Shown: positions 1 to 64,000 of the stretch, piece by piece | Layout of the letters: every line of letters begins with the position of its first letter | Numbering within the stretch: position 1 is the first letter of the stretch | Sequence record: MN709127.1 | Length of the DNA: 64,000 bases | Origin: Escherichia phage Ec_Makalu_002 | Strand: one strand, 5' to 3' | The notes under the pieces: generated by a model | What the model was told of the DNA's origin: nothing | Database searches by the model: none | Seen by the model: only the letters and a program-made list of their open reading frames with translations | Made by a program: the position numbers and the translations under genes

Positions 1-1
1 T

Positions 2-1405
2 ATCGCAGAAGCCGAAGTTGCTGGCGACCACGGTTATGACGCATCTCAGATCGCGGCTGGTCAGACTACTGGTGCAATCACTAACGTAGGTCCGGCTGTT
101 ATCGGTATGGTTCGCCGTGCTATTCCTAACCTGATCGCATTTGATATTTGTGGCGTTCAGCCGATGAGCACCCCGACTAGCCAGATCTTTGCAATCCGTT
201 CTGTATACGGTCCTAACCCGCTGGCGGCTCAGGCTAAAGAAGCATTCCATCCGATGTATGCGCCTGATGCGTTCCATAGCTCTCTTGCTGCTAAAGGTGC
301 AATTGTCGGTTCTCCGACCGGGACTCCGTTTGCTAAACTGGCAATCGGTACTCAGATTGAAGCAGGTGATATTGTACACCACACCTTCGCAGAAACTGGC
401 ATTGCATATCTGCAAAACGTTACCGCAGAACAAGTAACCCCGACCAAAGCTGGCAGCGAGTCCGAAGATGAAGTTGTCATGAAGCTGATGGAAGAAGGTA
501 AACTGGCTGAAATCGCTTTCGGTATGGCGACTTCCATTGCCGAAATTCAGGAAGGCTTTAACGGTTCCAGCAATAACCCGTGGGCTGAAATGTCAATGCG
601 TATTGACAAACAGGTTGTTGAAGCGAAATCTCGCCAACTGAAAGCCCGTTACTCTATCGAAGTTGCGCAGGATCTGCGTGCTGTACACGGTATGGATGCT
701 GACGCTGAACTGAATGCTATCCTGGCTAACGAAGTTCTGCTGGAAATCAACCGTGAAATCGTTGACGTCATCAACTTTACCGCTCAGGTTGGTAAGACTG
801 GTATGACTCAGACCGTTGGTTCTAAAGCTGGTGTATTTGACCTGCAAGACCCGATCGATACTCGCGGTGCTCGTTGGGCTGGTGAATCCTTCAAATCTCT
901 GATCTACCAGATCGACAAAGAAGCTGCTGAAATCGCTCGTCAGACTGGTCGCGGTGCGGGTAACTTTGTTATCGCTTCCCGTAACGTTGTAAACATTCTG
1001 GCTTCTGCTGATCAGGGTATCAGTCTTGCTATGCAGGGTGCTGCAAAAGGTCTGAATACCGACACCACTAAAGCTGTTTTCGCTGGTGTTCTGGCTGGTA
1101 AGTACAAAGTGTTCATCGACCAGTATGCTCGTCAAGACTACTTCACCGTAGGTTACAAAGGCGACAACGAAATGGATGCTGGTATCTACTATGCTCCGTA
1201 TGTTGCTCTGACTCCGCTGCGTGCAACTGACCCGCAGTCTTTCCACCCGGTTCTGGGCTTCAAGACTCGCTATGGCATCGGTATTAACCCGTTTGCAGAC
1301 AGCAAATCCCAGGCACCGTCCGCTCGCATCACCTCCGGTATGTTGAGCAAAGACAGCGTAGGTAAAAACGCATACTTCCGCCGTGTATGGGTTAAAGGTT
1401 GCTAA
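2..1405 (+). CDS. 23: major capsid protein gp23, 3' part (5' end upstream of window)
   Basis: Frame is open from base 2 into track ORF 107..1405; translation resembles T4 gp23; strong terminator follows. Confidence 0.93.
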   Translation: MAEAEVAGDHGYDASQIAAGQTTGAITNVGPAVIGMVRRAIPNLIAFDICGVQPMSTPTSQIFAIRSVYGPNPLAAQAKEAFHPMYAPDAFHSSLAAKGAIVGSPTGTPFAKLAIGTQIEAGDIVHHTFAETGIAYLQNVTAEQVTPTKAGSESEDEVVMKLMEEGKLAEIAFGMATSIAEIQEGFNGSSNNPWAEMSMRIDKQVVEAKSRQLKARYSIEVAQDLRAVHGMDADAELNAILANEVLLEINREIVDVINFTAQVGKTGMTQTVGSKAGVFDLQDPIDTRGARWAGESFKSLIYQIDKEAAEIARQTGRGAGNFVIASRNVVNILASADQGISLAMQGAAKGLNTDTTKAVFAGVLAGKYKVFIDQYARQDYFTVGYKGDNEMDAGIYYAPYVALTPLRATDPQSFHPVLGFKTRYGIGINPFADSKSQAPSARITSGMLSKDSVGKNAYFRRVWVKGC

Positions 1406-1488
1406 TATAAGCCATTCCTGAAAAACTCCGGTCGGGTGCAATACCCGACTTATCATAAACCTTATGACAGTGTAAAGTGTTAATTCCA

Positions 1489-1520
1489 AAGGGAAGACTC
1501 GAAAGGGTCTTCCCTTTTTG
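1489..1520 (+). terminator. rho-independent terminator after gene 23
   Basis: Hairpin gggaagac-N8-gtcttccc followed by TTTTT. Confidence 0.7.
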
Positions 1521-1535
1521 CGTATTATATCCCAT

Positions 1536-1543
1536 TATAAATA
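1536..1543 (+). promoter_or_regulatory. T4-type late promoter motif TATAAATA
   Basis: Exact TATAAATA in the 23-24 intergenic region. Confidence 0.45.
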
Positions 1544-1891
1544 AGGTTGCAAGCCTATATTCTATTTGGAGCGAAAATAGATACACACAACAAAGACAGG
1601 AAGATGCAGAACATCGGCGGGTTGCGATCCTAAATCCGGTGGCTATGATATGTGATTTCTTTTGATGCTGGATTTATTAAATTCCACCAATTTTCGTAGT
1701 AACTGCATGGCAAAGGGACCAATGAATGAAATGAGCGTTCATGTTGATATTGTGTTGGATAGATTTGGTAGATATACAGTTCTGGTGTATGCCGACCTTG
1801 TTATGACATTCCAGCGTGACGCTAGCGGTAATTTTTGGTTTTGGTACGCTGTTCCCTGAATTAACCCAAAATTCTCCATAAGGAGGAATGC

Positions 1892-2044
1892 ATGAGTAAG
1901 AAAGAAAACAGCTATGTTATGACTCGTAAGGAATACAACGAATTGATGTTAGCATTAGCTTATGCAATTATTCGTTCTGATCATGCAATTAATCTGGTAA
2001 ACAAAGTTAACCGTAGCGTTGATAATGTTTCTAGGAAGAAGTAA
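1892..2044 (+). CDS. hypothetical 50-aa protein
   Basis: ATG preceded by AAGGAGG at 1878-1884; MSKKENSYVMTRKEYNELMLALAYAIIRSDHAINLVNKVNRSVDNVSRKK; below the track size cut-off. Confidence 0.45.
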   Translation: MSKKENSYVMTRKEYNELMLALAYAIIRSDHAINLVNKVNRSVDNVSRKK

Positions 2045-2082
2045 GTTTATTTTGGAATCCTTCGGATTCCTTTTTCTTTTTG

Positions 2083-2090
2083 TATAAATA
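2083..2090 (+). promoter_or_regulatory. late promoter TATAAATA for gene 24
   Basis: TATAAATA about 40 nt upstream of the ATG at 2128. Confidence 0.6.
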
Positions 2091-2127
2091 TGATATATCC
2101 ATTAAGGCAAATACAGGATTCATAAAC

Positions 2128-3369
2128 ATGACTCATATTTTTACTGAACTGTTGCGGGAATCTACTTCCTCAGTAGCTAACCAGACAGCGCGACCGCAAC
2201 TATTATCATTAACTCGCGCGGTAAACAACCTGATTTTCTCTGATCTGGTAGCAATCCAGCCAACGGATCAACCAGTATCTGCATTGTACGGCCTACGTTA
2301 TCTTAATCGTGATGGTCAGATGACTTTCCGAACTGCTGCAACCTACGGTGGTGCGGTTGGTGATCGCACAGAGATTGAAGAGTTTTCAAAAGAAAAATCT
2401 TATGACGAAGGCGCACTATTCAAATCAGGCGATGTTGTATACGAAGTTGTGACCGCTGGTACAGTCGGTGAAGATGCCGCAACTCCAGAAGCTGCGATCT
2501 TTAAAGGCGTAATGACAAACAAAATTCGTTTCTATAGCGATTGTGCATCGGTAGAATACTTTGAAGATAAAAACACCGAAATTGCGTCTACCTCTATGCA
2601 GTTTGACAAGTGGCAAGTTAATGTAGGTTCTCGTAAACTGAAAACCTCGTTCACCACTGAATTAATGCAGGATCTTGAGGCAAGCCAAATCAACTCTGAA
2701 AACTCTGTAATTGATCTTCTGGCTACTGTTGCTTCCGAAGAGATCAACAAAGATATTATTCAGAAGTTGATCACTGTATCATCTCGCTATAAAATTAAAG
2801 GGATCACCCCTGATGGCGTACTTTCTCTCGTTAGCGTTCAGGATGCACCAACACAAGCGCGTGAACTTTACCGCTATGCTTGCGAGATGAGCAATCAAAT
2901 GTTGCGGACTTCCTCCTTTGCTGGTACATACGTTTTGGCGTCTTCTCGCGTGGTTGGCCTCCTGCAATCTTCCGGTTGGATGGAAGAAACCGACAATGCT
3001 CTAAGCGAAGGTCGTCTACGTTGCGGTCTGGAAGTTTACGCAGACACGACAACACCTTTCGATTATATGCTCGTTGGTTGCAAGCACATGATCGGTGATA
3101 TGGAGAGTGTCGGTTCTCTGTTCTACTCCCCATATACAGAAGCTGACGGCGCTGGCGCGTATAAGAGCGTAATTGACCCTAATAGCTTCCAGCATCATGT
3201 AGCTATTATGAATCGTTATTCACTCTCTGTCAACCCATACACATCAAAAGTTGATCAGGAAGAACACCAGGTCATCAAGGGTGACGATTGGGGTAAAATG
3301 GCTGGACGTTCAGAAATGTCCTACATTTTAGGAATCGAACTGCCACCACTTGAGATTGACAACGCTTAA
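2128..3369 (+). CDS. 24: capsid vertex protein gp24
   Basis: Track ORF 2080..3369 starts at a TTG inside the late promoter; ATG at 2128 gives MTHIFTELLRES..., which aligns with the T4 gp24 N-terminus and capsid fold motifs. Confidence 0.9.
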   Translation: MTHIFTELLRESTSSVANQTARPQLLSLTRAVNNLIFSDLVAIQPTDQPVSALYGLRYLNRDGQMTFRTAATYGGAVGDRTEIEEFSKEKSYDEGALFKSGDVVYEVVTAGTVGEDAATPEAAIFKGVMTNKIRFYSDCASVEYFEDKNTEIASTSMQFDKWQVNVGSRKLKTSFTTELMQDLEASQINSENSVIDLLATVASEEINKDIIQKLITVSSRYKIKGITPDGVLSLVSVQDAPTQARELYRYACEMSNQMLRTSSFAGTYVLASSRVVGLLQSSGWMEETDNALSEGRLRCGLEVYADTTTPFDYMLVGCKHMIGDMESVGSLFYSPYTEADGAGAYKSVIDPNSFQHHVAIMNRYSLSVNPYTSKVDQEEHQVIKGDDWGKMAGRSEMSYILGIELPPLEIDNA

Positions 3370-3957
3370 CTAAATATCTAACCAAGACAAGTCAGATCCG
3401 CCCAAGATTTTTTCGACGGCGGATCTATTTTCTTGATGATATAAGTTAAAACATGGTATCCCATGTCTACGGGCAACATAAACAGCAATTCGAGTTCCTC
3501 CCGAAACGATTCCATTAACTTCTTTCGCCCAGAATATCACACAATCTACAGGATCATCAAGTGTCTCACCTAAGACTTGAGCAACATTTCTAGAAAACAG
3601 ATTTTGCATGTATAACGGTATAGAACGAGGATTATCATAAACGTGTTCTAATTCATCCATCGCCAGATTTTTTTGTTCTAAGGTTTGCCATGCAATCACA
3701 TCATGACCGTTATGCTTGTGATCATAAAACTTCCAATTTGGAATGAAAATTTTTCTATAATCTGGATCGTAATACTTCATGAAAGCATTGTCCATACCGT
3801 AAGCCCCTCCAGAATGCGCTACAACGCGATTTTCTGACAATACCCTCCCAATGGTACTAGCCATTATCAAAATGTCGCTAGGCGCTTTTCTAGAGCCTAT
3901 TAAAGCACATCTACGAAGTGGTTTTACTCCAAATAGATCTTGTAACTGGTCAAACAT
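3370..3957 (-). CDS. DprA/Smf-like (SLOG-type Rossmann) protein
   Basis: GGAGGA RBS; motifs ALIGSRKAP...VAHSGGAYGMDNAF...GGTRIAVYVARRHGIPCF resemble the DprA Rossmann domain (GSR / SG-A-G-D / GT...A...G-P). Confidence 0.5.
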   Translation of the reverse strand: MFDQLQDLFGVKPLRRCALIGSRKAPSDILIMASTIGRVLSENRVVAHSGGAYGMDNAFMKYYDPDYRKIFIPNWKFYDHKHNGHDVIAWQTLEQKNLAMDELEHVYDNPRSIPLYMQNLFSRNVAQVLGETLDDPVDCVIFWAKEVNGIVSGGTRIAVYVARRHGIPCFNLYHQENRSAVEKILGGSDLSWLDI

Positions 3958-4108
3958 AATATTTCCTCCATAGAAAGCAATATCATACTACAAGTTAATA
4001 ACAAATACAAGTATCCGCGTAGCGGAAGCGAGCACAGCGAGCAATAAAACACTTCCAGTAATTGATTAATAAATGTTCGAAACAAATTTTTATTATTCTA
4101 TAAGATAA

Positions 4109-4282
4109 GTCTTCGTTTTGATCATAATTTAATCATACATGTAAAAACGACACAAAAGGATATCGCTTCGCGAACTCCTACGGAGTATAACATTTGTGTT
4201 ACATTATGTGGTGATTAATAATTAATCAAAGATACATTTTCTATGTTCTAAAGATCTTTCTTCGTTTTGATCATAATTTAAT
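4109..4282. repeat. direct repeat of about 25 bp, two copies about 150 bp apart, in a 400-bp non-coding region
   Basis: cttcgttttgatcataatttaatca at 4109-4133 and again at 4258-4282. Confidence 0.6.
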
Positions 4283-4335
4283 CAAACAGTATTAATATTG
4301 TCCATATGTAAACTAAAATTATGTCAGTAATAGAT

Positions 4336-4362
4336 ACAAAAAAGCCGCCCCGAAGGACGGCT
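4336..4362 (-). terminator. rho-independent terminator after ORF 4371..4808
   Basis: Minus-strand hairpin AGCCGUCC-UUCG-GGGCGGCU followed by U-run. Confidence 0.65.
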
Positions 4363-4370
4363 AATGTTAA

Positions 4371-4808
4371 TTATTTGTTGATAACGATCTGATTTCGGCG
4401 AATGGTAACATTACTCTTAGAGATGATCAGATCATCCGGCACTACGTTAGTTTTGTATGGTTGGAAGCGAACAAGCATCTGATTGCGTTTAGACCCTTCC
4501 TTAATCTTGATTTCCATCTGGATATTGTTGCCTACGTGAGCAACCGCAATTTCACCTTTATTCTCATAGACCCACTTGCTGGTAACGTCTCCCGCAAAAG
4601 CCTTAATAACTTGCAATGCTTCGTCGTATGCGGTAGAGCTGTGAACTTTCAGAAGGCCAGCCGTAGCAAGACGGGAGCAGGTGATCGCCGGAGATTGCCA
4701 AACATCAACATTAATTTGCTCAATCAGAGTAACACCGCCCTGATCAACTGCTTTGAATGCTTCGAACATTGCCTTTTTCATTGCTACGTGGTTTTTACGG
4801 AATTTCAT
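4371..4808 (-). CDS. hypothetical protein (145 aa)
   Basis: Track ORF with GAGGTG RBS. Confidence 0.7.
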   Translation of the reverse strand: MKFRKNHVAMKKAMFEAFKAVDQGGVTLIEQINVDVWQSPAITCSRLATAGLLKVHSSTAYDEALQVIKAFAGDVTSKWVYENKGEIAVAHVGNNIQMEIKIKEGSKRNQMLVRFQPYKTNVVPDDLIISKSNVTIRRNQIVINK

Positions 4809-4854
4809 AATTAGTCACCTCTATTGATTAGTTATTCAGAATATTAATTACAAA

Positions 4855-5130
4855 TCAGGACATTGCCCGTTTGAATGCGTCCATTATAACAGTGTTATTT
4901 GGCTTGTCAACACGTTTTTGAACTTTATTTTTAAATTTTTTGTTTATGTGGTGTTTACGATAAACAACCTTTTCACGGCTGGCGTAAGCCTCGCGTGCAT
5001 CTTTTACCATCAACCATGCCTTAGCCGCATCTTGTCCGCTGATCCCGCCAATCTTCTTAGCAATATCAACAAAATTAAGACCGTGATCTTCGCGTAGCAT
5101 GTAAACCATTAACGCTGTTTTCTTGTCCAT
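4855..5130 (-). CDS. hypothetical protein (91 aa), possibly DNA-binding
   Basis: Track ORF with RBS; basic C-terminus. Confidence 0.6.
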   Translation of the reverse strand: MDKKTALMVYMLREDHGLNFVDIAKKIGGISGQDAAKAWLMVKDAREAYASREKVVYRKHHINKKFKNKVQKRVDKPNNTVIMDAFKRAMS

Positions 5131-5327
5131 TACTTCGCCTCATTGACGATTAACAGGATAGTGATCAGTACCGGAAACTGGATCATGACAGTACCAATAA
5201 ACCGGATAAACGCATTTTCTGACTTCCACACATGACATGCGACTAGCTGATAGACCATTGTTGCAACCAAAGCCAGAAAATACATCTCGATTGGCGTTTC
5301 TTTGATCAATCGTACAATCTCATTCAT
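5130..5327 (-). CDS. small membrane protein (65 aa)
   Basis: Track ORF with RBS; one long hydrophobic segment. Confidence 0.6.
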   Translation of the reverse strand: MNEIVRLIKETPIEMYFLALVATMVYQLVACHVWKSENAFIRFIGTVMIQFPVLITILLIVNEAK

Positions 5328-5453
5328 ACTTCACCTCATACATTCATAAACACAACAACGAATAGGACAGTAACAGTTATTAAAGCCATTTTCAACCCCA
5401 TATTCATAATATTTTCTTCGCCTCACGATGACAGTAGCATGTCGATGCGTGCC

Positions 5454-5481
5454 ATTATAGGCATCTAAATCGCTCTGTCAA
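5454..5481 (-). promoter_or_regulatory. sigma70-like early promoter
   Basis: Minus strand TTGACA-16 bp-TATAAT upstream of the 5327 start. Confidence 0.6.
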
Positions 5482-5489
5482 GCACAAAA

Positions 5490-5518
5490 ACAAAAAAGCC
5501 ACCCCGAAGGATGGCTGA
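5490..5518 (-). terminator. rho-independent terminator after hoc
   Basis: Minus-strand hairpin GCCAUCC-UUCG-GGGUGGC followed by U-run. Confidence 0.65.
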
Positions 5519-5527
5519 TAGATTTCA

Positions 5528-6730
5528 TTAATCACGAATGCGTAGAACTCGCTCTAACGTCTCTCGGTCCAGTTTATGTAACTCTTTGGAATGATACATG
5601 AAACCATTGCGAGATTCCATGCAAGTGCAATCACTATATTTTTCTTCCGCTGCCGCGATTGTCTCCAGATCTTTGGCGTACTTGCTGGTTGAATAAACTT
5701 CTCGGTTACGCCACTCTAACCCAGCCTCATTGAATTTAACAATCTCGTCAAATACCCACCATCCAATGTAGATAAATGAAGTTTTGCGCCACGGGATCGG
5801 GTGTACGTAACGAAACATTTTAACAACTTCCATTGAACATTTTCTACTTGTACTTGTTGCAACTTCTACTGTTTCATCTTCGATCTGTTGATATAGTTTA
5901 GCAACACACCAGAATTTGGCTGTGTCATCGTAAGTAGCACTCTCTTTGAACAGATGACCGTCTGGCATGATAGAAAATCCTTCCAGTGCTTCGCCGACCT
6001 CACTACCGATTAGAGTCGGTGACAGTTGTCCTTCGCGCTGCAAATACCAGTTATGTTTGATCGTCAATGTAGGCATACCGCTAGAATCGCCTACAATGTC
6101 CTCTGACACAACATAATTAAGTGAGATCTCATTACCTAGTGCCACGGTCTTTGATTCCACCACATCCTGTTCTACGTTCATTGTTGCCAGCATGATTTTA
6201 GTCGATGCGCTATCGGCTGAATCTTCCGACTCACCCCACACTTTTACAGTATACACGCCGTTTTTATCTGCTGTAAATTTTTGGATCGTAATATCCTGTG
6301 TTGTGTCTATAACTTCTTCGCCCTTACTCCAACTATAATGTAGTTCATAGTTGTCTGCTGGAGTCTTCCCACCCGAAAATTTTACTGTTGCATGTAATTC
6401 TACGTTTGTTTGTGATGATACGTAGAATTGCTGCGGTTCGGTGATATTTACGATTAATTCAGCTTCTTCCATGAGGAAAACTTCAGATTCTACTGATTCC
6501 ATCGTATCGGTATCTTGTACCGTTACTTTATAGCTACCCGCATTTTCACTTGTTGCGTCTGCTACAGTTAGCGTAGCTGTGCTATTTTCATGCGGTTGGT
6601 CGTCTTTTGTCCATGTATATGTCAAATTGCTGGGTAATGGTTCGTCACCCGCTACAGTCGCCGTTAAGGTGAAACCATCTCCAGCAAGAAAACATCTTTT
6701 GTTGGATTGTATTGATACTGTGAAAGCCAT
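5528..6730 (-). CDS. hoc: Hoc, outer capsid protein with Ig-like domains
   Basis: 400 aa; repeated Ig-like segments and a conserved C-terminal capsid-binding region; T4-like position. Confidence 0.85.
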   Translation of the reverse strand: MAFTVSIQSNKRCFLAGDGFTLTATVAGDEPLPSNLTYTWTKDDQPHENSTATLTVADATSENAGSYKVTVQDTDTMESVESEVFLMEEAELIVNITEPQQFYVSSQTNVELHATVKFSGGKTPADNYELHYSWSKGEEVIDTTQDITIQKFTADKNGVYTVKVWGESEDSADSASTKIMLATMNVEQDVVESKTVALGNEISLNYVVSEDIVGDSSGMPTLTIKHNWYLQREGQLSPTLIGSEVGEALEGFSIMPDGHLFKESATYDDTAKFWCVAKLYQQIEDETVEVATSTSRKCSMEVVKMFRYVHPIPWRKTSFIYIGWWVFDEIVKFNEAGLEWRNREVYSTSKYAKDLETIAAAEEKYSDCTCMESRNGFMYHSKELHKLDRETLERVLRIRD

Positions 6731-6825
6731 ATAAAGCCACTCCCATAGAAAATCCGAATTTAATTAATTGAAATAGTTGATTGCCATCAACCAGATAACC
6801 ATTGCGAGATTCCAATACATGAGTA

Positions 6826-6990
6826 TTAGAATAGTGATGTAACGAGGCCGAAATAGTATCGATCTCGTCTTGGTATTTGTTCTGTTATAAAGTCTGCTGT
6901 ACTAACAACAATCTTTAACAGAAGTGGATGACCAACGGAGCCATAAACCGGACCTTCTGTTTGATGTAATACATTGATTTTGTTAGACAT
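6826..6990 (-). CDS. hypothetical 54-aa protein
   Basis: ATG with GAGGA-like RBS; MSNKINVLHQTEGPVYGSVGHPLLLKIVVSTADFITEQIPRRDRYYFGLVTSLF. Confidence 0.35.
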   Translation of the reverse strand: MSNKINVLHQTEGPVYGSVGHPLLLKIVVSTADFITEQIPRRDRYYFGLVTSLF

Positions 6991-7068
6991 GTAGTATCCT
7001 CTTTTAATTGCATAACGGAACTACAATTAAAATTATAACAAATATTTCACAACTTTTATCACCCAAAA

Positions 7069-7794
7069 TTACTTGAGTGTGTGGAATTGGCTATGTTTAG
7101 TCTCTCGCACCTTGACAGACCCATCGCGTTTGATATAATAGATCAGTGACTTGAGGGTGTCGTGTACATACGCGTGCGGGAAACGCTCTGGATACTTCTT
7201 CCAATCTGGAGTATTAACGATCCAGTCGAAAATCCACCACGGGCAGGAGTAGTAACCACGACCGCCACCGATCAAGCAAATGGTCGGACGGAAACCAGTA
7301 AGATCACAAAATGAATCAGTGTCATGTGCAGGAGAACGATGCTCTGCTTCGTCAGAGAAAATGTTTGCTACCGGAGATTCCACTTTAACTTCCGGTGCTT
7401 CTTCAACATCTGACTTAACTTCTTCGACCACTGGTTCAACTGCTGGAGATTCTTCTTTTGTTTCTTCAATGACGATCTCAGGTTCTTTCATTGCTTCAAC
7501 CAGAGACGGATCAACTTCGTCGAATACCACTTTATCATCTGCGGTATCTGCTGCCAGAATAAGGTCGTTAATACTGGTTCCTTCTGCCGGAGTTTCTTCT
7601 TCCATTTCGGAAGCCAGTTTAGTTAATTCGGTTTCTACGAACTCGATCATGTTCTCTAGTGATAAAGTCTTTTTGACCTTGATATCAAATTGTTTTGCAT
7701 AGTCTGCTAATTCTGTTTTAGCTGTTTTCTGTGCTTCTTTGTCGTCGGACGCCGCAATAGCGCGGAGTTCTTCGAAATATTCTTTATCAAACAT
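7069..7794 (-). CDS. inh: acidic protein in the position of T4 inh (prohead protease inhibitor); assignment by synteny only
   Basis: 241 aa, Glu-rich central region and Cys/Trp-rich C-terminal domain; lies between hoc and uvsW. Confidence 0.4.
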   Translation of the reverse strand: MFDKEYFEELRAIAASDDKEAQKTAKTELADYAKQFDIKVKKTLSLENMIEFVETELTKLASEMEEETPAEGTSINDLILAADTADDKVVFDEVDPSLVEAMKEPEIVIEETKEESPAVEPVVEEVKSDVEEAPEVKVESPVANIFSDEAEHRSPAHDTDSFCDLTGFRPTICLIGGGRGYYSCPWWIFDWIVNTPDWKKYPERFPHAYVHDTLKSLIYYIKRDGSVKVRETKHSQFHTLK

Positions 7795-7820
7795 GCTATT
7801 CTCCTGATTGGGGGTGTTTG

Positions 7821-7828
7821 TATAAATA
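7821..7828 (+). promoter_or_regulatory. late promoter TATAAATA for uvsW
   Basis: Exact TATAAATA about 37 nt upstream of the ATG at 7865. Confidence 0.55.
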
Positions 7829-7864
7829 TTTGTATACTGTATTTATTGAGTGAGGCTATTCGCT

Positions 7865-9367
7865 ATGCAAGATATTAAAATTCACTTTCTGAACTACTCC
7901 CACGTTCAAATTGAATGTAGCGATTCAATTTTATTAGAAATGCGAGATTATTTTAGTTTTGAAGTCGAGGGAGCGCGGTTTCAAAAAAGATTTAAGTATG
8001 GCGGATGGGATGGGCGTATTCGTCTTTTAGATTACAATGGAAAGTTGCCAATCGGACTAACTAAAACCGTTGGTATCTTCGCTAAAAATATGGGTTATTC
8101 TGTTTGGGTAGACCCTCGCTTATTCGAGAAAGAACAGGTTACAGAAGAAGAGATCACAAAATGGTGTAACGACTTAGAATTATATTCCGGTGCTAACAGG
8201 ATCACCCCGCATTGGTATCAATCAAAGGCTGTCTTTGAAGGTATTCATCATAAACGCCGTATGTTAGTTTTGCCTACGTCCGCTGGTAAATCTGCGATTG
8301 CTTGTATGTTGTCTCGCTGGTACTTAGAGAACTACGAAGGGAAAGTGCTGATCATCGTTCCTACCACGTCTCTAGTGCTGCAAATGCGAGATGACTTTGT
8401 TGATTATCGCCAGTTTCCTTATGAAGCAATTCATACTATCATGAGCGGTACTAGTAAACACGTAGGTGATCGCCTGATCGTTGTTAGTACGTGGCAATCT
8501 GCATGTAAACAACCTCGTGAGTGGTTCCAACAATTCGGGATGGTTATTGTTGACGAATGTCACAAGGCCACGGCTAAAAACCTGCTAAACATCGTTACTG
8601 ATATGGATCATTGCCAATTTAAGATCGGTATGACTGGTTCCCCTCGTGACGGGAAAGCTAACATGATGCAGTATGTCGGGCTTTTCGGTGATATTTCTAA
8701 GATCGTGAGTATTGACCGCCTGATGGAAGAAGGTCAAGTGACAAAACTGAAAATTAACTGTCTTTTTCTTCGTTATACCGATGAGGAATGTAGCGCGGTT
8801 AAGGGGAGAGAATATGCGGAAGAGATCAAGTATATTACATCTAACCCACGACGTAATAAGTTTGCTTGCAATTTGGCGCTAAAACTCGCTAAGAAGGGCG
8901 AAAACGTATTCCTGATGTTCCGCAACACTAAGCACGGAAAACTTATGTATGATGCGTTACAGAAGGTACATGACAAGGTTTATTATATTGACGGTGGAGT
9001 TAAGACAGAAGAACGTGATGAATTTAAGAAAATGGCGGAAGGTGACACCGGGATCATTTGTGTTGCGTCTTATGGTGTGTTCTCTACTGGTGTTTCCATC
9101 AAGAACTTGCATCATGTTATTTTCGGTCATCCAGTGAAGGAATCAACCATCGTTCGTCAGAGTATCGGTCGTGCATTGCGTAAACATGGTTCTAAGGATA
9201 TTGCTACCGTTTGGGATCTTATCGATCATTTGGCGGTGAAGACAAAGAGCAAGAATGCTAAGAAACAGTTTAGTCACCTTAATTATGCTCTTAAACACGC
9301 GCTTTTGAGGATACAGCTTTACAATACCGATAAATTTGAGTATGCCACGAAAACCATCGAGATTTAA
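7865..9367 (+). CDS. uvsW: UvsW RNA-DNA/DNA helicase (SF2)
   Basis: Track ORF starts at GTG 7850; ATG 7865 with GAGG RBS gives MQDIKIHF..., like T4 UvsW; helicase motifs PTSAGKS, DECH, SAT-like. Confidence 0.92.
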   Translation: MQDIKIHFLNYSHVQIECSDSILLEMRDYFSFEVEGARFQKRFKYGGWDGRIRLLDYNGKLPIGLTKTVGIFAKNMGYSVWVDPRLFEKEQVTEEEITKWCNDLELYSGANRITPHWYQSKAVFEGIHHKRRMLVLPTSAGKSAIACMLSRWYLENYEGKVLIIVPTTSLVLQMRDDFVDYRQFPYEAIHTIMSGTSKHVGDRLIVVSTWQSACKQPREWFQQFGMVIVDECHKATAKNLLNIVTDMDHCQFKIGMTGSPRDGKANMMQYVGLFGDISKIVSIDRLMEEGQVTKLKINCLFLRYTDEECSAVKGREYAEEIKYITSNPRRNKFACNLALKLAKKGENVFLMFRNTKHGKLMYDALQKVHDKVYYIDGGVKTEERDEFKKMAEGDTGIICVASYGVFSTGVSIKNLHHVIFGHPVKESTIVRQSIGRALRKHGSKDIATVWDLIDHLAVKTKSKNAKKQFSHLNYALKHALLRIQLYNTDKFEYATKTIEI

Positions 9368-9410
9368 TAAATAGGGGCTTTAATGCCCCTTTATTCTACG
9401 GAGATTAAAA

Positions 9411-9647
9411 ATGATTAGCTTTAAACGTTTTTTGGTTGAGGCCGCTATTGACGGTTTCATGAGTAAGATTTATTCTTGTAATACTATCGAGGGATTGAAT
9501 GAACTTGAGGCATATTATGAGAAGCGCAAGAAAGAAACAGAATTGAAACCTGCTGATGATATTTCGATCCGTGATGCCATCGCCGGACGCCGTAAGCAAC
9601 TGGAGGCCGACAACGAGCCAGAAGAGGAGCCGGAAGAGGATTTTTAA
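9411..9647 (+). CDS. uvsW.1: UvsW.1-like small protein
   Basis: 78 aa directly downstream of uvsW, as in T4. Confidence 0.7.
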   Translation: MISFKRFLVEAAIDGFMSKIYSCNTIEGLNELEAYYEKRKKETELKPADDISIRDAIAGRRKQLEADNEPEEEPEEDF

Positions 9648-9651
9648 GATA

Positions 9652-9677
9652 TAAAAAAGCCCCATCAATGATGGGGC
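9652..9677 (-). terminator. rho-independent terminator (minus strand)
   Basis: Hairpin gccccatcaatgatggggc followed by U-run on the minus strand. Confidence 0.6.
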
Positions 9678-9710
9678 AAAATAAACCAATTAAAATCGGT
9701 TATCAACAAA

Positions 9711-9887
9711 TTACATTAACAGCATTGTTTGCTCTACGAGTTGTTCTTGTTCTTCGCCGTTCGCATCTTCACTAATCGAACGTTCTGTTACTAGCTGTAA
9801 GCAGTAGCCAGTGTGAACAACGCCGTTTTCTGTCTGGACGGCTAACGCATCCTCGACAGGTTGTTTACAACAAATACAGATTTTCAT
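9711..9887 (-). CDS. UvsY.-2-like small Cys-containing protein (58 aa)
   Basis: ATG with AGGAGG RBS; MKICICCKQP...; position upstream of uvsY; below track cut-off. Confidence 0.5.
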   Translation of the reverse strand: MKICICCKQPVEDALAVQTENGVVHTGYCLQLVTERSISEDANGEEQEQLVEQTMLLM

Positions 9888-9907
9888 AAAATTCCTCCTG
9901 CATGTAT

Positions 9908-10315
9908 TTAGCGACCAGATTCCAGCATACGCAATTCTATTGCATTCTTGATCGCAAAGCCACGAGATTTAACGATATCAAGTGCGCGACCAGCGAAATC
10001 CATTACCATCTGGTAATATGCAATTTTCGTATCAAGTGGTAAGATCTCGTCATCTGCTGCCATGACAACTTTCAATTCTGATTTCTCATACTCAGCGCGA
10101 CACCAGTCATCACTACGGTTAGTGTAAAAGTCAAGACGATTTTTCATAGCCTTTTTCTTTTTAGCCTCAAGAGCAATCGTCTCTCGCTTCGCCTCGCTGT
10201 AAATCCTTAACCACTTTGAGTATACTACCGGATTATTCAGCGCCTCCCATTGCAACTTAGTCGCATCGATCTTCATGTCAGCTTCTAATTGTTCTTTCAA
10301 ATCGTTTAGGTCCAT
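9908..10315 (-). CDS. uvsY: UvsY recombination mediator
   Basis: 135 aa; aligns with T4 UvsY (LQWEA.NN...YSKWL, KSRGFAIK). Confidence 0.9.
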   Translation of the reverse strand: MDLNDLKEQLEADMKIDATKLQWEALNNPVVYSKWLRIYSEAKRETIALEAKKKKAMKNRLDFYTNRSDDWCRAEYEKSELKVVMAADDEILPLDTKIAYYQMVMDFAGRALDIVKSRGFAIKNAIELRMLESGR

Positions 10316-10362
10316 AATATCCCCTTATTCACACTAAGACCTATATCATATCACACGCAAAA

Positions 10363-10761
10363 TCATTTTGCAAGTCTTATGCGTAGTTGTTCAAGATCAT
10401 CTGGGTTATCTATTACTGAAAAGTAGATTGATACTATGATTGAATTATCGTCGTACTGCGGAGTTACTTCTACTGTCAGGTTTCGGACCCGTGGTTCATA
10501 GTTTCGGATTGCCTCATTAATGTTTTTTGATAAGGTATCCACTGTCAGTGGGTTCATGTTCTCAAACAGTGATTTATTGAGGTCACATCCAAACAGTGGA
10601 TCAAATGGACGAGATCCCTTGCGAGTAGTCACGATCAGTAGAATAGAATCCTTAACCGCTTTAATTCCTATGTTCTTTTTAACGTCGTTATTCCACGATC
10701 TGGATATATTGAGATCCAAATCAGTATACATCTGATTAATTGTTGCCATGTTATACCTCAA
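10363..10761 (-). CDS. 25: baseplate wedge protein gp25
   Basis: 132 aa; TTRKGSRPFDP.FGCDL and IYFSVIDNPDD closely match T4 gp25. Confidence 0.93.
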   Translation of the reverse strand: MRYNMATINQMYTDLDLNISRSWNNDVKKNIGIKAVKDSILLIVTTRKGSRPFDPLFGCDLNKSLFENMNPLTVDTLSKNINEAIRNYEPRVRNLTVEVTPQYDDNSIIVSIYFSVIDNPDDLEQLRIRLAK

Positions 10762-11387
10762 AGAATTTTAAGGAAACTGGATAGACCTGATAATGAATAT
10801 ACACCAGATTCCCCGCATTCGCATTTGATCGGTACTGCCAGCGTGATTTGATTTCTTGTTAGCTCGTCGATCACTTCTTCCACTTTATCCGTGGTAAGCA
10901 TATCCAACACGCGGTCAAAGTCCTGCGCGTTCAGGTCGTCTATATTGAATTGCTGATCGCCGATCACGATATATTCGATACATGCAATTACCATCTGCAT
11001 AATATCAACATCTTCTGTAAACTTAGGTTGACGAAACTTGATTTTTACTTGTCCTAAGTCTAGAATATACGGTTCGACTTCTGGTATCTGTGTGCGTGAA
11101 ACATCAAGAGAATATACTTTCTCTTTATTGCATACACCACACACCCAAGTAGCATCAATTTTCATCTTATTGAGGCTGTGACACCATAAGAGAAGAAAAA
11201 TATATTCTGCTTCGCATTTCTCTAGCTCTAATGCATTGATCCCCGTACATTCGTATATAATCTCTATAACAACATCTGACAGCTTGCCAGTCTCTTTTGC
11301 TGCTACCAGTTTTTGAAATTCGCCGAAGGTGAAAGCACGGGCGTGTATCAACTTTTCGCCTATTTGGATCTTGAAAAAGTATTGCAT
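10758..11387 (-). CDS. 26: baseplate hub protein gp26
   Basis: 209 aa; synteny between 25 and 51. Confidence 0.75.
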   Translation of the reverse strand: MQYFFKIQIGEKLIHARAFTFGEFQKLVAAKETGKLSDVVIEIIYECTGINALELEKCEAEYIFLLLWCHSLNKMKIDATWVCGVCNKEKVYSLDVSRTQIPEVEPYILDLGQVKIKFRQPKFTEDVDIMQMVIACIEYIVIGDQQFNIDDLNAQDFDRVLDMLTTDKVEEVIDELTRNQITLAVPIKCECGESGVYSLSGLSSFLKIL

Positions 11388-11429
11388 AATAAAACACCCT
11401 TTATAAACACATAGAATTATTTAGTATTT

Positions 11430-11437
11430 TATAAATA
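11430..11437 (+). promoter_or_regulatory. late promoter TATAAATA for gene 51
   Basis: TATAAATA about 20 nt upstream of the ATG at 11458, in a divergent intergenic region. Confidence 0.6.
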
Positions 11438-11457
11438 CCCGAAAGGGGGATTATACC

Positions 11458-12228
11458 ATGAATATTATCCGAATAAAACTACCGGAAGGTGTACAGCGAT
11501 TTAAACCATTCACGGTAAAAGATTATAGAGATTTCCTTCTGGTGTCAACTGAAATTAAGATGAATCCAGAAGAAGAACAAACTATACTGGATGAGCTACT
11601 AGAAGAAATATATCCAGACGTAGACCCTGCATTTCGTGAATATATTTTCCTGAACGTTTTTACTAGCTCAATAGGTAAAACAAAGATACCGCTTTGCTTT
11701 ACTTGCCCGACTTGCAACAAAGAAAGAAAAATGTTGCTCAACTTACAGGTCGAAGCACTAAAACCAATCGTTCTGGAGGCCGCAGGGCTTAAAATAACTT
11801 TCCGGTATGTGAAACCATCAACCGACTATGCAAAAACGTTTCTAGATGCGATAGAGCGTGTCTCTGATGGTGTTAATGATTATCTATGGACTGAATTACC
11901 GGAAGAAGTTAGAGATCAGGTTATCGATTCAATCTCATTTGCTGAATTTGAAGAAGTTGTTAAGCAGATGCACACGATCAAGATCGAACAAAAGATATCT
12001 TGCTGTGAAAGTCATGACCTGAAATACATAGGTCTTCTTCCATTATTCAAATTGTTGTTGAATCCAGATGAGTTATTCATCTTTTATCGAATAAACCATC
12101 TATTGGCAAAATCAAATTATTCTATCAGTGATCTTATGGACATGTTACCCGTCGAGAGAAACATTGCACTGACACTGGTCGAGAAAGACGTAAAAGAGGC
12201 AAACAATGCAAAGAACGGGGTTTCCTAA
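11458..12228 (+). CDS. 51: baseplate hub assembly protein gp51
   Basis: 256 aa; synteny. Confidence 0.75.
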   Translation: MNIIRIKLPEGVQRFKPFTVKDYRDFLLVSTEIKMNPEEEQTILDELLEEIYPDVDPAFREYIFLNVFTSSIGKTKIPLCFTCPTCNKERKMLLNLQVEALKPIVLEAAGLKITFRYVKPSTDYAKTFLDAIERVSDGVNDYLWTELPEEVRDQVIDSISFAEFEEVVKQMHTIKIEQKISCCESHDLKYIGLLPLFKLLLNPDELFIFYRINHLLAKSNYSISDLMDMLPVERNIALTLVEKDVKEANNAKNGVS

Positions 12229-13315
12229 TGTCTCAATAAAACTTTATCAGGATTATGAGGCATTTCTAAATCATCGCTTTATAGAATTGGGTGCTACCTT
12301 TGTTACAATGACTCTGCGTGATTCGATTCGTGGGGTGAACGAAGGATTGTTGCAATTCTATGATAATAAAGCGATGCATACAAAATTAAACGGGCGGGAG
12401 ATCATTCAGATTTCGTTATCTACTGCCAACACAGATGAAGTGTTCAACCGAATCTATGGGATCTCTCATAGTAATGTAACGATTGACCAAAAATCCGACA
12501 ACATTTTAACATTCCAGTTAAAGAGCTATCACGAAACACTAAACCTTAAATTTTCTCGCGCATTGACAAATAACGCTGTTAATAACGTAACCAGTATGAT
12601 TGATGCCATCTATAAGGAAGTCCCTTTATGGAAACCAGCTATAAAAGGTGATAACGTTGTTATTCCTCGTTGTCCGTGGGTTAGTACCATAAATGACTAT
12701 ATGGATTTTGTGAGGGCATACGGGCAAAGCGTAGAAACCGAGTCTTTCGTGTATTGTTGGGAAGATTTTGATGGTATAACTATAGCCGGACACGATACAA
12801 TATTAAAAAATGAGCCAATACCAGCTATAATCTGTGAGCCTAGACTCATGGGGCAATTTATTGATATGTCACCTAATCTGATGGTTTTTAATTTCGAGTG
12901 GCAGACTAAGAGCAATGCTAAAGTTAAAAATTCATTTAACAATGTGACATACACGACTATTGATTTTGTTACTAAGCAGTATAATAAAATTGTTGTTGGT
13001 AACGGGGATAACATTGCTCATTTTGCACATGGTGGCGCTTATGGGGAGTTGACTTATAAGAATGCATTTTTGGAAGGTTCTAAACTTGCCACAATAGAAC
13101 AGTATGATTCATATGCTACCGCCGTGTGTCATGGTAATTTTTCATTGCGTCCTGGTATGGTAATTCGATTCTTTGACGAGAAGCAACAAGCACGCAATGA
13201 TTTTATTGTTGACGAAGTGGTGCATGAAATTAGCCGAGAACAATCATTAACTCACCTGTATATGATCGGTAACAGCGAAGAATTACAGGAAGTCAAATTT
13301 GAAGGTAAGATATAA
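12206..13315 (+). CDS. 27: baseplate hub protein gp27
   Basis: 369 aa; aligns with T4 gp27 (MTLRDS..G.NEGLLQFYD). Confidence 0.9.
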   Translation: MQRTGFPNVSIKLYQDYEAFLNHRFIELGATFVTMTLRDSIRGVNEGLLQFYDNKAMHTKLNGREIIQISLSTANTDEVFNRIYGISHSNVTIDQKSDNILTFQLKSYHETLNLKFSRALTNNAVNNVTSMIDAIYKEVPLWKPAIKGDNVVIPRCPWVSTINDYMDFVRAYGQSVETESFVYCWEDFDGITIAGHDTILKNEPIPAIICEPRLMGQFIDMSPNLMVFNFEWQTKSNAKVKNSFNNVTYTTIDFVTKQYNKIVVGNGDNIAHFAHGGAYGELTYKNAFLEGSKLATIEQYDSYATAVCHGNFSLRPGMVIRFFDEKQQARNDFIVDEVVHEISREQSLTHLYMIGNSEELQEVKFEGKI

Positions 13316-13833
13316 TGACAGAAACTAAACCTATGTTAAAATTTGTTGTTCCTGTAAAAACTTTAGAGATAAACGGGAAACATATCAAGATCCCAAAAAT
13401 GGGTATTAAGCAACATCGATTATTAAAAGATGTTCGTAGCTGCGATGAAACATTAAAGATTCTTCTTGATTCAATCTGCCCTGGGTTAAACGCTGCTGAG
13501 TCTGAATTGGTTATGCTTAATCTTTGTGCGTTTAATGGTAAATGTCTGGAAGAAAAAGACGGTCTTAAACTATCTGATGTGTATATTTGTACAGAAACTG
13601 AATTTGATTTAAATGGCAAAACATTTAAATTTAAAAATCCGATGTATACTTCTGACCCCATTATCGATGACGCTGATTTCTTGAGTCATCATTATCACGA
13701 TCCTAGTGTAGACTTCCATGACTTCCCAGCTTTTATTATGGATTGGGCTACAGGATTAAGAAAAACTATTGCACTGGATACGCCGGAAGGTACTATCTAT
13801 GGTGGAATTAACATATTGGATCGCCTATCATGA
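13315..13833 (+). CDS. 28: baseplate hub distal subunit gp28
   Basis: 172 aa; synteny and overlapping start/stop. Confidence 0.75.
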   Translation: MTETKPMLKFVVPVKTLEINGKHIKIPKMGIKQHRLLKDVRSCDETLKILLDSICPGLNAAESELVMLNLCAFNGKCLEEKDGLKLSDVYICTETEFDLNGKTFKFKNPMYTSDPIIDDADFLSHHYHDPSVDFHDFPAFIMDWATGLRKTIALDTPEGTIYGGINILDRLS

Positions 13834-15563
13834 ATGACGCATTAACATCATTTCGCGGGATGCGCAAGGAAGCGGAAGAAAATCCGATTGATAAACTTAA
13901 CAAATTAGATAAACTTGATTCTATTGATAATTTGCAAGCCGCTACCGAATTGGTGGCGGAGACAGTAGAACAAAAATCTAATGAAGTTGTTGGTGCGGTA
14001 GAGGATAACACCGCAGCCAATGAATTAACGGCAGAGAATACACAATCTACCGCTGGCAATACCCAAAAAACTTATGAAGAATTGCAAAAACTCAATAATT
14101 TCTCTTCTCAGATGAATGAGAAATTACGTGGTTTTGGCGTTATGATGGAACGTAGATTTGGTGTTGTCAGTAAAATGGCGAGCGGTATTGGTGCGATTGA
14201 AGAAGCACTGAAAAAACCGGAACAACCGCAAACAATGCCATCACCTCAGCCAGTTTTGCCTACTGTACCGGAACAGCCTAATAATGACAACTATCAAGGT
14301 CTTCCAAAGAAAAAACCAGATGTTGATGACCGAAAGAAAAAGAACGCCACAGATAAGCGTAATGCGGATTCTATGGAGAATCTTATTAAAGTTGTTCGTG
14401 GTGGATTTAAAGAAACCATAGGAATCTCTAATAAGGTCTTAGGGATGTTATTTAAGATCACCTTAACCGCAATGGCAGAAGCCGCAAAATGGGGTGCTAT
14501 TTTGATGGGTATTGTTTTCGTCATTGATACCCTGATGGTTCATTTCAGATATTGGAGCGATTTATTCGAAACAAAATTCGATGATTTTATGGATAAGGCC
14601 GGAGAATGGGCTGGACCAATTAGTGATATTCTAACAACTATTCGTCAAGTTCGAGATTATTGGTCTAAAGGCGAATATGGAGAATTAATTAAATCTCTTG
14701 TTATGGGTATTGGTGATGCATTCTATAAAACCTTTATCCAACTTGATCGAATTATCACTACTGGTATTGCTAAAATTCTTCGCATGATTCCTGGTATGGG
14801 TGATTATGCCGATAAGTTAGAATATGGTGCTTTAAAATCTGCTGTCGCTCAAGGATATACGCCAAATGAAAGAGAACTCGAATTAATGGATAAGGTCGAG
14901 TCTGAACACGAAAAAGACAAGTATGGAGAGCGCACAGGGTGGACCGGAAAAGCCCGTGATATTGGCGAAGCTATCGGGGATTCTATTAAGGATAAAGTTA
15001 ACGAAGGTCTTGTTAGTCTGGGTTGGCGAGATCAAAAGGATGTTGACGCAGAGAAGCGACAAGAAGAATTAAAGCGCGGAGAATATGAGTCTGTTTCTGC
15101 TGAACAACGATCTGCTAGTCGTAAACTTAGAATTAAAAGTGAGGGCGCGATCAACAATATTAATGAAGTTATGGAGAATTTGAGCGGTGACTATGACAAA
15201 GAAAGAATGGGAGAGTTGAAAAAGGATATTGATGTTTACCGTGAGAAAGTTCAAGATCCTACATTAGTTGAAAGTGATCGTTCTCAGTTAGAGCGTCTTA
15301 TTGAAAAATTTGATGAGATGTATGCTGATAAAACTAAGGGTGTTGTGCAAACACAGCCAGTTCCTGCAACTGAAACGGAAACAGCAAAACAAGCGGAACG
15401 TACTGAACAAATGCAGAAACAAGCTGCAATCCAGCAACAAACGACAAATCAGACCTCAAACGTAAATAATACACAAATTGTAACAAACAATAGAACTATT
15501 AAACAGGGTGCACCAACAACTAGAATTGATGCCCCAGGTACAATTAATATGGGGAACTTTTAA
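13830..15563 (+). CDS. 29: baseplate hub / tail-length determinant gp29
   Basis: 577 aa; coiled-coil rich; synteny. Confidence 0.8.
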   Translation: MNDALTSFRGMRKEAEENPIDKLNKLDKLDSIDNLQAATELVAETVEQKSNEVVGAVEDNTAANELTAENTQSTAGNTQKTYEELQKLNNFSSQMNEKLRGFGVMMERRFGVVSKMASGIGAIEEALKKPEQPQTMPSPQPVLPTVPEQPNNDNYQGLPKKKPDVDDRKKKNATDKRNADSMENLIKVVRGGFKETIGISNKVLGMLFKITLTAMAEAAKWGAILMGIVFVIDTLMVHFRYWSDLFETKFDDFMDKAGEWAGPISDILTTIRQVRDYWSKGEYGELIKSLVMGIGDAFYKTFIQLDRIITTGIAKILRMIPGMGDYADKLEYGALKSAVAQGYTPNERELELMDKVESEHEKDKYGERTGWTGKARDIGEAIGDSIKDKVNEGLVSLGWRDQKDVDAEKRQEELKRGEYESVSAEQRSASRKLRIKSEGAINNINEVMENLSGDYDKERMGELKKDIDVYREKVQDPTLVESDRSQLERLIEKFDEMYADKTKGVVQTQPVPATETETAKQAERTEQMQKQAAIQQQTTNQTSNVNNTQIVTNNRTIKQGAPTTRIDAPGTINMGNF

Positions 15564-16621
15564 TGAAAATTAGTGTTATCAATGATGCCGTTGATAGCTT
15601 TAAAGCGGGGGTTAAAACCTCCGCTGGTTTTACCTCAAAAAATAAAGGGAAAACATTAACCGCTCAATTCCCCGCTGAACGTGCTAGCGGTAATGATGCT
15701 AGCGGTTATTATATCAACGACTTATATAATAATGGTCTGTTATTCACTGCATACGATTATACATCTCGTACTACCGGATCGTTGCGTGATTTCAGGAAAA
15801 AGAAAAATGTTGCTAGTGGTTTTGGTGGTAGCGTTAATATCGCTGGTTTTGATTTAAATTTGGGTGGGAGAAATGCTGCATTTGACCGAGAGGCAATTGC
15901 TAATATTCTTCTTCCTCGTAGTCAATCTGACGTTGACGCTGCTAGCCATAAGTTTAATGATGTTGGTGAATCTGTTATTTCTCGCGGTGGTGGTACTTTA
16001 GGAGGTGCTCTTTCTAATATGGCATCTACTGCCGTTTTTGGTGGTATCGAAAGTATTACTGGTGGATATCTTGCCGATCACGGTGAACAGATTTATAATA
16101 CTGCTCGAAGCATGTATGCTGGTGCTGACGCACGAACTAAAAACTACGTATGGCATCTAACCCCACGTAGTATTGAAGACCTTCGCAATATTCTAATCAT
16201 ATACGAAACGTTTTTAGAATTGTCTTATGGTTCTAGTGGTATTTCCAGCACCGCAAAAGAATTAAAAGCGGAAGTTGATGCGTGGTATAAAAATACACTA
16301 TTGAGAAAATCCACCCCAGAGGAAGCGAAGAGAAACGATACTCTGTTTGAAGGGATCACCGATTTTCTATCAAACGTAATTACTGTATCTAACCCGACAA
16401 TATGGATGATCTCTAACTTCGGCAAGCGTACATCGTTTGAAGGGCGTAGCGATGCATTTGGTCCCGCTCAGATCTCAAGTGTACGTCTGGACAAGTCGCC
16501 TGATGGTAAGTTTAATGGCCTTGCTATTTCTCCTAACTTGCCGAGTACCTTTGTTCTGGAAGTATCATTTAGAGAGATCTTGACACTTTCCCGTGGTACT
16601 ATATTTGGGAGTGCGGCATAA
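15563..16621 (+). CDS. 48: baseplate tail-tube junction protein gp48
   Basis: 352 aa; synteny. Confidence 0.8.
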   Translation: MKISVINDAVDSFKAGVKTSAGFTSKNKGKTLTAQFPAERASGNDASGYYINDLYNNGLLFTAYDYTSRTTGSLRDFRKKKNVASGFGGSVNIAGFDLNLGGRNAAFDREAIANILLPRSQSDVDAASHKFNDVGESVISRGGGTLGGALSNMASTAVFGGIESITGGYLADHGEQIYNTARSMYAGADARTKNYVWHLTPRSIEDLRNILIIYETFLELSYGSSGISSTAKELKAEVDAWYKNTLLRKSTPEEAKRNDTLFEGITDFLSNVITVSNPTIWMISNFGKRTSFEGRSDAFGPAQISSVRLDKSPDGKFNGLAISPNLPSTFVLEVSFREILTLSRGTIFGSAA

Positions 16622-17553
16622 TGTTTGATTTAAATGACTTTAACGAACAAGCCGCTAACCTTGACTTTCAGCGATCTAACTTATTCAGCGTGGCATTTGC
16701 CACCACTCCAAGTAATAAGACACAAGCGATCCTAGAAAGTATGGGCGGTGCGGTATATGATATTATACCAAATGCATTAAATGACTATTTCGGGATTACT
16801 CGTGGTGATTATACTGACGCATTAACAAATCTTGCTGTACAGGGTGTTAGGCGTGCTGTTGATTCATCCGGTGTCAAAAAGTATCTTTTAGGTGCAATGT
16901 CATCCCGCGTAGTTCAATCTCTTCTGGGGCAATTTGATGTTGGTACATATGCGCTTGACTGGTTCAATATGGCATATAAGACAAGCGGTCTTCTGGTGTA
17001 TGCTGTTAAGGTTCCAGAAAACAGATTGAATTATGAAATAGACCGCAACCACAATGCGCCAAACATTCGAATTACGGGACGTGATTTTGATCCGCTTGTA
17101 TTGAGCTTTAGAATGGACTCTAGCGCATCAAACTATAGAGCAATGCAGGATTGGGTTAACTCAGTAGAAGACCCCGTTACAGGGCTTCGTGCGCTTCCTG
17201 TTGACGTTGAAGCAGATATTCAGGTTAACTTACATAACCGAATGGGAGTTCCTCACACGATCATGATGTTTAATGGTTGTGTTCCTGTTGGTGTGAGTGC
17301 ACCGGAATTAACCTATGAAAATAACAACGAAATTACAACATTCGATGTTACTTTTGCGTATAGGACTATGCAAACTGGTGCTGTAGGAGAGCAAGCCGCG
17401 CGAGAATGGATTGAGGATAAGGCAATAAACGCAATAACAAACACTTTCGGCAACAATTTACTTGATAGTGGGTTATCTGCTGCTGGTAATGCTTTATCGC
17501 GTCTAAATGGCGTCGGTGGGCGTGTGGTGAATACTGTCACTAACTGGTTCTGA
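16621..17553 (+). CDS. 54: baseplate tail-tube initiator gp54
   Basis: 310 aa; synteny. Confidence 0.8.
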   Translation: MFDLNDFNEQAANLDFQRSNLFSVAFATTPSNKTQAILESMGGAVYDIIPNALNDYFGITRGDYTDALTNLAVQGVRRAVDSSGVKKYLLGAMSSRVVQSLLGQFDVGTYALDWFNMAYKTSGLLVYAVKVPENRLNYEIDRNHNAPNIRITGRDFDPLVLSFRMDSSASNYRAMQDWVNSVEDPVTGLRALPVDVEADIQVNLHNRMGVPHTIMMFNGCVPVGVSAPELTYENNNEITTFDVTFAYRTMQTGAVGEQAAREWIEDKAINAITNTFGNNLLDSGLSAAGNALSRLNGVGGRVVNTVTNWF

Positions 17554-17559
17554 TAAGCG

Positions 17560-17592
17560 AAAGGCGGGGGACAATCCCCCGCCTTTTTATTT
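17560..17592. terminator. rho-independent terminator between convergent units
   Basis: Hairpin ggcgggggacaatcccccgcc followed by TTTTTATTTT. Confidence 0.7.
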
Positions 17593-18072
17593 TGCTAAAT
17601 CATTGCAATATTTTAGTGCCTTAGTTTGAAACTCTGCGCTGTTAAGTTCTTCATAACGGTCATAATCACCGTTTAATGCTGCCTTTCTTGCTTCTTGTTC
17701 TATCTGCATGTCAGACATGATAATACAACGATCCCGCGCTTTCATCTTCTCAAGTTGTATAGACTCTTCTTGTTGCTTGCGCAATTCTTCTTGATGCTTC
17801 TTTTCTTCTCGTGCTTTCTCTTCCCGCGCTTCTTTGATTGCATCTTTGAACATCTGCGTTTGTGGTGCTAAACCAACTTTAACGCGATCCACGTCTCGAC
17901 GTTCCATTTTAGAAATAAAACATGATTCGATCTGGTCATCGCTTGCATATGCTGCTTTACATTCACGAAGCAAGAAAACCGGATCTGATTTAGCATTCAT
18001 CATAGCTTCCATGTTAGTACAACCAGTAAGCATGAATGCAGCCGCAAGACCAATCAGTTTAATCATTTTCAT
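17587..18072 (-). CDS. predicted lipoprotein (161 aa)
   Basis: N-terminal signal peptide with lipobox LTGC; charged coiled-coil-like remainder. Confidence 0.6.
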   Translation of the reverse strand: MKMIKLIGLAAAFMLTGCTNMEAMMNAKSDPVFLLRECKAAYASDDQIESCFISKMERRDVDRVKVGLAPQTQMFKDAIKEAREEKAREEKKHQEELRKQQEESIQLEKMKARDRCIIMSDMQIEQEARKAALNGDYDRYEELNSAEFQTKALKYCNDLAK

Positions 18073-18893
18073 TTAGTCACCTCACCGAAAATTGTAAATT
18101 GTCTACGATTCTCATCGCCGAAAGATTCTACTACGTCGTTTACCTTGATGCAAGTCCCGCGCGGTAAAATTACTTCACATTCGCAAGGATTCCATGCAAT
18201 AGACCCAACAACAAAACCTTTATGATCTTTTACGTCAATTACCCATGATACATTACAAGAATGTTGCATCTTTCCGGTCATTGATTCATATCGATTCTCA
18301 CAATAAAGGCTAGTGCTGTTTGAAAGCCATCCTCCAAAGATGATCGGTGTCATGCTGGTCGATACAAAGTTTTTAAAGGTAAATTCCTTATCTTCAATAA
18401 TACGCTCTATTGTCTGAATGTCAAGATGTTGACCGCGATAAAGAGTACCGTTTAACTTTTCGGTTTTATCCATGACACAATCCATCAAATCGACAATCTC
18501 TGATATCTCATCGGTCATGTCTTCTTCCCCTAAGAGAGCACCATTTACCCATTCGTATTGTTCAGACACATAATCGCAGATTGCATTATATTCTGCTGGG
18601 GTTATGTTGTTATGTTTGTAATGTTTGAATACATTATCTCCAAAATCTTCGGAATGTACTTCATACATCACATTAATGATTTTCTTGACAAATCCATAAT
18701 CTTGCGTTTCTTGCTCAAGGAAACGGATAACTTTCACGTAATCATCAAAGTTAATATGATCGCTGATCATTTCAGTGATCATGTAACCATTAATCCCCTC
18801 AATGCCATATGTTTCGATGTAATTATCCATACGTTCCATCATTGATTCGCGTGATTCTTCGGAAAGGCGAAAATCCTGTAATTTCTTGAACAT
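18069..18893 (-). CDS. Alt-like ADP-ribosyltransferase (second, shorter paralog)
   Basis: R-S-E signature: LYRGQ, FVSTS, CECEVILPRG; 274 aa. Confidence 0.65.
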   Translation of the reverse strand: MFKKLQDFRLSEESRESMMERMDNYIETYGIEGINGYMITEMISDHINFDDYVKVIRFLEQETQDYGFVKKIINVMYEVHSEDFGDNVFKHYKHNNITPAEYNAICDYVSEQYEWVNGALLGEEDMTDEISEIVDLMDCVMDKTEKLNGTLYRGQHLDIQTIERIIEDKEFTFKNFVSTSMTPIIFGGWLSNSTSLYCENRYESMTGKMQHSCNVSWVIDVKDHKGFVVGSIAWNPCECEVILPRGTCIKVNDVVESFGDENRRQFTIFGEVTK

Positions 18894-18972
18894 TTTAAAC
18901 CTCCCATATAACAGAAAACGGGGCTAGTATAAAACTAGTCCCCGTTTGAGTCAACCATTATTTCTTAAAAAA

Positions 18973-21024
18973 TTACATTTTAAATTTATCCGGCATAGCG
19001 TCTACAGACACAAGATCAGCGATAAGCTGACGTAGAGTTGCCTTATCTGCTTTCTTACGTTCGGTTTTAGCTTCGGTAATGAAGCTGGAGAAAGACAGGT
19101 CAGAAGCAGGTTTAACAACACCTTCACGGATGAATGCATCACCGTCCGCGATCATCTCACCAGATTCTTGTAATGCTGCCAGTTCATTTTTGTTCATAAT
19201 ATGTGCCTCGATGTAATAAGTTTCTTGTGAATCCGTCGATGCCGTAGCACGAGTTACCGTATCAAAGGATAACACAACACCGCGAGGAAGTAAAATCTCG
19301 CATTCTTTGTAAGCAAATGCTTTGTTACCTACTGGCAATACAGGGATGTTTTCCGCGCCAGCAATGGAGAAAGCAACATTAGCGCCACCTTCACCGCGAG
19401 ATCCCGCCATAGAATCAACACCAGCAACGGCACTAGCCACGTTTGCATTCCAGCCACCAAAAATATTAGGTGCAAGGGAAGTGCTCACATAGTTTTTAAA
19501 GTAAAACGCTTTTTGCTTACGTGCAGTTTCCCACATTTGCGACCGGAAGTCCATACCACGATACAAGATAGTACCTGGATCAAGTTTAACACCATAGTTA
19601 GCAAATGCGTTATCCAGTGCATCACACATCTTGACCAATTCTTCTGGGTCTGCGATGCCTTCAAACTCTTCCAGCTTACGGTCGGTTAGGAAGTTGTTCA
19701 TATTGATGTATGCTGCATCCGCATATTCGCTCAACACAAAACCTTCCGCGCCAGGCAGATCAAGATCAATATCTGCCATCATTTCACCCATGTTGCTAGC
19801 AATTGCTTCAAACATACCGGAAGCAACATTACGCAGGGCATCGGTTTTAATCTGCGTGATGTGACTACGCAGCATTTCAGCTTTTACATCTGCTGGCATA
19901 GACTGGTCGACGCGATCCATTGCCAGGGCGGTGATCTTGTTTTCGAATACTTCCTCGCTCATGATTTCTTTTAAGCGTTTGATTGATGCTGCGATGACTT
20001 CCGCAGACAACGGATCATATTGATCCTGAACTTTTACCAGTTCGCTTACTGCATATTTTGCATCGGCTTCGCTTTCAAAAATAGTACGCATGAAACCATA
20101 GCGAGTGATAATATCACTTGTCCAGTCATTCAGAGAACGGGCGGTTGAACGTTCTAAGGCTTGACGGTCAATCAGAGTATTAAACTGTTTCTTAGGTTCT
20201 GCTTCGGTGATATCTTCTTCCGGTTTAAGATTAATTTTTTCTGGATGATTCACATAGTCGCTGTTATAGGTCGCTTGAGTTTTCAGCATTTCTTCTTTAG
20301 TCAAACGAGATTTAGCCGCTACGCGTTGTTCTGCTTCCGCGTTTCGTTCTTCTTCCGACACAAGACTAGCCGCATACGCCTCATCTTTAGTCAGAGATTC
20401 ACCAGTAGCCTTAGATACCCAGCGATCACCTAAATCACTTTCTACTTTAGTGAACAGGGATTCATCGAGTTTAATCCCTTTAATCTTATCAATCGCCATC
20501 CCGCGACGTTTGACAACAACTAAAGCGATCTTTTTGCTGGTCATTACTTCCTGCTGGAATACTTCAAACTTCGGTGTACGACGCACCAAACGCTCTATAA
20601 CGCGCTTAACCAGTTCGGTCTTACCTTTCATGCGGGATACGTTAAAACGGAACATAACAGCGTCTAATTGCGCTTTACGGGCTGTTTCCATGACCACATC
20701 AAAAGCACTTGACATAACTGCAATCGGGTTATCTCCTAGACCATTTTTAAGCTGTACAATACGACCGCTTTTGTTCATTTCGCACAGTACAACATGTGCG
20801 GTCTTGTCACCCATACGAATGATTTTAGGTGTTTTGTTGGTGAAGTTACAAAGACGGACAATCACATCTTTATCGCGTGTCTGTACTGCAAAAAGCTGTT
20901 TAGGATTCTGCTTAGGCTTTAAGCACTGTACCGGAGCAATACTGCCAAAGTTTTCTTCCTCTTCCGTCAACAGCCATTTCTCGAAAGATTCAATCATTAG
21001 ATCGTCGATTTCTAAGTTAAACAT
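18973..21024 (-). CDS. alt: Alt ADP-ribosyltransferase
   Basis: 683 aa; LYRGMD, YVSTSLAPNIFGGW, YKECEILLPRG; T4-like position next to gene 54. Confidence 0.85.
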   Translation of the reverse strand: MFNLEIDDLMIESFEKWLLTEEEENFGSIAPVQCLKPKQNPKQLFAVQTRDKDVIVRLCNFTNKTPKIIRMGDKTAHVVLCEMNKSGRIVQLKNGLGDNPIAVMSSAFDVVMETARKAQLDAVMFRFNVSRMKGKTELVKRVIERLVRRTPKFEVFQQEVMTSKKIALVVVKRRGMAIDKIKGIKLDESLFTKVESDLGDRWVSKATGESLTKDEAYAASLVSEEERNAEAEQRVAAKSRLTKEEMLKTQATYNSDYVNHPEKINLKPEEDITEAEPKKQFNTLIDRQALERSTARSLNDWTSDIITRYGFMRTIFESEADAKYAVSELVKVQDQYDPLSAEVIAASIKRLKEIMSEEVFENKITALAMDRVDQSMPADVKAEMLRSHITQIKTDALRNVASGMFEAIASNMGEMMADIDLDLPGAEGFVLSEYADAAYINMNNFLTDRKLEEFEGIADPEELVKMCDALDNAFANYGVKLDPGTILYRGMDFRSQMWETARKQKAFYFKNYVSTSLAPNIFGGWNANVASAVAGVDSMAGSRGEGGANVAFSIAGAENIPVLPVGNKAFAYKECEILLPRGVVLSFDTVTRATASTDSQETYYIEAHIMNKNELAALQESGEMIADGDAFIREGVVKPASDLSFSSFITEAKTERKKADKATLRQLIADLVSVDAMPDKFKM

Positions 21025-21063
21025 TTTATATCCTCTAGTTGATAACCTATAAACCTATATTTA

Positions 21064-21086
21064 TGAAAAAGGGGCTTAACACCCCC
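21064..21086 (-). terminator. rho-independent terminator ending the early small-gene unit
   Basis: Minus-strand hairpin GGGGUGUUAAGCCCC followed by U-run. Confidence 0.55.
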
Positions 21087-21091
21087 ATTTA

Positions 21092-21304
21092 TTATAATGC
21101 ACCATCGAGCAATTGCTCTAAGGTGTATCCTGAATAGTCTTTTTCAATCAGGATATATTTTCCTACTCGTTTAATACAACCGCGCATTTCAACGTATTCT
21201 GCGTAGTTGATGGTGCGAGTTGTTCCATCTTCTAGTAAAGCAGTACCGATTTCGTTAATGCGGTCATAAGTTACGTCGGTAATGATGATTTCGATGTTAG
21301 CCAT
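21092..21304 (-). CDS. hypothetical protein (70 aa)
   Basis: Track ORF with RBS, preceded by promoter cassette. Confidence 0.55.
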   Translation of the reverse strand: MANIEIIITDVTYDRINEIGTALLEDGTTRTINYAEYVEMRGCIKRVGKYILIEKDYSGYTLEQLLDGAL

Positions 21305-21340
21305 TTGATACTCCTTAGTAGTTCGTTTCGGTATGGGTGT

Positions 21341-21369
21341 ATTATGATATACACCCTCTGTTATGTCAA
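21341..21369 (-). promoter_or_regulatory. PeSL-like early promoter cassette
   Basis: Minus TTGACA-17-CATAAT; stem-loop gggtgtat-N6-atacaccc (21334-21355) covers the -10. Confidence 0.55.
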
Positions 21370-21375
21370 CAACTT

Positions 21376-21556
21376 TTAGAACATTTTTGAAATTAATTCT
21401 GCTTTGATTTCGCAGAGAACATCTAAAGATTTCTCGTCACCCGCTTTTGCTGCTTCTGCTTGCATTTTTGAAATGGCTTCAATGTCAGTGCAATTATAAG
21501 CCGCTTGAACTTTAGCGATTGCGATGATTGCCGATTCGATGGTTAAGTGTTTCATG
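21376..21556 (-). CDS. hypothetical 59-aa protein
   Basis: ATG with GGAGAA RBS; MKHLTIESAIIAIAK... Confidence 0.45.
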
Positions 21557-21587
21557 TTTGATTCTCCTTTCGTTTCGGTATGTGTGC

Positions 21588-21616
21588 AGTATAGGGGATC
21601 GCCGATCCCCTGTCAA
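21588..21616 (-). promoter_or_regulatory. PeSL-like early promoter cassette
   Basis: Minus TTGACA-17-TATACT; spacer is the palindrome aggggatcgccgatcccct (two GATC). Confidence 0.55.
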
Positions 21617-21623
21617 CAACTTT

Positions 21624-22142
21624 TTAGTTATTTTTTAATTGCTCATCTTGCAATAATGCAATCACATGCTGGCGATGTTCTTCCGATTGAGGAACACCGA
21701 AAAAGTTTGTTTTGTAGAAATACTCTAATCGGTCTTCTCGTGTGCTCTCTTCCATCATGATCGCGGGTAGTCCAAGATTTCGGAAACGTCGCTTTTCTGC
21801 TGGCGTAAAATCACTGTAATACAACATAGAATCATCATTACCAGCAATGCTAAACTCATCCTTCATAAAGGAGAATATTGCGTTTAAACGCTGTTTACCG
21901 TCCACGATTTCGATCTCATAGCGAGAGCCATCATCAATCTTAGCCATTGCGATAGCACCAACCGGAAAATCATTAATCAGGTTTTCGATAAACATACGTT
22001 TGTTTTCGGTGTCCCATACCAAAGGACGCTGATAATCTGGGTTCATGTTGATATAGCCATCTTCTAACCACGCCTCATAAACAGAGATGACAAAGTTTTT
22101 AGTATTGGTATAGTAACGGCGTTTAGGCGTTAAACGGTTCAT
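21624..22142 (-). CDS. DUF262 / ParB-like (GmrS N-terminal type) domain protein
   Basis: ATG 22142 with AGGAG RBS; DYQRPLVWD...FPVGAI...IVDGKQRLNAI matches the DUF262 signature; no C-terminal nuclease domain. Confidence 0.6.
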   Translation of the reverse strand: MNRLTPKRRYYTNTKNFVISVYEAWLEDGYINMNPDYQRPLVWDTENKRMFIENLINDFPVGAIAMAKIDDGSRYEIEIVDGKQRLNAIFSFMKDEFSIAGNDDSMLYYSDFTPAEKRRFRNLGLPAIMMEESTREDRLEYFYKTNFFGVPQSEEHRQHVIALLQDEQLKNN

Positions 22143-22143
22143 G

Positions 22144-22476
22144 TTATAGTCTCCTGAATGGATCATCACGTAAATCAATATCTTTTAAGAACTCATCCCA
22201 TGAATGGCGGATAATGTTCTTAATTCTCCAGATAAGCGCAGGGATTGAACGCTCTCCCATCTGGAAGTAAGGATCATATGATCCATATGCCCAATATGCT
22301 ACTACAATTCCACAATCGGCGCAATAATATTCTATTTCACTTGCTGGCGACCAAAGTCCATCAATATGATCACGGATCTTGCTTTCGATGTTATGGCTAT
22401 GGCAATCAGGGCAACGGATGCAATGACCTTGTTTATCGTAATTTGACGTTAGCGAATACTTAAACAATCTCATCAT
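22144..22476 (-). CDS. Zn-ribbon protein (110 aa)
   Basis: CIRCPDC ... CADCG (two CxxC pairs); stop is 1 nt before the next start. Confidence 0.55.
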   Translation of the reverse strand: MMRLFKYSLTSNYDKQGHCIRCPDCHSHNIESKIRDHIDGLWSPASEIEYYCADCGIVVAYWAYGSYDPYFQMGERSIPALIWRIKNIIRHSWDEFLKDIDLRDDPFRRL

Positions 22477-23189
22477 AGATCCTTATTGGCTTCAAATACT
22501 GCCTTTGCGAATCCTCGCGGGGTAAGTGACCTGATAGTCTTTGTTCTGGTTCCTTTCCCGCCTAGCTTAGAATGCTGTTTACTGTACCCTTTATTAATCT
22601 GCAACGGTTTCTTTTCTGGCATTATAAAGCCTTGTCCGGTCCATAAGCAAGTCTTTTTCGGGTACATATCACGGGCGGCAATATACTCAGGAAACGTAGG
22701 ATGCTTATCATCTTCCGGCAAATAACCGCCATATTCCCACGGATGGAACATGTAATCAGGCTTACGCCACATGCTAGAGATAACGCTTACAGGATTCTCT
22801 ATCATGTAGGGAACTCCTAGCCATTCACCCAAATAAGCGGTTATTTTAGCTGCCCTTACATCATGAACTTGAATTAATGGTCCTTGTTCTCGTTTCTTTC
22901 GTTCAAAGTGCGCAGCGCCACTAACAGCTAAATTGGTGCATGGTGGGAATGCAAAGATAATATCCGGTTTCCCCCATTCAAGGTCCATTGCTCTTTCCAG
23001 CCAATTTAAATCAATCCATGTGTTTACATATGTAATGTTTGGATGTTCAAATCGGGTATTATATTTTTTGTATGTACCGTGGTCGCCATCGTCAGCATTA
23101 AAGCAGATCACCTTATGACCTGCTTTAGCCCATTCTAACCCCATTATCCCCGATCCGTCAAAGTTGCAGAATATTAATTTTTGTTTCAT
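22473..23189 (-). CDS. compact C5-cytosine methyltransferase-like protein
   Basis: Motif I-like NFDGSGIMG, motif IV-like FAFPPCTNLAVSGA (PC with catalytic Cys), motif VI-like MIENPV, C-terminal RSLTPRGFAKA; only 238 aa. Confidence 0.5.
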   Translation of the reverse strand: MKQKLIFCNFDGSGIMGLEWAKAGHKVICFNADDGDHGTYKKYNTRFEHPNITYVNTWIDLNWLERAMDLEWGKPDIIFAFPPCTNLAVSGAAHFERKKREQGPLIQVHDVRAAKITAYLGEWLGVPYMIENPVSVISSMWRKPDYMFHPWEYGGYLPEDDKHPTFPEYIAARDMYPKKTCLWTGQGFIMPEKKPLQINKGYSKQHSKLGGKGTRTKTIRSLTPRGFAKAVFEANKDL

Positions 23190-23431
23190 ATACGCCCCTT
23201 TAACCCAACACAGATTTTAGAAGGTTCTTTGCCGTGCCACATTAAGTAAATTCCGTTAATGCGTCCTTGTTTTGTATATGATTCTTTTCTGATCTTCTTA
23301 TAGTGTCGTGCTTCCTCAGCCGATTGTTTAGAATGTCGATCATAAAGGAAGAGGAACAAAGGCCAACCATTAGCGGCCTTAATGCAGTTATTCAAAAATT
23401 CCTTATTTCGTTTAATTAATTTTCTTTTCAC
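23186..23431 (-). CDS. hypothetical basic protein (81 aa)
   Basis: Track ORF with overlapping stop/start in the operon. Confidence 0.5.
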   Translation of the reverse strand: MKRKLIKRNKEFLNNCIKAANGWPLFLFLYDRHSKQSAEEARHYKKIRKESYTKQGRINGIYLMWHGKEPSKICVGLKGRI

Positions 23432-23679
23432 GCTGCCCCCATTGGTTTGATAGTAACAGAATCTAAAAGACCTTTGTTAGCCAGTTCGCGGCAAGTTTTC
23501 AGATCCGCAACTTCCCAGCCAGCCGCAATAAGGTTATCAATGAGGCTGTTAGCAACTTCTTCGCTCATGAAAGAGCACTGTTTGCCGATGGTGTAGCGTA
23601 CACGCTGTAATTTCAGTTTACGGAAGCCTTTAACGTTCAGGTCTTTAGCGATTTTCTTTGCGGTTTCGATGTTAGCCAT
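23428..23679 (-). CDS. hypothetical protein (83 aa), first gene of the operon
   Basis: Track ORF; promoter cassette immediately upstream. Confidence 0.55.
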   Translation of the reverse strand: MANIETAKKIAKDLNVKGFRKLKLQRVRYTIGKQCSFMSEEVANSLIDNLIAAGWEVADLKTCRELANKGLLDSVTIKPMGAA

Positions 23680-23719
23680 TGTTTGATTCTCCTAAGTGGT
23701 ATCTCGTCTTGATGGTTGT

Positions 23720-23748
23720 ATTGTAGGGGAGTTATCCTCCCCTGTCAA
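23720..23748 (-). promoter_or_regulatory. PeSL-like early promoter for operon 23679..21624
   Basis: Minus TTGACA-17-TACAAT; palindrome aggggagttatcctcccct in the spacer. Confidence 0.5.
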
Positions 23749-23762
23749 CACTTTTTATAAAA

Positions 23763-23930
23763 TTATTTGTTAATTTCTGGTGCGTTGCTAGGATAGTAAC
23801 CTTCTTTAACTCCGAGGTATTTCGCAACCATCCCTACAATCTTCTGTGCTACTACAATGTCAAATTTCAGATAATCTTCGCCGTGGGTTTCAATGATATA
23901 TGCTTCACATGCTGCTTTAGTCTCGAACAT
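23763..23930 (-). CDS. small protein (55 aa), copy 1 of a duplicated gene
   Basis: MFETKAACEAYIIETHGEDYLKFDIVVAQKIVGMVAKYLGVKEGYYPSNAPEINK; near-identical to 27046..27213. Confidence 0.55.
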   Translation of the reverse strand: MFETKAACEAYIIETHGEDYLKFDIVVAQKIVGMVAKYLGVKEGYYPSNAPEINK

Positions 23931-23963
23931 TTTGATTCTCCTATTTCGTTTCGGTATGTGTGT

Positions 23964-23992
23964 ATTATAGGGGATCTCCCGATCCCCGTCAA
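23964..23992 (-). promoter_or_regulatory. PeSL-like early promoter cassette
   Basis: Minus TTGACG-17-TATAAT; palindrome ggggatctcccgatcccc. Confidence 0.55.
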
Positions 23993-24006
23993 CAACTTTT
24001 TTAAAA

Positions 24007-24288
24007 TTATTCGTGATTAGTTTCGATATTGTGCATTTTGCACCAGTTCAGCCAATCGCCAAGATCTTGATAGTTGATGCTTTTATCTGCTGCCATCGTT
24101 TTTGTCTTGATACCCATATGTGCGTTATGAGTAAGCATTTTTACAGTGAACTCAATTTTATCGCCTTTAGCTTTAACATCAACCAGTTTGGTCCACTGGC
24201 TACCAGCACCGCGAATGTTCATACCAACGATGTTTCCGATGTATGCTTCTTTGTTGTTCAGGATTTCGGTTGCTTTGATGAATTTCAT
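24007..24288 (-). CDS. hypothetical protein (93 aa)
   Basis: Track ORF with RBS and promoter cassette. Confidence 0.55.
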   Translation of the reverse strand: MKFIKATEILNNKEAYIGNIVGMNIRGAGSQWTKLVDVKAKGDKIEFTVKMLTHNAHMGIKTKTMAADKSINYQDLGDWLNWCKMHNIETNHE

Positions 24289-24321
24289 TTTTGATTCTCC
24301 AGTTCGTTTCGGTATGGGTGT

Positions 24322-24350
24322 ATTATGCTATGTTCTTACTTTGGTGTCAA
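24322..24350 (-). promoter_or_regulatory. PeSL-like early promoter cassette
   Basis: Minus TTGACA-17-CATAAT. Confidence 0.5.
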
Positions 24351-24358
24351 CAACTTTT

Positions 24359-24628
24359 TTAGATATTTTCAGAAATAAATTTTAAAACTTGACGTAAATG
24401 TTTCTCATCTTTGATAGTCGCCGGAAGTTCTTCTTTTACTTCCTGTGCAAGATAGATATTTCCGTTCCAAGTGAAAGACCCGTCTTCGTTTACGCGATAG
24501 CTGAACATCCATTCGCAATCATTTTCGATTTCATATACACACAGAAGGGTGTAATCTTCAAAGCTATTGATTTCAAGGTCGAAGCCGTGGCGTTTTGCAA
24601 AGTTGGTAGTGGTTTTAGTCAGTGCCAT
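24359..24628 (-). CDS. hypothetical protein (89 aa)
   Basis: Track ORF with RBS. Confidence 0.55.
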   Translation of the reverse strand: MALTKTTTNFAKRHGFDLEINSFEDYTLLCVYEIENDCEWMFSYRVNEDGSFTWNGNIYLAQEVKEELPATIKDEKHLRQVLKFISENI

Positions 24629-24668
24629 TGTTTGATTCTCCTAAGTGGTATCTCGTTTCGATGGGTGT

Positions 24669-24697
24669 ATTATGCTATAGGCGTGATCAGGTGTCAA
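24669..24697 (-). promoter_or_regulatory. PeSL-like early promoter cassette
   Basis: Minus TTGACA-17-CATAAT. Confidence 0.5.
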
Positions 24698-24721
24698 TGC
24701 CTTTTTTAAAATTTTATGCAA

Positions 24722-24747
24722 TAAAAAAGCCGACACTAAGGTCGGCT
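24722..24747 (-). terminator. rho-independent terminator
   Basis: Minus-strand hairpin gccgac-N6-gtcggc followed by U-run. Confidence 0.55.
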
Positions 24748-24754
24748 AATAAAA

Positions 24755-25063
24755 TCATTTAGACAAATAATCATTCAGTGCAATCCGGTCGGCATGTTCC
24801 GGCGTTACATCAATCGCAATCACTTTAACGCGTGCTTTCTTGCGACCTGGGTTTTCTCGTAACCAGTGCTCATGACCGTGAACATTTTTATACTGCGATG
24901 CTTCTTCGAAGGTACGGATCGGACCAGGGTAATCAGCGTAAAGGATCTCTAGGTCATCGGTGATGTAAAAATATACGTTGTAATTACTGTTCTCTAGCTT
25001 AAGCAGAGACTTTCGGAACATTGGGAGATTTTCGCGGGTAAATTCAAAAGTAATATCTTTCAT
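24755..25063 (-). CDS. HxHW family paralog A (about 102 aa)
   Basis: Internal ATG 25063 with GAGGA RBS; motifs YFYITDDL ... HGHEHWL ... VIAIDV. Confidence 0.6.
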   Translation of the reverse strand: MKDITFEFTRENLPMFRKSLLKLENSNYNVYFYITDDLEILYADYPGPIRTFEEASQYKNVHGHEHWLRENPGRKKARVKVIAIDVTPEHADRIALNDYLSK

Positions 25064-25085
25064 AGTATTATCCTCAATAGTTGGA

Positions 25086-25108
25086 TGAAAAGGGGGCTTA
25101 ACGCCCCA
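25086..25108 (-). terminator. short hairpin terminator
   Basis: Hairpin GGGGC-UUAAC-GCCCC followed by U-run on the minus strand; same type as 21064..21086. Confidence 0.45.
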
Positions 25109-25112
25109 TATA

Positions 25113-25400
25113 TTAAAACAGTCCTTCCTGTACACCGTAGTAGAGTTCGTCGCTGATAATTTCATTAATGCGACGGTGTGCATATTCCTGATTTGCGAAG
25201 TTGTCAGCAAGTTCTACTTTAGTTTCACCGTCATGAGTCCATTTAGTGATAACTTTACCATCTGCAAATTTGAAGTTGAACTCTTTAGCTACTGCATCGC
25301 GTACCAGACGTGCGAACTTGTTGTTACGGATTGCATTATCGGTTTCGTGTGCAGCGTGAGCAAATTTGTTAACTTTCAGAGTGATAGTGATGTATGCCAT
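25113..25400 (-). CDS. hypothetical protein (95 aa)
   Basis: Track ORF with RBS. Confidence 0.55.
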   Translation of the reverse strand: MAYITITLKVNKFAHAAHETDNAIRNNKFARLVRDAVAKEFNFKFADGKVITKWTHDGETKVELADNFANQEYAHRRINEIISDELYYGVQEGLF

Positions 25401-25446
25401 AATTTGATTCTCCTAGTTAGAAAGTGTATCTCGTTTCGATGGGTGT

Positions 25447-25475
25447 ATTATGCTATACACCCGATCTTATGTCAA
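25447..25475 (-). promoter_or_regulatory. PeSL-like early promoter cassette
   Basis: Minus TTGACA-17-CATAAT; stem-loop gggtgtat-N6-atacaccc (25441-25462). Confidence 0.55.
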
Positions 25476-25483
25476 CACTTTTT

Positions 25484-25762
25484 TTATAAAATAATTTTTT
25501 GATATTTTTCTATGATGTTTGTGTAATCCACATCAACCGCTATCACCGTTGCTTCGAATCCACCGTTTAGCCAATGGCTATGGTCATGATCGTGAAAGAA
25601 ACCAAGACCAGTACGAAGACCTTCTTTATATTCGGCGCGTACATTTAGATCATCATCGATAAACAGATAAAACCATGAATTTTTACTAGGATTGATGATA
25701 CAACCTTTCAGATTAGGGAGAATATCACGACTAAGAATAAACTTATCACCTACTTTGAACAT
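25484..25762 (-). CDS. HxHW family paralog B (about 92 aa)
   Basis: ATG 25762 with GAGGA RBS; FYLFIDDDL ... HDHDHSHWL ... VIAVDV. Confidence 0.6.
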   Translation of the reverse strand: MFKVGDKFILSRDILPNLKGCIINPSKNSWFYLFIDDDLNVRAEYKEGLRTGLGFFHDHDHSHWLNGGFEATVIAVDVDYTNIIEKYQKIIL

Positions 25763-25766
25763 AATA

Positions 25767-26087
25767 TTAGTCCTCACTTATAAGGTCAAACCAATTGTTT
25801 TTCGCATAATGCTTAATGCGTGCTTGATCTGCTTCCGCTGGTGATAGATTCCATGCAACCACTACAACTTCTGACGCGTCGTCATCCGTTTCTGATACCC
25901 AATGATTGTGATTCATACAGTTATTTGCGATCGAGTGAGCAAATGATTTCATCACTGGAGACGTATAATCATAGTAACGGATTTTCAGATTTTCATCAAC
26001 ATACAAGTAGATCGTATAAGGTTTATATTCAGTAACCAGTAACAGACAGTTACGCAATTCTGGGAAAATCTTTTTAGTTAATTTCAT
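25767..26087 (-). CDS. HxHW family paralog C (about 106 aa)
   Basis: ATG 26087 with GAGGA RBS; YLYVDENL ... HNHW ... VVVVAW. Confidence 0.55.
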   Translation of the reverse strand: MKLTKKIFPELRNCLLLVTEYKPYTIYLYVDENLKIRYYDYTSPVMKSFAHSIANNCMNHNHWVSETDDDASEVVVVAWNLSPAEADQARIKHYAKNNWFDLISED

Positions 26088-26088
26088 T

Positions 26089-26307
26089 TTATAATCCTCG
26101 GTCGCGGCTATAGTACACGGTACGCCATACAATTTCATGTTTCGTGTCGCTCCAGCACACGATCTCATTTACTCTTAAATCTTTGTTATCAACAAAAGAT
26201 GAACATTGTGACGCTTCTTTCATCATTTTATCTGCTGTTTTCTCATCAAATACAGCACAGATTTCTTTATACACTCGATAATCTTTGAATTGACTCTGGA
26301 TACCCAT
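26089..26307 (-). CDS. small protein, member 1 of a tandem paralog pair
   Basis: QFKDYRVYKEICAVFDEKTADKMMKEASQCSSF, homologous to the next ORF; start codon uncertain. Confidence 0.45.
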   Translation of the reverse strand: MGIQSQFKDYRVYKEICAVFDEKTADKMMKEASQCSSFVDNKDLRVNEIVCWSDTKHEIVWRTVYYSRDRGL

Positions 26308-26524
26308 AATTAACACCATTCCAACCAATTGTTTTTGAGAAAACGTTTATCCACTGTTGAGTGTAGCATGTTTCTTTCCATGATACAATACGAGTAGAAT
26401 AATGGTTTTTGTTTCCAGAAAAGGACGGGCATTTTGATGCATCTTCCATCATCTTTTCGGCGAACTCCGCGTCATATACCCGCAGGATCTGTTGATATGC
26501 TTTATAATCTTTAAATTTGCTCAT
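26267..26524 (-). CDS. small protein, member 2 of a tandem paralog pair
   Basis: MSKFKDYKAYQQILRVYDAEFAEKMMEDASKCPSF; 3' end overlaps the previous ORF. Confidence 0.5.
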   Translation of the reverse strand: MSKFKDYKAYQQILRVYDAEFAEKMMEDASKCPSFSGNKNHYSTRIVSWKETCYTQQWINVFSKTIGWNGVNYGYPESIQRLSSV

Positions 26525-26789
26525 AATTGTTAACTACCTTATCAGCTTCTTTTATTGTTTTTACATCAACTGCGATAATCCGTAAAGGTTCGTCGAAGGT
26601 CCACCAGTGGTCATGAATATCAGCTTGTGATTTATCACCAAAGGAATCACGAATATCATTTTTACATTTATAGCTAATATGGCCTTCATAGTCAACATAA
26701 AGGTAATTATCGAAAATCGGCGTTTTTAAGATCATACCGAAAAATCTTTCTTTGTGTGTCTTATCAAGTGTTGCAGTAATTCGCATCAT
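26511..26789 (-). CDS. HxHW family paralog D (92 aa)
   Basis: AGAGGAA RBS; YLYVDYEG ... HDHWW ... IIAVDV. Confidence 0.6.
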   Translation of the reverse strand: MMRITATLDKTHKERFFGMILKTPIFDNYLYVDYEGHISYKCKNDIRDSFGDKSQADIHDHWWTFDEPLRIIAVDVKTIKEADKVVNNYEQI

Positions 26790-26801
26790 AATATATTCCT
26801 C

Positions 26802-26981
26802 TTAGAAAGGGATGGTCATTTCTTGAGCTTGTACATTCTCGTTAGGATTAAACTTCATCCAACCGATATTGTCTACCAGCATATGTACATTTTTATCATA
26901 TCCTACGTGAGTAGTCAACACTAAATGTGCTTTACCTTCAACGATGATTTCCATGTACTTCTGAACTTCGATAGCTTTCAT
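26802..26981 (-). CDS. hypothetical 59-aa protein
   Basis: ATG behind a promoter cassette; below track cut-off. Confidence 0.4.
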   Translation of the reverse strand: MKAIEVQKYMEIIVEGKAHLVLTTHVGYDKNVHMLVDNIGWMKFNPNENVQAQEMTIPF

Positions 26982-27013
26982 TTTGATTCTCCGTTTGTTG
27001 TCTTGATGGGAGT

Positions 27014-27042
27014 ATCTTACTACTCCCTTTAATCATTGTCAA
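27014..27042 (-). promoter_or_regulatory. PeSL-like early promoter cassette
   Basis: Minus TTGACA-17-TAAGAT; stem-loop gggagtatcttactactccc. Confidence 0.5.
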
Positions 27043-27045
27043 CTA

Positions 27046-27213
27046 TTATTTGTTAATTTCCGGTGCGTTGCTCGGATAGTAACCTTCTTTAACACCCAGA
27101 TATTTTGCAACCATTCCGGTGATCTTCTGTGCTACTACGATATCGAATTTCAGGTAGTCTTCACCGTGGTTTGCTACAATGTATGCTTCGCATTCTGCTT
27201 TAGTCTGGAACAT
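27046..27213 (-). CDS. small protein (55 aa), copy 2 of the duplicated gene
   Basis: MFQTKAECEAYIVANHGEDYLKFDIVVAQKITGMVAKYLGVKEGYYPSNAPEINK; ATG 27213. Confidence 0.55.
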   Translation of the reverse strand: MFQTKAECEAYIVANHGEDYLKFDIVVAQKITGMVAKYLGVKEGYYPSNAPEINK

Positions 27214-27247
27214 TTTTGATTCTCCTATATCTCGTTGGTATGTGTGC

Positions 27248-27276
27248 ATTATAGGGGATCGGTGATCCCCTGTCAA
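27248..27276 (-). promoter_or_regulatory. PeSL-like early promoter cassette
   Basis: Minus TTGACA-17-TATAAT; palindrome ggggatcggtgatcccc. Confidence 0.55.
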
Positions 27277-27283
27277 CAACTTT

Positions 27284-27580
27284 TTATGATTTTTCTTTAT
27301 ATGCGTATTGAATAAATTGGTCCGCCACTTCGTCGGCTTTTTCGGGTTTGACTTCTGACGCCAGGACAATAGCTAGATCGGTTTCGTCGTTCCCGTCATA
27401 CCAATGATTATGAGTGTCTTTTTCTTTGATATAGAATGAGTCATTTGGAGTTGGACGACAATATACGTCTAAATTCTCGTCGATGTAAAAGATCCAATCT
27501 TCATAAAGAATAACCGTATTAGCAAGGTTCTTATTACCTTCAACGAAAGGTTCGGTTACAAACAAATCAGTACGTTCCAT
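27284..27580 (-). CDS. HxHW family paralog E (98 aa)
   Basis: GAGGA RBS; IFYIDENL ... HNHWY ... AIVLA. Confidence 0.55.
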   Translation of the reverse strand: MERTDLFVTEPFVEGNKNLANTVILYEDWIFYIDENLDVYCRPTPNDSFYIKEKDTHNHWYDGNDETDLAIVLASEVKPEKADEVADQFIQYAYKEKS

Positions 27581-27595
27581 AGTATTTTCCTCAAA

Positions 27596-27757
27596 TTAAG
27601 AAAAAGCGTTGAAAACAACCGCCAACACAACTACGTTAGCGATAAGGCTTAAAAAGCATTTCTTGAAACTTTCAGTGCAGATACCAATACTGGCAGGAAT
27701 TACACCGATCACGATAGCATAAAGAATAACTGCGATTTCTTGAAATACACCGTTCAT
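27596..27757 (-). CDS. small two-helix membrane protein (53 aa)
   Basis: ATG with GAGGA RBS; MNGVFQEIAVILYAIVIGVIPASIGICTESFKKCFLSLIANVVVLAVVFNAFS. Confidence 0.45.
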   Translation of the reverse strand: MNGVFQEIAVILYAIVIGVIPASIGICTESFKKCFLSLIANVVVLAVVFNAFS

Positions 27758-27814
27758 AATATTATCCTCAAAGTATGGGAGAGTGTTACCCCTCCCGATG
27801 ATTGTTATATTGCA

Positions 27815-28147
27815 TCACACAAAATGGCGTGTCAATGCTTCTTTTGCGGTTCCGCTAAGATTCTCGATCTCTCCTGGCATAACATCAACCGCCAGAACTT
27901 CTACAACATCCTCTGTTCCTAACCAGTGAGTATGACCTTTGTAGAACTTGATGCCCATATTGCCTTCTTCGTCCCATTTAACGCCCCATTTAACGTTATC
28001 ACTAGCCCACCACACATCACCGTCGATAAAGTTGATGTAAAGCACACTACGCCACATTGAATTAGTTACTTTCAATACCGCGCCTTTCATCTCTTCCACG
28101 GTGTGGTCTTCCATTTTGAAGACCTCGCCTACCTGAACTTTTGCCAT
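27815..28147 (-). CDS. HxHW family paralog F (110 aa)
   Basis: RBS GAGAGGTG; VLYINFIDGDV ... KGHTHWL ... VLAVDV. Confidence 0.6.
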   Translation of the reverse strand: MAKVQVGEVFKMEDHTVEEMKGAVLKVTNSMWRSVLYINFIDGDVWWASDNVKWGVKWDEEGNMGIKFYKGHTHWLGTEDVVEVLAVDVMPGEIENLSGTAKEALTRHFV

Positions 28148-28164
28148 TTAGTCACCTCTCTTTA

Positions 28165-28380
28165 TTACATAACAATCACGCCAGCCGTTGAAAGTTGATG
28201 TTTCAACTGAGCATTTTCTGCTACTGTCAAATCAATGATTTCTTGTGACGCTGCAATCATATAGCCATTGGTGATATTGTTTTGCATCAGTTCAATGGTT
28301 TCTTCGTTGTAGCGGATTTTAGCGATGATTTCGTTGAAGTTCATGTTTGATTCTCCTAGTTCGTTTCGGTATGTGTGCAT
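28165..28380 (-). CDS. hypothetical protein (71 aa)
   Basis: Track ORF with AGGAGAA RBS. Confidence 0.55.
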   Translation of the reverse strand: MHTYRNELGESNMNFNEIIAKIRYNEETIELMQNNITNGYMIAASQEIIDLTVAENAQLKHQLSTAGVIVM

Positions 28381-28408
28381 TATAGGGGATCTCCCGACCC
28401 CCTGTCAA
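28379..28408 (-). promoter_or_regulatory. PeSL-like early promoter cassette
   Basis: Minus TTGACA-18-TATAAT; near-palindrome ggggatctcccgaccccc. Confidence 0.55.
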
Positions 28409-28421
28409 CAACTTTTTTGAA

Positions 28422-28898
28422 TTATTTTTCTTGATGCTCGCGCTCGTACTTTTCGAAATAAAATTCTACTGGCTGATCGTGGATTGAAAGCAAGCCAAAG
28501 CGTTTAGCCGCACGTAATCCCATGTTACGTTGAATGTACTTCTGGAAGTTCTCGCGTATACACTTACGCCAGTATTCTAAGCCCATACAGCTTTTGTAAA
28601 GATTGCATTGCACACAAGCCGGATTCATGTTGTCAAGTATATCGTGCTCCGGTTTATGCATTCCTACAACCTTATACTTCCACGACCCATCATCATTACG
28701 GGCAATTCGTCCATTTTCATCATAGACTACTTTTGAGCGTCGCAATACTGGTTTGATGTGGTCTGCGTGCCAGCGATCCCCTAGTTCCTCGCCACAATAG
28801 GCACAACGTCCACCGTATTTCATTTTCAGGATCTGGCGTTGCTCTTTCTTTGACAATTTTTTAGGTTTAGGGGCTTTCGCCCCTTCATTATCACACAT
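28422..28898 (-). CDS. HNH endonuclease
   Basis: CAYCGEEL...WHADHIKP...CVQCN (His-Me finger with flanking Cys pairs). Confidence 0.7.
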   Translation of the reverse strand: MCDNEGAKAPKPKKLSKKEQRQILKMKYGGRCAYCGEELGDRWHADHIKPVLRRSKVVYDENGRIARNDDGSWKYKVVGMHKPEHDILDNMNPACVQCNLYKSCMGLEYWRKCIRENFQKYIQRNMGLRAAKRFGLLSIHDQPVEFYFEKYEREHQEK

Positions 28899-30393
28899 CG
28901 AATACCTCTTTTACTGTATTTGCAGTGGTCTTGTCGTAGCGAATACGTTTGATGATTGGGAGAAATAAAGAGAACTCCGGTTCATCTTCTTTACGTGATT
29001 TGCTGCGGATATATCCGTTGCATGTCATCTCAATGACTTTTCCAATCAGGTTATGACGGTCAGCCCATAACATTTCTCGGTCAAGTTCATTTCGACGATC
29101 GAACGGAATTACACGTTCAATACCATCATCACCTTTTTCGGTTGTGGTGTCTGTCAATCCCGATCCGGTGTTAGTCATCATTCGTCCGCACGCACTACGG
29201 ACAGTAAAACCGCCTACCTTGTTAGGTTCTTTACTGTGCGGATATACATCAACAATTTCCGCGTCGAAGTCAATCACTTCTTTAAATTTAACCTGGTCTT
29301 TACTGCGACGATCTTCAAATACACCATGTAAATTTTTAAGGATAATACCTTCTAATCCCATGTTGACATAACGATGATATACTTCGCGAGCTTCATCGAT
29401 ATTGTTAACTACAGTATTTTCGATTATCTGAACACGAGGATCGTTAAGTTCTTCAACAATCTGTTTTAGTTCTTCGAATCGATCTTTATATTGCTTCGTT
29501 GCTTTCTCGTTTCCGTAATACACATCACGGTCGATAACATCCCAGACAGTGTAAACAATACATTGGGCTTCTTCTTTTGGAATAGTTCCTTTCAGTGATT
29601 TGTTGAGGATACCATTTCCGGTCTGACGGTCTGCAACAACGGATTCTTTCACTGCTTCCGCTACTGGCGTTAATGGCATTTCCTCTTCTTCAAATATCCA
29701 TGATAGAGTACCATCATAAACGCTCTCAACGAAGTTCTGCGCTGGTGTTTGAGAAAGGGTAGGCATATATACCAACTCACCATCTAAAACAATTCCACGG
29801 CCTCGTAGACGCTCTAAAACAGCAAACAAATCATCCAGCCCCTGATAGGTATTACCTGAACGGGTATAGATTGCTAATGTTTCTCCGTCAATATCAGCCA
29901 TACCACGAGCGCCATCGCTTTTAAGTTGTGCATACGCCGGATATTTGATATTGGCAATAGTCTTATCAGAACATGACGATGCAAGGTGGCACGGCTGCTG
30001 AGGAATCAGCTTCTTCCATACCTTGTTTGCGGTGGTAGCGGAACAACCGCATTCCAGATCACGATTCAGGACCATCATTGCAACTTTAGCATCATCTTCT
30101 GACAAGCAAGTCAGAGTATCGGTAACTAGCTGTAATGCAGCATTACCAGTTACTTGACGCGTGGCAAGTTTATTTTTAAAGACCTGTAATGCACCGGATA
30201 AAGACAATACAGACGAATAGCGAGACGGTTTATCGTATTTCTTTACGCCAAACGTAACCTGCTTGCAATATGCCAGATAAAAGCATTCTTTCAGCGTTTC
30301 ATTGCTTGCAGATTCTTTCAGGATCTTTTCTTTCAGCGATGTTTTGTCAGTAGCTGCAAGCTGATTAATGATATTAAGAATTGACATTTTCAC
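28891..30393 (-). CDS. 30: ATP-dependent DNA ligase gp30
   Basis: 500 aa; adenylation motif AQLKSDGARG; overall resemblance to T4 DNA ligase. Confidence 0.9.
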   Translation of the reverse strand: MKMSILNIINQLAATDKTSLKEKILKESASNETLKECFYLAYCKQVTFGVKKYDKPSRYSSVLSLSGALQVFKNKLATRQVTGNAALQLVTDTLTCLSEDDAKVAMMVLNRDLECGCSATTANKVWKKLIPQQPCHLASSCSDKTIANIKYPAYAQLKSDGARGMADIDGETLAIYTRSGNTYQGLDDLFAVLERLRGRGIVLDGELVYMPTLSQTPAQNFVESVYDGTLSWIFEEEEMPLTPVAEAVKESVVADRQTGNGILNKSLKGTIPKEEAQCIVYTVWDVIDRDVYYGNEKATKQYKDRFEELKQIVEELNDPRVQIIENTVVNNIDEAREVYHRYVNMGLEGIILKNLHGVFEDRRSKDQVKFKEVIDFDAEIVDVYPHSKEPNKVGGFTVRSACGRMMTNTGSGLTDTTTEKGDDGIERVIPFDRRNELDREMLWADRHNLIGKVIEMTCNGYIRSKSRKEDEPEFSLFLPIIKRIRYDKTTANTVKEVFDV

Positions 30394-30853
30394 CTCGTTT
30401 TGTTAAACGTTCACGAATATCGTTTAGGATACTACAAAATTCCGATTCGGTCAATATGGTCTTTAACGGATCAGTTCCACCTATGCTATGACGCAATTTC
30501 TTATTTCCGGTAGCGAGCAATGCTTTACAAAAATCTGGGTTATTTCGTGCCATCGTAACAAATGCCAGATGTACCAGTCTGTAATAATGCTCACTCATTC
30601 GATGAATCGGGCGACCCTGAAAATATAGCATGTGATTCTCTATCTTTTCAGTCCTTCCGGTTCTTTTTGCTTTGCAGCCGTGCATCAAAAAGATTTCTCT
30701 TTGTCTCTGAGGGTTCTTAAATCTTAGCCCCTGTAAAAATCCTTCTGTGCTGTTAATATCGCAACCAAATAGACGGAATGGCCTTTTATTGAAATTACTC
30801 AACTCGCCAGATGGATAAGGTCCACCCGCATAGATATCAATTTCAGAAGTCAT
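30374..30853 (-). CDS. NADAR (YbiA-like) domain protein
   Basis: GELSNFN, STEGFLQGLRF and LLATGNKKL correspond to the YbiA motifs G.FSNF, T.EH.FQA.KF and LLAT...KL. Confidence 0.55.
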   Translation of the reverse strand: MTSEIDIYAGGPYPSGELSNFNKRPFRLFGCDINSTEGFLQGLRFKNPQRQREIFLMHGCKAKRTGRTEKIENHMLYFQGRPIHRMSEHYYRLVHLAFVTMARNNPDFCKALLATGNKKLRHSIGGTDPLKTILTESEFCSILNDIRERLTKRGENVNS

Positions 30854-31008
30854 TGAAACTAATCTCGCTAATCAGAGAGAACGGATCATAATCGTCATGA
30901 GGAATATCGATAGTAATCGAGTGAGGATTTACCCATACACCAAACTGGTCTTCTTCGGTGAATACTTCGGTATGGATTTCGTGGATGTTTACATTCATAG
31001 TTTTCATA
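30853..31008 (-). CDS. hypothetical 51-aa protein
   Basis: ATG 31008, ATGA overlap with the next gene; below track cut-off. Confidence 0.3.
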
Positions 31009-31047
31009 ATAAAAATTCCTTAATAATCAATAACTTACAAAATCATA

Positions 31048-31078
31048 TAGCCAAAATATAGGCGGGATTATTTCCCGC
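31048..31078 (-). terminator. hairpin terminator after gene 31
   Basis: Hairpin ggcgggattatttcccgcc. Confidence 0.45.
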
Positions 31079-31090
31079 CGTTTAAACTCA

Positions 31091-31414
31091 TTAACCGTAA
31101 ACTACCACAATATTCTGTTTGTGTGTTACAGTCCATTTCAGGTCGATCTCTTCTTCCTTCTTAACGCCGTTAATAACGTCTGGATGAGGAACTTTATTCA
31201 TCTTGCCGTGTGGCAGTAGAACAGTTTTACCCAGCAATTCTTTATCTACAGTTTCACCAATATCAATAATCTTACCTACCAGCGGAATCTCGCCCATAGT
31301 GCGCTTTTGCTCAATAATGATCCCCATAGAGCTTTTTACTTCGGTTCCTGCGCTTTCTGCTTTAGCTTCGATAATTACATAATCACCAAGTGCTTTAGGA
31401 GTTTTAACGGTCAT
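31091..31414 (-). CDS. 31: GroES-like co-chaperonin gp31
   Basis: 107 aa; GroES-like fold pattern (GDYVII ... mobile-loop segment ... VLLP); T4 position. Confidence 0.8.
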   Translation of the reverse strand: MTVKTPKALGDYVIIEAKAESAGTEVKSSMGIIIEQKRTMGEIPLVGKIIDIGETVDKELLGKTVLLPHGKMNKVPHPDVINGVKKEEEIDLKWTVTHKQNIVVVYG

Positions 31415-31454
31415 AATTTCTTACCTCTTCAAATCAATACAGTTTAATGATGAA

Positions 31455-31775
31455 TTATTTATAAATTTCGACGATCTGCGCTGGAGTCAGCCCGTCTACA
31501 TTAATCAGACTATCAAGCCCAAAACTACGGAAACCTTCAACTGCAATTTCATATACTGGCAAAGATGTTTCTGATTCTTTACGCGGTTTTTCTACATTAG
31601 GAACTAACCACTTTTCGTATGTTTCAAAAGGCATCAGTGCCGGATCTCGCGTGGCGATCATCTCGCGGACAGTACCATCTTTCTTAGTAAACTGCAAAGA
31701 GTGAGTACCGACCGAAAACATTTTCTTTAGTGCTTCACGAAGTGCGATAATATCAATTTGTTCAGTCATTATCAA
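31455..31775 (-). CDS. hypothetical protein (106 aa)
   Basis: Track ORF; position between cd and 31. Confidence 0.55.
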   Translation of the reverse strand: MIMTEQIDIIALREALKKMFSVGTHSLQFTKKDGTVREMIATRDPALMPFETYEKWLVPNVEKPRKESETSLPVYEIAVEGFRSFGLDSLINVDGLTPAQIVEIYK

Positions 31776-32289
31776 TACCCTTCAAATCAGTCAGTAATGC
31801 TTTTGGAATACGCGTAACCGTAATGTCGGCTTTATCCAAAATATCAGCCCAATCACGCCCACCATTTCGATCATATGTGTCGCAATAGTATAGATGTTTA
31901 ATTCCACTGTTTGCAATTGCTTTAGCGCAATCTGGACACGGTGAAGCCGTACACCACATACTAGCTCCTTCAATCGATACACCGCTACGGGCAGCAAACA
32001 AAATAGCATTTAATTCAGCATGGATCTCGTTTTTCTGTGACCATGCACTATGCTCTGGTCGTTTTTCTGGGATCATTTTACCTTCATCATCCAGCCAACC
32101 GCTTTTATGTGCATGACAGCTACAGTTTTCTTGTCCTGCTGGAGTACCATTAAATCCAGTAGAAATGATTCGCCCGTCTTTTTCAATTAGTGCGCCTACC
32201 TTCCACGAAACACATTTAGAGTTCTTTGCGATCAGGTAGGCGATCTGCATGTAAGTTTGTGATAACATAATATAATCCTCACATATCAA
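31762..32289 (-). CDS. cd: dCMP deaminase
   Basis: Zn-binding CDA motifs HAELNAI and PCPDC. Confidence 0.9.
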   Translation of the reverse strand: MICEDYIMLSQTYMQIAYLIAKNSKCVSWKVGALIEKDGRIISTGFNGTPAGQENCSCHAHKSGWLDDEGKMIPEKRPEHSAWSQKNEIHAELNAILFAARSGVSIEGASMWCTASPCPDCAKAIANSGIKHLYYCDTYDRNGGRDWADILDKADITVTRIPKALLTDLKGIDND

Positions 32290-32493
32290 TTAACCGTATA
32301 CGCGAAAGTATTCTACTGACCCGTCGCTATACTGTTTTACATTGAATGTATTCACACCATGATTATTTCTCATGATGACATATAAACTACGACGTTCATC
32401 GCTAAACGGCATAACTGGTGCTGGTTCAATGTCAACATTAAAACCACGTTTAGCAAGTGCGTCGCCTAATTTCTTGATTTTATCGGTAAACAT
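32290..32493 (-). CDS. hypothetical protein (67 aa)
   Basis: Track ORF tightly packed between cd and pseT. Confidence 0.5.
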   Translation of the reverse strand: MFTDKIKKLGDALAKRGFNVDIEPAPVMPFSDERRSLYVIMRNNHGVNTFNVKQYSDGSVEYFRVYG

Positions 32494-33371
32494 TAAAAGT
32501 CTCCGTAGTTAACCTGAAAACATTCTACACCGATTGTGCGGTACATGTCAACCACTTGGTCACGGTCATCCACTGCCAAAACAACATGATAACGTGGTGC
32601 AATTTCCGAGAAAAAGATCTCTTTCTTCACTTCATGATCTGGACGTCGATCATTAGTTTCACGTTGAAAGTGATCGCTAGGTTCAATACCCTGTTCACGC
32701 AACCATTGCAGAGTATCTTCTTCGCAAACATCCTCACGCCCTGAGCATGTAATGATACGATAACCATTATCACGATACAGTTTAAGCATTTCGATCACTT
32801 GCGGACGCGGTTTATCTTCTTTGACCTTTGTCCAGTCAAACGGATGACGACCGCCCTTATCCGCTAATGTTCCATCAATATCAAAGATCACTGCCTTTGG
32901 CAGCATGGTATTCGGTTTGTATACTTCTTGACCCATATATTCCTGCATCAGATAAAATTGGTTACGTAAATGAGATAGCGGAATTGCTTTCTCGCCGCGA
33001 TAGAAATTACGTTTCTTTAGTGTCTCAAACGGTTCATTGAACACTTGTTCAGTATACACCGCGTTAAATTCTTTTGCAAGTTCTTTGTAGAATACACGAT
33101 GTTTTTCTTTCAGGTTGGTATCAGAGATAATTATACTCAATCCGCGCGATAGAGTCTCGCGAGCAATCATTCTCTGAACAGACTCTACCAGCTTTTCCTT
33201 TTCCTTAGTATATTTGTATTTCAAAGGTGAGTCAACACCAAACAACATAAGACGAAGATCATCACGATTCACATTACGATAATTACTAAACCGTTTACAC
33301 GTTTCCATAGCCCATGTAGTTTTACCGGACCCAGAACAACCAACGGTTAAAATCACTTCACATTTCGGCAT
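32493..33371 (-). CDS. pseT: polynucleotide 5'-kinase / 3'-phosphatase
   Basis: P-loop GCSGSGKTT, HAD motif VIFDIDGTL, C-terminal GVECFQV; close match to T4 Pnk. Confidence 0.93.
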   Translation of the reverse strand: MPKCEVILTVGCSGSGKTTWAMETCKRFSNYRNVNRDDLRLMLFGVDSPLKYKYTKEKEKLVESVQRMIARETLSRGLSIIISDTNLKEKHRVFYKELAKEFNAVYTEQVFNEPFETLKKRNFYRGEKAIPLSHLRNQFYLMQEYMGQEVYKPNTMLPKAVIFDIDGTLADKGGRHPFDWTKVKEDKPRPQVIEMLKLYRDNGYRIITCSGREDVCEEDTLQWLREQGIEPSDHFQRETNDRRPDHEVKKEIFFSEIAPRYHVVLAVDDRDQVVDMYRTIGVECFQVNYGDF

Positions 33372-33823
33372 TATTTCTCCTTCGGTTTACACCGTTCCTC
33401 ATTGAGTTCTTTGCGATAATAACACATGATCAACTTACTTTCAAGTGTATATCTCTTAATATCAGCCAACCAGACTCTAAATTTTTGGGAGTCCTCCCAT
33501 GACATAGAAACTCTAGGCTTACCGTCTATTGTATCCACATTCAGGTCAATGTCAACTTTTTCTATTGGTGCTGGTAGTGGTGGATGTAATTTCGGTTCCT
33601 GTGAATAATGGTCCAGTGTACACGAAGAAAGCGCAAATACAATAGGCACAGCGAAGACATGGATTATGGCGGTCTGAAAATTCTTATGTGCTTTCTTAAA
33701 TATCCAGTGTATCACGAAAATTGAAAACACCATCAGGATAATAATGCTTGCACCTATCCACAGATAATCAACCAGATTAAAATTGCTTATCTGCTCTTGC
33801 GTAGGCAATATTTCTATGCTCAT
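33371..33823 (-). CDS. probable o-spanin (lipoprotein); true start likely internal
   Basis: Lipobox ALSSC followed by a Pro-rich region; position equals T4 pseT.2. Confidence 0.45.
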   Translation of the reverse strand: MSIEILPTQEQISNFNLVDYLWIGASIIILMVFSIFVIHWIFKKAHKNFQTAIIHVFAVPIVFALSSCTLDHYSQEPKLHPPLPAPIEKVDIDLNVDTIDGKPRVSMSWEDSQKFRVWLADIKRYTLESKLIMCYYRKELNEERCKPKEK

Positions 33824-34194
33824 TTAGTAGCCTCCTTTAATTCTTCGGTAAACTCCTTAAATGAGTCATTAAGCTGTTTCTCTACCAACTTGGGTTTTTG
33901 TGCTACTACATAGCCTCGTGTAGCGTCTTTCATTGCTTTGTTTTGTTCTTCTGCAAACTTAGTTCTTATTCCGTACATATCCTTTTGTAGTGAGTCTACG
34001 ACCTTCATCTTTTCATCTGTCTTTTTCTTATACTCTGTAAATTCCTGATTCAGTCGATCTACCTCCTTTTTATTTTCCCACCACATATTGCCACCTACCC
34101 CCAGCAACACAGATATGATAACAATGTATATCAGCTTTGACATATTACCCCCAACGACAAAAGGCGGGGAACTAGCCCCGCTTATTATTACCAA
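33820..34194 (-). CDS. probable i-spanin (N-terminal TM plus coiled coil)
   Basis: TM segment LIYIVIISVLLGV then charged helical region; position equals T4 pseT.3. Confidence 0.45.
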   Translation of the reverse strand: MVIISGASSPPFVVGGNMSKLIYIVIISVLLGVGGNMWWENKKEVDRLNQEFTEYKKKTDEKMKVVDSLQKDMYGIRTKFAEEQNKAMKDATRGYVVAQKPKLVEKQLNDSFKEFTEELKEATK

Positions 34195-35357
34195 TCAATC
34201 TTATCAGCCGGAATAAGTTTCTTATAATTCCGTAGATAGTAAGTTTTCATTGAATCCAGAATACGGTCATAATCAAGACCATCAAATGCAATCATCAGAC
34301 ACATGAAAATATATGCTTGTGCATCACCATGTTTACGTGATTCGATAGTCGCATTGGATGCATATGTCTTTCTGTCTTCTCCCGCGTGTGCGTTATAAAA
34401 TTCTGTTGCTGTCGTGAATGCATTGCGAAGAATAGACCTGAATGCTTCCTCGAATAGCTCGATTCGTTCCAGTGCTTCCGGTTCACCTTCATATGCAGCA
34501 CGCAAATCATCGGTTTCGCTTTCTACGACATAGTAGATCAGGTTATTAGGAAACATCGATGTGTTTTTAATGTTATGCACACCAATATACCATTCACTTT
34601 TCACCTTGAACATCTGACCGTCTTTGGTTCGTGCAACAATTCCCTCGATACCTTCCGCTACCCGAACTTCATCAAGAATATTGCTAAAACGCGCTGAATC
34701 AACCTGTAACGCATTTACCAGATGAGGACGCAGGATTGCATCAGCGAATAGTATTTGATGCGGTACATACTCTCCTGTGACGTTATGGCGTACATTCAGA
34801 AGTGTTAGCGACGGTTCAGAATATTCTACAACAATTCGGTTGCTGGGTGCTGTATATTCAAAGTTGAAAGTATAATCAGATCCAATATCGGCGATCTTAG
34901 CACGTAGTTCCGCATACTTCTCTGAATACAGAAGACCGTTTGCTCTCTCTGCCTGGCTTGAGTACAAGGCCGCTTTAGACTTCAACTGAACATAGCCGTT
35001 ATCAATGTATGTGCTTACTAGACTACCGTCCATTTTGTCCATGACCATTTCCACATCTTCCGGCTTAAAGCGAGCGCGATCATTCTCGCCTAAATTAAAA
35101 AACTTCTCCATAGGACGAGATGCAATGCGGACCGGACGACCTTTATCGTCAATTTCAAACATGATCCCGCGACACTCTAACGCATCTGGTTTATTCCACA
35201 TTTCCGGTTTGCTCAAGTACAGATAGCTAAAAATGCGCATATGGGTTTGCATCGCCGTAATTTCATCTTTGTAATAGAACGTATCAGATCCGTCACATAG
35301 TGCCATCAGATTTTTGAACAATGCTAAAACTTTTTTGTTGTTTTCTTTTGTTGACAT
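34188..35357 (-). CDS. rnlA: RNA ligase 1
   Basis: 389 aa; aligns with T4 Rnl1 (DALECRGIMFE, DGSLVSTY, NFEFTAP). Confidence 0.9.
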   Translation of the reverse strand: MSTKENNKKVLALFKNLMALCDGSDTFYYKDEITAMQTHMRIFSYLYLSKPEMWNKPDALECRGIMFEIDDKGRPVRIASRPMEKFFNLGENDRARFKPEDVEMVMDKMDGSLVSTYIDNGYVQLKSKAALYSSQAERANGLLYSEKYAELRAKIADIGSDYTFNFEYTAPSNRIVVEYSEPSLTLLNVRHNVTGEYVPHQILFADAILRPHLVNALQVDSARFSNILDEVRVAEGIEGIVARTKDGQMFKVKSEWYIGVHNIKNTSMFPNNLIYYVVESETDDLRAAYEGEPEALERIELFEEAFRSILRNAFTTATEFYNAHAGEDRKTYASNATIESRKHGDAQAYIFMCLMIAFDGLDYDRILDSMKTYYLRNYKKLIPADKIDW

Positions 35358-35754
35358 AATTTGTGTTCCATTCTGGTTTAAATTTGGTGATCAAAACAGG
35401 TTCTTCGATATCGGCAGTGCTTATAATATCCTTACCCGTTGGATTCTCAATATATAACTCAAAGCACTGGCGGTAATAGAATGTTACTGTCTTACCTTCC
35501 TCTAGCGCCTTATGAATATTCTTACTCTTGCGAGTATCCGCTGTTGGTGTTTGTCTGTTAATGCTAGTCCGATAATAATTGATCCTCTTTCTGAGATTGA
35601 CAGTCTGACCAATGTATACCAGTTCATCATCAACCGCAATAGCGTAAAGAACGTTTAAACGGTTCTTCTGAGGAGGCAGAATCACATCACCATCTTTACA
35701 CTCTAAACATGAATATTTAACGAATCCATAGTTTTCTATTAGCTCATTAACCAT
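35293..35754 (-). CDS. denA: endonuclease II (GIY-YIG)
   Basis: NVLYAIAVDDELVYIGQTVNLRKRINYYRT is nearly identical to the T4 DenA core. Confidence 0.9.
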   Translation of the reverse strand: MVNELIENYGFVKYSCLECKDGDVILPPQKNRLNVLYAIAVDDELVYIGQTVNLRKRINYYRTSINRQTPTADTRKSKNIHKALEEGKTVTFYYRQCFELYIENPTGKDIISTADIEEPVLITKFKPEWNTNYVNKRKQQKSFSIVQKSDGTM

Positions 35755-35804
35755 TATCCTTTCCTCACGTCACAACAAAGGCGGGATTTCTCCCGCCCAC
35801 CTTA

Positions 35805-36203
35805 TTAACTTTCCAGAATATCGCGAGCTTCGTTACGCTCCTTGATGATTTTCAGGACAAATTCCAGTTTTTCTTTGTTTAGTGTTCCGTTTTCCATTGC
35901 TTCTTTGACGGTAAACACTCCGCCACCTTGCCCGTATACAGTGACAGTGATTTCACCTAACATCGTGGTATGAAAACCTCCAATTTTCGGTGATTCGAAA
36001 GAAACAATTACCTCGCGGACAGTATTACCGTCGTTGATTTCTGAGAGGGTAATGTCGTTTTTGTAGGCGGTTGCTTTAACCATACGGATCAACATAGTCT
36101 GATCTGGGGAGATGGTCATTTTGTCCATTGCATGTTGCAATGCAGCGTAACCGAAAACTTTAACGAAGTCCAGAACGTCTTTGCGAGTTTGAAATTTAAT
36201 CAT
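35805..36203 (-). CDS. hypothetical protein (132 aa)
   Basis: Track ORF with RBS. Confidence 0.55.
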   Translation of the reverse strand: MIKFQTRKDVLDFVKVFGYAALQHAMDKMTISPDQTMLIRMVKATAYKNDITLSEINDGNTVREVIVSFESPKIGGFHTTMLGEITVTVYGQGGGVFTVKEAMENGTLNKEKLEFVLKIIKERNEARDILES

Positions 36204-36236
36204 CTTGATACTCCTTAGTTGTTTTGGGATGGGAGT

Positions 36237-36265
36237 ATCTTACTACTCCCGTGATATGCTGTCAA
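36237..36265 (-). promoter_or_regulatory. PeSL-like early promoter cassette
   Basis: Minus TTGACA-17-TAAGAT; stem-loop gggagtatcttactactccc. Confidence 0.5.
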
Positions 36266-36273
36266 CTGCTTTT

Positions 36274-36423
36274 TTATGCAACCGCAAACATCAACATTTG
36301 AACATTCTTGGCTGTCTGGCTTTCAAAGTTCTGACATTCTTTGATAATGTCCTCTACTTTCTCGCCGGAGATCTCCGCGTAAGTTTCGATTGCCATTTTC
36401 AGTACCGCGTCAAAGTTGTTCAT
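36274..36423 (-). CDS. hypothetical 49-aa protein
   Basis: ATG with RBS; MNNFDAVLKMAIETYAEISGEKVEDIIKECQNFESQTAKNVQMLMFAVA. Confidence 0.4.
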   Translation of the reverse strand: MNNFDAVLKMAIETYAEISGEKVEDIIKECQNFESQTAKNVQMLMFAVA

Positions 36424-36461
36424 TTGATTCTCCTTAAAGTGTATTTCGTTTCGATGGGGGT

Positions 36462-36490
36462 ATATTAATACCCCCGTTTCATGCTGTCAA
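36462..36490 (-). promoter_or_regulatory. PeSL-like early promoter cassette
   Basis: Minus TTGACA-17-TAATAT; stem-loop gggggtatattaataccccc. Confidence 0.5.
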
Positions 36491-36709
36491 CTACTTTTTA
36501 ATGACAAGTTCGAATTTTGCTACCTTGCGTCCTCGTTTATTGAAAGCAACCCACGGACGGTTTTCAATGTAGAACAATTCTTCGCCAATAATGAATACTG
36601 GCTGATTGTAAAGGCGACCCATCAGGTCACGCTGGCGAATGGTATTAGATTCGTATACTTCGCCTACTACAAAGTGCTTGCTGATAGAGTCGGTGCAAGT
36701 AAATTTCAT
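36491..36709 (-). CDS. hypothetical protein (72 aa)
   Basis: Track ORF with RBS. Confidence 0.5.
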   Translation of the reverse strand: MKFTCTDSISKHFVVGEVYESNTIRQRDLMGRLYNQPVFIIGEELFYIENRPWVAFNKRGRKVAKFELVIKK

Positions 36710-36742
36710 TTTGATTCTCCTTTGTTTCGTTTCGATGGGAGT

Positions 36743-36771
36743 ATCTTACAACTCCCAATATTCAGTGTCAA
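36743..36771 (-). promoter_or_regulatory. PeSL-like early promoter cassette
   Basis: Minus TTGACA-17-TAAGAT; stem-loop gggagtatcttacaactccc. Confidence 0.5.
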
Positions 36772-36778
36772 CTGCTTT

Positions 36779-36997
36779 TTACTTGTTGTATTCATTCCAC
36801 CAACGAGTAAGTTTATCGATTATTTTTGTGTTTCTATCCAATTTCTCCCACCGTTTACGCGGGTTTATAAGCCGGAATAGGTAGGGTGTACTTGTTAAGT
36901 GAACTCGGTCAAAATAATGGTTGATAAGCTGGCATTCAATTCTCAATTTCATCTTTTTACGATGAAAATATGCAATTACTTGTTCTTCTGTTTCCAT
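36779..36997 (-). CDS. hypothetical protein (72 aa)
   Basis: Track ORF with RBS. Confidence 0.5.
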   Translation of the reverse strand: METEEQVIAYFHRKKMKLRIECQLINHYFDRVHLTSTPYLFRLINPRKRWEKLDRNTKIIDKLTRWWNEYNK

Positions 36998-37021
36998 ATG
37001 TTCCTCCGTTTCGATGCGTGC

Positions 37022-37050
37022 ATTATGCTATGGCAAGATCCGATTGTCAA
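37022..37050 (-). promoter_or_regulatory. early promoter
   Basis: Minus TTGACA-17-CATAAT. Confidence 0.45.
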
Positions 37051-37097
37051 CACCCAATAACAAAAAAGTCGCCACTATGGGCGACTTAGGTTAAACA

Positions 37098-37574
37098 TTA
37101 ATCATGACCGTGGTTGGCAAGATCCGCTCGTGTCTTATCTTTGTGATTTCCTACGTCAAAGACACGATAGCCGTTTTCTCGGAGAACTTTAATCACTTCT
37201 GGGTTATCCTCAAAGACTCCCACCACTTCATCTTTATCAAATGATTTAATTACCTCTAATTTGATGTGATAGTCTTTACGGGAATCGGTACGGCCTCTCA
37301 TAAAGATTTTATCAAAACACACCCCGTTAGAAATTAACCAATCAATTGTTTCCATGTAAGCATGTGAACTTCGTCCGGTGAGGATGTAAATCAAATGACC
37401 GTTGTCCGAAAGAGCATTGATAACACGAATTACATCGTAAATGGGGGAATCTCCCCCACATGCCTTGTTATATTCGATCCATGACTCGACTTTATCAAGA
37501 TTTTCGGTTGGCATCTTTGCTAGTCGATGCGTTGGATCTGTGATCGTAAAATCTAAATCGACAAAATATATCAT
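37098..37574 (-). CDS. HAD-superfamily phosphatase-like protein
   Basis: N-terminal motif FVDLDFTIT (DxDxT), TGR and a downstream acidic motif. Confidence 0.5.
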   Translation of the reverse strand: MIYFVDLDFTITDPTHRLAKMPTENLDKVESWIEYNKACGGDSPIYDVIRVINALSDNGHLIYILTGRSSHAYMETIDWLISNGVCFDKIFMRGRTDSRKDYHIKLEVIKSFDKDEVVGVFEDNPEVIKVLRENGYRVFDVGNHKDKTRADLANHGHD

Positions 37575-38731
37575 AGATATTTCCCGAATCGGTTGTAGTC
37601 GTCGTCTGTTAAATCGGTATTAACCTGAGATACCAGATACATAATCTCTACTTCTTGCGCCGCGTTTTGAACTTCGTCAGAGTTTAACCACTTACGCATC
37701 CACGGTAAAGGATGACGACGAACACTAAACGGGCTTTTCAGTCCGGCAGCACGCATACGGGAATCTGCCAGGTATTCTACATAGGTTTTCAGAATTTCCG
37801 GTGACAGGTTAGGAATTGCCCCCATTGCGAATAAGTGATCTACCCATTCTTTTTCTTGCTCGACAACATCCAGAAAGATTTTCGTTGCTTCGTCTTCAAG
37901 TTCTTCCGCAATCTGTTTCCACTCATCACCATCAGCCCCCGTTTGCCATTGACGAATAATGTATTGTGTTCCTTTTAAGTGAAGTTGTTCATCACGCGCA
38001 ATAAATTTCATGATCTTCGCGTTACCTTCCAGTAAACCACGTTCGGCAAAGCTGAAAGTACATGCAAAGGACACATAAAAACGGATTGCTTCCAAAGCAT
38101 TAACGCAGTGTGCACACAGATAAATCGACGCCATCAGATCTCGTTTTGTATCTTCAAAAACTCTTCTTGCATCATCTAATGCTGTCTGGTCGTCTCGTTC
38201 TTCCCAATAGCGGAGATCTTCTTTTGCGTTCTCATACTTACGAATCCAATAAAGAACATCATCATAATATTGCCCGATAGATTCCGCTCGCTTCATGATC
38301 GCAGGGTTATCGATGATCTGGTCAAACTCACTAGCCGGATCAATGAAACAGTTACGCATGATGTGAGTATAACTGCGGCTATGAATTGTCTCGCTGAATG
38401 TCCAGGTTTGTAACCATGTATCGAGAGTTGGATCAGATACAATTGGACCAAAGGCTGCGGACGGTGCGCGACCTTGAATAGAATCAAGTAATGTCTGATA
38501 CTTCAAGTTTTCTGTAAAGAAACGTTTTTCAACATCGCCCATATTCAGATATTGAATGCGGTCGGTTGCAAGTGAAATCTCTTCTGGACGCCAGAAAAAT
38601 GACAGAGATTTTTCAATTAATTCTTCAAATACTTGATGACGCTGAATGTCATAGCGAGCAATCCCTAAATCACTACCCAGAAACATTGGTTCGTTCATAA
38701 TATCAACATGTTCGCGGTTAAATACGCTCAT
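37571..38731 (-). CDS. nrdB: ribonucleotide reductase small subunit
   Basis: 386 aa; diiron/tyrosyl motifs typical of class Ia R2; T4 synteny. Confidence 0.92.
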   Translation of the reverse strand: MSVFNREHVDIMNEPMFLGSDLGIARYDIQRHQVFEELIEKSLSFFWRPEEISLATDRIQYLNMGDVEKRFFTENLKYQTLLDSIQGRAPSAAFGPIVSDPTLDTWLQTWTFSETIHSRSYTHIMRNCFIDPASEFDQIIDNPAIMKRAESIGQYYDDVLYWIRKYENAKEDLRYWEERDDQTALDDARRVFEDTKRDLMASIYLCAHCVNALEAIRFYVSFACTFSFAERGLLEGNAKIMKFIARDEQLHLKGTQYIIRQWQTGADGDEWKQIAEELEDEATKIFLDVVEQEKEWVDHLFAMGAIPNLSPEILKTYVEYLADSRMRAAGLKSPFSVRRHPLPWMRKWLNSDEVQNAAQEVEIMYLVSQVNTDLTDDDYNRFGKYL

Positions 38732-38746
38732 TAATTCACCTCACTA

Positions 38747-38914
38747 TCACTTTTTAATACAAAAGAACTTAGTATTTCTGTTTATGTCTCTATCCTGTTG
38801 CAATTCCTGCATGGCTTCAAAACAACTTTGATGTGATGAAAACTCTACGCTGGTAACAGTTCCTTTATTATATACCCCGACACTAACGGACAGCAATAAC
38901 CATAATGTAGCCAT
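38747..38914 (-). CDS. small hydrophobic-N-terminus protein (55 aa), tandem paralog 2
   Basis: MATLWLLLSVSVGVYNKGTVTSVEFSSHQSCFEAMQELQQDRDINRNTKFFCIKK. Confidence 0.45.
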   Translation of the reverse strand: MATLWLLLSVSVGVYNKGTVTSVEFSSHQSCFEAMQELQQDRDINRNTKFFCIKK

Positions 38915-39087
38915 TAGTTCACCTTCTGCTTTTCAATGCAATACAGATTCATAAAGCGTTTATTGTCTTCGCGGATAATCTCGCGAGCTTTAACGCAATC
39001 CTGCTTTGTTGCAAACTCAATGCTTGACATATTTCCGTAATTATACATTGAATTGCTTATTGCAATCAATAACCATACAGTAGCCAT
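38914..39087 (-). CDS. small hydrophobic-N-terminus protein (57 aa), tandem paralog 1
   Basis: MATVWLLIAISNSMYNYGNMSSIEFATKQDCVKAREIIREDNKRFMNLYCIEKQKVN; TAATG overlap with the next ORF. Confidence 0.45.
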   Translation of the reverse strand: MATVWLLIAISNSMYNYGNMSSIEFATKQDCVKAREIIREDNKRFMNLYCIEKQKVN

Positions 39088-39254
39088 TATCCGACAACCT
39101 CAAAACATTTATCATCAGGAAGAATAGCCCATTCTACGCCGTATTCATCCTTAACGTAGTAGCAAGTCCCATCATGTCGAGCATCATATTCATCACCGAC
39201 AACAAAGCTATCAGCTAGCTCAAAATCTACAGCAACACATTTTAATTTTGCCAT
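39087..39254 (-). CDS. hypothetical 55-aa protein
   Basis: ATG 39254 with GAGGA RBS; longer track ORF would run into the promoter. Confidence 0.45.
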   Translation of the reverse strand: MAKLKCVAVDFELADSFVVGDEYDARHDGTCYYVKDEYGVEWAILPDDKCFEVVG

Positions 39255-39285
39255 AATAAAATCCTCATTTGTTTTTGATGGTTGC

Positions 39286-39314
39286 ATTATAGCGGGGATT
39301 TCTCCCCGCGTCAA
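39286..39314 (-). promoter_or_regulatory. PeSL-like early promoter cassette
   Basis: Minus TTGACG-17-TATAAT; palindrome gcggggatttctccccgc. Confidence 0.5.
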
Positions 39315-39322
39315 CACTTATT

Positions 39323-41566
39323 TTACAGTTTGCAAGATGAACATTCGCTAGCGTCTTCCGTACCATCAGCACCATCACGCACGTTAGCGTAATACAGTGT
39401 CTTGAGGCCGTAATATTGAGCAAACAGCATATCATCTAACACATCAGCAATATCGACTTTACCAGTCTTATAAGTGCTTGGATCGTAGGATGTATTGGAA
39501 CTAATCGCCTGATCTACAAACTTCTGCATGATCGCTGCCAGTGTCAGATAAGGTTTGTTACCTTTCTTGATCAGTGTCCAAAGCAGGTCAATAACATCAG
39601 CATTATTCTCTACGTTCGGAATAACCTGATTAAATTGTCCTTCCTTTGATCCTTTAACCGATACAATCCCGCGAGGCGGTTCTATTCCATTGGTGCTATT
39701 AGATACCTGAGAAGACGACTCACAAGGCATCAGCGCCGATAGTGTACTGTTACGAATGCCATATTTTTTCAGGTCTTCGCGCAGTTCTTCCCAATCCATC
39801 TCATACACCGGGTCAACCAGTTCATCTACTGTCTTTTTGTACCAGTCAATAGGAAGTTCACCGCGACCATAACGTGTTTCGTGCATCAGTTCGCAAGCGC
39901 CCTTCTCTTTTGCTAGCTGCACACTAGCTTTAATCAGAGCATATTGCAAGCGTTCAAACGTTTTATGCGTAAACTCGTTAGCGTCTTCATATGTGAAGAA
40001 ATTATCCGCCAGATATGATGCAAAGTTAGTCACACCAACACCCAGAGAGCGACGTTTCTTAGCTGTCAGTGCTTGTTTTACAGGATAATCCTGATAATCT
40101 AACAGGTTATCAAGTGCACGCACCATAACCATAGCGATCCGCTCTACTTCTTCCATGTTTTCGATATCGAAATTACCTAAAACATATGCTGCCAAAGTGC
40201 ATAGGCTGATCTCTGAATCATCACGACCCATCGGTTTTGTCGGCAGAGCGATTTCACAACACAGGTTAGATTGTTTAATCGGTGCTACATTACGAATAAA
40301 CGCCCCGTGATTGTTCATGTTGTCTGTGAACGCTGGATAGATTCGACCAGTGTTAAAACGTTCAATTGCCACCGCTAAAAACAGGTCTTCGGCTTTAACA
40401 CGAGTTTTACGCACACTCGGATCTTTTTCCAGTTTTTCGTAAAGCTGGCGGAAACCTTCCTCATCTCGGAAGTACAGATCCCACAACAAGCCACCCGCAA
40501 CATCTGGACTAAACAGAGTAATGTAATCGCGTTTAAGGAATCGCTCTACCATCAGGTTATTAATCTGTACGCCGTAGTCAAGATGACGAATGCGGTTATC
40601 TTCTACCCCTTTGTTGTTCTTCAACACAATAAGACTTTCAAACTCTAAATGCCACATTGGGTAATAGAGAGTCGCCGCCCCGCCACGAATACCGCCTTGT
40701 GAGCATGACTTAACAGCAGTCTGAAAATGTTTCCAGAATGGGATAACGCCAGTATGACGAACTTCACCATACCCGATCTTAGATCCTTCCGCTCGAATCA
40801 TACCAGCATTGATACCGATACCAGCACGCTTACTAATATACTTGATGATTGCATTTGCTGTTTCGTTGATGCCCTGCAATGAGTCATCACTTTCAATCAC
40901 CACACACGAACTAAATTGTCGTGTTGGAGTACGCACACCAGCCATGATCGGAGTAGGCAGAGAAATTTGCTTATTCGCAACAGCATTATAAAAATCAATC
41001 ACATGTTCAAGTCGATTTTCTGTCTCTTCTTGATGTAAGCACATACCGATCAGCATATAAGCAAATTGCGGTGTTTCAATGATTTTCTTAGTGCTGCGAT
41101 CCTGAACAAGATATTTCTCTTTTAACTGCATTGCACCAGCATAGGTCATTTTAAAATCAAGTTTATGATCGATGAATTTCTCCAGATATTCCACTTCTTC
41201 ACGGGAATACTTTTGCAGAATTTCGCGATCATATTTTCCGGTTGCAATATTACGCTCAATATGGCTATAAAAATCAATCGGTTGGAATTGACCGTATACT
41301 GATTTACGAAGCGCGAACATTGCAAGGTTACTTGCTACATATTGATAATCAGGTGTTTCTACAGTAATGTTATCTGCGGCGACCTTAATCAATACTTTCT
41401 GGATATCGTTAGTAGACATACCTTCTGTCAGAAGTGGTTCAACCATATCAAACAATTCATATGGATCAACGTTATGACCTTCGGCTGCCGCTTCCAGAAT
41501 TTTCATTACTTTTTCTTTTTCAAACGGAACAGTCAGACCGGAAGACTTAACAACATTTTTAATCAT
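39323..41566 (-). CDS. nrdA: ribonucleotide reductase large subunit
   Basis: 747 aa; ATP-cone N-terminus, catalytic NLCCEI-type segment, C-terminal Cys pair. Confidence 0.93.
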   Translation of the reverse strand: MIKNVVKSSGLTVPFEKEKVMKILEAAAEGHNVDPYELFDMVEPLLTEGMSTNDIQKVLIKVAADNITVETPDYQYVASNLAMFALRKSVYGQFQPIDFYSHIERNIATGKYDREILQKYSREEVEYLEKFIDHKLDFKMTYAGAMQLKEKYLVQDRSTKKIIETPQFAYMLIGMCLHQEETENRLEHVIDFYNAVANKQISLPTPIMAGVRTPTRQFSSCVVIESDDSLQGINETANAIIKYISKRAGIGINAGMIRAEGSKIGYGEVRHTGVIPFWKHFQTAVKSCSQGGIRGGAATLYYPMWHLEFESLIVLKNNKGVEDNRIRHLDYGVQINNLMVERFLKRDYITLFSPDVAGGLLWDLYFRDEEGFRQLYEKLEKDPSVRKTRVKAEDLFLAVAIERFNTGRIYPAFTDNMNNHGAFIRNVAPIKQSNLCCEIALPTKPMGRDDSEISLCTLAAYVLGNFDIENMEEVERIAMVMVRALDNLLDYQDYPVKQALTAKKRRSLGVGVTNFASYLADNFFTYEDANEFTHKTFERLQYALIKASVQLAKEKGACELMHETRYGRGELPIDWYKKTVDELVDPVYEMDWEELREDLKKYGIRNSTLSALMPCESSSQVSNSTNGIEPPRGIVSVKGSKEGQFNQVIPNVENNADVIDLLWTLIKKGNKPYLTLAAIMQKFVDQAISSNTSYDPSTYKTGKVDIADVLDDMLFAQYYGLKTLYYANVRDGADGTEDASECSSCKL

Positions 41567-41577
41567 ATTACCTCACT

Positions 41578-41880
41578 TCATATATCAAGCGTATTTTCTG
41601 GAGTATCGCCGAAAACTCTATTAACGAGATCCGCCAATACTTCACCGTGGCATTTCTTAGGGTAGCAAGTACAACCTAAGCGCATATGTCTTAATACTTC
41701 TAAATGCGCCCGTGTTATCTCACCATTTCGAATCTTATTATACAACCACTCTTTGTATAATGCAATAGCTTTCTCTCGTCCGTATTCTTTGGCGGTGTAT
41801 GGATTTCCCCACATAGTACCACGCTGAATATTAACATCAAAATCGCTATTGTATTTGTTTACAACGCGGCATATTTTCAT
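41578..41880 (-). CDS. DUF4326-like protein
   Basis: WGNPY ... LGCTCYPKKCHGEVL pattern; C-terminus ...ENTLDI. Confidence 0.45.
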   Translation of the reverse strand: MKICRVVNKYNSDFDVNIQRGTMWGNPYTAKEYGREKAIALYKEWLYNKIRNGEITRAHLEVLRHMRLGCTCYPKKCHGEVLADLVNRVFGDTPENTLDI

Positions 41881-41916
41881 TTGATACTCCTTGCGGGGAT
41901 TCCTCCCCGCATTTGT

Positions 41917-43149
41917 TTATACTGCCATTTGAGCGGTGATTGCCGGATGGCTTTGATAGTTGTGAATTTTAAAGTCTTTCGGAGTTTTTGTCAATACCTC
42001 ATCTAAAGATTTAAATTCCGGCAACTCAATTGTTGGTTTATCAAACGGAACACGGCTTAACTGTTCCATCACTTGGTCAAAGTGATTTTTGTAAATGTGA
42101 GTATCTCCGCCGGAGAAAATCAGTTCTCCTACTTCGAGATCACACATTTTCGCTATGATGTGAGTTAACAGCGCATAGCTGGCGACGTTAAAGGGCAAGC
42201 CCAAAAAGCTGTCTACGCTTCGCTGAAACCACATACAAGACAGTTTACCCTCATTGACATAGAATTGCACGAACGGATGACATACACCTAATACAGCATT
42301 ATGTGTTCCTTGTACGTTCCATGAGTCAATAATGATCCGGCGATCCGTTGGATTGTTTTTAATTTGTTCAATCACGTTTTGTAACTGGTCTTCCCAAATC
42401 TTCGGGCGATAGACATATTCTTCATCGTCTTTAGTGCTCGATGTGTCTATGTCCATACTAGCAAAGATCGTGGTATCTGGCGCTAAAATATCCCCGCCTA
42501 GATAATCACTATCAAGCAGATAACCGAAATAACCATCATCTACCCATTCCTGGAATCCCCACAAGCAATATGCATCATTAACAAAATTAGATTGAGTCTT
42601 CCAGTGGTCTGCTACTAAGAATTGATTATATTCAGAATCAAACTCTTCATAACGCATACCACGCCAGATAGCACATAAACGGTCTTCTGTGTCGTTGGTT
42701 GGCGTAAAGTCTTCTACCCACGGGTGTTTAAATGTATGTGTATATTTGCTCTTAACGCGCTTAATTTTGATTTCACCGTGTGGATGAATCGGTTTGCGTC
42801 GCCACGCCATACCATACATATTGCCGACATTATAACCATTGAATCGCAAGGGATTCTTTTCTTTCATATCAAGACAGTTGCCGCGCCAAATATCAAATGC
42901 TTCCTCGTCAAACTTTCCGCGTGTAATTTCCTGTAAGCGACGGCGGTCAAGTGATCCCTCCATAAACCATAGCAATTCGCCAATTACAGAGGCTGTAGCC
43001 ATCTTTTTAGTGGTCAGTAATGGGAAACCCTTGCTTAAATCAATTCGCATCTCTGTGCCGAATTTAGAGAGCGTACCTACCCCCGTTCGGTCTTCACGAG
43101 GCCAGCCATTATCAAGAACATCACGCAATAGTTTCAAATATTCTTTCAT
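41917..43149 (-). CDS. td: thymidylate synthase with a large internal insertion
   Basis: ThyA motifs (ELLWF, DRRIIIDSWN, GVCHPFVQFY, SVDSFLGLPFNVASYALL) plus about 110 extra residues after the WRR segment. Confidence 0.8.
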   Translation of the reverse strand: MKEYLKLLRDVLDNGWPREDRTGVGTLSKFGTEMRIDLSKGFPLLTTKKMATASVIGELLWFMEGSLDRRRLQEITRGKFDEEAFDIWRGNCLDMKEKNPLRFNGYNVGNMYGMAWRRKPIHPHGEIKIKRVKSKYTHTFKHPWVEDFTPTNDTEDRLCAIWRGMRYEEFDSEYNQFLVADHWKTQSNFVNDAYCLWGFQEWVDDGYFGYLLDSDYLGGDILAPDTTIFASMDIDTSSTKDDEEYVYRPKIWEDQLQNVIEQIKNNPTDRRIIIDSWNVQGTHNAVLGVCHPFVQFYVNEGKLSCMWFQRSVDSFLGLPFNVASYALLTHIIAKMCDLEVGELIFSGGDTHIYKNHFDQVMEQLSRVPFDKPTIELPEFKSLDEVLTKTPKDFKIHNYQSHPAITAQMAV

Positions 43150-43417
43150 CCCACATCACCTTTTTCTTATTGATTGCTTTCTTACGCAGTTTTGCTACTG
43201 TCTCGTCAATATCGATAAAGACAACGCCACGGTTGAATATAGTAGCAGGTCTTGAGATATCGCTATTTTCTTGCACAGGAAGCCATGATGCGCTCGCTTC
43301 ATCATAGAGATATTGTAAACCGTAATAATCTACGGCTACTGCGTAGTTTTCACTGGTAGCCGTCCATAATTGAATAATACCGACTTTCATTATTGTTCCC
43401 GTCCGCAATGTAAGCAC
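43121..43417 (-). CDS. hypothetical protein (98 aa or shorter)
   Basis: Track ORF between frd and td. Confidence 0.5.
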   Translation of the reverse strand: MLTLRTGTIMKVGIIQLWTATSENYAVAVDYYGLQYLYDEASASWLPVQENSDISRPATIFNRGVVFIDIDETVAKLRKKAINKKKVMWDERIFETIA

Positions 43418-43483
43418 CGACTACCAGCAAACATCAAAGATTCACCACAATGTTTGCACTCATAATCTGTAAGAATTTTCATG

Positions 43484-44053
43484 TTACGCCTTCTTACGTT
43501 CTAAAATTTGTTCGCTGATCAGGTAATTATCAAGGAAGTAATTATGTTCTTCTTTGGTTACAAAGTCAAAATACAATTCCTGAATCATTTCCTTAGAGAT
43601 ACCAACATCATATTCAAATGGATCGTTGATCCCTGAACGCTGAACATACGTTAACACAATACGGTCCGCAAAGTCAACCGCTTTTTCAATCAGGGAAGGT
43701 CCGCCGATAACACTTACCAAACCTTGCGTTTTCTCCAGGACTTTTAACAGATCCTTTAATTCAATTCCAGTATACACATTAGGCTGGTCGCCGTTTTTGG
43801 CTTTCGGTGTCGGCTTGCTGGCATCGGTACTAATAACCACATTAAGACGACCTTCCAGTGCTTTAGGGAGACTTTCAAAGGTATTACGTCCCATTACAAC
43901 CGCCGCAAGATCAACATCTCCCATAGTGCGCATTTTAAAGTTTTCCATGTCCTTTTTGATTGGACGACCCCACGGTAAACCACCTTTAAAACCAAAAGCC
44001 CAATTTTCATCTGACATTTTAGTGTCACCAATCGCAAATACACATTGAATCAT
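43484..44053 (-). CDS. frd: dihydrofolate reductase
   Basis: 189 aa; GGLPW and other DHFR motifs; GGGAGA RBS. Confidence 0.88.
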   Translation of the reverse strand: MIQCVFAIGDTKMSDENWAFGFKGGLPWGRPIKKDMENFKMRTMGDVDLAAVVMGRNTFESLPKALEGRLNVVISTDASKPTPKAKNGDQPNVYTGIELKDLLKVLEKTQGLVSVIGGPSLIEKAVDFADRIVLTYVQRSGINDPFEYDVGISKEMIQELYFDFVTKEEHNYFLDNYLISEQILERKKA

Positions 44054-44068
44054 AATATAAATCTCCCA

Positions 44069-44398
44069 TCAAATCAGTTTGAAATAGTTTTCGTTTACAT
44101 TTTCTTCTGTGATTGCTGTCTTAAATTCAGCTTCATCATCAGGCGAAACATAATAGCGTTCGGAATAATCACGCCACATTTTCAGTAAGCTAACACCAAC
44201 ATTAACACCGTTTTCCCAGAAACGGAATACAATTTTATGTGCGGTGTAACGGTAATCACTTTGAATCAAGCTACCATCCCCGCGACGGGCTTCATAAACC
44301 GTAATACATTCACGATTAGCGGCTTTAAGGCATTCTTCAATAGTTCCGCATGAGACAATTTCGGTTGATTCGTCTACGATTTTTTCTACTGTCCACAT
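44069..44398 (-). CDS. hypothetical protein (109 aa)
   Basis: Track ORF with RBS and promoter. Confidence 0.55.
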   Translation of the reverse strand: MWTVEKIVDESTEIVSCGTIEECLKAANRECITVYEARRGDGSLIQSDYRYTAHKIVFRFWENGVNVGVSLLKMWRDYSERYYVSPDDEAEFKTAITEENVNENYFKLI

Positions 44399-44429
44399 AA
44401 TATAATCCTCTCTTTGTTTCGATGTTTGT

Positions 44430-44457
44430 ATTATACATCATCTGTATTCGGTGTCAA
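44430..44457 (-). promoter_or_regulatory. early promoter
   Basis: Minus TTGACA-16-TATAAT. Confidence 0.5.
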
Positions 44458-44783
44458 CCTTTTTGTTCCATGAAAAGCGGTGCTGTTTCTTCTTTCAGTT
44501 TAATAACTAGCGCGGAAACTTCATCAAGAAAATCTTTTTCCATATGAGCAAGCATTGATTTAGAATCTTTGATGACTTTCAAAGAATATTCACTTAGATT
44601 TCCTTTTCCTAACAATAATGCAGGATACACACTATGTGGGATCTCGATTTCATGATATTCGCTCATAGTATAATATTTGTGAATTTTTAAATCTATATTT
44701 CTTCGTTGTACGTCCACATCAGCAATGACATACAGAAGTTCGATTTTATCACTTTTCTGGGAAAGGGTAGCATTCAAAAACAT
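44454..44783 (-). CDS. hypothetical protein (about 109 aa)
   Basis: ATG 44783 with GGAGGA RBS preferred over the track start, which lies in the promoter. Confidence 0.5.
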   Translation of the reverse strand: MFLNATLSQKSDKIELLYVIADVDVQRRNIDLKIHKYYTMSEYHEIEIPHSVYPALLLGKGNLSEYSLKVIKDSKSMLAHMEKDFLDEVSALVIKLKEETAPLFMEQKG

Positions 44784-44813
44784 TGTTAATCCTCCGTTGT
44801 TTCGATGTGTGGT

Positions 44814-44841
44814 ATTATACATTACCGCGCCAGAATGTCAA
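44814..44841 (-). promoter_or_regulatory. early promoter
   Basis: Minus TTGACA-16-TATAAT. Confidence 0.5.
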
Positions 44842-44865
44842 TACATTTTCATAAAATTTTAGGCA

Positions 44866-44892
44866 ATAAAAAAGCCTCCCCGAAGGGAGGCC
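44866..44892 (-). terminator. rho-independent terminator after gene 32
   Basis: Hairpin gcctccc-cgaa-gggaggc followed by U-run on the minus strand. Confidence 0.65.
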
Positions 44893-44902
44893 ATAAAATT
44901 CA

Positions 44903-45877
44903 TTACATCGCTAACAGAGAATCCAGGTCATCCAGATCAGAAGCGGAGGAAGTACCGCCACCCAGGTCCAGAGATGCCATCAGGTCATCAGCGGAAGAAT
45001 CTAACGCCGTGCTAGCTGCGTTAATACCAACTACAGTGCTAGCTGCGGTAGTACCAGCGTCGAATGCATTCATCTGTGCGTCAAAATCATCAAGCTGGCT
45101 GTTAATCGCTGCCGCAGCACTGGAAGCCGCAGCACCAGCTACCATAGAAACGCCCATAGTTTTCTTAAATTTGGTTTCCAGTTCATCGAACGGTTTAAAC
45201 TGGCTAGGCGCTACAATCTCACTCAGATCAACCATGTTTTCCATCAGATATTTCTGATATGCTTCGTCTTCAATTTTCGGAAGCTGTGATTGCTGCATGA
45301 AACGAGAATCATCATAGTTCTGGTGTTTATCAACCTTCTTAGCTTTCAGGAGGAAGTTAGCACCGGAGAACACACAAGTTACATCTACCGGAACTTCGCC
45401 CATGTCGGTATTCACGTTAACCATCGCAACGATCTTATCATAAATTTTCTGACCGAAGCGGAATTTAAATACCTTACCTTCGTTTTCTGGTGCTTGAGGA
45501 TCTTTCAGTACCAGAATGTTTGCGTAGTAAGACGCTTTACGCTTAATCAGTTGCCATTCGGTTTTATCGGTATTGTACAAATCTTTTTCGTTAATATATT
45601 TGCACACAGGGCAAGAATCAAAATCACCGTGGGTGCTGGAGCAGTTTTCCCAATACCATTTTCCATTAACTTTGAAGGAATGGTTTACCAGTTTCACAAT
45701 CGGCAGACCGTCTTCTGTCTTAGACGGCAGGAAGCGAATCAGGGCTTCACCGTTACCTGCTGCATCAGTCTTAATCTTCCACTCTTTCGGGTCTTCTTTG
45801 GAGAAACCGTTGCCACCTTTCAGTGCGGCCAGTTGAGCTTGCAGTTTGGAAGAATCTTGACGACGGAACATGTTCAT
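44903..45877 (-). CDS. 32: single-stranded DNA-binding protein gp32
   Basis: Strong match to T4 gp32 ([34 protein letters not shown]) with an acidic Ser/Ala-rich tail. Confidence 0.95.
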
Positions 45878-45937
45878 AATTATACCTCTTTATATATTAA
45901 CTATTGATTAATTTACGTTTTATACTATATCAGATAC

Positions 45938-46534
45938 TTAATTGCTTGTCAATATTTTATCAATTATATCTAACAGTTTTGGTTTTCTATTTTCAAATTC
46001 TAACATCTCTTCGGGAGAAATGTCAACTACTTCTGTTTTGTTGAAAAAGTTTGGGTCTATAGCATCAGCAACAAAGTTTCTCGCAAGTGCTGCCGCTTTC
46101 TCATGAACATATATTCCCAAATATATCAACTTCTTTCTTTCGACCTGAATATTGGCAACATATTTACCATCTCGTTTATAAAGACTAACGCCGATATATT
46201 CAGATGATCGACCTTTCTGTTTACCCATATTTCTTGAGTTTTGTTGCTCGTTCGCATCTCTCAAGTTTTCAATCCGATTATCTGTTATAATTCGGTTAAT
46301 ATGGTCAACGTATTTTGGCATGTATCCATGATGCATAAAGAAAATTATTCTATGCTCCTTATGATGTTTACCATCGATACACACCAATCTGTATCCATGA
46401 CTAGGATTAACTCCACCCGCTCTAGATCCGACTTTATGCTTTCTGTTTGTCGATATCTTGCGAATCAGCTTACCGTTATCATATTTAAAGAGTTCATGAC
46501 AACGGGCATACAATTCAGGATCATATGTTTTCAC
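45938..46534 (-). CDS. HNH homing-endonuclease-like protein with AP2-type DNA-binding domain
   Basis: His-Me finger motif YVDHINRIITDNRIENL, then EYIGVS...KLIYLGIY...AAALARNF. Confidence 0.65.
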   Translation of the reverse strand: MKTYDPELYARCHELFKYDNGKLIRKISTNRKHKVGSRAGGVNPSHGYRLVCIDGKHHKEHRIIFFMHHGYMPKYVDHINRIITDNRIENLRDANEQQNSRNMGKQKGRSSEYIGVSLYKRDGKYVANIQVERKKLIYLGIYVHEKAAALARNFVADAIDPNFFNKTEVVDISPEEMLEFENRKPKLLDIIDKILTSN

Positions 46535-47198
46535 CTTTTAACCTCGATATTTCTTTACACTCTTTAACTACTTTAACAAATAATGCTCTTGCTTTTGTGG
46601 CGTCAATAACAAGTAGTTTCTTGTACGCCTTCATTTTAACACTATAAGTTTGCCAAATCAAGTCTTTGGCTACCTTGTCGTGTTCGTCGATTATATTTAG
46701 AAAGCTATCTAACAACATAAACGACTCAAACGATATAATCCGATTTTGCAGTAGTTTAAAGATACCGCTAGTTTCGGTTGCGGGATTGTATGTAATTAGC
46801 TCTTTAAGAGTAACCCCGCGTTTCTCTGAGAAATATACAAGACTTTTAATGTCATCGTCAAATCGTGTTGCCGCATCGGTTATCTTTCCTATGTATTCCA
46901 TATAAAAGCCGTATGCGTCAACATCAGTGATTTCACCTACCCATGCATCGGTATTAGCTACCAGATTGCTTAGGAATAGGAAGTATAATTCTCTTAGATT
47001 GTACTTTTCCGCTAATTTCGCGAAATAATACTTATCTCTGCGTTTATTGAATGCGGCATCAGATAACCGCATCCTCCAATTGTATTTTACGCAATCATAA
47101 CGCCCGTTCATATGAGCTTTCATCATGCAATATAACATATACACAGATTTAGCATTAATTCGCATATCTGGATCTGGAGGAAGACGGTTTCTGATCAT
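46521..47198 (-). CDS. 59: helicase loader gp59
   Basis: 225 aa; aligns with T4 gp59 (GKSVY.LY.M...HMNG.YD..KYNW.MR.SDAA). Confidence 0.92.
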   Translation of the reverse strand: MIRNRLPPDPDMRINAKSVYMLYCMMKAHMNGRYDCVKYNWRMRLSDAAFNKRRDKYYFAKLAEKYNLRELYFLFLSNLVANTDAWVGEITDVDAYGFYMEYIGKITDAATRFDDDIKSLVYFSEKRGVTLKELITYNPATETSGIFKLLQNRIISFESFMLLDSFLNIIDEHDKVAKDLIWQTYSVKMKAYKKLLVIDATKARALFVKVVKECKEISRLKGENI

Positions 47199-47207
47199 AC
47201 ATACCCC

Positions 47208-47477
47208 TTAAATATCGAGAGTGTTGGTCGGTTCGTCGATCACTCCCTTCCTGAGCGTTCTATTTACTATACATTCTTGTGTGATCTTGTCAATAATGGA
47301 CACCGGAATATACTTCTGATAGTGACCATATTCGATAGAGTTTTCCTCTACAAACTGAGTGGTCGCTTCAAGATAAGTCAATCCCTCTTCAACAACCAGT
47401 TTTTCGATTGCAAGACCGTTTGCTGTTTTGTTCGCGGCTTTTACCGCATGTTCATTAAGCATTGAACACCCGATCAT
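47208..47477 (-). CDS. 33: late-transcription accessory protein gp33 (by synteny)
   Basis: 89 aa between 59 and dsbA; C-terminal ...TNTLDI fits a clamp-binding tail. Confidence 0.55.
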   Translation of the reverse strand: MIGCSMLNEHAVKAANKTANGLAIEKLVVEEGLTYLEATTQFVEENSIEYGHYQKYIPVSIIDKITQECIVNRTLRKGVIDEPTNTLDI

Positions 47478-47730
47478 AGAGTTCTACCGCTTCGTCGCGT
47501 TCTGCTTCGAAGGTTTCGCGCTGTTGCTGGTGATATAGTTTAAACAGAATACCCCACATTTTACCATCTACGCCTAATTCTTCTTTAGCACGCTGTTTGA
47601 TCTCTTTGATCTTATCGCCATATGCTTCTTGAATGGTTTTCTGATCGCTGGCTTCTTTAATCAGTTGTGCCAGTGTATTTCCGTGTACTGCTTCATCAAA
47701 TACTACTTTTTCTTTTTTCTGTTCAGTCAT
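47455..47730 (-). CDS. dsbA: DsbA dsDNA-binding protein (by synteny)
   Basis: 91 aa, charged helical; T4 position between 33 and rnh. Confidence 0.55.
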   Translation of the reverse strand: MTEQKKEKVVFDEAVHGNTLAQLIKEASDQKTIQEAYGDKIKEIKQRAKEELGVDGKMWGILFKLYHQQQRETFEAERDEAVELYDRVFNA

Positions 47731-47734
47731 AATA

Positions 47735-48331
47735 TTAACCCTCTTTAGTCATTAATTGAAAACCACGTTCAGCTTTTGAGATTTCGCTAGGACTTAAATC
47801 GTCACCCACATATTCTAGCATCATTTCTCGGATAATGTCAAGTGCTTTTTCATCACCTGATTTTAACTCGAACTCAAGTTCATAGTGAGCCTCTCCCATT
47901 CTTTCGCCGACTTTGCAATAATAGAAAGTGTCTTTGCACATTTCCACTATAGCACCCTCAAGGTCAAGTGTCAATGACTTGCGGTATGTCATTACTTGCA
48001 ATAAAGGAACGATAAGGTCGGAGTTTACGCCTAGACTATCAACATAATGATAGAAATCATCCATTGTTGAAAAAGTGATTTCTTCTCGGTTGAATAGTCC
48101 AGATTCACTATCACCTATTTTGACCATGATCAATGATCTATTAACGTCAAGTCGAGCATAAATTCCTTTTCGACGCAGTGCATGATCTTCGGTATCATAA
48201 TAAAATTCGTGTTTTAGTGTGTTAGCATGATCTACGATATTGTACCCGTCATACATTGCTACCAACAAATCACAGATTGTTTCGACGCCAATTTGTGAGT
48301 GTGCATAGTATTTTAATTCAAGTTCTTTCAT
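47735..48331 (-). CDS. CYTH-like (triphosphate tunnel metalloenzyme) protein
   Basis: N-terminal ELELKY, central R-x-R (ALRRKGIYARLDVNR), C-terminal YELEFELK; 198 aa. Confidence 0.5.
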   Translation of the reverse strand: MKELELKYYAHSQIGVETICDLLVAMYDGYNIVDHANTLKHEFYYDTEDHALRRKGIYARLDVNRSLIMVKIGDSESGLFNREEITFSTMDDFYHYVDSLGVNSDLIVPLLQVMTYRKSLTLDLEGAIVEMCKDTFYYCKVGERMGEAHYELEFELKSGDEKALDIIREMMLEYVGDDLSPSEISKAERGFQLMTKEG

Positions 48332-48341
48332 ATGTCAACCC

Positions 48342-49289
48342 TTAGAACTCACCAATTTTCTGCAACATTTTAACTAACGCATTTGTTACAAAATAGTTAT
48401 AAATTTTACCGCGTGGTGCTGGTTTAGATTTCTCCCATGCTAACAAAATTTCATATTCGATGTTATCAGGAATAAATTCAAAATCAATAAGTTCGCGGTT
48501 TTCGTCAAAGCGTCGTGCTTCTTCCTCTGTCATCAAAGACTTTGGATCTTCGGCATCGAAAATTTGCTCTAACCATTTGGTTGCAATTGGTTTAGCTCGT
48601 TCCCCTTCCAGTCGTGAGATAATGAAATCACTACGGCACTTGATAGAAGCTACACCGTCTTTTGCGTCACCCTTAACACATTTTACCATAAGGTCTTTGT
48701 AAGGACTACCATATTTGCATTTCTTCCATGCTTTCTGTACTGGTGCCCACTGTTTCACATTTTTGTATTTGTGCAACTGTGTGTAGTCACCATCGCCGGA
48801 GTTGATTAGCACTTGGCGACCTTCTACAGAAAACTTTTTAGTTAACACAGCGATTATATCATCCGCTTCAACTTTGTCAACCTTAATAACGTGATAAGGC
48901 ATGTTCTCTTTAAACTCTTCGGTGATCTTATTGATCGCAGCAAAGATCATATCCCAATCACGCGGATCTGCGTCTCGTTTTTCCTTACGGTTGCGTTTAT
49001 AGTAAGGTGCGATATCACGTCGCCAGTAACCTTTGCTTGAATCAAAGGCAAGTACCGTAATTGGGTATTGCTCTTTGAATTTTGTCATATTATAACGCAT
49101 GGTGTCAAGAATAAGATGACGGATCATACCTTCACTAATAGGATCTTCCGGTTTAAAGGTATGCGAGATAGTAGCAATCATAAGCTGCGACATATCAATC
49201 AAATGCACACCTTCCGGTAGTTTATCTTCTGGATCATCGAAGAAATCATTAAGTGTAGCGGTCGTTTTTGTAAACGGGTTATACGTCAT
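48342..49289 (-). CDS. rnh: RNase H / 5'-3' flap exonuclease
   Basis: 315 aa; aligns with T4 RNase H (GYWRRD, KVDKVEADDIIAVL, FTQLHKY.NVKQW). Confidence 0.92.
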   Translation of the reverse strand: MTYNPFTKTTATLNDFFDDPEDKLPEGVHLIDMSQLMIATISHTFKPEDPISEGMIRHLILDTMRYNMTKFKEQYPITVLAFDSSKGYWRRDIAPYYKRNRKEKRDADPRDWDMIFAAINKITEEFKENMPYHVIKVDKVEADDIIAVLTKKFSVEGRQVLINSGDGDYTQLHKYKNVKQWAPVQKAWKKCKYGSPYKDLMVKCVKGDAKDGVASIKCRSDFIISRLEGERAKPIATKWLEQIFDAEDPKSLMTEEEARRFDENRELIDFEFIPDNIEYEILLAWEKSKPAPRGKIYNYFVTNALVKMLQKIGEF

Positions 49290-49291
49290 AA

Positions 49292-49477
49292 TTAAGTTCT
49301 CTCCACTCTCACAACAACAGACTCATCAAACGAGTTAGATACTTCACGGTCATACCCGTATTTCTCCATAACTCGCAGAATTGCATTGTTTAATTCGGCA
49401 CGGAAATAATTATAATCCTTATCAGGGATTCTGTCAACTACCCATTTTGCACCTTCTGACAAATCAACTTTAACCAT
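49292..49477 (-). CDS. hypothetical protein (61 aa)
   Basis: Track ORF directly upstream of rnh. Confidence 0.45.
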   Translation of the reverse strand: MVKVDLSEGAKWVVDRIPDKDYNYFRAELNNAILRVMEKYGYDREVSNSFDESVVVRVERT

Positions 49478-49515
49478 AATATATCATCCTCTTTTGTTTC
49501 TATCAAGCCTCATTT

Positions 49516-49523
49516 TATAAATA
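49516..49523 (+). promoter_or_regulatory. late promoter TATAAATA for gene 34
   Basis: TATAAATA about 28 nt upstream of the ATG at 49552. Confidence 0.6.
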
Positions 49524-49551
49524 TGAACATACTATAAAAGGAGACCCAATA

Positions 49552-52500
49552 ATGGCAGATTTTTCTCAACATTTCAAGGCCACATTTGGCTTTGACGCTG
49601 GTAATGAAAAGGTCGTCAATGTAGCATTGGCTGATAAAAACACATCAACGGATGCGGTCAACGTTGAGTTTTTCAATTACCATAATGGTATTACTCAGTA
49701 TGACACAACTCGCGGTTATGATCAATACGGAACTACAATCTATCAAAACCGTCCGTATTATGCAAAAGAAGATATCACAAAGCCAGCAGGTGATTTTGAC
49801 CCGACTAAATGGCAAGCACTGCGCACGGACCCACGTTGGGATTATATTGCAGCAACTTCCGGTGATACTCCTTTAAAGTCTGGTGATTATATCGCAGCAG
49901 ATGGTCAATTTGCAAACTTGACTTTCTCTATGCCAACTAAACCAGCAGAGGGAGACACTATAACAGTAAAAGATATCGGTGGCAAGTGTGGTGTTAACGA
50001 ATTATCGTTCTTGAGTTCAGGACATGAGTTTTACCATAACGGTAATGTGTATAACCGAAAATGGTATTGCACTACCCCGTATGCAATGAACTATTTCATC
50101 TTTGTTCGTAATCGTTGGCATGTTTATCAGACAGGAACAGAGCCACGCGGTGTGTACGCACAGCCAGCGATTGATGCTATTCAAATGCAGAATGGTGATC
50201 AGGTATTTCGTCGTAGTTCTTTGGGTAATATTACCTTAGTGCTTCCTAAGTTTGCCAACAATGGCGACATGATCCAGACTACAGACCTTGACGGATTAAC
50301 CGTAACCAACCACGTTACGGTTAAAGTTCATGAGCACGCAGAAGAACAATCAATTGGCACGTCCGGTCTAAAAGAGATTATCGGTAAGCGTAGCGGTCAT
50401 GGTGTATTCATCTTTGACAAGACGGAAAACTTATGGCGTTTGTGGGATGGTGATCAGTCTGTTCGTCTTAAACCGATCATCGATGACACTCGCTTGCAAC
50501 CTAATAGCTATGTTGCCGTATTTGGTGATCGTGATGTTACTCTGACGCTGCCGACCAATGTCGAGCCGGGTGATCGTATTCAAGTTTCTATGCAGTATAT
50601 GCACGGAAACCAGAATTGCCGTATTATCACCGCCACAGAGGATACAAAAATCCTCATGTCGAAAAACATGGTTCAGTTTCCGAAGCGTAGCGAGTACCCA
50701 TTCAACGGGACCGACACATGGAAGGAAGTGTCTGAATTGTCGTTCAATGCGGCTAGTGATTATGTACCTTATCTGGAGTTCTCTTATTCAGAAGGTGATG
50801 ATGGTAAGAAACATTGGCTGGTAGCACACTCTCATCCGATCGTCGAACGAGTAGACCCTACTCGTAAAGATCGTGTTGGTGTCATTGCACTGGCTACCCA
50901 GACTGAAACGAATAAAAACCATGAAGAGAATCCTAGCGACGAAGTTGCCGTAACACCAAAAATGCTGGCTAATAAAACAGCCAACGAAACTCGACGCGGT
51001 ATTGCTCGTATTGCTACTCAGGCGGAAACGCATCAAGATACTGGTTCCAGCTTCCTGGATGATGTTATCGTTACACCTAAAAAGTTAAATGACTGTGTTG
51101 CTACCGAAGCCCGTCGTGGTGTGATGGAAATTGCAACCCAGCACGAAACCAATGAAGGTTTAGACGATACACGCGCTATTACTCCTAAGAAATTAGAAGA
51201 ACGTCGCGCTTCCGAAGACCTCGCTGGTATTGCTGAAATTGTTCAGGTAGGCGGTCGTGCTGCCGCTCGACGTGGTGAAGCTGGTACAGGGATCTATAAC
51301 ATCAATGACCATGCTAAAATTGTTACACCACAAAACATCAACGAGGTCAAGGCGACCGAAACTTCCCGTGGTGTTGGCTATCTGGCAACTGACGCGGAAG
51401 TGCAAGGGGCTACAGAATCAACACCGCAAGATGCTTTACTAATCACGACTCGCACGCTAACGAAACGTACTGCTACCGAATCGCGCACTGGTATCGCTGA
51501 AATTGCAACTCAGGAAGAAACAAACTTAGGTCAAAGTGATAACCATATCATCACGCCTAAAAAGCTGCATACTCGCCGTGCGACGGAAACTCTACACGGT
51601 TTAGCAGAAATTGCAACTCAGCCGGAATTTGACGCAGGTCTTGACGATGCTCGCATTTCTACCCCATTGAAGATTAAAACCTTCTTTGAGAATGCACAGC
51701 GTTTGAAAGTAGATCCGACTCAGGGGCTTAACCTTACTGGTGATTTGTGGCAAGGTATCATGATCAGCGGTCTGGACGCAACCGAAGACACAAAAGGTGT
51801 CGCTAAAGTTGCTACTACTCAGCTTACTGACGCTGGTCAAGATGATACTACAATCATCACGCCTAAAAAGCTGCAAGGCAAAAAGGCCACCGAAGGTAAA
51901 GAAGGTATTATCCGAGTTGGTACTCAAGCCGAAACCGTGGCTGGTACACTGGCTAATGTAGCAATTTCTCCGAAGAACTTCAAATATGTTGTTCAGACAG
52001 AGGATACATGGAAAGCAACCGAAGCTCGTCGTGGTTTCTTGAAAGTTGCTACTCAGGAAAACTGTTTTGTTGGTGACAATCTGCAAGGTTCTACTCAAGA
52101 ACTAGGAAACTACCAGCATGACGGAATTGCTGTTACTCCGAAAGGATTAAACTACGCACTTGCTAATTTCTTGCCTAAGATGGCAACCGCTCAGAATAGT
52201 TTGAAATTGGGTAACGTAGAGGCCGCTAAATGGGCGCGTAGAGACATTGACCAGACCATAGAGAGCAATTACACGTTTAATAAAAACGTTAACGTGAAGG
52301 GCGATTTAGAGTGCTTAAAATCAGGTTCCTTTGAAACTCTGTATGTGACTAAGAACTCTACTGATGATCCGAGTAATGGTCATCTGGTGTTGGGTGAGCG
52401 TGGAGTTGACGGTCACACCGGAATTACTCTGCATGGCACAACCGCATCGGAAGGCATGAAAAACTCCTGGTCTATTATCGTTGGTGGTACTGGAACGGCG

Positions 52501-53292
52501 CAAGCAGTTAATAGTGGCGCTATCGCTTTCGGTCAAATCAATGATGGTGGAGTCGTCGAGCATTACGCCTTTGCTATGGAACACAATGGCGACGCGACAG
52601 CATATAGAGACTTTATTGCAGGTCGTAACCTGTATGCGAAACAAGGCGGTTTATACATTGTTGACCAGTCTAATCCGGCAATGACTCGTTCCCCAGATGG
52701 TATGCTGAATATCGGTCACGGTGGAAGTGTTAACATCAAGGCAGGTTCTCAAACGTTAACTACAGAGATCGCCGGACAGAAATATCAGATCGTACACGCA
52801 GGAAACGCCGACGAAGTTCTTAACCGTCGGTTTGTTAAGAATGCTGGCGATACAATGGTCGGTAAGCTGACTATGGATAATGCGCCTATTGTTTCTGTTA
52901 AACATGAAGCTAGCGCGGCAACCGCTCCGGCAATTGGTAACATCGGTTTCTGGAATATGCGAGTTACTACCCAGAACATCAAAGAAACTTATCCAGAGAA
53001 GAAAAACGGTACTCTGATGCAATGGGGTACTGACGCGGACGGGCTTACCCAGCTTTGGTCCCCTGATGGTACTCATAAACATTATATCCGTTCCGGTACT
53101 GGTGGTCAATGGACCGCATGGGGTGAAATTTACACCAAACAGAATAAGCCTACCGCTCAGGAAATCGGGGCGGTAGTTGCAGAAGGTGGTTTAATGAACT
53201 CTATGACGGTTCGTGATTGGATTAAAGTTGGTAATGTTAAAATCATCGCCAATAATCTGACTCGTACCGTAGACTTTATCTGGGAAGACTAA
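49552..53292 (+). CDS. 34: long tail fiber proximal subunit gp34
   Basis: 1246 aa; T4 gp34-like N-terminus and repeated TPKKL..ATE..G.AEIATQ segments. Confidence 0.92.
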   Translation: MADFSQHFKATFGFDAGNEKVVNVALADKNTSTDAVNVEFFNYHNGITQYDTTRGYDQYGTTIYQNRPYYAKEDITKPAGDFDPTKWQALRTDPRWDYIAATSGDTPLKSGDYIAADGQFANLTFSMPTKPAEGDTITVKDIGGKCGVNELSFLSSGHEFYHNGNVYNRKWYCTTPYAMNYFIFVRNRWHVYQTGTEPRGVYAQPAIDAIQMQNGDQVFRRSSLGNITLVLPKFANNGDMIQTTDLDGLTVTNHVTVKVHEHAEEQSIGTSGLKEIIGKRSGHGVFIFDKTENLWRLWDGDQSVRLKPIIDDTRLQPNSYVAVFGDRDVTLTLPTNVEPGDRIQVSMQYMHGNQNCRIITATEDTKILMSKNMVQFPKRSEYPFNGTDTWKEVSELSFNAASDYVPYLEFSYSEGDDGKKHWLVAHSHPIVERVDPTRKDRVGVIALATQTETNKNHEENPSDEVAVTPKMLANKTANETRRGIARIATQAETHQDTGSSFLDDVIVTPKKLNDCVATEARRGVMEIATQHETNEGLDDTRAITPKKLEERRASEDLAGIAEIVQVGGRAAARRGEAGTGIYNINDHAKIVTPQNINEVKATETSRGVGYLATDAEVQGATESTPQDALLITTRTLTKRTATESRTGIAEIATQEETNLGQSDNHIITPKKLHTRRATETLHGLAEIATQPEFDAGLDDARISTPLKIKTFFENAQRLKVDPTQGLNLTGDLWQGIMISGLDATEDTKGVAKVATTQLTDAGQDDTTIITPKKLQGKKATEGKEGIIRVGTQAETVAGTLANVAISPKNFKYVVQTEDTWKATEARRGFLKVATQENCFVGDNLQGSTQELGNYQHDGIAVTPKGLNYALANFLPKMATAQNSLKLGNVEAAKWARRDIDQTIESNYTFNKNVNVKGDLECLKSGSFETLYVTKNSTDDPSNGHLVLGERGVDGHTGITLHGTTASEGMKNSWSIIVGGTGTAQAVNSGAIAFGQINDGGVVEHYAFAMEHNGDATAYRDFIAGRNLYAKQGGLYIVDQSNPAMTRSPDGMLNIGHGGSVNIKAGSQTLTTEIAGQKYQIVHAGNADEVLNRRFVKNAGDTMVGKLTMDNAPIVSVKHEASAATAPAIGNIGFWNMRVTTQNIKETYPEKKNGTLMQWGTDADGLTQLWSPDGTHKHYIRSGTGGQWTAWGEIYTKQNKPTAQEIGAVVAEGGLMNSMTVRDWIKVGNVKIIANNLTRTVDFIWED

Positions 53293-53325
53293 TTAAAGGG
53301 GGCGAAAGCCCCCTATGGGGTTATT

Positions 53326-54465
53326 ATGACACAAGATATAGAATTACGCAACACTGGAATTAGGTTTGCGCATTTCGATGAGGACTCCGCGACATTTACC
53401 AGCATTTCAGAAAACAACTCTGTGATGTATAAGCTGGAAGTGCGCGGATCTAATGCGGATTCTACCAAACCAGCAAGGATTAGATTTAATGGAGTGGAGA
53501 TCGTTGGCACTGGCTATGAAAATGGCCTAAATTTTAAAGTTCTTACTCCAACTGGACAACTACACGAAGAAAAGGTATTCTATGGTCGCGGTGCTGTTTT
53601 GGCAATGCGTGATTATCTTTCTTTGCTGAAAGGCGACTATATCATTGCGATGGCAACGCATGGAGAATTGTTCGCAGATCCGATAAGTGATGTTGTATTT
53701 TCTAAGATGGGATCTGTATCATTCCCGAATCACATTTTGTTACAGCAAATGCCTCGTGTATCATATGCAGCAATTTATTCTACTAAAATGGGTAAAATTG
53801 TTTGTGAGGGTATGCAAGCGACCCACGGGGAAGGACAAGATTCGTCTATACAAATTGAGAAGGTTTATGATACTATAGATGATCTTGCGATCACAGGAAC
53901 ACCGCAGAGATTTTTAGATTATCCGGTTGAGTATGTTAGCGAAGATGCCGAACATTTCGAGCTAATACAATGGCCTCACGATGAGATCAGCGCCCCACTT
54001 GAGGATTTTAACATAAAGGCAGGTGACAAACTATCAATATCCTTTGAATTGTTCCGTGATAGTGCCGCAGCCGCAGCCAACGTAACAGCGCGTTTCTATC
54101 ACAACTACTTCACCGATGGACAATATAAAACTGGTGTTCGATACAATGCCAGCAAAAAAGATCAATGGGAAAAGTTTGAAGCCGTCTATACCGTACCGGA
54201 AGGAGTTGATAGTGTAGTAACTGGTTGTATCAGATATCCAACCAACTCAAATGAAGGTATTGTTAAAATTAGAAACATACTAATAACGCCGATCAGTGGA
54301 GTCGTCAAAACTACTGGTCCTACTTCATTTGGTGTTAATGGTGTTAGAACAACTCATATTCAGGATAACGGTGATTTTACTAACCCTGTAATGAGTCTTC
54401 TTAAGCTGCCTAGAGACAATAAACATATCACATCCAACAACTTTAAAGAGTTCGATGTTGATTAA
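53326..54465 (+). CDS. 35: long tail fiber hinge protein gp35
   Basis: 379 aa; synteny. Confidence 0.8.
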   Translation: MTQDIELRNTGIRFAHFDEDSATFTSISENNSVMYKLEVRGSNADSTKPARIRFNGVEIVGTGYENGLNFKVLTPTGQLHEEKVFYGRGAVLAMRDYLSLLKGDYIIAMATHGELFADPISDVVFSKMGSVSFPNHILLQQMPRVSYAAIYSTKMGKIVCEGMQATHGEGQDSSIQIEKVYDTIDDLAITGTPQRFLDYPVEYVSEDAEHFELIQWPHDEISAPLEDFNIKAGDKLSISFELFRDSAAAAANVTARFYHNYFTDGQYKTGVRYNASKKDQWEKFEAVYTVPEGVDSVVTGCIRYPTNSNEGIVKIRNILITPISGVVKTTGPTSFGVNGVRTTHIQDNGDFTNPVMSLLKLPRDNKHITSNNFKEFDVD

Positions 54466-54476
54466 CATTTTTTACA

Positions 54477-54506
54477 AGCCGATCCATGTGGTCGGCTTTA
54501 TTTTTA
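54477..54506 (+). terminator. rho-independent terminator after gene 35
   Basis: Hairpin agccgatccatgtggtcggct followed by TTATTTTTAT. Confidence 0.6.
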
Positions 54507-54626
54507 TACAGTTGGTTAAAATGTAACCAAAACGAAGAAAGATCTTTAGAATAATAGAAAATTTGTTTCGGTTAAAAATTAGTCAGTGCCTACGGCACGT
54601 CGCGAAGCGATATTTTGTTAACATTC

Positions 54627-54634
54627 TATAAATA
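54627..54634 (+). promoter_or_regulatory. late promoter TATAAATA for gene 36
   Basis: TATAAATA about 33 nt upstream of the ATG at 54668. Confidence 0.6.
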
Positions 54635-54667
54635 CTCGGAACTATAACTAATTTTTGAGGTTACTTT

Positions 54668-56158
54668 ATGGCAGATTTGAAATATGGATCTACTGTAGGT
54701 GGATCTCCCATTTGGACGCAAGGAAACTTGACGATCCAGCCAGCGGGGGACCAGCTTTTCTACAAAGGTCATAAAATATATACCGCTTTTGATAGACCTT
54801 CGGCTACCGATTTTGATGCTGTTAGTGCATCCGAAGGTGGCACATTTCAAAAGCAAGTTCATTTCGAGGAAGGTTTAAGCGTAGGTAGCGCATCGGCTGG
54901 AGAAACCAAAAAGAATGGTATCTTTAAAGGTCAGAGTGACGCTGCTAATTTTGACGGTGTAAGCTGGGGTTTTCATTCATGGAAGTCAATCGGCTTTGTT
55001 AATGCCCGTGATGGCGTTATCATGGCTTATATTGACACCACAACGGGCGAATTTAAGTCTAAAGGGACTATCGAAGGGACAACCATTAAAGACACAGGTC
55101 AACGCGTCTATAGCCCTGTTAATAAACCAACGAATAATGATTTAGATTTGGTGTCTCGTCGCGGTGATACCCTCACAGGAACATATAATTTAAACACTGT
55201 CACTGTTAAACTATCGGTTGATTCGAAATTAATTGCAAGGGAACGTGATTTAATTAATTTTGATGCGACTAAGATCTATTATGGTAACGTTCTTGATACG
55301 TTGGTATTCCGAAGTAAAGATGAGCCTACCATTTTTGTTAATGGCAAAGAAGGTCGTTTTTATCACACCAACAATAAACCAACTAAAGCCGATGTGGGAC
55401 TAGGCAATGTCACCAATGATGCACAGGTTAAACGTGCTGGTGATATTATGGAAGGTAACTTGCAAGCGCCTAGAATGTTGGCGACAAACGATCCTGGTGG
55501 TCCGAATGAATTGGTTCGTTTGAGCTACTTTGAGAGAAAATCAATGGTAGCAAATCCAACCATCATAGGAAACGTTGATTGGAACACTCTTATTAATCGC
55601 GGTATCTATCGTGTGGAAAATGCGGGATCAGGTACTAATAAACCGTCTGATAGCTATTATAACGGCGTTTTGATGGTATACCGCCCAGAAGATGCGGTCG
55701 GTACTCGTCGAATTGTTCAGGTGTATTATCCTGAATCTATTGACCATCCGATGTGCTGGCGTTCTTGTTCTAATGAATCATGGACTGCATGGAACTATGT
55801 AGATCACCGTAAATTAGCCGATATTCGCTATGTTAACGTAACTGGCGATACCATGACAGGACCGTTAACTGTTCCGGCTGCAAACGGTGTTAGAACGGCT
55901 AGAGGTGCATATAATGGTGATAACTATTATGCCGGGTTAAATAGTGCTGATGGTACTGCTATGATTCACCGCATTAGTGATATTAAAGGGACCGAAAAGC
56001 TGGGGATCACCCACGACTCAAAGGTCGTGTTTTTCCGTTCTAGAAACAATACTCAAACCGTGGATCGCTATCAGCTTTATCATGAAGGTAATAAACCTAC
56101 TCCGGCTGATGTTGGTGCGGTTCCACTTAATGCGGTGATTGATTTTGGTACTTTCTAA
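54668..56158 (+). CDS. 36: long tail fiber distal connector gp36
   Basis: N-terminus MADLKYGSTVGGSPIWTQGN matches T4 gp36; longer than I recall for T4. Confidence 0.8.
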   Translation: MADLKYGSTVGGSPIWTQGNLTIQPAGDQLFYKGHKIYTAFDRPSATDFDAVSASEGGTFQKQVHFEEGLSVGSASAGETKKNGIFKGQSDAANFDGVSWGFHSWKSIGFVNARDGVIMAYIDTTTGEFKSKGTIEGTTIKDTGQRVYSPVNKPTNNDLDLVSRRGDTLTGTYNLNTVTVKLSVDSKLIARERDLINFDATKIYYGNVLDTLVFRSKDEPTIFVNGKEGRFYHTNNKPTKADVGLGNVTNDAQVKRAGDIMEGNLQAPRMLATNDPGGPNELVRLSYFERKSMVANPTIIGNVDWNTLINRGIYRVENAGSGTNKPSDSYYNGVLMVYRPEDAVGTRRIVQVYYPESIDHPMCWRSCSNESWTAWNYVDHRKLADIRYVNVTGDTMTGPLTVPAANGVRTARGAYNGDNYYAGLNSADGTAMIHRISDIKGTEKLGITHDSKVVFFRSRNNTQTVDRYQLYHEGNKPTPADVGAVPLNAVIDFGTF

Positions 56159-56162
56159 TTTT

Positions 56163-56188
56163 AGCGGGGATTATCTCCCCGCTTTTCT
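56163..56188 (+). terminator. hairpin / attenuator between 36 and 37
   Basis: Hairpin agcggggattatctccccgct followed by TTTCT. Confidence 0.45.
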
Positions 56189-56228
56189 AAATAATGTTAT
56201 TCTAATAACCGTTTAAGGATTTTATAAA

Positions 56229-58997
56229 ATGGCAGATTTAAGCAGAATCCAATTTAAACGTACTAGCACTAAAGGCCGTCGACCTGATGCTGGTACGATG
56301 AATCCGGGGGAATTGGCAATCAACCTTGCGGATCAATATCTTCTTACTAAAAATGATTCCGGCGCTATTATCAATTTAAGTTGTCCTCCGGTTTATGACC
56401 GTGATGTTACAATGGCGGGTAAGGTTAAAGGAAATAATTATATTTTAAGTAAAACCGCCAATTATCTGGAAGACCAGACAGCGAGAGATCTTAACTACTT
56501 TGGTGCTTTCCGTACCAATAGTCTAGATGGACTCATGGATCTAACCCTTAACGTTCCTCACTCTTCCGGTAAAGCGCATGGTCGAGGATTTACTTTCCGT
56601 TATGGGACTGGCGGATCTCGTGTTGAAACCTATGGTTTTGATGTTCAGGGACAAAAAGCATTTAGTTATAAAATGTATCATGAAGGGGATAAACCGACTC
56701 CCTCAGAATTGAACGTTTATAGCAAACAAGAAGTTGACCGTATGTTTGTTAAAACCGTTAAACTTGCTACAGTTCCTGTTGATATCGTTGACGGTTATTT
56801 TAAATTAGCAACTGCATTGATTCCGCAAAACGGTCGTAGTGTATTTTTCCGTATTCATGGTGGTAACGGATATAACGTTACTGCATACGATCAAGTTGAT
56901 ATTGTAGAAATTGTTATTCGCAGTGGAAATAATCGTCCTAAAGGTGTTAACGTTATTGCATACCGCCGAAATACAAACAAAGCATTTGATGTTTTGGCTG
57001 TTAATACTTCTGGTGATAACTATGATATCTACGTGAAATATCAGCGTTACACTGATAACGTTATTGTTGAATTTGGTAAAAGTGTTGATGTTGATCTGGT
57101 AGTCCATGACGTTCCAGACTTTGTTGTTGATCGTCCTGTTGGCGATAATGTTATTGGCGGTCGCGCGGTAACTCTTTTTAACACCGAAAACAAACGAGGT
57201 GTGTTGAGTTTTGACGATAACACACAAAATAGTTATGATATTGTTCACTTGAGTAATGATAAAGGTACTGGACGGAAATATATTCGTAAATTCCGTAGTA
57301 ACTATAATGAAATGATCTGGCATGAGACTGTTCAAGGTTCTACTTATCGACTCGCCACGGGTAGTACAGATGCTCAGGAAATTATAACTATTGAATCTAG
57401 TAGCTCAATTGCTGGAACTCATAAAGGTAATATTATTTCTGGTCGTATGCTGTTAAATGGCGGATCTAATGCCATTACACTACGCCGACCTGCTGGTCAA
57501 TCTAATCATATTGCGTTTCAAGATAATCGTACTGGAGATATTACCCGTCAAGGTTGGCTGGGCTACGCAAACGCCGATACTGACGTTTTTGAATGGTATA
57601 GTGATGTAGGTGGCAGTTCTATTCGTCAACATATCGACGGACAGATCGAATTTCAGACAGGTAACATGAAGCGAGTCTATACCAACGGTCAATTCATTTC
57701 TTTATATGCTGATGGCTTCCGTACTGTATATGGTAACTATGGTTCATGGTGGCGAAATGACGGCAGCAACGTTTATCTGATGAGCACAAAATCAGGCGAC
57801 ACTATGGGTCCGTGGAATACCTTTAGGCCGTTCATCTATAGCCTAGCCAATGGAAACGTTACACTAGGTGGTAGCGACGCTGGCAACCATTTAATGCGTC
57901 TCAACAATGAAAATCGTCAAGTAGAAATAAATGCAACAACACATTTAGGGTCTCGATTATATTGGGAAGGTAGCGAAGGTTCTGCATCTAGATTTTTTAT
58001 TAAGAATTGGGGTGATGGAACTTCTCGCGCTCAGGTGTGGGAACTTGCAGACGAAACAAGCTATCATCTATATTCTCAGCGTGATTCTAACGGTTCGATT
58101 CAATTCCGAGTTGCTGGTAGTTTAGAAACGGGTGGTCGTGCTCAGATAAATGGTGATTTGGTGGTTACTAATGTTTTGCGTACCAATAACCAAATTCAGA
58201 TTTATCGCGATAACAACAAAGAAATCTGGTTTAAGGATGCTGATGGTACTAACCGTGGTGTTATCTGGGGTGGCGCTGACGGTAAAATGAGACTGCGCAA
58301 TTATTCTAGCGGAGAGTATGACCATGTGTTTGAAGCTGGTATGATTCGCCTTGAGCGTGGTTATGCTAATGGACAAGGTGCTGGCTTGATTCGTGGTGAG
58401 GTTCAAGGTGGAGCGTGGTCCGACTGGAGAACTCGTGCTGCTGGTTTATTAGTTGACTGCCCTAATGCTCAAACTTCCGCATATAACGTATGGAAAGCGA
58501 CCAAATGGGGATTAGACCACATCGCGGCAATGGGCGTTCATATTCCTAGCGGTGTTGTTGGTAACTCTATTGCGCGTTTGCATGTTGGTGGCACTAACTT
58601 TGATTTTAGCGCTACTGGTGACTTTACCGCAGGTCGTAACGGTTCGTTTAACGATGTGTACATTCGTTCTGATGCTCGCCTGAAAATCAATAAGGAAGAG
58701 TATAAAGAGAATGCCACCGATAAAGTTAATCGCTTGACTGTGTACACCTACGATAAGGTTAAGTCTTTGACGGACCGCACTGTTATCGCTCATGAAGTTG
58801 GTATTATTGCTCAGGATCTTGAGAAAGAATTGCCGGAAGCAGTAACAACTTCTAAGGTCGGCGATCCTGATAAGCCAGAAGAGATCTTAACAATTTCTAA
58901 CTCTGCTGTCAACGCTCTTTTAATTAAGGCGTTTCAGGAAATGAGCGAAGAATTGAAAGCCGTTAAAGCTGAACTAGCGGAACTTAAAAAGAATTAA
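56229..58997 (+). CDS. 37: long tail fiber distal subunit gp37 with C-terminal intramolecular chaperone domain
   Basis: N-terminus IQFKRTSTKGRRPDAG..GELAINL matches T4 gp37; C-terminus SDARLKINKEEYKENATDKV... resembles the self-cleaving chaperone of endosialidase-type fibers. Confidence 0.85.
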   Translation: MADLSRIQFKRTSTKGRRPDAGTMNPGELAINLADQYLLTKNDSGAIINLSCPPVYDRDVTMAGKVKGNNYILSKTANYLEDQTARDLNYFGAFRTNSLDGLMDLTLNVPHSSGKAHGRGFTFRYGTGGSRVETYGFDVQGQKAFSYKMYHEGDKPTPSELNVYSKQEVDRMFVKTVKLATVPVDIVDGYFKLATALIPQNGRSVFFRIHGGNGYNVTAYDQVDIVEIVIRSGNNRPKGVNVIAYRRNTNKAFDVLAVNTSGDNYDIYVKYQRYTDNVIVEFGKSVDVDLVVHDVPDFVVDRPVGDNVIGGRAVTLFNTENKRGVLSFDDNTQNSYDIVHLSNDKGTGRKYIRKFRSNYNEMIWHETVQGSTYRLATGSTDAQEIITIESSSSIAGTHKGNIISGRMLLNGGSNAITLRRPAGQSNHIAFQDNRTGDITRQGWLGYANADTDVFEWYSDVGGSSIRQHIDGQIEFQTGNMKRVYTNGQFISLYADGFRTVYGNYGSWWRNDGSNVYLMSTKSGDTMGPWNTFRPFIYSLANGNVTLGGSDAGNHLMRLNNENRQVEINATTHLGSRLYWEGSEGSASRFFIKNWGDGTSRAQVWELADETSYHLYSQRDSNGSIQFRVAGSLETGGRAQINGDLVVTNVLRTNNQIQIYRDNNKEIWFKDADGTNRGVIWGGADGKMRLRNYSSGEYDHVFEAGMIRLERGYANGQGAGLIRGEVQGGAWSDWRTRAAGLLVDCPNAQTSAYNVWKATKWGLDHIAAMGVHIPSGVVGNSIARLHVGGTNFDFSATGDFTAGRNGSFNDVYIRSDARLKINKEEYKENATDKVNRLTVYTYDKVKSLTDRTVIAHEVGIIAQDLEKELPEAVTTSKVGDPDKPEEILTISNSAVNALLIKAFQEMSEELKAVKAELAELKKN

Positions 58998-59037
58998 GGA
59001 AACTCCCAGGGAAGGGAACTACTAAGGAGAAACGGCT

Positions 59038-59277
59038 ATGGTCTATAATATCGTCATTGGTGCTTTGTCTAATTTCGGAATGAAATTATTGTCAAAGTTA
59101 ATTAGTGAAAAGATGCTCACTAAAATTTTCTTCTATTGCGCTCGTCGTCTTGCGGCTTATACCAATACGCCAATTGATGATCGTTTTGTGGAAGAACTTT
59201 ATAAGGAGTTTAATAAAGATCAGTCAGAAGATAGTAACGAGCAAGATAAACCTAGTGATAGTCAACTACCTAAATAA
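59038..59277 (+). CDS. hypothetical protein (79 aa) in the gp38 position
   Basis: Hydrophobic N-terminus, acidic C-terminus; no resemblance to T4 gp38 noticed. Confidence 0.45.
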   Translation: MVYNIVIGALSNFGMKLLSKLISEKMLTKIFFYCARRLAAYTNTPIDDRFVEELYKEFNKDQSEDSNEQDKPSDSQLPK

Positions 59278-59310
59278 GAGTACACTGTCATAGTTATCTT
59301 AGGGCATTAT

Positions 59311-59967
59311 ATGCAAGTTTCTGAAAAAGGGAAAGACTTTGCTATCTCAAATGTCCTGCGCGCTATTTTCACAACTAAAAGCACGGAGTTGCTCGTACTT
59401 CGTGTTTTTGCTGCCGTCGTGTTGTCCATATTAGCATTTGTCGTTTATAGTAAAAACGAGTTATTCGCGCTTTATAAAGAGACTCGTTATGAGACTTATG
59501 CTCACATTCTCCAGGTAGAGAAAGACCGCAATTTTGATAATGCAGCACAGGAGCAGTTACAGATAGTTCATGTATCGGCTGATGCCGATTTTTCTGCTGT
59601 TTTTAGTTTTCGTCCGAAAAACCTAAACTATTTTGTTGATTTGGTGGCATATGAAGGAAAGCTACCGCATACAATCGATGAAAAAAATTTAGGCGGATTC
59701 CCTATCAATAAAACGAGTGAAGAATATCGTAGGCATCTTTTAGGTAAATCATATTTTACCGATAAAGATTTCCAGTATATTCCATCAAGAGAAAAGAAAT
59801 TAGAGAATATCGATATAGGTTTCATGTATTCTTGTCCTATATTCAATCTCGATAATGTCTATTCTGGTAGTATCGCCATTTCATGGAAGAATAAACCGGA
59901 TATTGACATTGAGAATTTAGATACTCTTTGCAATCAATCTGCCAGAATCCTCGGAAGGATTAGATAA
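59311..59967 (+). CDS. t: holin
   Basis: 218 aa; strong match to T4 holin T (QLQIVHVSADADFSAVFSFRPKNLNYFVDLVAYEGKLP, NQSARILGR). Confidence 0.93.
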   Translation: MQVSEKGKDFAISNVLRAIFTTKSTELLVLRVFAAVVLSILAFVVYSKNELFALYKETRYETYAHILQVEKDRNFDNAAQEQLQIVHVSADADFSAVFSFRPKNLNYFVDLVAYEGKLPHTIDEKNLGGFPINKTSEEYRRHLLGKSYFTDKDFQYIPSREKKLENIDIGFMYSCPIFNLDNVYSGSIAISWKNKPDIDIENLDTLCNQSARILGRIR

Positions 59968-59971
59968 ATTA

Positions 59972-60006
59972 AAGGGGAAGCCTTTCGGCCTCCCCTTCTT
60001 TTTTAT
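59972..60006. terminator. rho-independent terminator between convergent units
   Basis: Hairpin ggggaagcc-tttc-ggcctcccc followed by T-run. Confidence 0.65.
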
Positions 60007-60251
60007 TGGCGCATAGAAGCCCCTGAATCGCATTTTGACGCTGTATGATGAAAACAGGTAGCGTACCAGTCATCGGCTTGTTTGTCTTCGTCAGAAAACG
60101 CGTAATTTCGTTGTATGTCGTTTTCTACTTTGACCAGTGCAATAGCTGTTTCTGGAAGATCAATTAATCTGACAAAATCACCATCTTCCCACTCTACACG
60201 AGCAATATCATAGCCCATCTCAAAGTATACAATCGCTTGTTCTAGTTTCAT
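60003..60251 (-). CDS. hypothetical protein (82 aa)
   Basis: Track ORF. Confidence 0.5.
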   Translation of the reverse strand: MKLEQAIVYFEMGYDIARVEWEDGDFVRLIDLPETAIALVKVENDIQRNYAFSDEDKQADDWYATCFHHTASKCDSGASMRQ

Positions 60252-60580
60252 TTTGGAAACTTCCCGTAAATGTTTTCTGCCAGCTTACGTGCATCGATGA
60301 TAATGTCATTCATGCTATGCCCGTAGTGTTCAGCCATTGACATAATACAATCAACAAAGAAATTATATCGGCAACGATTCAAGATTTGCTCTTTGCTGTA
60401 AACTTCATACTTGACGGTCGCGTGTACTTTCTCGATTGCCTTAATCGCTGTATTGACTTCACTGATAATGGTTTTCGCATTGTATGCACCACGACGGATC
60501 AGGATTTGAGTCAATTCTCTTGCAATATCTTGCATTTCTTCATATTCATGTTCAAGCATAATTAACCTCTCAAAATACAA
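60248..60580 (-). CDS. hypothetical protein (110 aa)
   Basis: Track ORF, overlapping start/stop. Confidence 0.55.
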   Translation of the reverse strand: MYFERLIMLEHEYEEMQDIARELTQILIRRGAYNAKTIISEVNTAIKAIEKVHATVKYEVYSKEQILNRCRYNFFVDCIMSMAEHYGHSMNDIIIDARKLAENIYGKFPK

Positions 60581-60583
60581 TAA

Positions 60584-60916
60584 TTACAGATGAAACCCTG
60601 TTACGATCACCGCGTCGATCATACCGCTAGGGATAAACGGTTCACCCTCTTTTATCTCAACTTTGAATTGATGCCATTTCGCTAATACTTCTTCCGGTAC
60701 ACCCAGCGATTCGGCATCTGCTTTAGTTTCATCCATAATCCAGCTAGGATGCATGAGAGCATAGTTTACATAGTCCATTTCTGGGGTCATGTCATCAATG
60801 TTAATATATTTGCAGTTGACGCGTTTCAGAATTTCAAATTCTTTTTCATCAACCTGTACCATGTATAATTCAGTAGTTTCTGGAATCAGTTCCCACACAA
60901 TCAGTACATTTTTCAT
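60584..60916 (-). CDS. hypothetical protein (110 aa)
   Basis: Track ORF. Confidence 0.55.
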   Translation of the reverse strand: MKNVLIVWELIPETTELYMVQVDEKEFEILKRVNCKYINIDDMTPEMDYVNYALMHPSWIMDETKADAESLGVPEEVLAKWHQFKVEIKEGEPFIPSGMIDAVIVTGFHL

Positions 60917-60924
60917 AGTTCACC

Positions 60925-61293
60925 TCACTTAACAAAGATTTTCTTTAATGCTTTCAGGATCGTTGCTTCCGGCGCTTCTTCCGGTGGAGGAAGCAATTCT
61001 ACCACTTCCTCTTCCAACTCGATATAGTCTACCAGATATTCTACATAGAATGCAAGTGCTTCCATGAAATTAGATGCTACATCCGATTCACCACAAGCGC
61101 CTACATGCATTGTATAAACATCACTGCGATCAAGTTTGTGGATGCTTCCCAGATAGTTCCGGTTATACCAGACTTCCCACACTTTCAGTTTTCCGGTTTT
61201 GGTTGCTGTCTTATAATCTGTTTCGTAGTGGTGCAGTTGACGTTGCAGATCATTGATAATAACACATTTTTCGTAATTGTTTTGAATTTCCAT
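60925..61293 (-). CDS. hypothetical protein (122 aa)
   Basis: Track ORF. Confidence 0.55.
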   Translation of the reverse strand: MEIQNNYEKCVIINDLQRQLHHYETDYKTATKTGKLKVWEVWYNRNYLGSIHKLDRSDVYTMHVGACGESDVASNFMEALAFYVEYLVDYIELEEEVVELLPPPEEAPEATILKALKKIFVK

Positions 61294-61303
61294 GATGTAA
61301 TCC

Positions 61304-61495
61304 TCACTTATCGTTAAGAAGTTCTAAAACTTTCTGTCGTACTTTGTCAATATTAGTTGACTCAAATACTGTACGGTATCCCCAACTTTGACCGTATGAT
61401 CGAGAGCAATCCCCGTATCCCCATTGTTCAACCTGATAGTATTCAAGGAATGGGTGTTGCCGAACTATGATACCATCGCGATTAAAAATTACCAT
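61304..61495 (-). CDS. hypothetical protein (63 aa)
   Basis: Track ORF. Confidence 0.45.
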   Translation of the reverse strand: MVIFNRDGIIVRQHPFLEYYQVEQWGYGDCSRSYGQSWGYRTVFESTNIDKVRQKVLELLNDK

Positions 61496-61518
61496 AATAT
61501 AATCCTCACGTCAACAAA

Positions 61519-61797
61519 CTATTTTCGGTTATACTTCTGCCACTTTCGGTAATACTGCTTGTAATGTTGTTTAATGTTTGGCGGTTCGTCACTATACATG
61601 TTATCAACCATCATGTCAATAAGACCCTCCGGTGTTTGATAGCTCCCCGCTCGAATAAGTTCCTTAATTAAAAGATCTTGTGTCGCTTTATACTCTACAA
61701 TAACAACTGTCTTTTCTGCCTTTCCAATTCCGATCCGGTCGTTAGCTCTCATAGCATCCCACCAGTCTTTTTTAAACTTCATGTTATTGAATTGCAT
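61519..61797 (-). CDS. hypothetical protein (92 aa)
   Basis: Track ORF. Confidence 0.5.
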   Translation of the reverse strand: MQFNNMKFKKDWWDAMRANDRIGIGKAEKTVVIVEYKATQDLLIKELIRAGSYQTPEGLIDMMVDNMYSDEPPNIKQHYKQYYRKWQKYNRK

Positions 61798-61808
61798 AAT
61801 TTAACCTC

Positions 61809-62567
61809 TTACTTGCAAACGTATTGATCTACATCAATTGCGCCACCGAATGTAGGATGACGTTTTTCAAATCGAATAGTTCCGTCGTTTGGTTCGAAAA
61901 CGGAGTATTCATATAGATCTTTCTTGCCAACATTCTTATAAAACCCGCCTTTAGTCATAACGGTTTCTTGTACGTTTGCTTTGTGTACATTGTATTCATC
62001 AATGTACACAAAATCAACCATCTTCCCATTTTTAATAGTTACTTTAAGATCCCCTGGCTGGTTTCCATATTTTGCATACAGTGGAGATTCTTTAATTTTG
62101 GTGGAAATTCCATCTTTCATACTCCACTCATAACGAACGGTGCATTGATAGGTAAAAGTTTCGACCTTCGGTTCTTCCACCACTTTTGCTTCCTGTTTCG
62201 GTTGTTCTTCTTCAACCTTCGCAGAAGTCTCTGAATCGCTTTCTGACGCGGTTTCTTCTTTAGGTAATACATTCATCAAGTTTTGGATTTGAGCGTTATA
62301 TACAGCCTCCAGTGGCTGAATCTGCCCGATATTGATCATTGTATCACGAACAGTTTTATTCCAGTTGCGTTGCTCTTGTTTCAGAGACGGATCAATCTTA
62401 ACAGCCTTAACATATACTTCATGAAGTTTAGAATCAAGTGCGGAGATTGACTCGTTAGCACAAATAAACTTCTCTGATTTGGTAGTAGCCTTAGTGCAAT
62501 CAAAGGACGCAGCATTAGCACCGATGGCAGTAGCAGAAAGAAAGATAGCAGCGATAATGTTTTTCAT
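61809..62567 (-). CDS. secreted protein with DUF1311 / LprI-like N-terminal domain
   Basis: Signal peptide MKNIIAAIFLSATAIGANA; FDCTKATTKSEKFICANESISALDSKLHEVY...EQRNWNKTVRD fits the LprI-like pattern. Confidence 0.5.
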   Translation of the reverse strand: MKNIIAAIFLSATAIGANAASFDCTKATTKSEKFICANESISALDSKLHEVYVKAVKIDPSLKQEQRNWNKTVRDTMINIGQIQPLEAVYNAQIQNLMNVLPKEETASESDSETSAKVEEEQPKQEAKVVEEPKVETFTYQCTVRYEWSMKDGISTKIKESPLYAKYGNQPGDLKVTIKNGKMVDFVYIDEYNVHKANVQETVMTKGGFYKNVGKKDLYEYSVFEPNDGTIRFEKRHPTFGGAIDVDQYVCK

Positions 62568-62601
62568 AATATATTCCTCAATGTCTTGTCTTGATGGGAG
62601 T

Positions 62602-62630
62602 ATCTTACTACTCCCTTAATCCGGTGTCAA
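62602..62630 (-). promoter_or_regulatory. PeSL-like early promoter cassette
   Basis: Minus TTGACA-17-TAAGAT; stem-loop gggagtatcttactactccc. Confidence 0.5.
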
Positions 62631-62824
62631 CTACTTTTTAAATTTCTTCTACAGTAAAGTCTTCAATGTTGTTGTGCTCGGAGAACGTTGCCAGACCAGC
62701 ATTCCATGCATCATCCTCAGAGAAGAATACACCGTAACGTTCATATCCTTTAGCGCCTTCAAATTTAATCATTAATTTGTGAGTATGTTTCATTTTGATT
62801 CTCCATCGTTGTCTTGATGAGTTT

Positions 62825-62853
62825 AGTATAGGGGATCACCGATCCCCTGTCAA
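62825..62853 (-). promoter_or_regulatory. PeSL-like early promoter cassette
   Basis: Minus TTGACA-17-TATACT; palindrome ggggatcaccgatcccc. Confidence 0.55.
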
Positions 62854-62862
62854 CAACTATTT

Positions 62863-63075
62863 TTAATTTTTACCCACGCGTAAATTAATGCGCATTTTCT
62901 GCATAGCCATGATCTGGTTTACTGCTTCTTCTTTACGCTCTTTCGTGATAATGTGACCAGATTCCGCAAACGCTCCCGCAACTTCTTCTACGATCTCGCG
63001 AACTTGAGAACGTCCAAAGATGCGATTTCCTTCGTAGCTCATAAACTCGGTTACTACTTGCTCAATAGATTTCAT
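62863..63075 (-). CDS. hypothetical protein (70 aa)
   Basis: Track ORF with RBS. Confidence 0.5.
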   Translation of the reverse strand: MKSIEQVVTEFMSYEGNRIFGRSQVREIVEEVAGAFAESGHIITKERKEEAVNQIMAMQKMRINLRVGKN

Positions 63076-63107
63076 GTGATTCTCCTTCTTTCGTTTCGGT
63101 GTGGGAG

Positions 63108-63138
63108 TATGTTAATACTCCCGTTTCTTTACATCAAC
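63108..63138 (-). promoter_or_regulatory. PeSL-like cassette, weaker hexamers
   Basis: Minus TTGATG; stem-loop gggagtatgttaatactccc. Confidence 0.35.
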
Positions 63139-63144
63139 CAGTTT

Positions 63145-63387
63145 TTAGAAATTTTTCGCTTCTTCTTCGGTCATCATAACCGCGCATTCGTGCATAACTT
63201 TGAAAACCGGATCAATCATGTCGAATGCTTCGCGAGACAGTTTACGAGAAGCGATTTTGATTGCTTCAACGTCTTCTACTACAGGAACAAAAACAGTTTT
63301 CAGTTCATCGAGCACAGCAGCTTCTTTTTCATTCAGGAAGATTCCAGCGTCGTACAGTGCAACTTCGATAACATTAACTTTAACCAT
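63145..63387 (-). CDS. hypothetical protein (about 80 aa)
   Basis: Internal start MVKVNVIE... preferred by position behind the cassette. Confidence 0.45.
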   Translation of the reverse strand: MVKVNVIEVALYDAGIFLNEKEAAVLDELKTVFVPVVEDVEAIKIASRKLSREAFDMIDPVFKVMHECAVMMTEEEAKNF

Positions 63388-63450
63388 TTTTATTTCCTCC
63401 AGTTCGTTTCGGTATGTGAGTATAATACTACCGATGACCTTTGGCGTCAA

Positions 63451-63651
63451 CTAGTTTTTGTTATTTTCGTGAAAATTTTTCGTCGCCTCATGTGCTTTTC
63501 GCTGGGCTTCTTGTTGTGCTTGCTGGCGTGCTGCCTCTTGTGAAGCCATAACGGAAGCATTTGCAGCAGTTACAGCCGCTACCATCGCTGCGGTATTAGC
63601 ATTTACAGTACATGCACTAGCCAGCAAAGCAATTGCAATCATTTTCTTCAT
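63451..63651 (-). CDS. small secreted protein (66 aa)
   Basis: Signal peptide MKKMIAIALLASACTVNA; Ala/Gln-rich remainder. Confidence 0.5.
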   Translation of the reverse strand: MKKMIAIALLASACTVNANTAAMVAAVTAANASVMASQEAARQQAQQEAQRKAHEATKNFHENNKN

Positions 63652-63833
63652 AGTTTCCCCTTTAGGTTATCTTCGACCTTCATCCATTCCGCGTATTCTT
63701 GCGCAGCTACTTTCGGATTTAGTCCGTCTTCGTACATTGCATCGAGTAATTCTTCGTCGGTGGGCTTATACCCTAGATAAGCCTCCACCTGATTTTTCCA
63801 AATTTTATACCAGTTCATATTATCACCAATCAA
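63648..63833 (-). CDS. hypothetical protein (61 aa)
   Basis: Track ORF. Confidence 0.45.
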   Translation of the reverse strand: MIGDNMNWYKIWKNQVEAYLGYKPTDEELLDAMYEDGLNPKVAAQEYAEWMKVEDNLKGKL

Positions 63834-64000
63834 GAGCGCGTGTCTCTGCGTCTTCCCATGCTTGATCCATTACAGCCTTAAAAACATACTCTAAGGTATC
63901 ATCTTTAGAGAATCCGAAGACTTTAGACGGAATATCTTCGATTGCCACTCCCGAAACTTCTGCATTACGCGCTTGGCAATAATGCAACTCTAAGTTATCG

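What the first reader, a model, noticed from the sequence alone, without database searches (positions are those of the whole stretch)
56229..59277. gp37 with a self-cleaving chaperone-type C-terminus and no gp38 homolog
The last about 110 residues of gp37 (from SDARLKINKEEYKENATD...) resemble the intramolecular chaperone domain of endosialidase or T5-type fibers, which cleaves itself off after trimer folding. That would make a gp38-type adhesin or chaperone unnecessary. The gp38 position instead holds an unrelated 79-aa ORF with a hydrophobic N-terminus. The receptor-binding tip is therefore likely the region just upstream of the cleavage site.
Basis: partly seen in the sequence, partly recalled or inferred. 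Interest (0 to 1): 0.45.

Follow-up and report, generated by a model that had tools for sequence, protein, structure and literature searches.

The report
T2-type tail fibre, adhesin gene elsewhere
This is the ordinary distal long tail fibre of an RB49-like (Krischvirus) coliphage: the fibre does carry a self-cleaving chaperone at its end, but in this lineage the cut end is then capped by a gp38 adhesin encoded far away in the genome, and the small gene in the "gp38 slot" is a known lysis-factor homologue.

Summary
The sequence observation holds. gp37 (56229-58997, 922 aa) ends in a 109-residue Peptidase_S74 intramolecular chaperone (S814-N922). It has the Ser814/Lys819 dyad and a predicted chaperone fold. 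The 79-aa ORF in the gp38 slot is unrelated to gp38.

The main inference does not hold. The window is a Krischvirus; its first 25 kb are 99.6% identical to Ec_Makalu_001. In RB49 and 28 of the 30 listed relatives, a T2/S16-type gp38 adhesin gene sits at a distant locus. For RB49 that is about 106 kb from g37, outside this window. Trojet 2011 already described this displacement.

The gp37 junction DVYIR|SDARLK matches S16 (DLNVS|SDRRIK) and Tequatrovirus fibres that have an adjacent gp38. In S16, autocleavage there exposes the gp38 docking face. RB49 host-range mutations map to gp38 (Efimov 2022). So the chaperone replaces a T4-type folding chaperone, not the adhesin. The residues just upstream of the cut are most likely a conserved docking surface, not the receptor-binding tip.

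ORF79 belongs to Pfam PF26925 (PM2 gp l, the P18 lysis factor) and lies directly upstream of holin t. Krupovic and Bamford reported the RB49 homologue in 2007.

Everything here is already known, so interest is low.

The parts
56229..58997 (+). g37, distal long tail fibre subunit precursor (922 aa)
   Evidence: ORF. phrog_1699 'long tail fiber protein distal subunit', E 2.9e-177. 91% DNA identity to the g37-ORF79 region of JEP8, JK32 and GEC-3S.
57555..57839 (+). Gp34_trimer-like domain inside gp37 (aa 443-537)
   Evidence: Pfam PF21446, E 2.1e-23. Sequence matches to T4 gp34 (4UXE, 5NXF) and the Mu tail fibre S (5YVQ).
57669..58628 (+). Variable distal module of gp37 (aa ~481-800), swapped between Krischvirus lineages
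   Evidence: aa 1-480 are ~100% identical to Ec_Makalu_001. aa 551-700 are 29% identical to Makalu_001 and 27% to RB49, but 88% to JEP8. aa 701-813 are 65%, 63% and 93% identical respectively.
58632..58667 (+). Invariant last strand before the cut, GRNGSFNDVYIR (aa 802-813); inferred gp38 docking base
   Evidence: Invariant except S806 in four Krischvirus gp37. N808-R813 are at least 90% conserved in 24 homologues. VYIR is shared with Tequatrovirus Bas45, which has an adjacent gp38. DVYIR was named as the docking strand in the fPS phages (PMC7917993).
58668..58994 (+). Intramolecular chaperone / Peptidase_S74 domain (S814-N922, 109 aa). Catalytic Ser814 codon at 58668-58670, Lys819 codon at 58683-58685. 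Predicted autocleavage between R813 and S814.
   Evidence: PF13884, E 9.4e-12. Aligns to S16 gp37 in 6F45_A, E 8.7e-5. K819 is invariant and S814 at least 90% conserved. The AlphaFold model (pLDDT 86-93 over most of the domain) hits the MyRF ICA domain 7DC3, the endoNF chaperone 3GW6 and the GA-1 chaperone 3GUD. 99% identical among Krischviruses.
59038..59277 (+). ORF79, homologue of the PM2 gp l (P18) lysis factor (Pfam PF26925, phrog_402); not fibre-related
   Evidence: phrog_402, E 5.2e-20. All 69 homologues carry PF26925 'Phage_PM2_Gpl'. hhalign against PM2 gp l: probability 90.9%, E 1.1e-6. PMC1950889 states that RB49 and Felix O1 encode P18 homologues.
59311..59967 (+). Holin t
   Evidence: Pfam Phage_holin_T, E 4.5e-61; phrog_860, E 5.2e-88.

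Best explanation
This is a T2/S16-type distal long tail fibre of a Krischvirus (RB49-like coliphage).

gp37 is made as a 922-aa precursor. Its C-terminal 109-residue intramolecular chaperone (Peptidase_S74) drives trimerisation of the beta-structured tip. It then removes itself by Ser814/Lys819-catalysed autoproteolysis between R813 and S814. The flat trimeric end formed by the invariant ...NDVYIR strands is then capped by one copy of a gp38 adhesin. gp38 has an N-terminal attachment domain and a polyglycine sandwich with hypervariable loops, and it binds the receptor (OmpA, Tsx, OmpF or O-antigen, depending on the variant).

In Krischviruses g38 has been moved to a distant early-region locus near rI, outside this window. 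The vacated slot between g37 and holin t holds a homologue of the PM2 P18 accessory lysis factor.

Shown here: domain identity, dyad, predicted fold, junction conservation, presence of g38 in relatives, and the ORF79 family. Inferred: actual cleavage, gp38 docking, and the presence of g38 in this particular phage.
For: - Chaperone: PF13884 at aa 814-873, E 9.4e-12, above cutoff.
- Fold: the model's best PDB matches are intramolecular chaperone domains, 7DC3 (E 9e-5), 3GW6 and 3GUD.
- Dyad: S814 and K819 are conserved in 24 homologues.
- Solved relative: the best sequence match is S16 gp37 from the gp37-gp38 complex 6F45. DVYIRSDARLK aligns to DLNVSSDRRIK, and S16 autocleaves at S^S there to expose the gp38 docking surface (PMC7917993).
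- Tequatrovirus Bas45, with an adjacent gp38 about 90% identical to RB49 gp38, has the same NVYIR|SDIRLK junction.
- Identity of the window: Krischvirus, 99.6% identical to Ec_Makalu_001 over 25 kb.
- g38 in relatives: RB49 g38 is at 45367-46143 and g37 at 151717. It aligns end to end with S16 gp38 (6F45_D, E 1.5e-50). 28 of the 30 relatives listed appear among the top gp38 hits, including Makalu_001, JEP8, JK32 and GEC-3S.
- Modularity: the gp38 attachment domain is nearly invariant although the gp37 distal modules differ.
- Literature: Trojet 2011 reports the displaced g38 and the small ORF in its place. Efimov 2022 reports the RB49 self-cleaving chaperone, gp38 capping, and host-range mutations E230K/Y231S in gp38. 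The 2025 npj Viruses paper shows that Krischvirus gp38 determines the receptor.
Against: - The rest of this phage's genome is not in the window, so g38 cannot be seen directly.
- No proteomic evidence of cleavage in a Krischvirus was found in the searched literature.
- The pre-cleavage 113 residues are only 63-65% identical to RB49 and Makalu_001, so a receptor contact by gp37 itself is not excluded.
- The structure model is a monomer with mean pLDDT 75.8, and confidence is low right at the junction.
Confidence: 0.85

Rival explanations
1. One reading: a T5 pb1 / endosialidase-type fibre. The chaperone is the only folding aid, no separate adhesin exists, and the receptor-binding domain is the gp37 segment immediately upstream of the cleavage site.
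For: The chaperone is genuine. No g38 lies in the slot or in the window. The region aa 551-813 is the most variable part of gp37 among relatives.
Against: Every checked Krischvirus relative has a displaced S16-type g38. The last 12 residues before the cut are invariant except S806 and are shared with gp38-bearing Tequatroviruses, which fits a docking surface better than a specificity determinant. RB49 host-range mutations map to gp38.
Confidence: 0.04
2. A bivalent fibre: gp38 caps the tip as above, and the swappable distal gp37 module (aa ~481-800) also carries a lateral binding site of its own, for example for O-antigen or LPS.
For: The module is exchanged independently of gp38. JEP8 and Makalu_001 gp38 are 97% identical, while their gp37 aa 551-700 (inferred from each one's identity to the window) are only about 29% identical. 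Efimov 2022 found it puzzling that a small gp38 recognises several O-antigens.
Against: No domain with a known carbohydrate-binding signature was detected in aa 551-813. The RB49 mutants that gained growth on strain F17 mapped to gp38 only. Shaft modules of fibres commonly shuffle without any binding role.
Confidence: 0.12
3. The S74 domain is a non-cleaving relic that remains on the mature fibre.
For: Cleavage was not observed here.
Against: The Ser and Lys of the dyad and the surrounding motif are strictly conserved, and the domain is 99% identical across Krischviruses. A retained chaperone would occlude the gp38 docking face.
Confidence: 0.03

Closest known systems
Salmonella phage S16 / coliphage T2-type distal fibre (gp37 with C-terminal intramolecular chaperone plus gp38 adhesin; PDB 6F45)
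   Same: gp37 ends in an S74 chaperone with an S-D-x-R-[LI]-K site. The lineage has an S16-type gp38 with an attachment domain and polyglycine motifs (E 1.5e-50 to 6F45_D). The same DVYIR|SD.RLK junction occurs in T2-like Tequatroviruses.
   Different: g38 is not adjacent to g37 but about 106 kb away (RB49 coordinates), in the early region near rI. The gp37 shaft upstream of the last ~12 residues is unrelated to S16 in sequence.
RB49 / Phi1 / JSE / GEC-3S (genus Krischvirus) g37-ORF-t locus
   Same: Identical gene order g34-g35-g36-g37-79-aa ORF-t. The chaperone is 99% identical and ORF79 is 97-100% identical.
   Different: This window's gp37 is a mosaic: the N-terminal 480 aa are Makalu_001-like and aa ~481-800 are JEP8-like. 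That is ordinary lineage variation.
Endosialidase (K1F endoNF) and T5 L-shaped fibre pb1 intramolecular chaperones (Peptidase_S74)
   Same: Same Pfam family, same C-terminal position, same Ser/Lys dyad spacing, same predicted fold (3GW6 and 3GUD hits).
   Different: In those proteins the receptor-binding or enzymatic domain is in the same chain and no adhesin caps the cut end. Here the cut end is a docking site for gp38.
T4 gp37/gp38
   Same: Same fibre position and same locus order up to g37 and t.
   Different: From established knowledge: T4 gp37 has no S74 chaperone and binds the receptor itself, and T4 gp38 is a non-structural folding chaperone. This phage is not of that type.
Corticovirus PM2 lysis factor P18 (gp l; Pfam PF26925)
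   Same: ORF79 is a family member. It sits next to a holin, as gp l sits next to the holin-like gp k (P17) in PM2.
   Different: ORF79 has a 20-aa acidic C-terminal extension. The phage also encodes a two-component spanin pair, so any outer-membrane role would be accessory. Function in a T4-like phage is untested.

Membership tests
Peptidase_S74 / intramolecular chaperone domain of phage fibres and spikes | Sequence match to PF13884 above the gathering threshold | tested here: met
   45.5 bits against a cutoff of 22, E 9.4e-12, aa 814-873 covering profile positions 1-58 of 58.
Peptidase_S74 / intramolecular chaperone domain of phage fibres and spikes | Catalytic Ser-Lys dyad, with Ser at the scissile bond and Lys five residues downstream | tested here: met
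   S814 and K819. K is invariant and S at least 90% conserved in 24 homologues. They align with the S16 SDRRIK site. The spacing equals endoNF S911/K916 and T5 S1264/K1269 (from memory of the literature, not tested here).
Peptidase_S74 / intramolecular chaperone domain of phage fibres and spikes | Located at the extreme C-terminus of a trimeric fibre or spike protein | tested here: met
   The domain is the last 109 of 922 residues of a distal tail fibre protein.
Peptidase_S74 / intramolecular chaperone domain of phage fibres and spikes | Chaperone fold (beta hairpins plus a long C-terminal helix forming a trimeric coiled coil) | tested here: met
   The model has strands followed by a 31-residue terminal helix, with pLDDT 86-93 over most of the domain. 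The top Foldseek PDB hits are 7DC3, 3GW6 and 3GUD, all intramolecular chaperone domains. The model is a monomer only.
Peptidase_S74 / intramolecular chaperone domain of phage fibres and spikes | Autoproteolytic release after trimerisation | not testable with these tools
   Needs virion mass spectrometry or SDS-PAGE, and S814A/K819A mutants.
T2/S16-type gp37-gp38 adhesin-tipped long tail fibre | gp37 chaperone junction homologous to that of gp38-bearing phages | tested here: met
   DVYIR|SDARLK compared with S16 DLNVS|SDRRIK, fPS DVYIR|SDGRLK and Bas45 NVYIR|SDIRLK.
T2/S16-type gp37-gp38 adhesin-tipped long tail fibre | The genome encodes a gp38 adhesin (attachment domain plus glycine-rich motifs) | tested here: inconclusive
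   Absent from the 64-kb window. Present in RB49, Makalu_001 (99.6% relative of the window), JEP8, JK32, GEC-3S and others at a locus that lies outside the window.
T2/S16-type gp37-gp38 adhesin-tipped long tail fibre | g38 immediately downstream of g37 | tested here: not met
   The slot holds ORF79. This is the known Krischvirus rearrangement (Trojet 2011). It concerns gene order, not the protein complex.
T2/S16-type gp37-gp38 adhesin-tipped long tail fibre | Host range determined by gp38 | not testable with these tools
   Reported for RB49 (E230K/Y231S in gp38, PMC9569957) and for Krischvirus isolates (PMC12032242).
   Not met in any checked relative. It cannot be checked for this phage beyond the window.
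PM2 gp l / P18 lysis factor family (PF26925) | Sequence membership | tested here: met
   PF26925 is precomputed on all 69 homologues, including those 91% identical to ORF79. hhalign to PM2 gp l: 90.9% probability, E 1.1e-6. The family is missing from the local Pfam copy.
PM2 gp l / P18 lysis factor family (PF26925) | Association with lysis genes | tested here: met
   Adjacent to holin t here. Directly after Phage_lysozyme genes in L005, L012, L014/L015 and L016. Before a putative holin in Ounavirinae. Next to the holin-like gp k in PM2. Exceptions: GAP52 and LAh_8, where it sits in the structural module.
PM2 gp l / P18 lysis factor family (PF26925) | Role in outer-membrane disruption at lysis | not testable with these tools
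   Shown only for PM2 (Krupovic 2007, as cited in PMC6356626 and PMC9502842).

The most novel reading that the evidence does not exclude
The distal gp37 module (aa ~481-800) is exchanged between Krischvirus lineages independently of gp38. It could carry its own lateral receptor-binding site, for example for O-antigen. The fibre would then be bivalent, which might explain how RB49-like phages use several O-antigens alongside an outer-membrane-protein receptor.
Probability: 0.1. Interest if true: 0.4.

Novelty: already known. Interest (0 to 1): 0.1.

Why it matters
It matters mainly for annotation. Seeing an S74 chaperone and an empty gp38 slot should not lead to calling the fibre adhesin-free. 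In Krischviruses the host-range determinant (g38) lies about 100 kb from the fibre operon, so receptor prediction or fibre engineering based on the g34-g37 locus alone would miss it. The 79-aa 'hypothetical protein' annotated in dozens of RB49-like and Felix O1-like genomes can be labelled as a PM2 P18-family putative lysis factor.

Tried and rejected
- A Pfam scan of ten 195-292-aa ORFs across the window for a hidden GP38 domain found none. The two unassigned ORFs (7069-7794 and 22473-23189, both minus strand) are not glycine-rich or adhesin-like.
- I tested whether ORF79 is a fibre-associated factor linked to chaperone-bearing fibres. This was rejected. The upstream neighbours of its homologues in other phages lack S74: a Mijalis fibre with gp37_trimer and Gp10_C, lysozymes, an Sf6 needle knob and an Ig-domain protein.
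- ORF79 as a transmembrane holin is not supported by hydropathy.
- The search for related loci with the ORF79 alignment failed because no stretch was conserved enough.
- The local Pfam and NCBIfam libraries gave nothing for ORF79. The family name came only from the precomputed annotations.
- Krupovic 2007 (PMID 17555443) is not held. The mapping gp l = P18 rests on gene order, the order of genes in the PMC9502842 figure legend, and the statement in PMC1950889 that RB49 and Felix O1 encode P18 homologues.
- No T4 late promoter (TATAAATA) lies between g36 and t. The nearest is at 54627, upstream of g36.
- Some fetched loci were not visible in the Python sandbox, so alignments were made with the alignment tool instead.
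Full report
**What is at the coordinates**

The + strand from 49552 to 59967 carries the T4-type long tail fibre operon followed by the holin:
- g34, 49552-53292
- g35, 53326-54465
- g36, 54668-56158
- g37, 56229-58997 (922 aa)
- a 79-aa ORF, 59038-59277
- holin t, 59311-59967

gp37 matches distal-fibre PHROGs (phrog_1699, E 2.9e-177). T4-type late promoter motifs (TATAAATA) lie upstream of g34 (49516) and g36 (54627), but none lies between g37 and t. ORF79 has a strong Shine-Dalgarno sequence.

**The chaperone observation is correct**
- SDARLK begins at S814, with K819. S814 to N922 is 109 residues.
- Pfam places Peptidase_S74 (PF13884, 'chaperone of endosialidase') on aa 814-873. It covers the full profile at E 9.4e-12 and 45.5 bits, against a cutoff of 22.
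- In an alignment of 24 database homologues, K819 is invariant and NDVYIRSD.RLK is at least 90% conserved.
- An AlphaFold2 model of aa 737-922 has mean pLDDT 75.8, and 86-93 across most of the chaperone. It shows paired strands and a 31-residue terminal helix.
- The model's best PDB matches are all intramolecular chaperone domains: the MyRF ICA domain 7DC3 (E 9e-5), the endoNF chaperone 3GW6 and the GA-1 appendage chaperone 3GUD.

**Which phage this is**

The finding region is about 91% identical to JEP8, JK32 and GEC-3S and matches RB49, Phi1 and JSE. Window 1-25000 is 99.6% identical to Ec_Makalu_001. The window therefore comes from a Krischvirus (RB49-like, family Straboviridae).

**Why 'no gp38' does not hold for the lineage**
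- The window itself has no g38: tblastn with RB49 gp38 gives a best E of 0.32, and Pfam scans of mid-size ORFs found none.
- RB49 RefSeq annotates RB49p079 (45367-46143, 258 aa) as 'g38; similar to T2 and RB69 gp38 adhesin'. That is about 106 kb from g37 at 151717, and so outside the stretch that corresponds to this window.
- The RB49 protein has the polyglycine motifs and aligns end to end with S16 gp38 in PDB 6F45 (E 1.5e-50).
- tblastn finds gp38 at 81-100% identity in Krischvirus genomes. This includes 28 of the 30 relatives listed, among them Ec_Makalu_001 (45079-45858, near rI), JEP8, JK32 and GEC-3S.
- Trojet et al. [quoted passage not shown]

**Chaperone and adhesin coexist in this fibre type**
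- The best solved-structure sequence match of the gp37 C-terminus is S16 gp37 from the gp37-gp38 complex (6F45_A, E 8.7e-5). DVYIRSDARLK aligns to DLNVSSDRRIK.
- Salem et al. 2021 summarise that in S16 the last 113 residues autocleave at DLNVS^SDRRIKK, which exposes the gp38 docking surface. They also note that T2-like fPS phages have DVYIR^SDGRLKI. That is essentially the junction in this window.
- Tequatrovirus Bas45 (PaulHMueller) has g38 adjacent to g37, and its gp38 is about 90% identical to RB49 gp38. Its gp37 has NVYIR|SDIRLK.
- Efimov et al. 2022 state explicitly that RB49 gp37 carries a self-cleaving chaperone, after which gp38 attaches. Their RB49 host-range mutants carried E230K/Y231S in gp38.
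- A 2025 study shows that Krischvirus gp38 variants determine use of Tsx, OmpA or OmpF.

The chaperone therefore substitutes for a T4-type folding chaperone, not for the adhesin.

**Variation along gp37**

Identity of this gp37 to three relatives, by region:

| gp37 region (aa) | Makalu_001 | RB49 | JEP8 |
|---|---|---|---|
| 1-330 | 100% | 77% | 92% |
| 551-700 | 29% | 27% | 88% |
| 701-813 | 65% | 63% | 93% |
| 814-922 (chaperone) | 99% | 99% | 99% |

- This gp37 is ~100% identical to Makalu_001 up to about aa 480. From about aa 481 to 800 it follows JEP8, so it is a mosaic.
- The last 12 residues before the cut (GRNGSFNDVYIR) are invariant except for S806.
- JEP8 and Makalu_001 gp38 are 97% identical, and the attachment domain is nearly invariant across Krischviruses. 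The same adhesin therefore docks on fibres with different distal modules.
- This fits a docking surface formed by the conserved terminal strand. It argues against that segment being the specificity determinant. It leaves open, at low probability, a second binding role for the variable module.

**The 79-aa ORF**
- It is unrelated to gp38 and is 97-100% conserved in Krischviruses. Its homologues occur in Felix O1-like phages, Vibrio and Erwinia phages and others.
- Its N-terminus is only weakly hydrophobic (best 19-residue Kyte-Doolittle mean 1.31).
- All 69 database homologues carry Pfam PF26925 'Phage_PM2_Gpl'. This family is absent from the local Pfam copy.
- A profile of the family aligns to PM2 gp l with 90.9% probability (E 1.1e-6).
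- PM2 Orf k and Orf l end the late operon after P5 and P6. They correspond to the lysis factors P17 (holin-like) and P18 (needed for outer-membrane disruption).
- Krupovic and Bamford 2007 state that P18 homologues are encoded by Felix O1 and RB49.
- Homologues sit directly after lysozyme genes in four unrelated contexts and before putative holins in Ounavirinae. Their upstream neighbours lack S74 domains.
- The window also encodes a spanin pair next to pseT (phrog_739 and phrog_812). A P18-like role here would therefore be accessory.

**Verdict**

The mechanistic inference (an adhesin-free fibre with the receptor-binding domain upstream of the cut) is contradicted by the lineage's displaced g38 and by published genetics. 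All elements are described in the literature, so the finding is already known and of low interest.

What remains unverified is that this phage's own genome carries g38, which is outside the window, and that cleavage has been shown directly in a Krischvirus.

Noticed in passing
window 59038-59277 (+): The 'hypothetical' 79-aa ORF in the g38 slot belongs to Pfam PF26925 (PM2 gp l, the P18 lysis factor) and sits directly upstream of holin t. Its homologues follow lysozyme genes in Vibrio and Shewanella phages and in metagenomic contigs. The link to RB49 and Felix O1 was published in 2007, but genome records still call it hypothetical.
   Followed up: yes
window 33371-34194 (-): A two-component spanin pair lies next to pseT: a 107-aa protein with a transmembrane segment and coiled coil (phrog_739), and a 150-aa protein with a lipobox-like LSSC (phrog_812). 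The o-spanin-like ORF has an unusually long N-terminal extension (about 50 aa, with a second hydrophobic stretch) before the matched region.
   Followed up: partly
window 57669-58628 (+), gp37 aa ~481-800: gp37 is a recombinant. The N-terminal 480 aa are ~100% identical to Ec_Makalu_001, while aa ~481-800 follow JEP8 (88-100%) and are only 27-65% identical to Makalu_001 and RB49. The first breakpoint falls inside the Gp34_trimer-like domain. JEP8 and Makalu_001 gp38 are 97% identical, so the module swaps independently of the adhesin.
   Followed up: partly
protein P0015 (303 aa, E. coli-associated contig of 25.7 kb): One database protein combines a gp38-like N-terminus and glycine-rich motifs (PF05268, PF21721) with a gp37-type tip and S74 chaperone (PF13884) in a single ORF. 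It is either an assembly or recombination chimera, or a genuine adhesin-chaperone fusion.
   Followed up: no
window 61809-62567 (-): A 252-aa protein has a signal peptide and an N-terminal LprI (lysozyme inhibitor) domain (Pfam E 1e-5), followed by an acidic linker and an unassigned C-terminal domain. It is conserved as a hypothetical protein in RB49 (RB49p262).
   Followed up: no
literature versus genomes (PMC12032242; RB49 L002 45367-48690; Makalu_001 L009): A 2025 paper says that gp38 lies 'near the phage holin' in most Krischvirus isolates. In RB49 and Makalu_001, g38 lies about 2-2.5 kb from rI (the lysis inhibition gene), not near t. The statement may reflect annotation of rI or a different genome start point.
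   Followed up: no
window 18069-18893 (-) and 32493-33371 (-): Ordinary T4-type accessory genes were seen while scanning for g38: an Alt-like ADP-ribosyltransferase, polynucleotide kinase/phosphatase PseT, gp59 (46521-47198), a CYTH-domain protein (47735-48331), and two paralogous T4_baseplate proteins (10758-11387 on the minus strand, 11458-12228 on the plus strand).
   Followed up: no

What the first reader, a model, noticed from the sequence alone, without database searches (positions are those of the whole stretch)
61809..62567. Secreted LprI/DUF1311-like protein and other exported proteins in the early region
61809..62567 has a signal peptide and an N-terminal domain matching the LprI / DUF1311 pattern (Cys pair, EQRNW, RD). 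Some members of that family are described as lysozyme inhibitors. Together with the lipoprotein at 17587..18072 and the small secreted protein at 63451..63651, it may act in the periplasm on lysis timing or superinfection exclusion.
Basis: partly seen in the sequence, partly recalled or inferred. Interest (0 to 1): 0.4.

Follow-up and report, generated by a model that had tools for sequence, protein, structure and literature searches.

The report
Secreted DUF1311 phage protein, swappable cassette
This early gene of an RB49-type coliphage encodes an exported protein made of a nearly invariant DUF1311 ("LprI") helical domain joined to a small beta-barrel that is swapped as a cassette between lytic phages and E. 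coli prophages; that pattern suggests a role in phage-phage or bacterial conflict, not a proven lysozyme inhibitor.

Summary
ORF 61809..62567 (-) encodes 252 aa with a Sec-type signal peptide (ANA|AS) and a Pfam LprI/DUF1311 match above the curated cut-off (26.3 vs 22 bits). The match covers only residues 24-76. The window is a Krischvirus (RB49-like); the gene is RB49 ORF262.

Residues 1-134 (signal peptide, four-helix DUF1311 domain, acidic E/K/P linker) are at least 87% identical in every close homolog (dN/dS 0.03-0.27). Residues 135-252 are a disulfide-bounded beta-barrel with no sequence relatives elsewhere, and they occur in at least six very divergent types.

DNA homology between Krischviruses breaks at codon ~135 and resumes at the stop codon. 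The same gene sits at the end of a ~35-kb prophage inserted in hicB in 26 of 5426 E. coli genomes, with a remnant of the Krischvirus downstream gene. It was therefore captured from a lytic phage.

A PeSL early promoter lies directly upstream. No cassette matches MliC, the domain credited with lysozyme inhibition in M. tuberculosis LprI.

I favour a periplasmic binder or inhibitor acting in superinfection exclusion or immunity. A role in lysis timing, and a link to the two other exported proteins, are unsupported.

The parts
62596..62630 (-). PeSL (promoter-early stem-loop): TTGACA, 17-nt spacer, TAAGAT, with the stem GGGAGTA/TACTCCC overlapping the -10 hexamer
   Evidence: The promoter scan scored 10 of 12. 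The exact PeSL motif occurs 7 times in the window against 0 expected. It is conserved upstream of the JSE and Phi1 alleles. PeSLs were described as strong sigma-70-like early promoters combined with terminators in RB49 and phi1 (PMC2839356).
62575..62579 (-). Ribosome-binding site GAGGA, 7 nt before the ATG
   Evidence: Read from the sequence. An RBS is annotated at the equivalent place in Ec_Makalu_003.
61809..62567 (-). Complete coding sequence, 252 aa plus stop; ortholog of RB49p262 / phi1 ORF262
   Evidence: PHROG 14799 matches the full length, E 1.7e-153, function unknown.
62511..62567 (-). Signal peptide, residues 1-19, with predicted signal peptidase I cleavage ANA|AS
   Evidence: Hydrophobicity and the -3/-1 rule; no lipobox. 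The mature N-terminus ASFDC is invariant in all phage homologs.
62268..62510 (-). DUF1311/LprI-like four-helix domain, residues 20-100, with the Cys24-Cys36 pair and the Q-R-x-W / R-D motif
   Evidence: Pfam PF07007, 26.3 bits against cut-off 22. AlphaFold2 predicts helices 30-37, 39-58, 62-80 and 83-98 with pLDDT around 80. dN/dS is 0.03-0.27.
62166..62267 (-). Acidic E/K/S/P-rich disordered linker, residues 101-134; its 3' end is the upstream recombination boundary
   Evidence: pLDDT is below 50 for residues 104-131. The linker varies in length between alleles. blastn homology to JSE, Phi1 and UPWr_E1 ends at 62160-62166. Homology to the E. coli prophage copies ends at 62160 or 62189.
61809..62165 (-). 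Type A C-terminal cassette, residues 135-252 plus stop: all-beta domain bounded by Cys142 and Cys251
   Evidence: AlphaFold2 predicts 9 strands with pLDDT 80-91. The nearest folds are small up-and-down barrels (NHBA C-domain, TbpB, fHbp, FABP/lipocalin), and the matches are weak. A profile search of 1.84 billion representative proteins found only this family plus two spurious PKD-repeat proteins. Homology to other Krischviruses resumes at 61810-61827, at the stop codon. Type A is present in 44 phage records at 94-100% nucleotide identity.

Best explanation
Shown. The gene has a PeSL early-promoter motif directly upstream. Its product has a cleavable Sec signal peptide. It has two domains: a constant DUF1311 four-helix domain with one cysteine pair, then a flexible acidic linker of about 35 residues, then a small beta-barrel whose first and last strands each carry a cysteine. 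The barrel is a recombination cassette. At least six very divergent versions sit on an almost identical N-terminal half in Krischviruses and in an E. coli prophage. The prophage obtained the gene from a Krischvirus-like phage.

Inferred. Early in infection, or constitutively in the lysogen, the protein enters the periplasm and DsbA forms its two disulfides. There it binds and neutralises a protein that arrives from outside. The most likely target class is a peptidoglycan hydrolase, such as the tail lysozyme of a superinfecting phage or a muramidase toxin. This is because DUF1311 proteins are the genetically paired immunity partners of cell-wall-targeting and lysozyme- or pesticin-type T6SS effectors. 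In this reading the variable barrel sets or extends partner specificity and diversifies under an arms race. The function would be analogous to T4 Spackle, which Krischviruses lack, or to an orphan immunity protein.
For: - Export and architecture.
- Early expression: a PeSL promoter lies 29 nt upstream of the ATG and is conserved in JSE and Phi1 (PMC2839356).
- Cassette boundaries are sharp, at codon ~135 and at the stop codon.
- Cassette types: A (window, RB49), B', C (Phi1), D and E (JSE) occur in Krischviruses; B, D and E' occur in prophages.
- Between types, cassettes are 26-51% identical or not alignable (hhalign probability 6%). The N-terminal halves of the close alleles are 87-100% identical.
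- The N-terminal half is under purifying selection, dN/dS 0.03-0.27.
- The type A and type E barrels give the same best PDB match, the NHBA C-domain.
- The prophage copy sits at the prophage end beside a truncated hicB and is transcribed opposite to its neighbours. This is a typical place for lysogen-protecting genes. It also retains about 20 codons of the Krischvirus downstream gene.
- DUF1311 proteins serve as immunity partners of periplasm-acting effectors. Etsi4 rescues Etse4 toxicity (PMC12981562). LprI-domain genes lie next to lysozyme-like effectors (PMC9796082). A pesticin-domain effector Pse15 is paired with the LprI-domain protein Psi15 (bioRxiv 10.64898/2026.08.01.741415).
- The overall layout (N-terminal DUF1311 domain followed by a C-terminal beta-barrel) parallels that of M. 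tuberculosis LprI, which has DUF1311 plus MliC (PMC7933661). UniProt names the RB49 protein an 'LprI-like N-terminal domain-containing protein'. The N-to-C domain order in the mycobacterial protein is inferred from that name and from my own knowledge; I could not check it, because the primary paper is not held.
- Krischviruses have no T4 Sp or Imm homolog.
- Their endolysin looks like an M15/VanY-type peptidase (my reading of the sequence, plus a weak D-Ala-D-Ala carboxypeptidase hit reported in PMC1524935). The only lysozyme I identified is the T4-lysozyme-like domain of gp5. On that reading, a periplasmic lysozyme inhibitor would not block the phage's own lysis.
Against: - There is no functional data for any phage member.
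- The DUF1311 domain alone gave no lysozyme resistance in Salmonella ScwA (PMC7933661).
- No cassette matches MliC, PliC or any other Pfam family, and MliC/PliC are not among the top 50 structural matches.
- Cassette type does not track the Krischvirus gp5 lysozyme domain, which is 94-100% identical across all types. A polymorphic target would therefore have to lie outside this genus.
- Klebsiella T4-like phages carry both Spackle and a DUF1311 homolog about 2 kb apart, so the two are not simple substitutes.
- No effector gene is adjacent, unlike true T6SS immunity genes.
Confidence: 0.38

Rival explanations
1. Modulator of the host envelope. As proposed for Salmonella ScwA, the DUF1311 domain would bind a host peptidoglycan-remodelling enzyme, for example a lytic transglycosylase such as MltD. 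This would change wall turnover to favour phage development or lysogen fitness. The variable barrel would adapt the protein to strain-specific periplasmic or outer-membrane partners.
For: ScwA is a soluble periplasmic DUF1311 protein with disulfides. It raises MltD levels, and its overproduction causes lysis (PMC7933661). The phage protein is likewise soluble and not a lipoprotein. The barrel resembles ligand- or protein-binding barrels.
Against: ScwA has a different architecture: its DUF1311 domain is C-terminal and it has no barrel. E. coli periplasmic housekeeping enzymes are not polymorphic enough to explain six or more cassette types. The hosts recorded for type A phages span K-12, B, O157, LF82 and Shigella.
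Confidence: 0.17
2. Receptor or entry-route masking, as with T5 Llp or phi80 Cor. The barrel would bind the periplasmic face of an outer-membrane receptor or an inner-membrane entry factor, blocking reinfection and protecting progeny from adsorbing to cell debris.
For: The protein is an early, exported, polymorphic gene only 1.8 kb from the tail-fibre/holin block. Prophage-end genes often have this function.
Against: It is not a lipoprotein. Cassette type does not covary with the gp37 tip. The window's gp37 tip is shared by only five records, one of which (GEC-3S, deposited twice) carries a non-A cassette, while 44 type A records have other tips. Even Makalu_003, 99.6% identical around this gene, differs there.
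Confidence: 0.1
3. One reading: a periplasmic lysozyme inhibitor that tunes lysis timing together with the other exported proteins of the window.
For: The gene is near the holin gene t. The family name is 'lysozyme inhibitor'.
Against: The RB49 endolysin looks like an M15/VanY-type peptidase, not a lysozyme (my reading of the sequence). RB49 already has rI and t for lysis inhibition. The gene is early and on the opposite strand to t. It works as a stand-alone gene in a prophage of an unrelated type. The other two exported proteins are unlinked, and one lies in a dispensable indel.
Confidence: 0.05
4. Polymorphic secreted toxin: a constant N-terminal trafficking region with a variable C-terminal toxic domain, neutralised by a neighbouring immunity gene.
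For: The constant-N, variable-C pattern with sharp recombination boundaries is the hallmark of polymorphic toxins.
Against: The downstream gene does not covary with cassette type: it is nearly identical in the window (type A) and Phi1 (type C). In prophages that gene is only a 25-codon remnant. The cassette is a roughly 115-aa barrel with no catalytic motif or toxin family match, and no secretion-system marker is present.
Confidence: 0.03

Closest known systems
Mycobacterium tuberculosis LprI (Rv1541c): DUF1311 (PF07007) plus MliC (PF09864)
   Same: Exported protein with an N-terminal DUF1311 helical domain followed by a C-terminal beta-barrel.
   Different: LprI is a lipoprotein, and its barrel is a recognisable MliC domain, reported as sufficient for lysozyme inhibition. 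The phage protein is soluble. Its barrel matches no family and comes in many unrelated-looking versions.
DUF1311/LprI-domain T6SS immunity proteins (EHEC Etsi4; Pantoea Psi15 and orphan immunity genes)
   Same: Signal peptide plus DUF1311 domain. They act in the periplasm against incoming cell-wall-targeting proteins, and they also occur as orphan genes kept for defence.
   Different: These are single-domain proteins of about 100-180 aa encoded beside their effector. The phage protein has an extra linker and a polymorphic barrel, no adjacent effector, and lives in phage genomes.
T4 Spackle (gp61.3)
   Same: An early, Sec-exported, soluble periplasmic phage protein. Spackle inhibits the gp5 tail lysozyme and contributes to superinfection exclusion (PMC7677548). 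Krischviruses lack it.
   Different: There is no sequence similarity. Spackle is a single 97-aa helical domain that is highly conserved, not polymorphic. Klebsiella T4-like phages carry both proteins.
Salmonella ScwA (SL1344_0490)
   Same: A soluble periplasmic DUF1311 protein stabilised by disulfides and linked to peptidoglycan enzymes.
   Different: In ScwA the DUF1311 domain is at the C-terminus of a 275-aa all-helical protein. It is chromosomal, shows no cassette variation, and gave no lysozyme resistance.
PeSL-mediated modular shuffling in RB49/phi1 hyperplastic regions (Arbiol et al. 2010)
   Same: The gene lies in the same hyperplastic early region and has a PeSL directly upstream.
   Different: PeSL shuffling moves whole ORFs between PeSLs. 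Here the exchanged unit is half a gene, and its boundaries lie in the linker-coding region and at the start of the next ORF.

Membership tests
LprI / DUF1311 (Pfam PF07007) | Profile HMM score at or above the curated gathering cut-off | tested here: met
   26.3 bits against a cut-off of 22, E 1e-5. Four homologs from Klebsiella, Aeromonas and Salmonella phages and the type E allele P0016 also pass.
LprI / DUF1311 (Pfam PF07007) | Match over the whole domain model | tested here: not met
   Only profile positions 1-71 of 106 align (residues 24-76), and the same holds in every phage homolog. The last helix exists in the model (83-98) but has diverged.
LprI / DUF1311 (Pfam PF07007) | Four conserved cysteines within the family domain (as described by Pfam and quoted in PMC7933661) | tested here: not met
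   The domain has two cysteines, C24 and C36. The other two, C142 and C251, belong to the cassette.
LprI / DUF1311 (Pfam PF07007) | Exported, all-helical small domain | tested here: met
   A signal peptide by heuristic and four predicted helices with pLDDT around 80.
MliC/PliC lysozyme inhibitors (Pfam PF09864) | Sequence match to the MliC profile | tested here: not met
   No hit at E up to 10 for the whole protein or for any of 12 cassettes.
MliC/PliC lysozyme inhibitors (Pfam PF09864) | Eight-stranded antiparallel beta-barrel close to solved MliC/PliC structures | tested here: inconclusive
   The model is a small up-and-down barrel, but the top 50 PDB matches are NHBA, TbpB, fHbp, FABP, lipocalin and avidin, with target-normalised TM-scores of 0.39 or less for type A and 0.52 or less for type E. 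MliC and PliC are not listed. A direct superposition was not possible.
MliC/PliC lysozyme inhibitors (Pfam PF09864) | Inhibition of lysozyme activity | not testable with these tools
   This needs an enzyme assay with purified protein.
T4 Spackle family | Sequence homology to gp61.3 | tested here: not met
   tblastn with T4 Sp finds nothing in the window, in RB49 positions 1-100 kb, or in the rIIB-proximal loci. Sp homologs occur in 927 other phage records.
T4 Spackle family | Binds and inhibits the gp5 tail lysozyme domain | not testable with these tools
   This needs binding and activity assays. Cassette type does not covary with the Krischvirus gp5 lysozyme domain.
T6SS effector-immunity pair (DUF1311 immunity) | Encoded immediately next to a cognate effector gene | tested here: not met
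   The neighbours are small early ORFs of unknown function in the phage, and hicB or hypothetical genes in the prophage.
Polymorphic toxin system | The variable C-terminal domain covaries with an adjacent immunity gene | tested here: not met
   The downstream ORF is nearly identical between type A and type C phages and is truncated in prophages.
PeSL-flanked mobile ORF module | PeSL elements on both sides of the exchanged unit | tested here: not met
   One PeSL lies upstream at 62596-62630 and none lies downstream. The exchange boundaries are inside the gene and at its stop codon.

The most novel reading that the evidence does not exclude
The locus is a previously undescribed modular superinfection-exclusion or immunity system. 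A constant DUF1311 'handle' carries interchangeable barrel 'heads', each specific for a different incoming phage or toxin component. The cassette pool is shared and traded by homologous recombination between virulent T4-type phages and a temperate prophage, and the prophage stole the gene to defend its lysogen against such phages.
Probability: 0.2. Interest if true: 0.75.

Novelty: new variant of a known kind. Interest (0 to 1): 0.45.

Why it matters
Apart from Imm and Spackle, little is established about how T4-type phages defend an infected cell at the envelope, and Krischviruses have neither protein. This gene is an exported protein with a frozen half and a hypervariable, cleanly swappable half. 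It is shared by virulent phages and a prophage, so it is a ready-made natural experiment. Allele swaps should show directly what the barrel recognises. They should also show whether the widespread DUF1311 domain is itself a muramidase-binding module, a question that the Pfam name 'lysozyme inhibitor LprI' currently glosses over. The locus also documents gene flow from a lytic phage into a temperate one.

Tried and rejected
- MliC identity of the C-terminal domain: rejected by Pfam scans of the whole protein and of 12 cassettes at E up to 10. Two fold searches gave no support.
- Distant relatives of the cassette: a profile search of 1.84 billion representatives returned only the family itself and two PKD-repeat proteins, which I judged spurious.
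- A word-indexed search with the type E profile returned nothing, not even its source proteins. I treat it as uninformative.
- Sequence searches of the PDB with the protein and with an N-terminal profile found nothing meaningful.
- Spackle or Imm homology: none.
- Covariation of cassette type with the gp37 tail-fibre tip: none.
- Covariation with the gp5 lysozyme domain: none.
- Silent cassette copies (a shufflon or pilin-like archive) elsewhere in the window, in RB49 positions 1-100 kb, or in the prophage flanks: none. Each genome has one copy.
- A diversity-generating retroelement: rejected, because cassettes differ throughout and by indels, and no reverse transcriptase lies nearby.
- Toxin-immunity pair with the downstream ORF: rejected.
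- PADLOC defence models: only noise-level hits.
- NCBIfam: nothing above threshold.
- Sethi et al. 2016, the primary LprI paper, could not be read.

Full report
**What the window is.** Positions 61000-64000 are 99.6% identical to Escherichia phage Ec_Makalu_003 and 93-97% identical to RB49, JSE-like and other Krischvirus genomes. These are T4-type coliphages of the family Straboviridae. The finding lies in the minus-strand cluster of small early ORFs between the holin gene t (window 59311..59967, +) and the topoisomerase II medium-subunit gene 52. The ORF is the ortholog of RB49p262 / phi1 ORF262, annotated 'hypothetical protein' in every record. A weak DUF1311 hit in RB49 (ORF260c in the older numbering, E 0.2) was already listed in 2006 (PMC1524935).

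**The observation.**
- The ORF 61809..62567 (-) is real: ATG start, 252 aa.
- Its N-terminus, MKNIIAAIFLSATAIGANA|ASFDC, has the features of a signal peptidase I substrate. It has no lipobox and no later hydrophobic segment (heuristic, SignalP not available).
- Pfam LprI (PF07007) scores 26.3 bits against a curated cut-off of 22, over residues 24-76.
C24, C36, R67, W69 and R74 are invariant in homologs from Klebsiella, Aeromonas and Salmonella phages, and four of those homologs (Marfa, SAKp28, AS-sw, SSU5) pass the Pfam cut-off on their own.

**Anatomy.**
- AlphaFold2, with 22 aligned homologs, predicts four helices (30-37, 39-58, 62-80, 83-98; pLDDT about 80).
- It predicts a disordered acidic E/K/S/P-rich linker (104-131, pLDDT below 50).
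- It predicts an all-beta domain of nine strands (135-251, pLDDT 80-91).
- The beta domain begins and ends with a cysteine (C142, C251). These two positions are conserved in all barrel-type versions, types A to E.
- The Klebsiella, Aeromonas and Salmonella phage homologs have unrelated C-terminal halves, but each also carries exactly two cysteines there.

**The constant/variable split.**
- Alignment of the 21 database homologs shows an almost invariant N-terminal half, while the C-terminal domain changes completely.
- At least six cassette types exist:
  - A: window, RB49.
  - B and B'.
  - C: Phi1.
  - D.
  - E and E': JSE.
  - A helical version in a more distant relative, P0021.
- Types A to D are 26-51% identical to one another. 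Type E is not detectably homologous to them (hhalign probability 6%).
- A lower-confidence model of type E (pLDDT 50-80) is also an eight-stranded all-beta domain. Like type A, it has the NHBA C-domain barrel as its best PDB match, followed by FABP, lipocalin and avidin barrels.
- A profile of types A to D searched against 1.84 billion representative proteins found only this family plus two PKD-repeat proteins, which I regard as spurious.
- No cassette hits any Pfam family.

**The cassette is a recombination unit.**
- blastn of the window against JSE, Phi1 and UPWr_E1 shows 92-96% identity on both sides. There is a clean loss of homology from window 62160-62166 (codon ~135, the end of the linker) to 61810-61827 (the stop codon).
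- Among phage records, 58 carry the N-terminal half at 89% or higher amino-acid identity. Of these, 44 carry the type A cassette at 94-100% nucleotide identity, and the rest carry other types.
- A 174.8-kb metagenomic Krischvirus-like contig carries type D at the same locus.
- The N-terminal 102 codons are under purifying selection: dN/dS 0.03-0.27, with dS 0.08-0.30.
- No silent cassette copies exist elsewhere in the genomes examined.

**Prophage copies and direction of transfer.**
- Twenty-six of 5426 complete E. coli genomes carry the N-terminal half at 95-97% nucleotide identity, once each, on the chromosome.
- In the two genomes examined, the gene is the outermost gene of a prophage inserted in hicB, which is left truncated. 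It is transcribed opposite to its neighbours.
- IMG/VR holds nine prophage contigs of 24-36 kb (most about 35 kb) with the gene at the very end of the contig. They carry cassette types D (six), E' (two) and B (one).
- Immediately after the stop codon, the prophage copies retain about 20 codons of the Krischvirus downstream gene (ORF261, PHROG 15915) before the sequence diverges. The upstream promoter region is unrelated.
- The gene therefore moved from a Krischvirus-like lytic phage into the prophage. The two conserved flanks can support later cassette exchange when such a phage infects a lysogen.

**Expression.** The sequence TTGACA-N17-TAAGAT, with the stem GGGAGTA/TACTCCC, lies at 62630..62596 (-), 29 nt upstream of the ATG. 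It is conserved in JSE and Phi1. It is one of seven copies of this motif in the window, against none expected. These are the PeSLs of Arbiol et al. 2010, described as strong sigma-70-like early promoters joined to terminator stem-loops in RB49 and phi1 (PMC2839356). Early transcription is thus well supported, though I did not see expression data for this gene itself.

**What the name does and does not imply.**
- The ScwA authors point out that M. tuberculosis LprI has a second domain, MliC, which has been shown experimentally to be sufficient for lysozyme resistance. They add that no experiment shows the PF07007 domain to be a lysozyme inhibitor. Their periplasmic DUF1311 protein ScwA gave no lysozyme resistance but raised MltD levels (PMC7933661).
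- On the other side, DUF1311 proteins are immunity partners of periplasm-acting, cell-wall-targeting T6SS effectors:
  - Etsi4 rescues Etse4 toxicity (PMC12981562).
  - LprI-domain genes sit next to lysozyme-like effectors in Pantoea (PMC9796082).
  - A pesticin-domain effector, Pse15, is paired with the LprI-domain protein Psi15 (bioRxiv 10.64898/2026.08.01.741415).
- From my own knowledge, the pesticin activity domain has the T4-lysozyme fold, as does the gp5 lysozyme domain.

**Tests of specific hypotheses.**
- Spackle or Imm replacement: T4 Sp and Imm have no tblastn match in RB49 positions 1-100 kb, the window, or the rIIB-proximal loci. However, Klebsiella T4-like phages have both Sp and a DUF1311 homolog about 2 kb apart. 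The two are therefore not simple alternatives.
- Own-lysis interference: by my reading of the sequence, the RB49 endolysin is an M15/VanY-type peptidase. The T4-lysozyme-like domain of gp5 is the only lysozyme I identified. A periplasmic lysozyme inhibitor would then be harmless to the phage's own lysis.
- Covariation with gp5: the gp5 lysozyme domain is 94-100% identical in all Krischviruses whatever their cassette.
- Covariation with the receptor-binding tip of gp37: none.
- Toxin-immunity pairing with the downstream ORF: rejected.

**Interpretation.**
- The shown facts are these: Sec export (predicted), a PeSL early promoter, two disulfide-stabilised domains, a strongly constrained DUF1311 half, a hypervariable cassette, exchange across lytic and temperate phages, and a prophage-end location.
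- Together they fit a protein that acts in the periplasm on something that itself varies and comes from outside.
- I rank a superinfection-exclusion or immunity-type binder first (confidence about 0.38). A peptidoglycan hydrolase is the most likely target class, because of the DUF1311 literature.
- A ScwA-like modulator of host wall enzymes comes next (about 0.17), then receptor masking (about 0.10).
- The remaining probability is for functions not considered here.

**The other two proteins in the finding.**
- The 161-aa ORF 17587..18072 (-) has a lipobox (LTGC) and belongs to PHROG 16112, of unknown function. It lies between a baseplate gene and an Alt-like ADP-ribosyltransferase gene, 44 kb away.
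- The 66-aa ORF 63451..63651 (-) has a plausible signal peptide. It lies in a ~500-bp segment (about 63159-63660) that JSE, Phi1 and UPWr_E1 lack.
- Nothing connects either protein to ORF262.

**Novelty.** A DUF1311 match in RB49 has been on record since 2006, and UniProt already names the protein 'LprI-like N-terminal domain-containing'. The gene's divergence between RB49 and phi1 falls within the '23 divergent genes' of Arbiol et al., but it is not discussed there. I found no description of four things: the half-gene cassette, its orphan barrel fold, the shared cassette pool with a prophage, or the lytic-to-temperate capture. I therefore rate it a new variant of a known kind, of moderate interest.

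Noticed in passing
window 60003..60251 (-): This 82-aa ORF is the last gene of the same early cluster. It matches Pfam Tad2-like (Thoeris anti-defence 2) at 27.5 bits against a cut-off of 25, E 4.7e-6. The same weak hit is recorded for its ortholog in a metagenomic Krischvirus contig. It is a candidate anti-Thoeris sponge.
   Followed up: partly
window 27008-27042, 36231-36265, 36456-36490, 36737-36771, 62596-62630, 63103-63137 (all -): There are seven matches to the PeSL motif TTGACA-N9-GGGAGTA-N6-TACTCCC, with none expected by chance. Six are on the minus strand. The seventh, 62581-62615 (+), is the palindromic stem read on the other strand. They mark the hyperplastic early regions described for RB49 and phi1.
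   Followed up: partly
window ~63159-63660: This ~500-bp segment holds the 66-aa secreted ORF (63451..63651) and a 101-aa ORF (63145..63450). It is present in the window and in Makalu_003 but absent from JSE, Phi1 and UPWr_E1. One edge abuts the PeSL at 63103-63137, as expected for PeSL-mediated insertion or deletion.
   Followed up: partly
L002 11085-12408 and L003 11038-12379 (E. coli chromosomes); L020-L028: A prophage of about 35 kb with a lambda-type terminase is integrated into the antitoxin gene hicB, leaving it truncated beside an intact hicA toxin gene. The captured Krischvirus gene is its outermost gene, followed by a 25-codon remnant of Krischvirus ORF261.
   Followed up: partly
L013 4719-5108 (RB49p102) and L013 15150-16952 (RB49 gene 5): By my reading of the sequence, the RB49 endolysin is a 129-aa M15/VanY-type peptidase rather than a T4 e-type lysozyme. 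The T4-lysozyme-like domain of the gp5 tail spike is the only lysozyme I identified, and it is 94-100% identical across the genus.
   Followed up: partly
window 18069..18893 (-): This 274-aa ORF next to the lipoprotein gene matches Alt-like RNA polymerase ADP-ribosyltransferase PHROGs (E 1.3e-195 and 1.3e-44). It is much shorter than T4 Alt.
   Followed up: no
window 56229..58997 (+), especially 57780-58380: The distal tip region of the long tail fibre gene 37 is shared with only five phage records at 85-93% identity. It differs even from Makalu_003, which is 99.6% identical in the neighbouring early region. This indicates a recent tail-fibre exchange.
   Followed up: partly
L012 1642-1923 and 4001-4765 (Klebsiella phage SAKp28); L009 (Marfa): In Klebsiella T4-like phages the DUF1311 homolog (252-254 aa, with a different, apparently helical C-terminal half) lies between the primase gene 61 and the dCTPase gene 56, about 2 kb from a Spackle homolog.
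   Followed up: no
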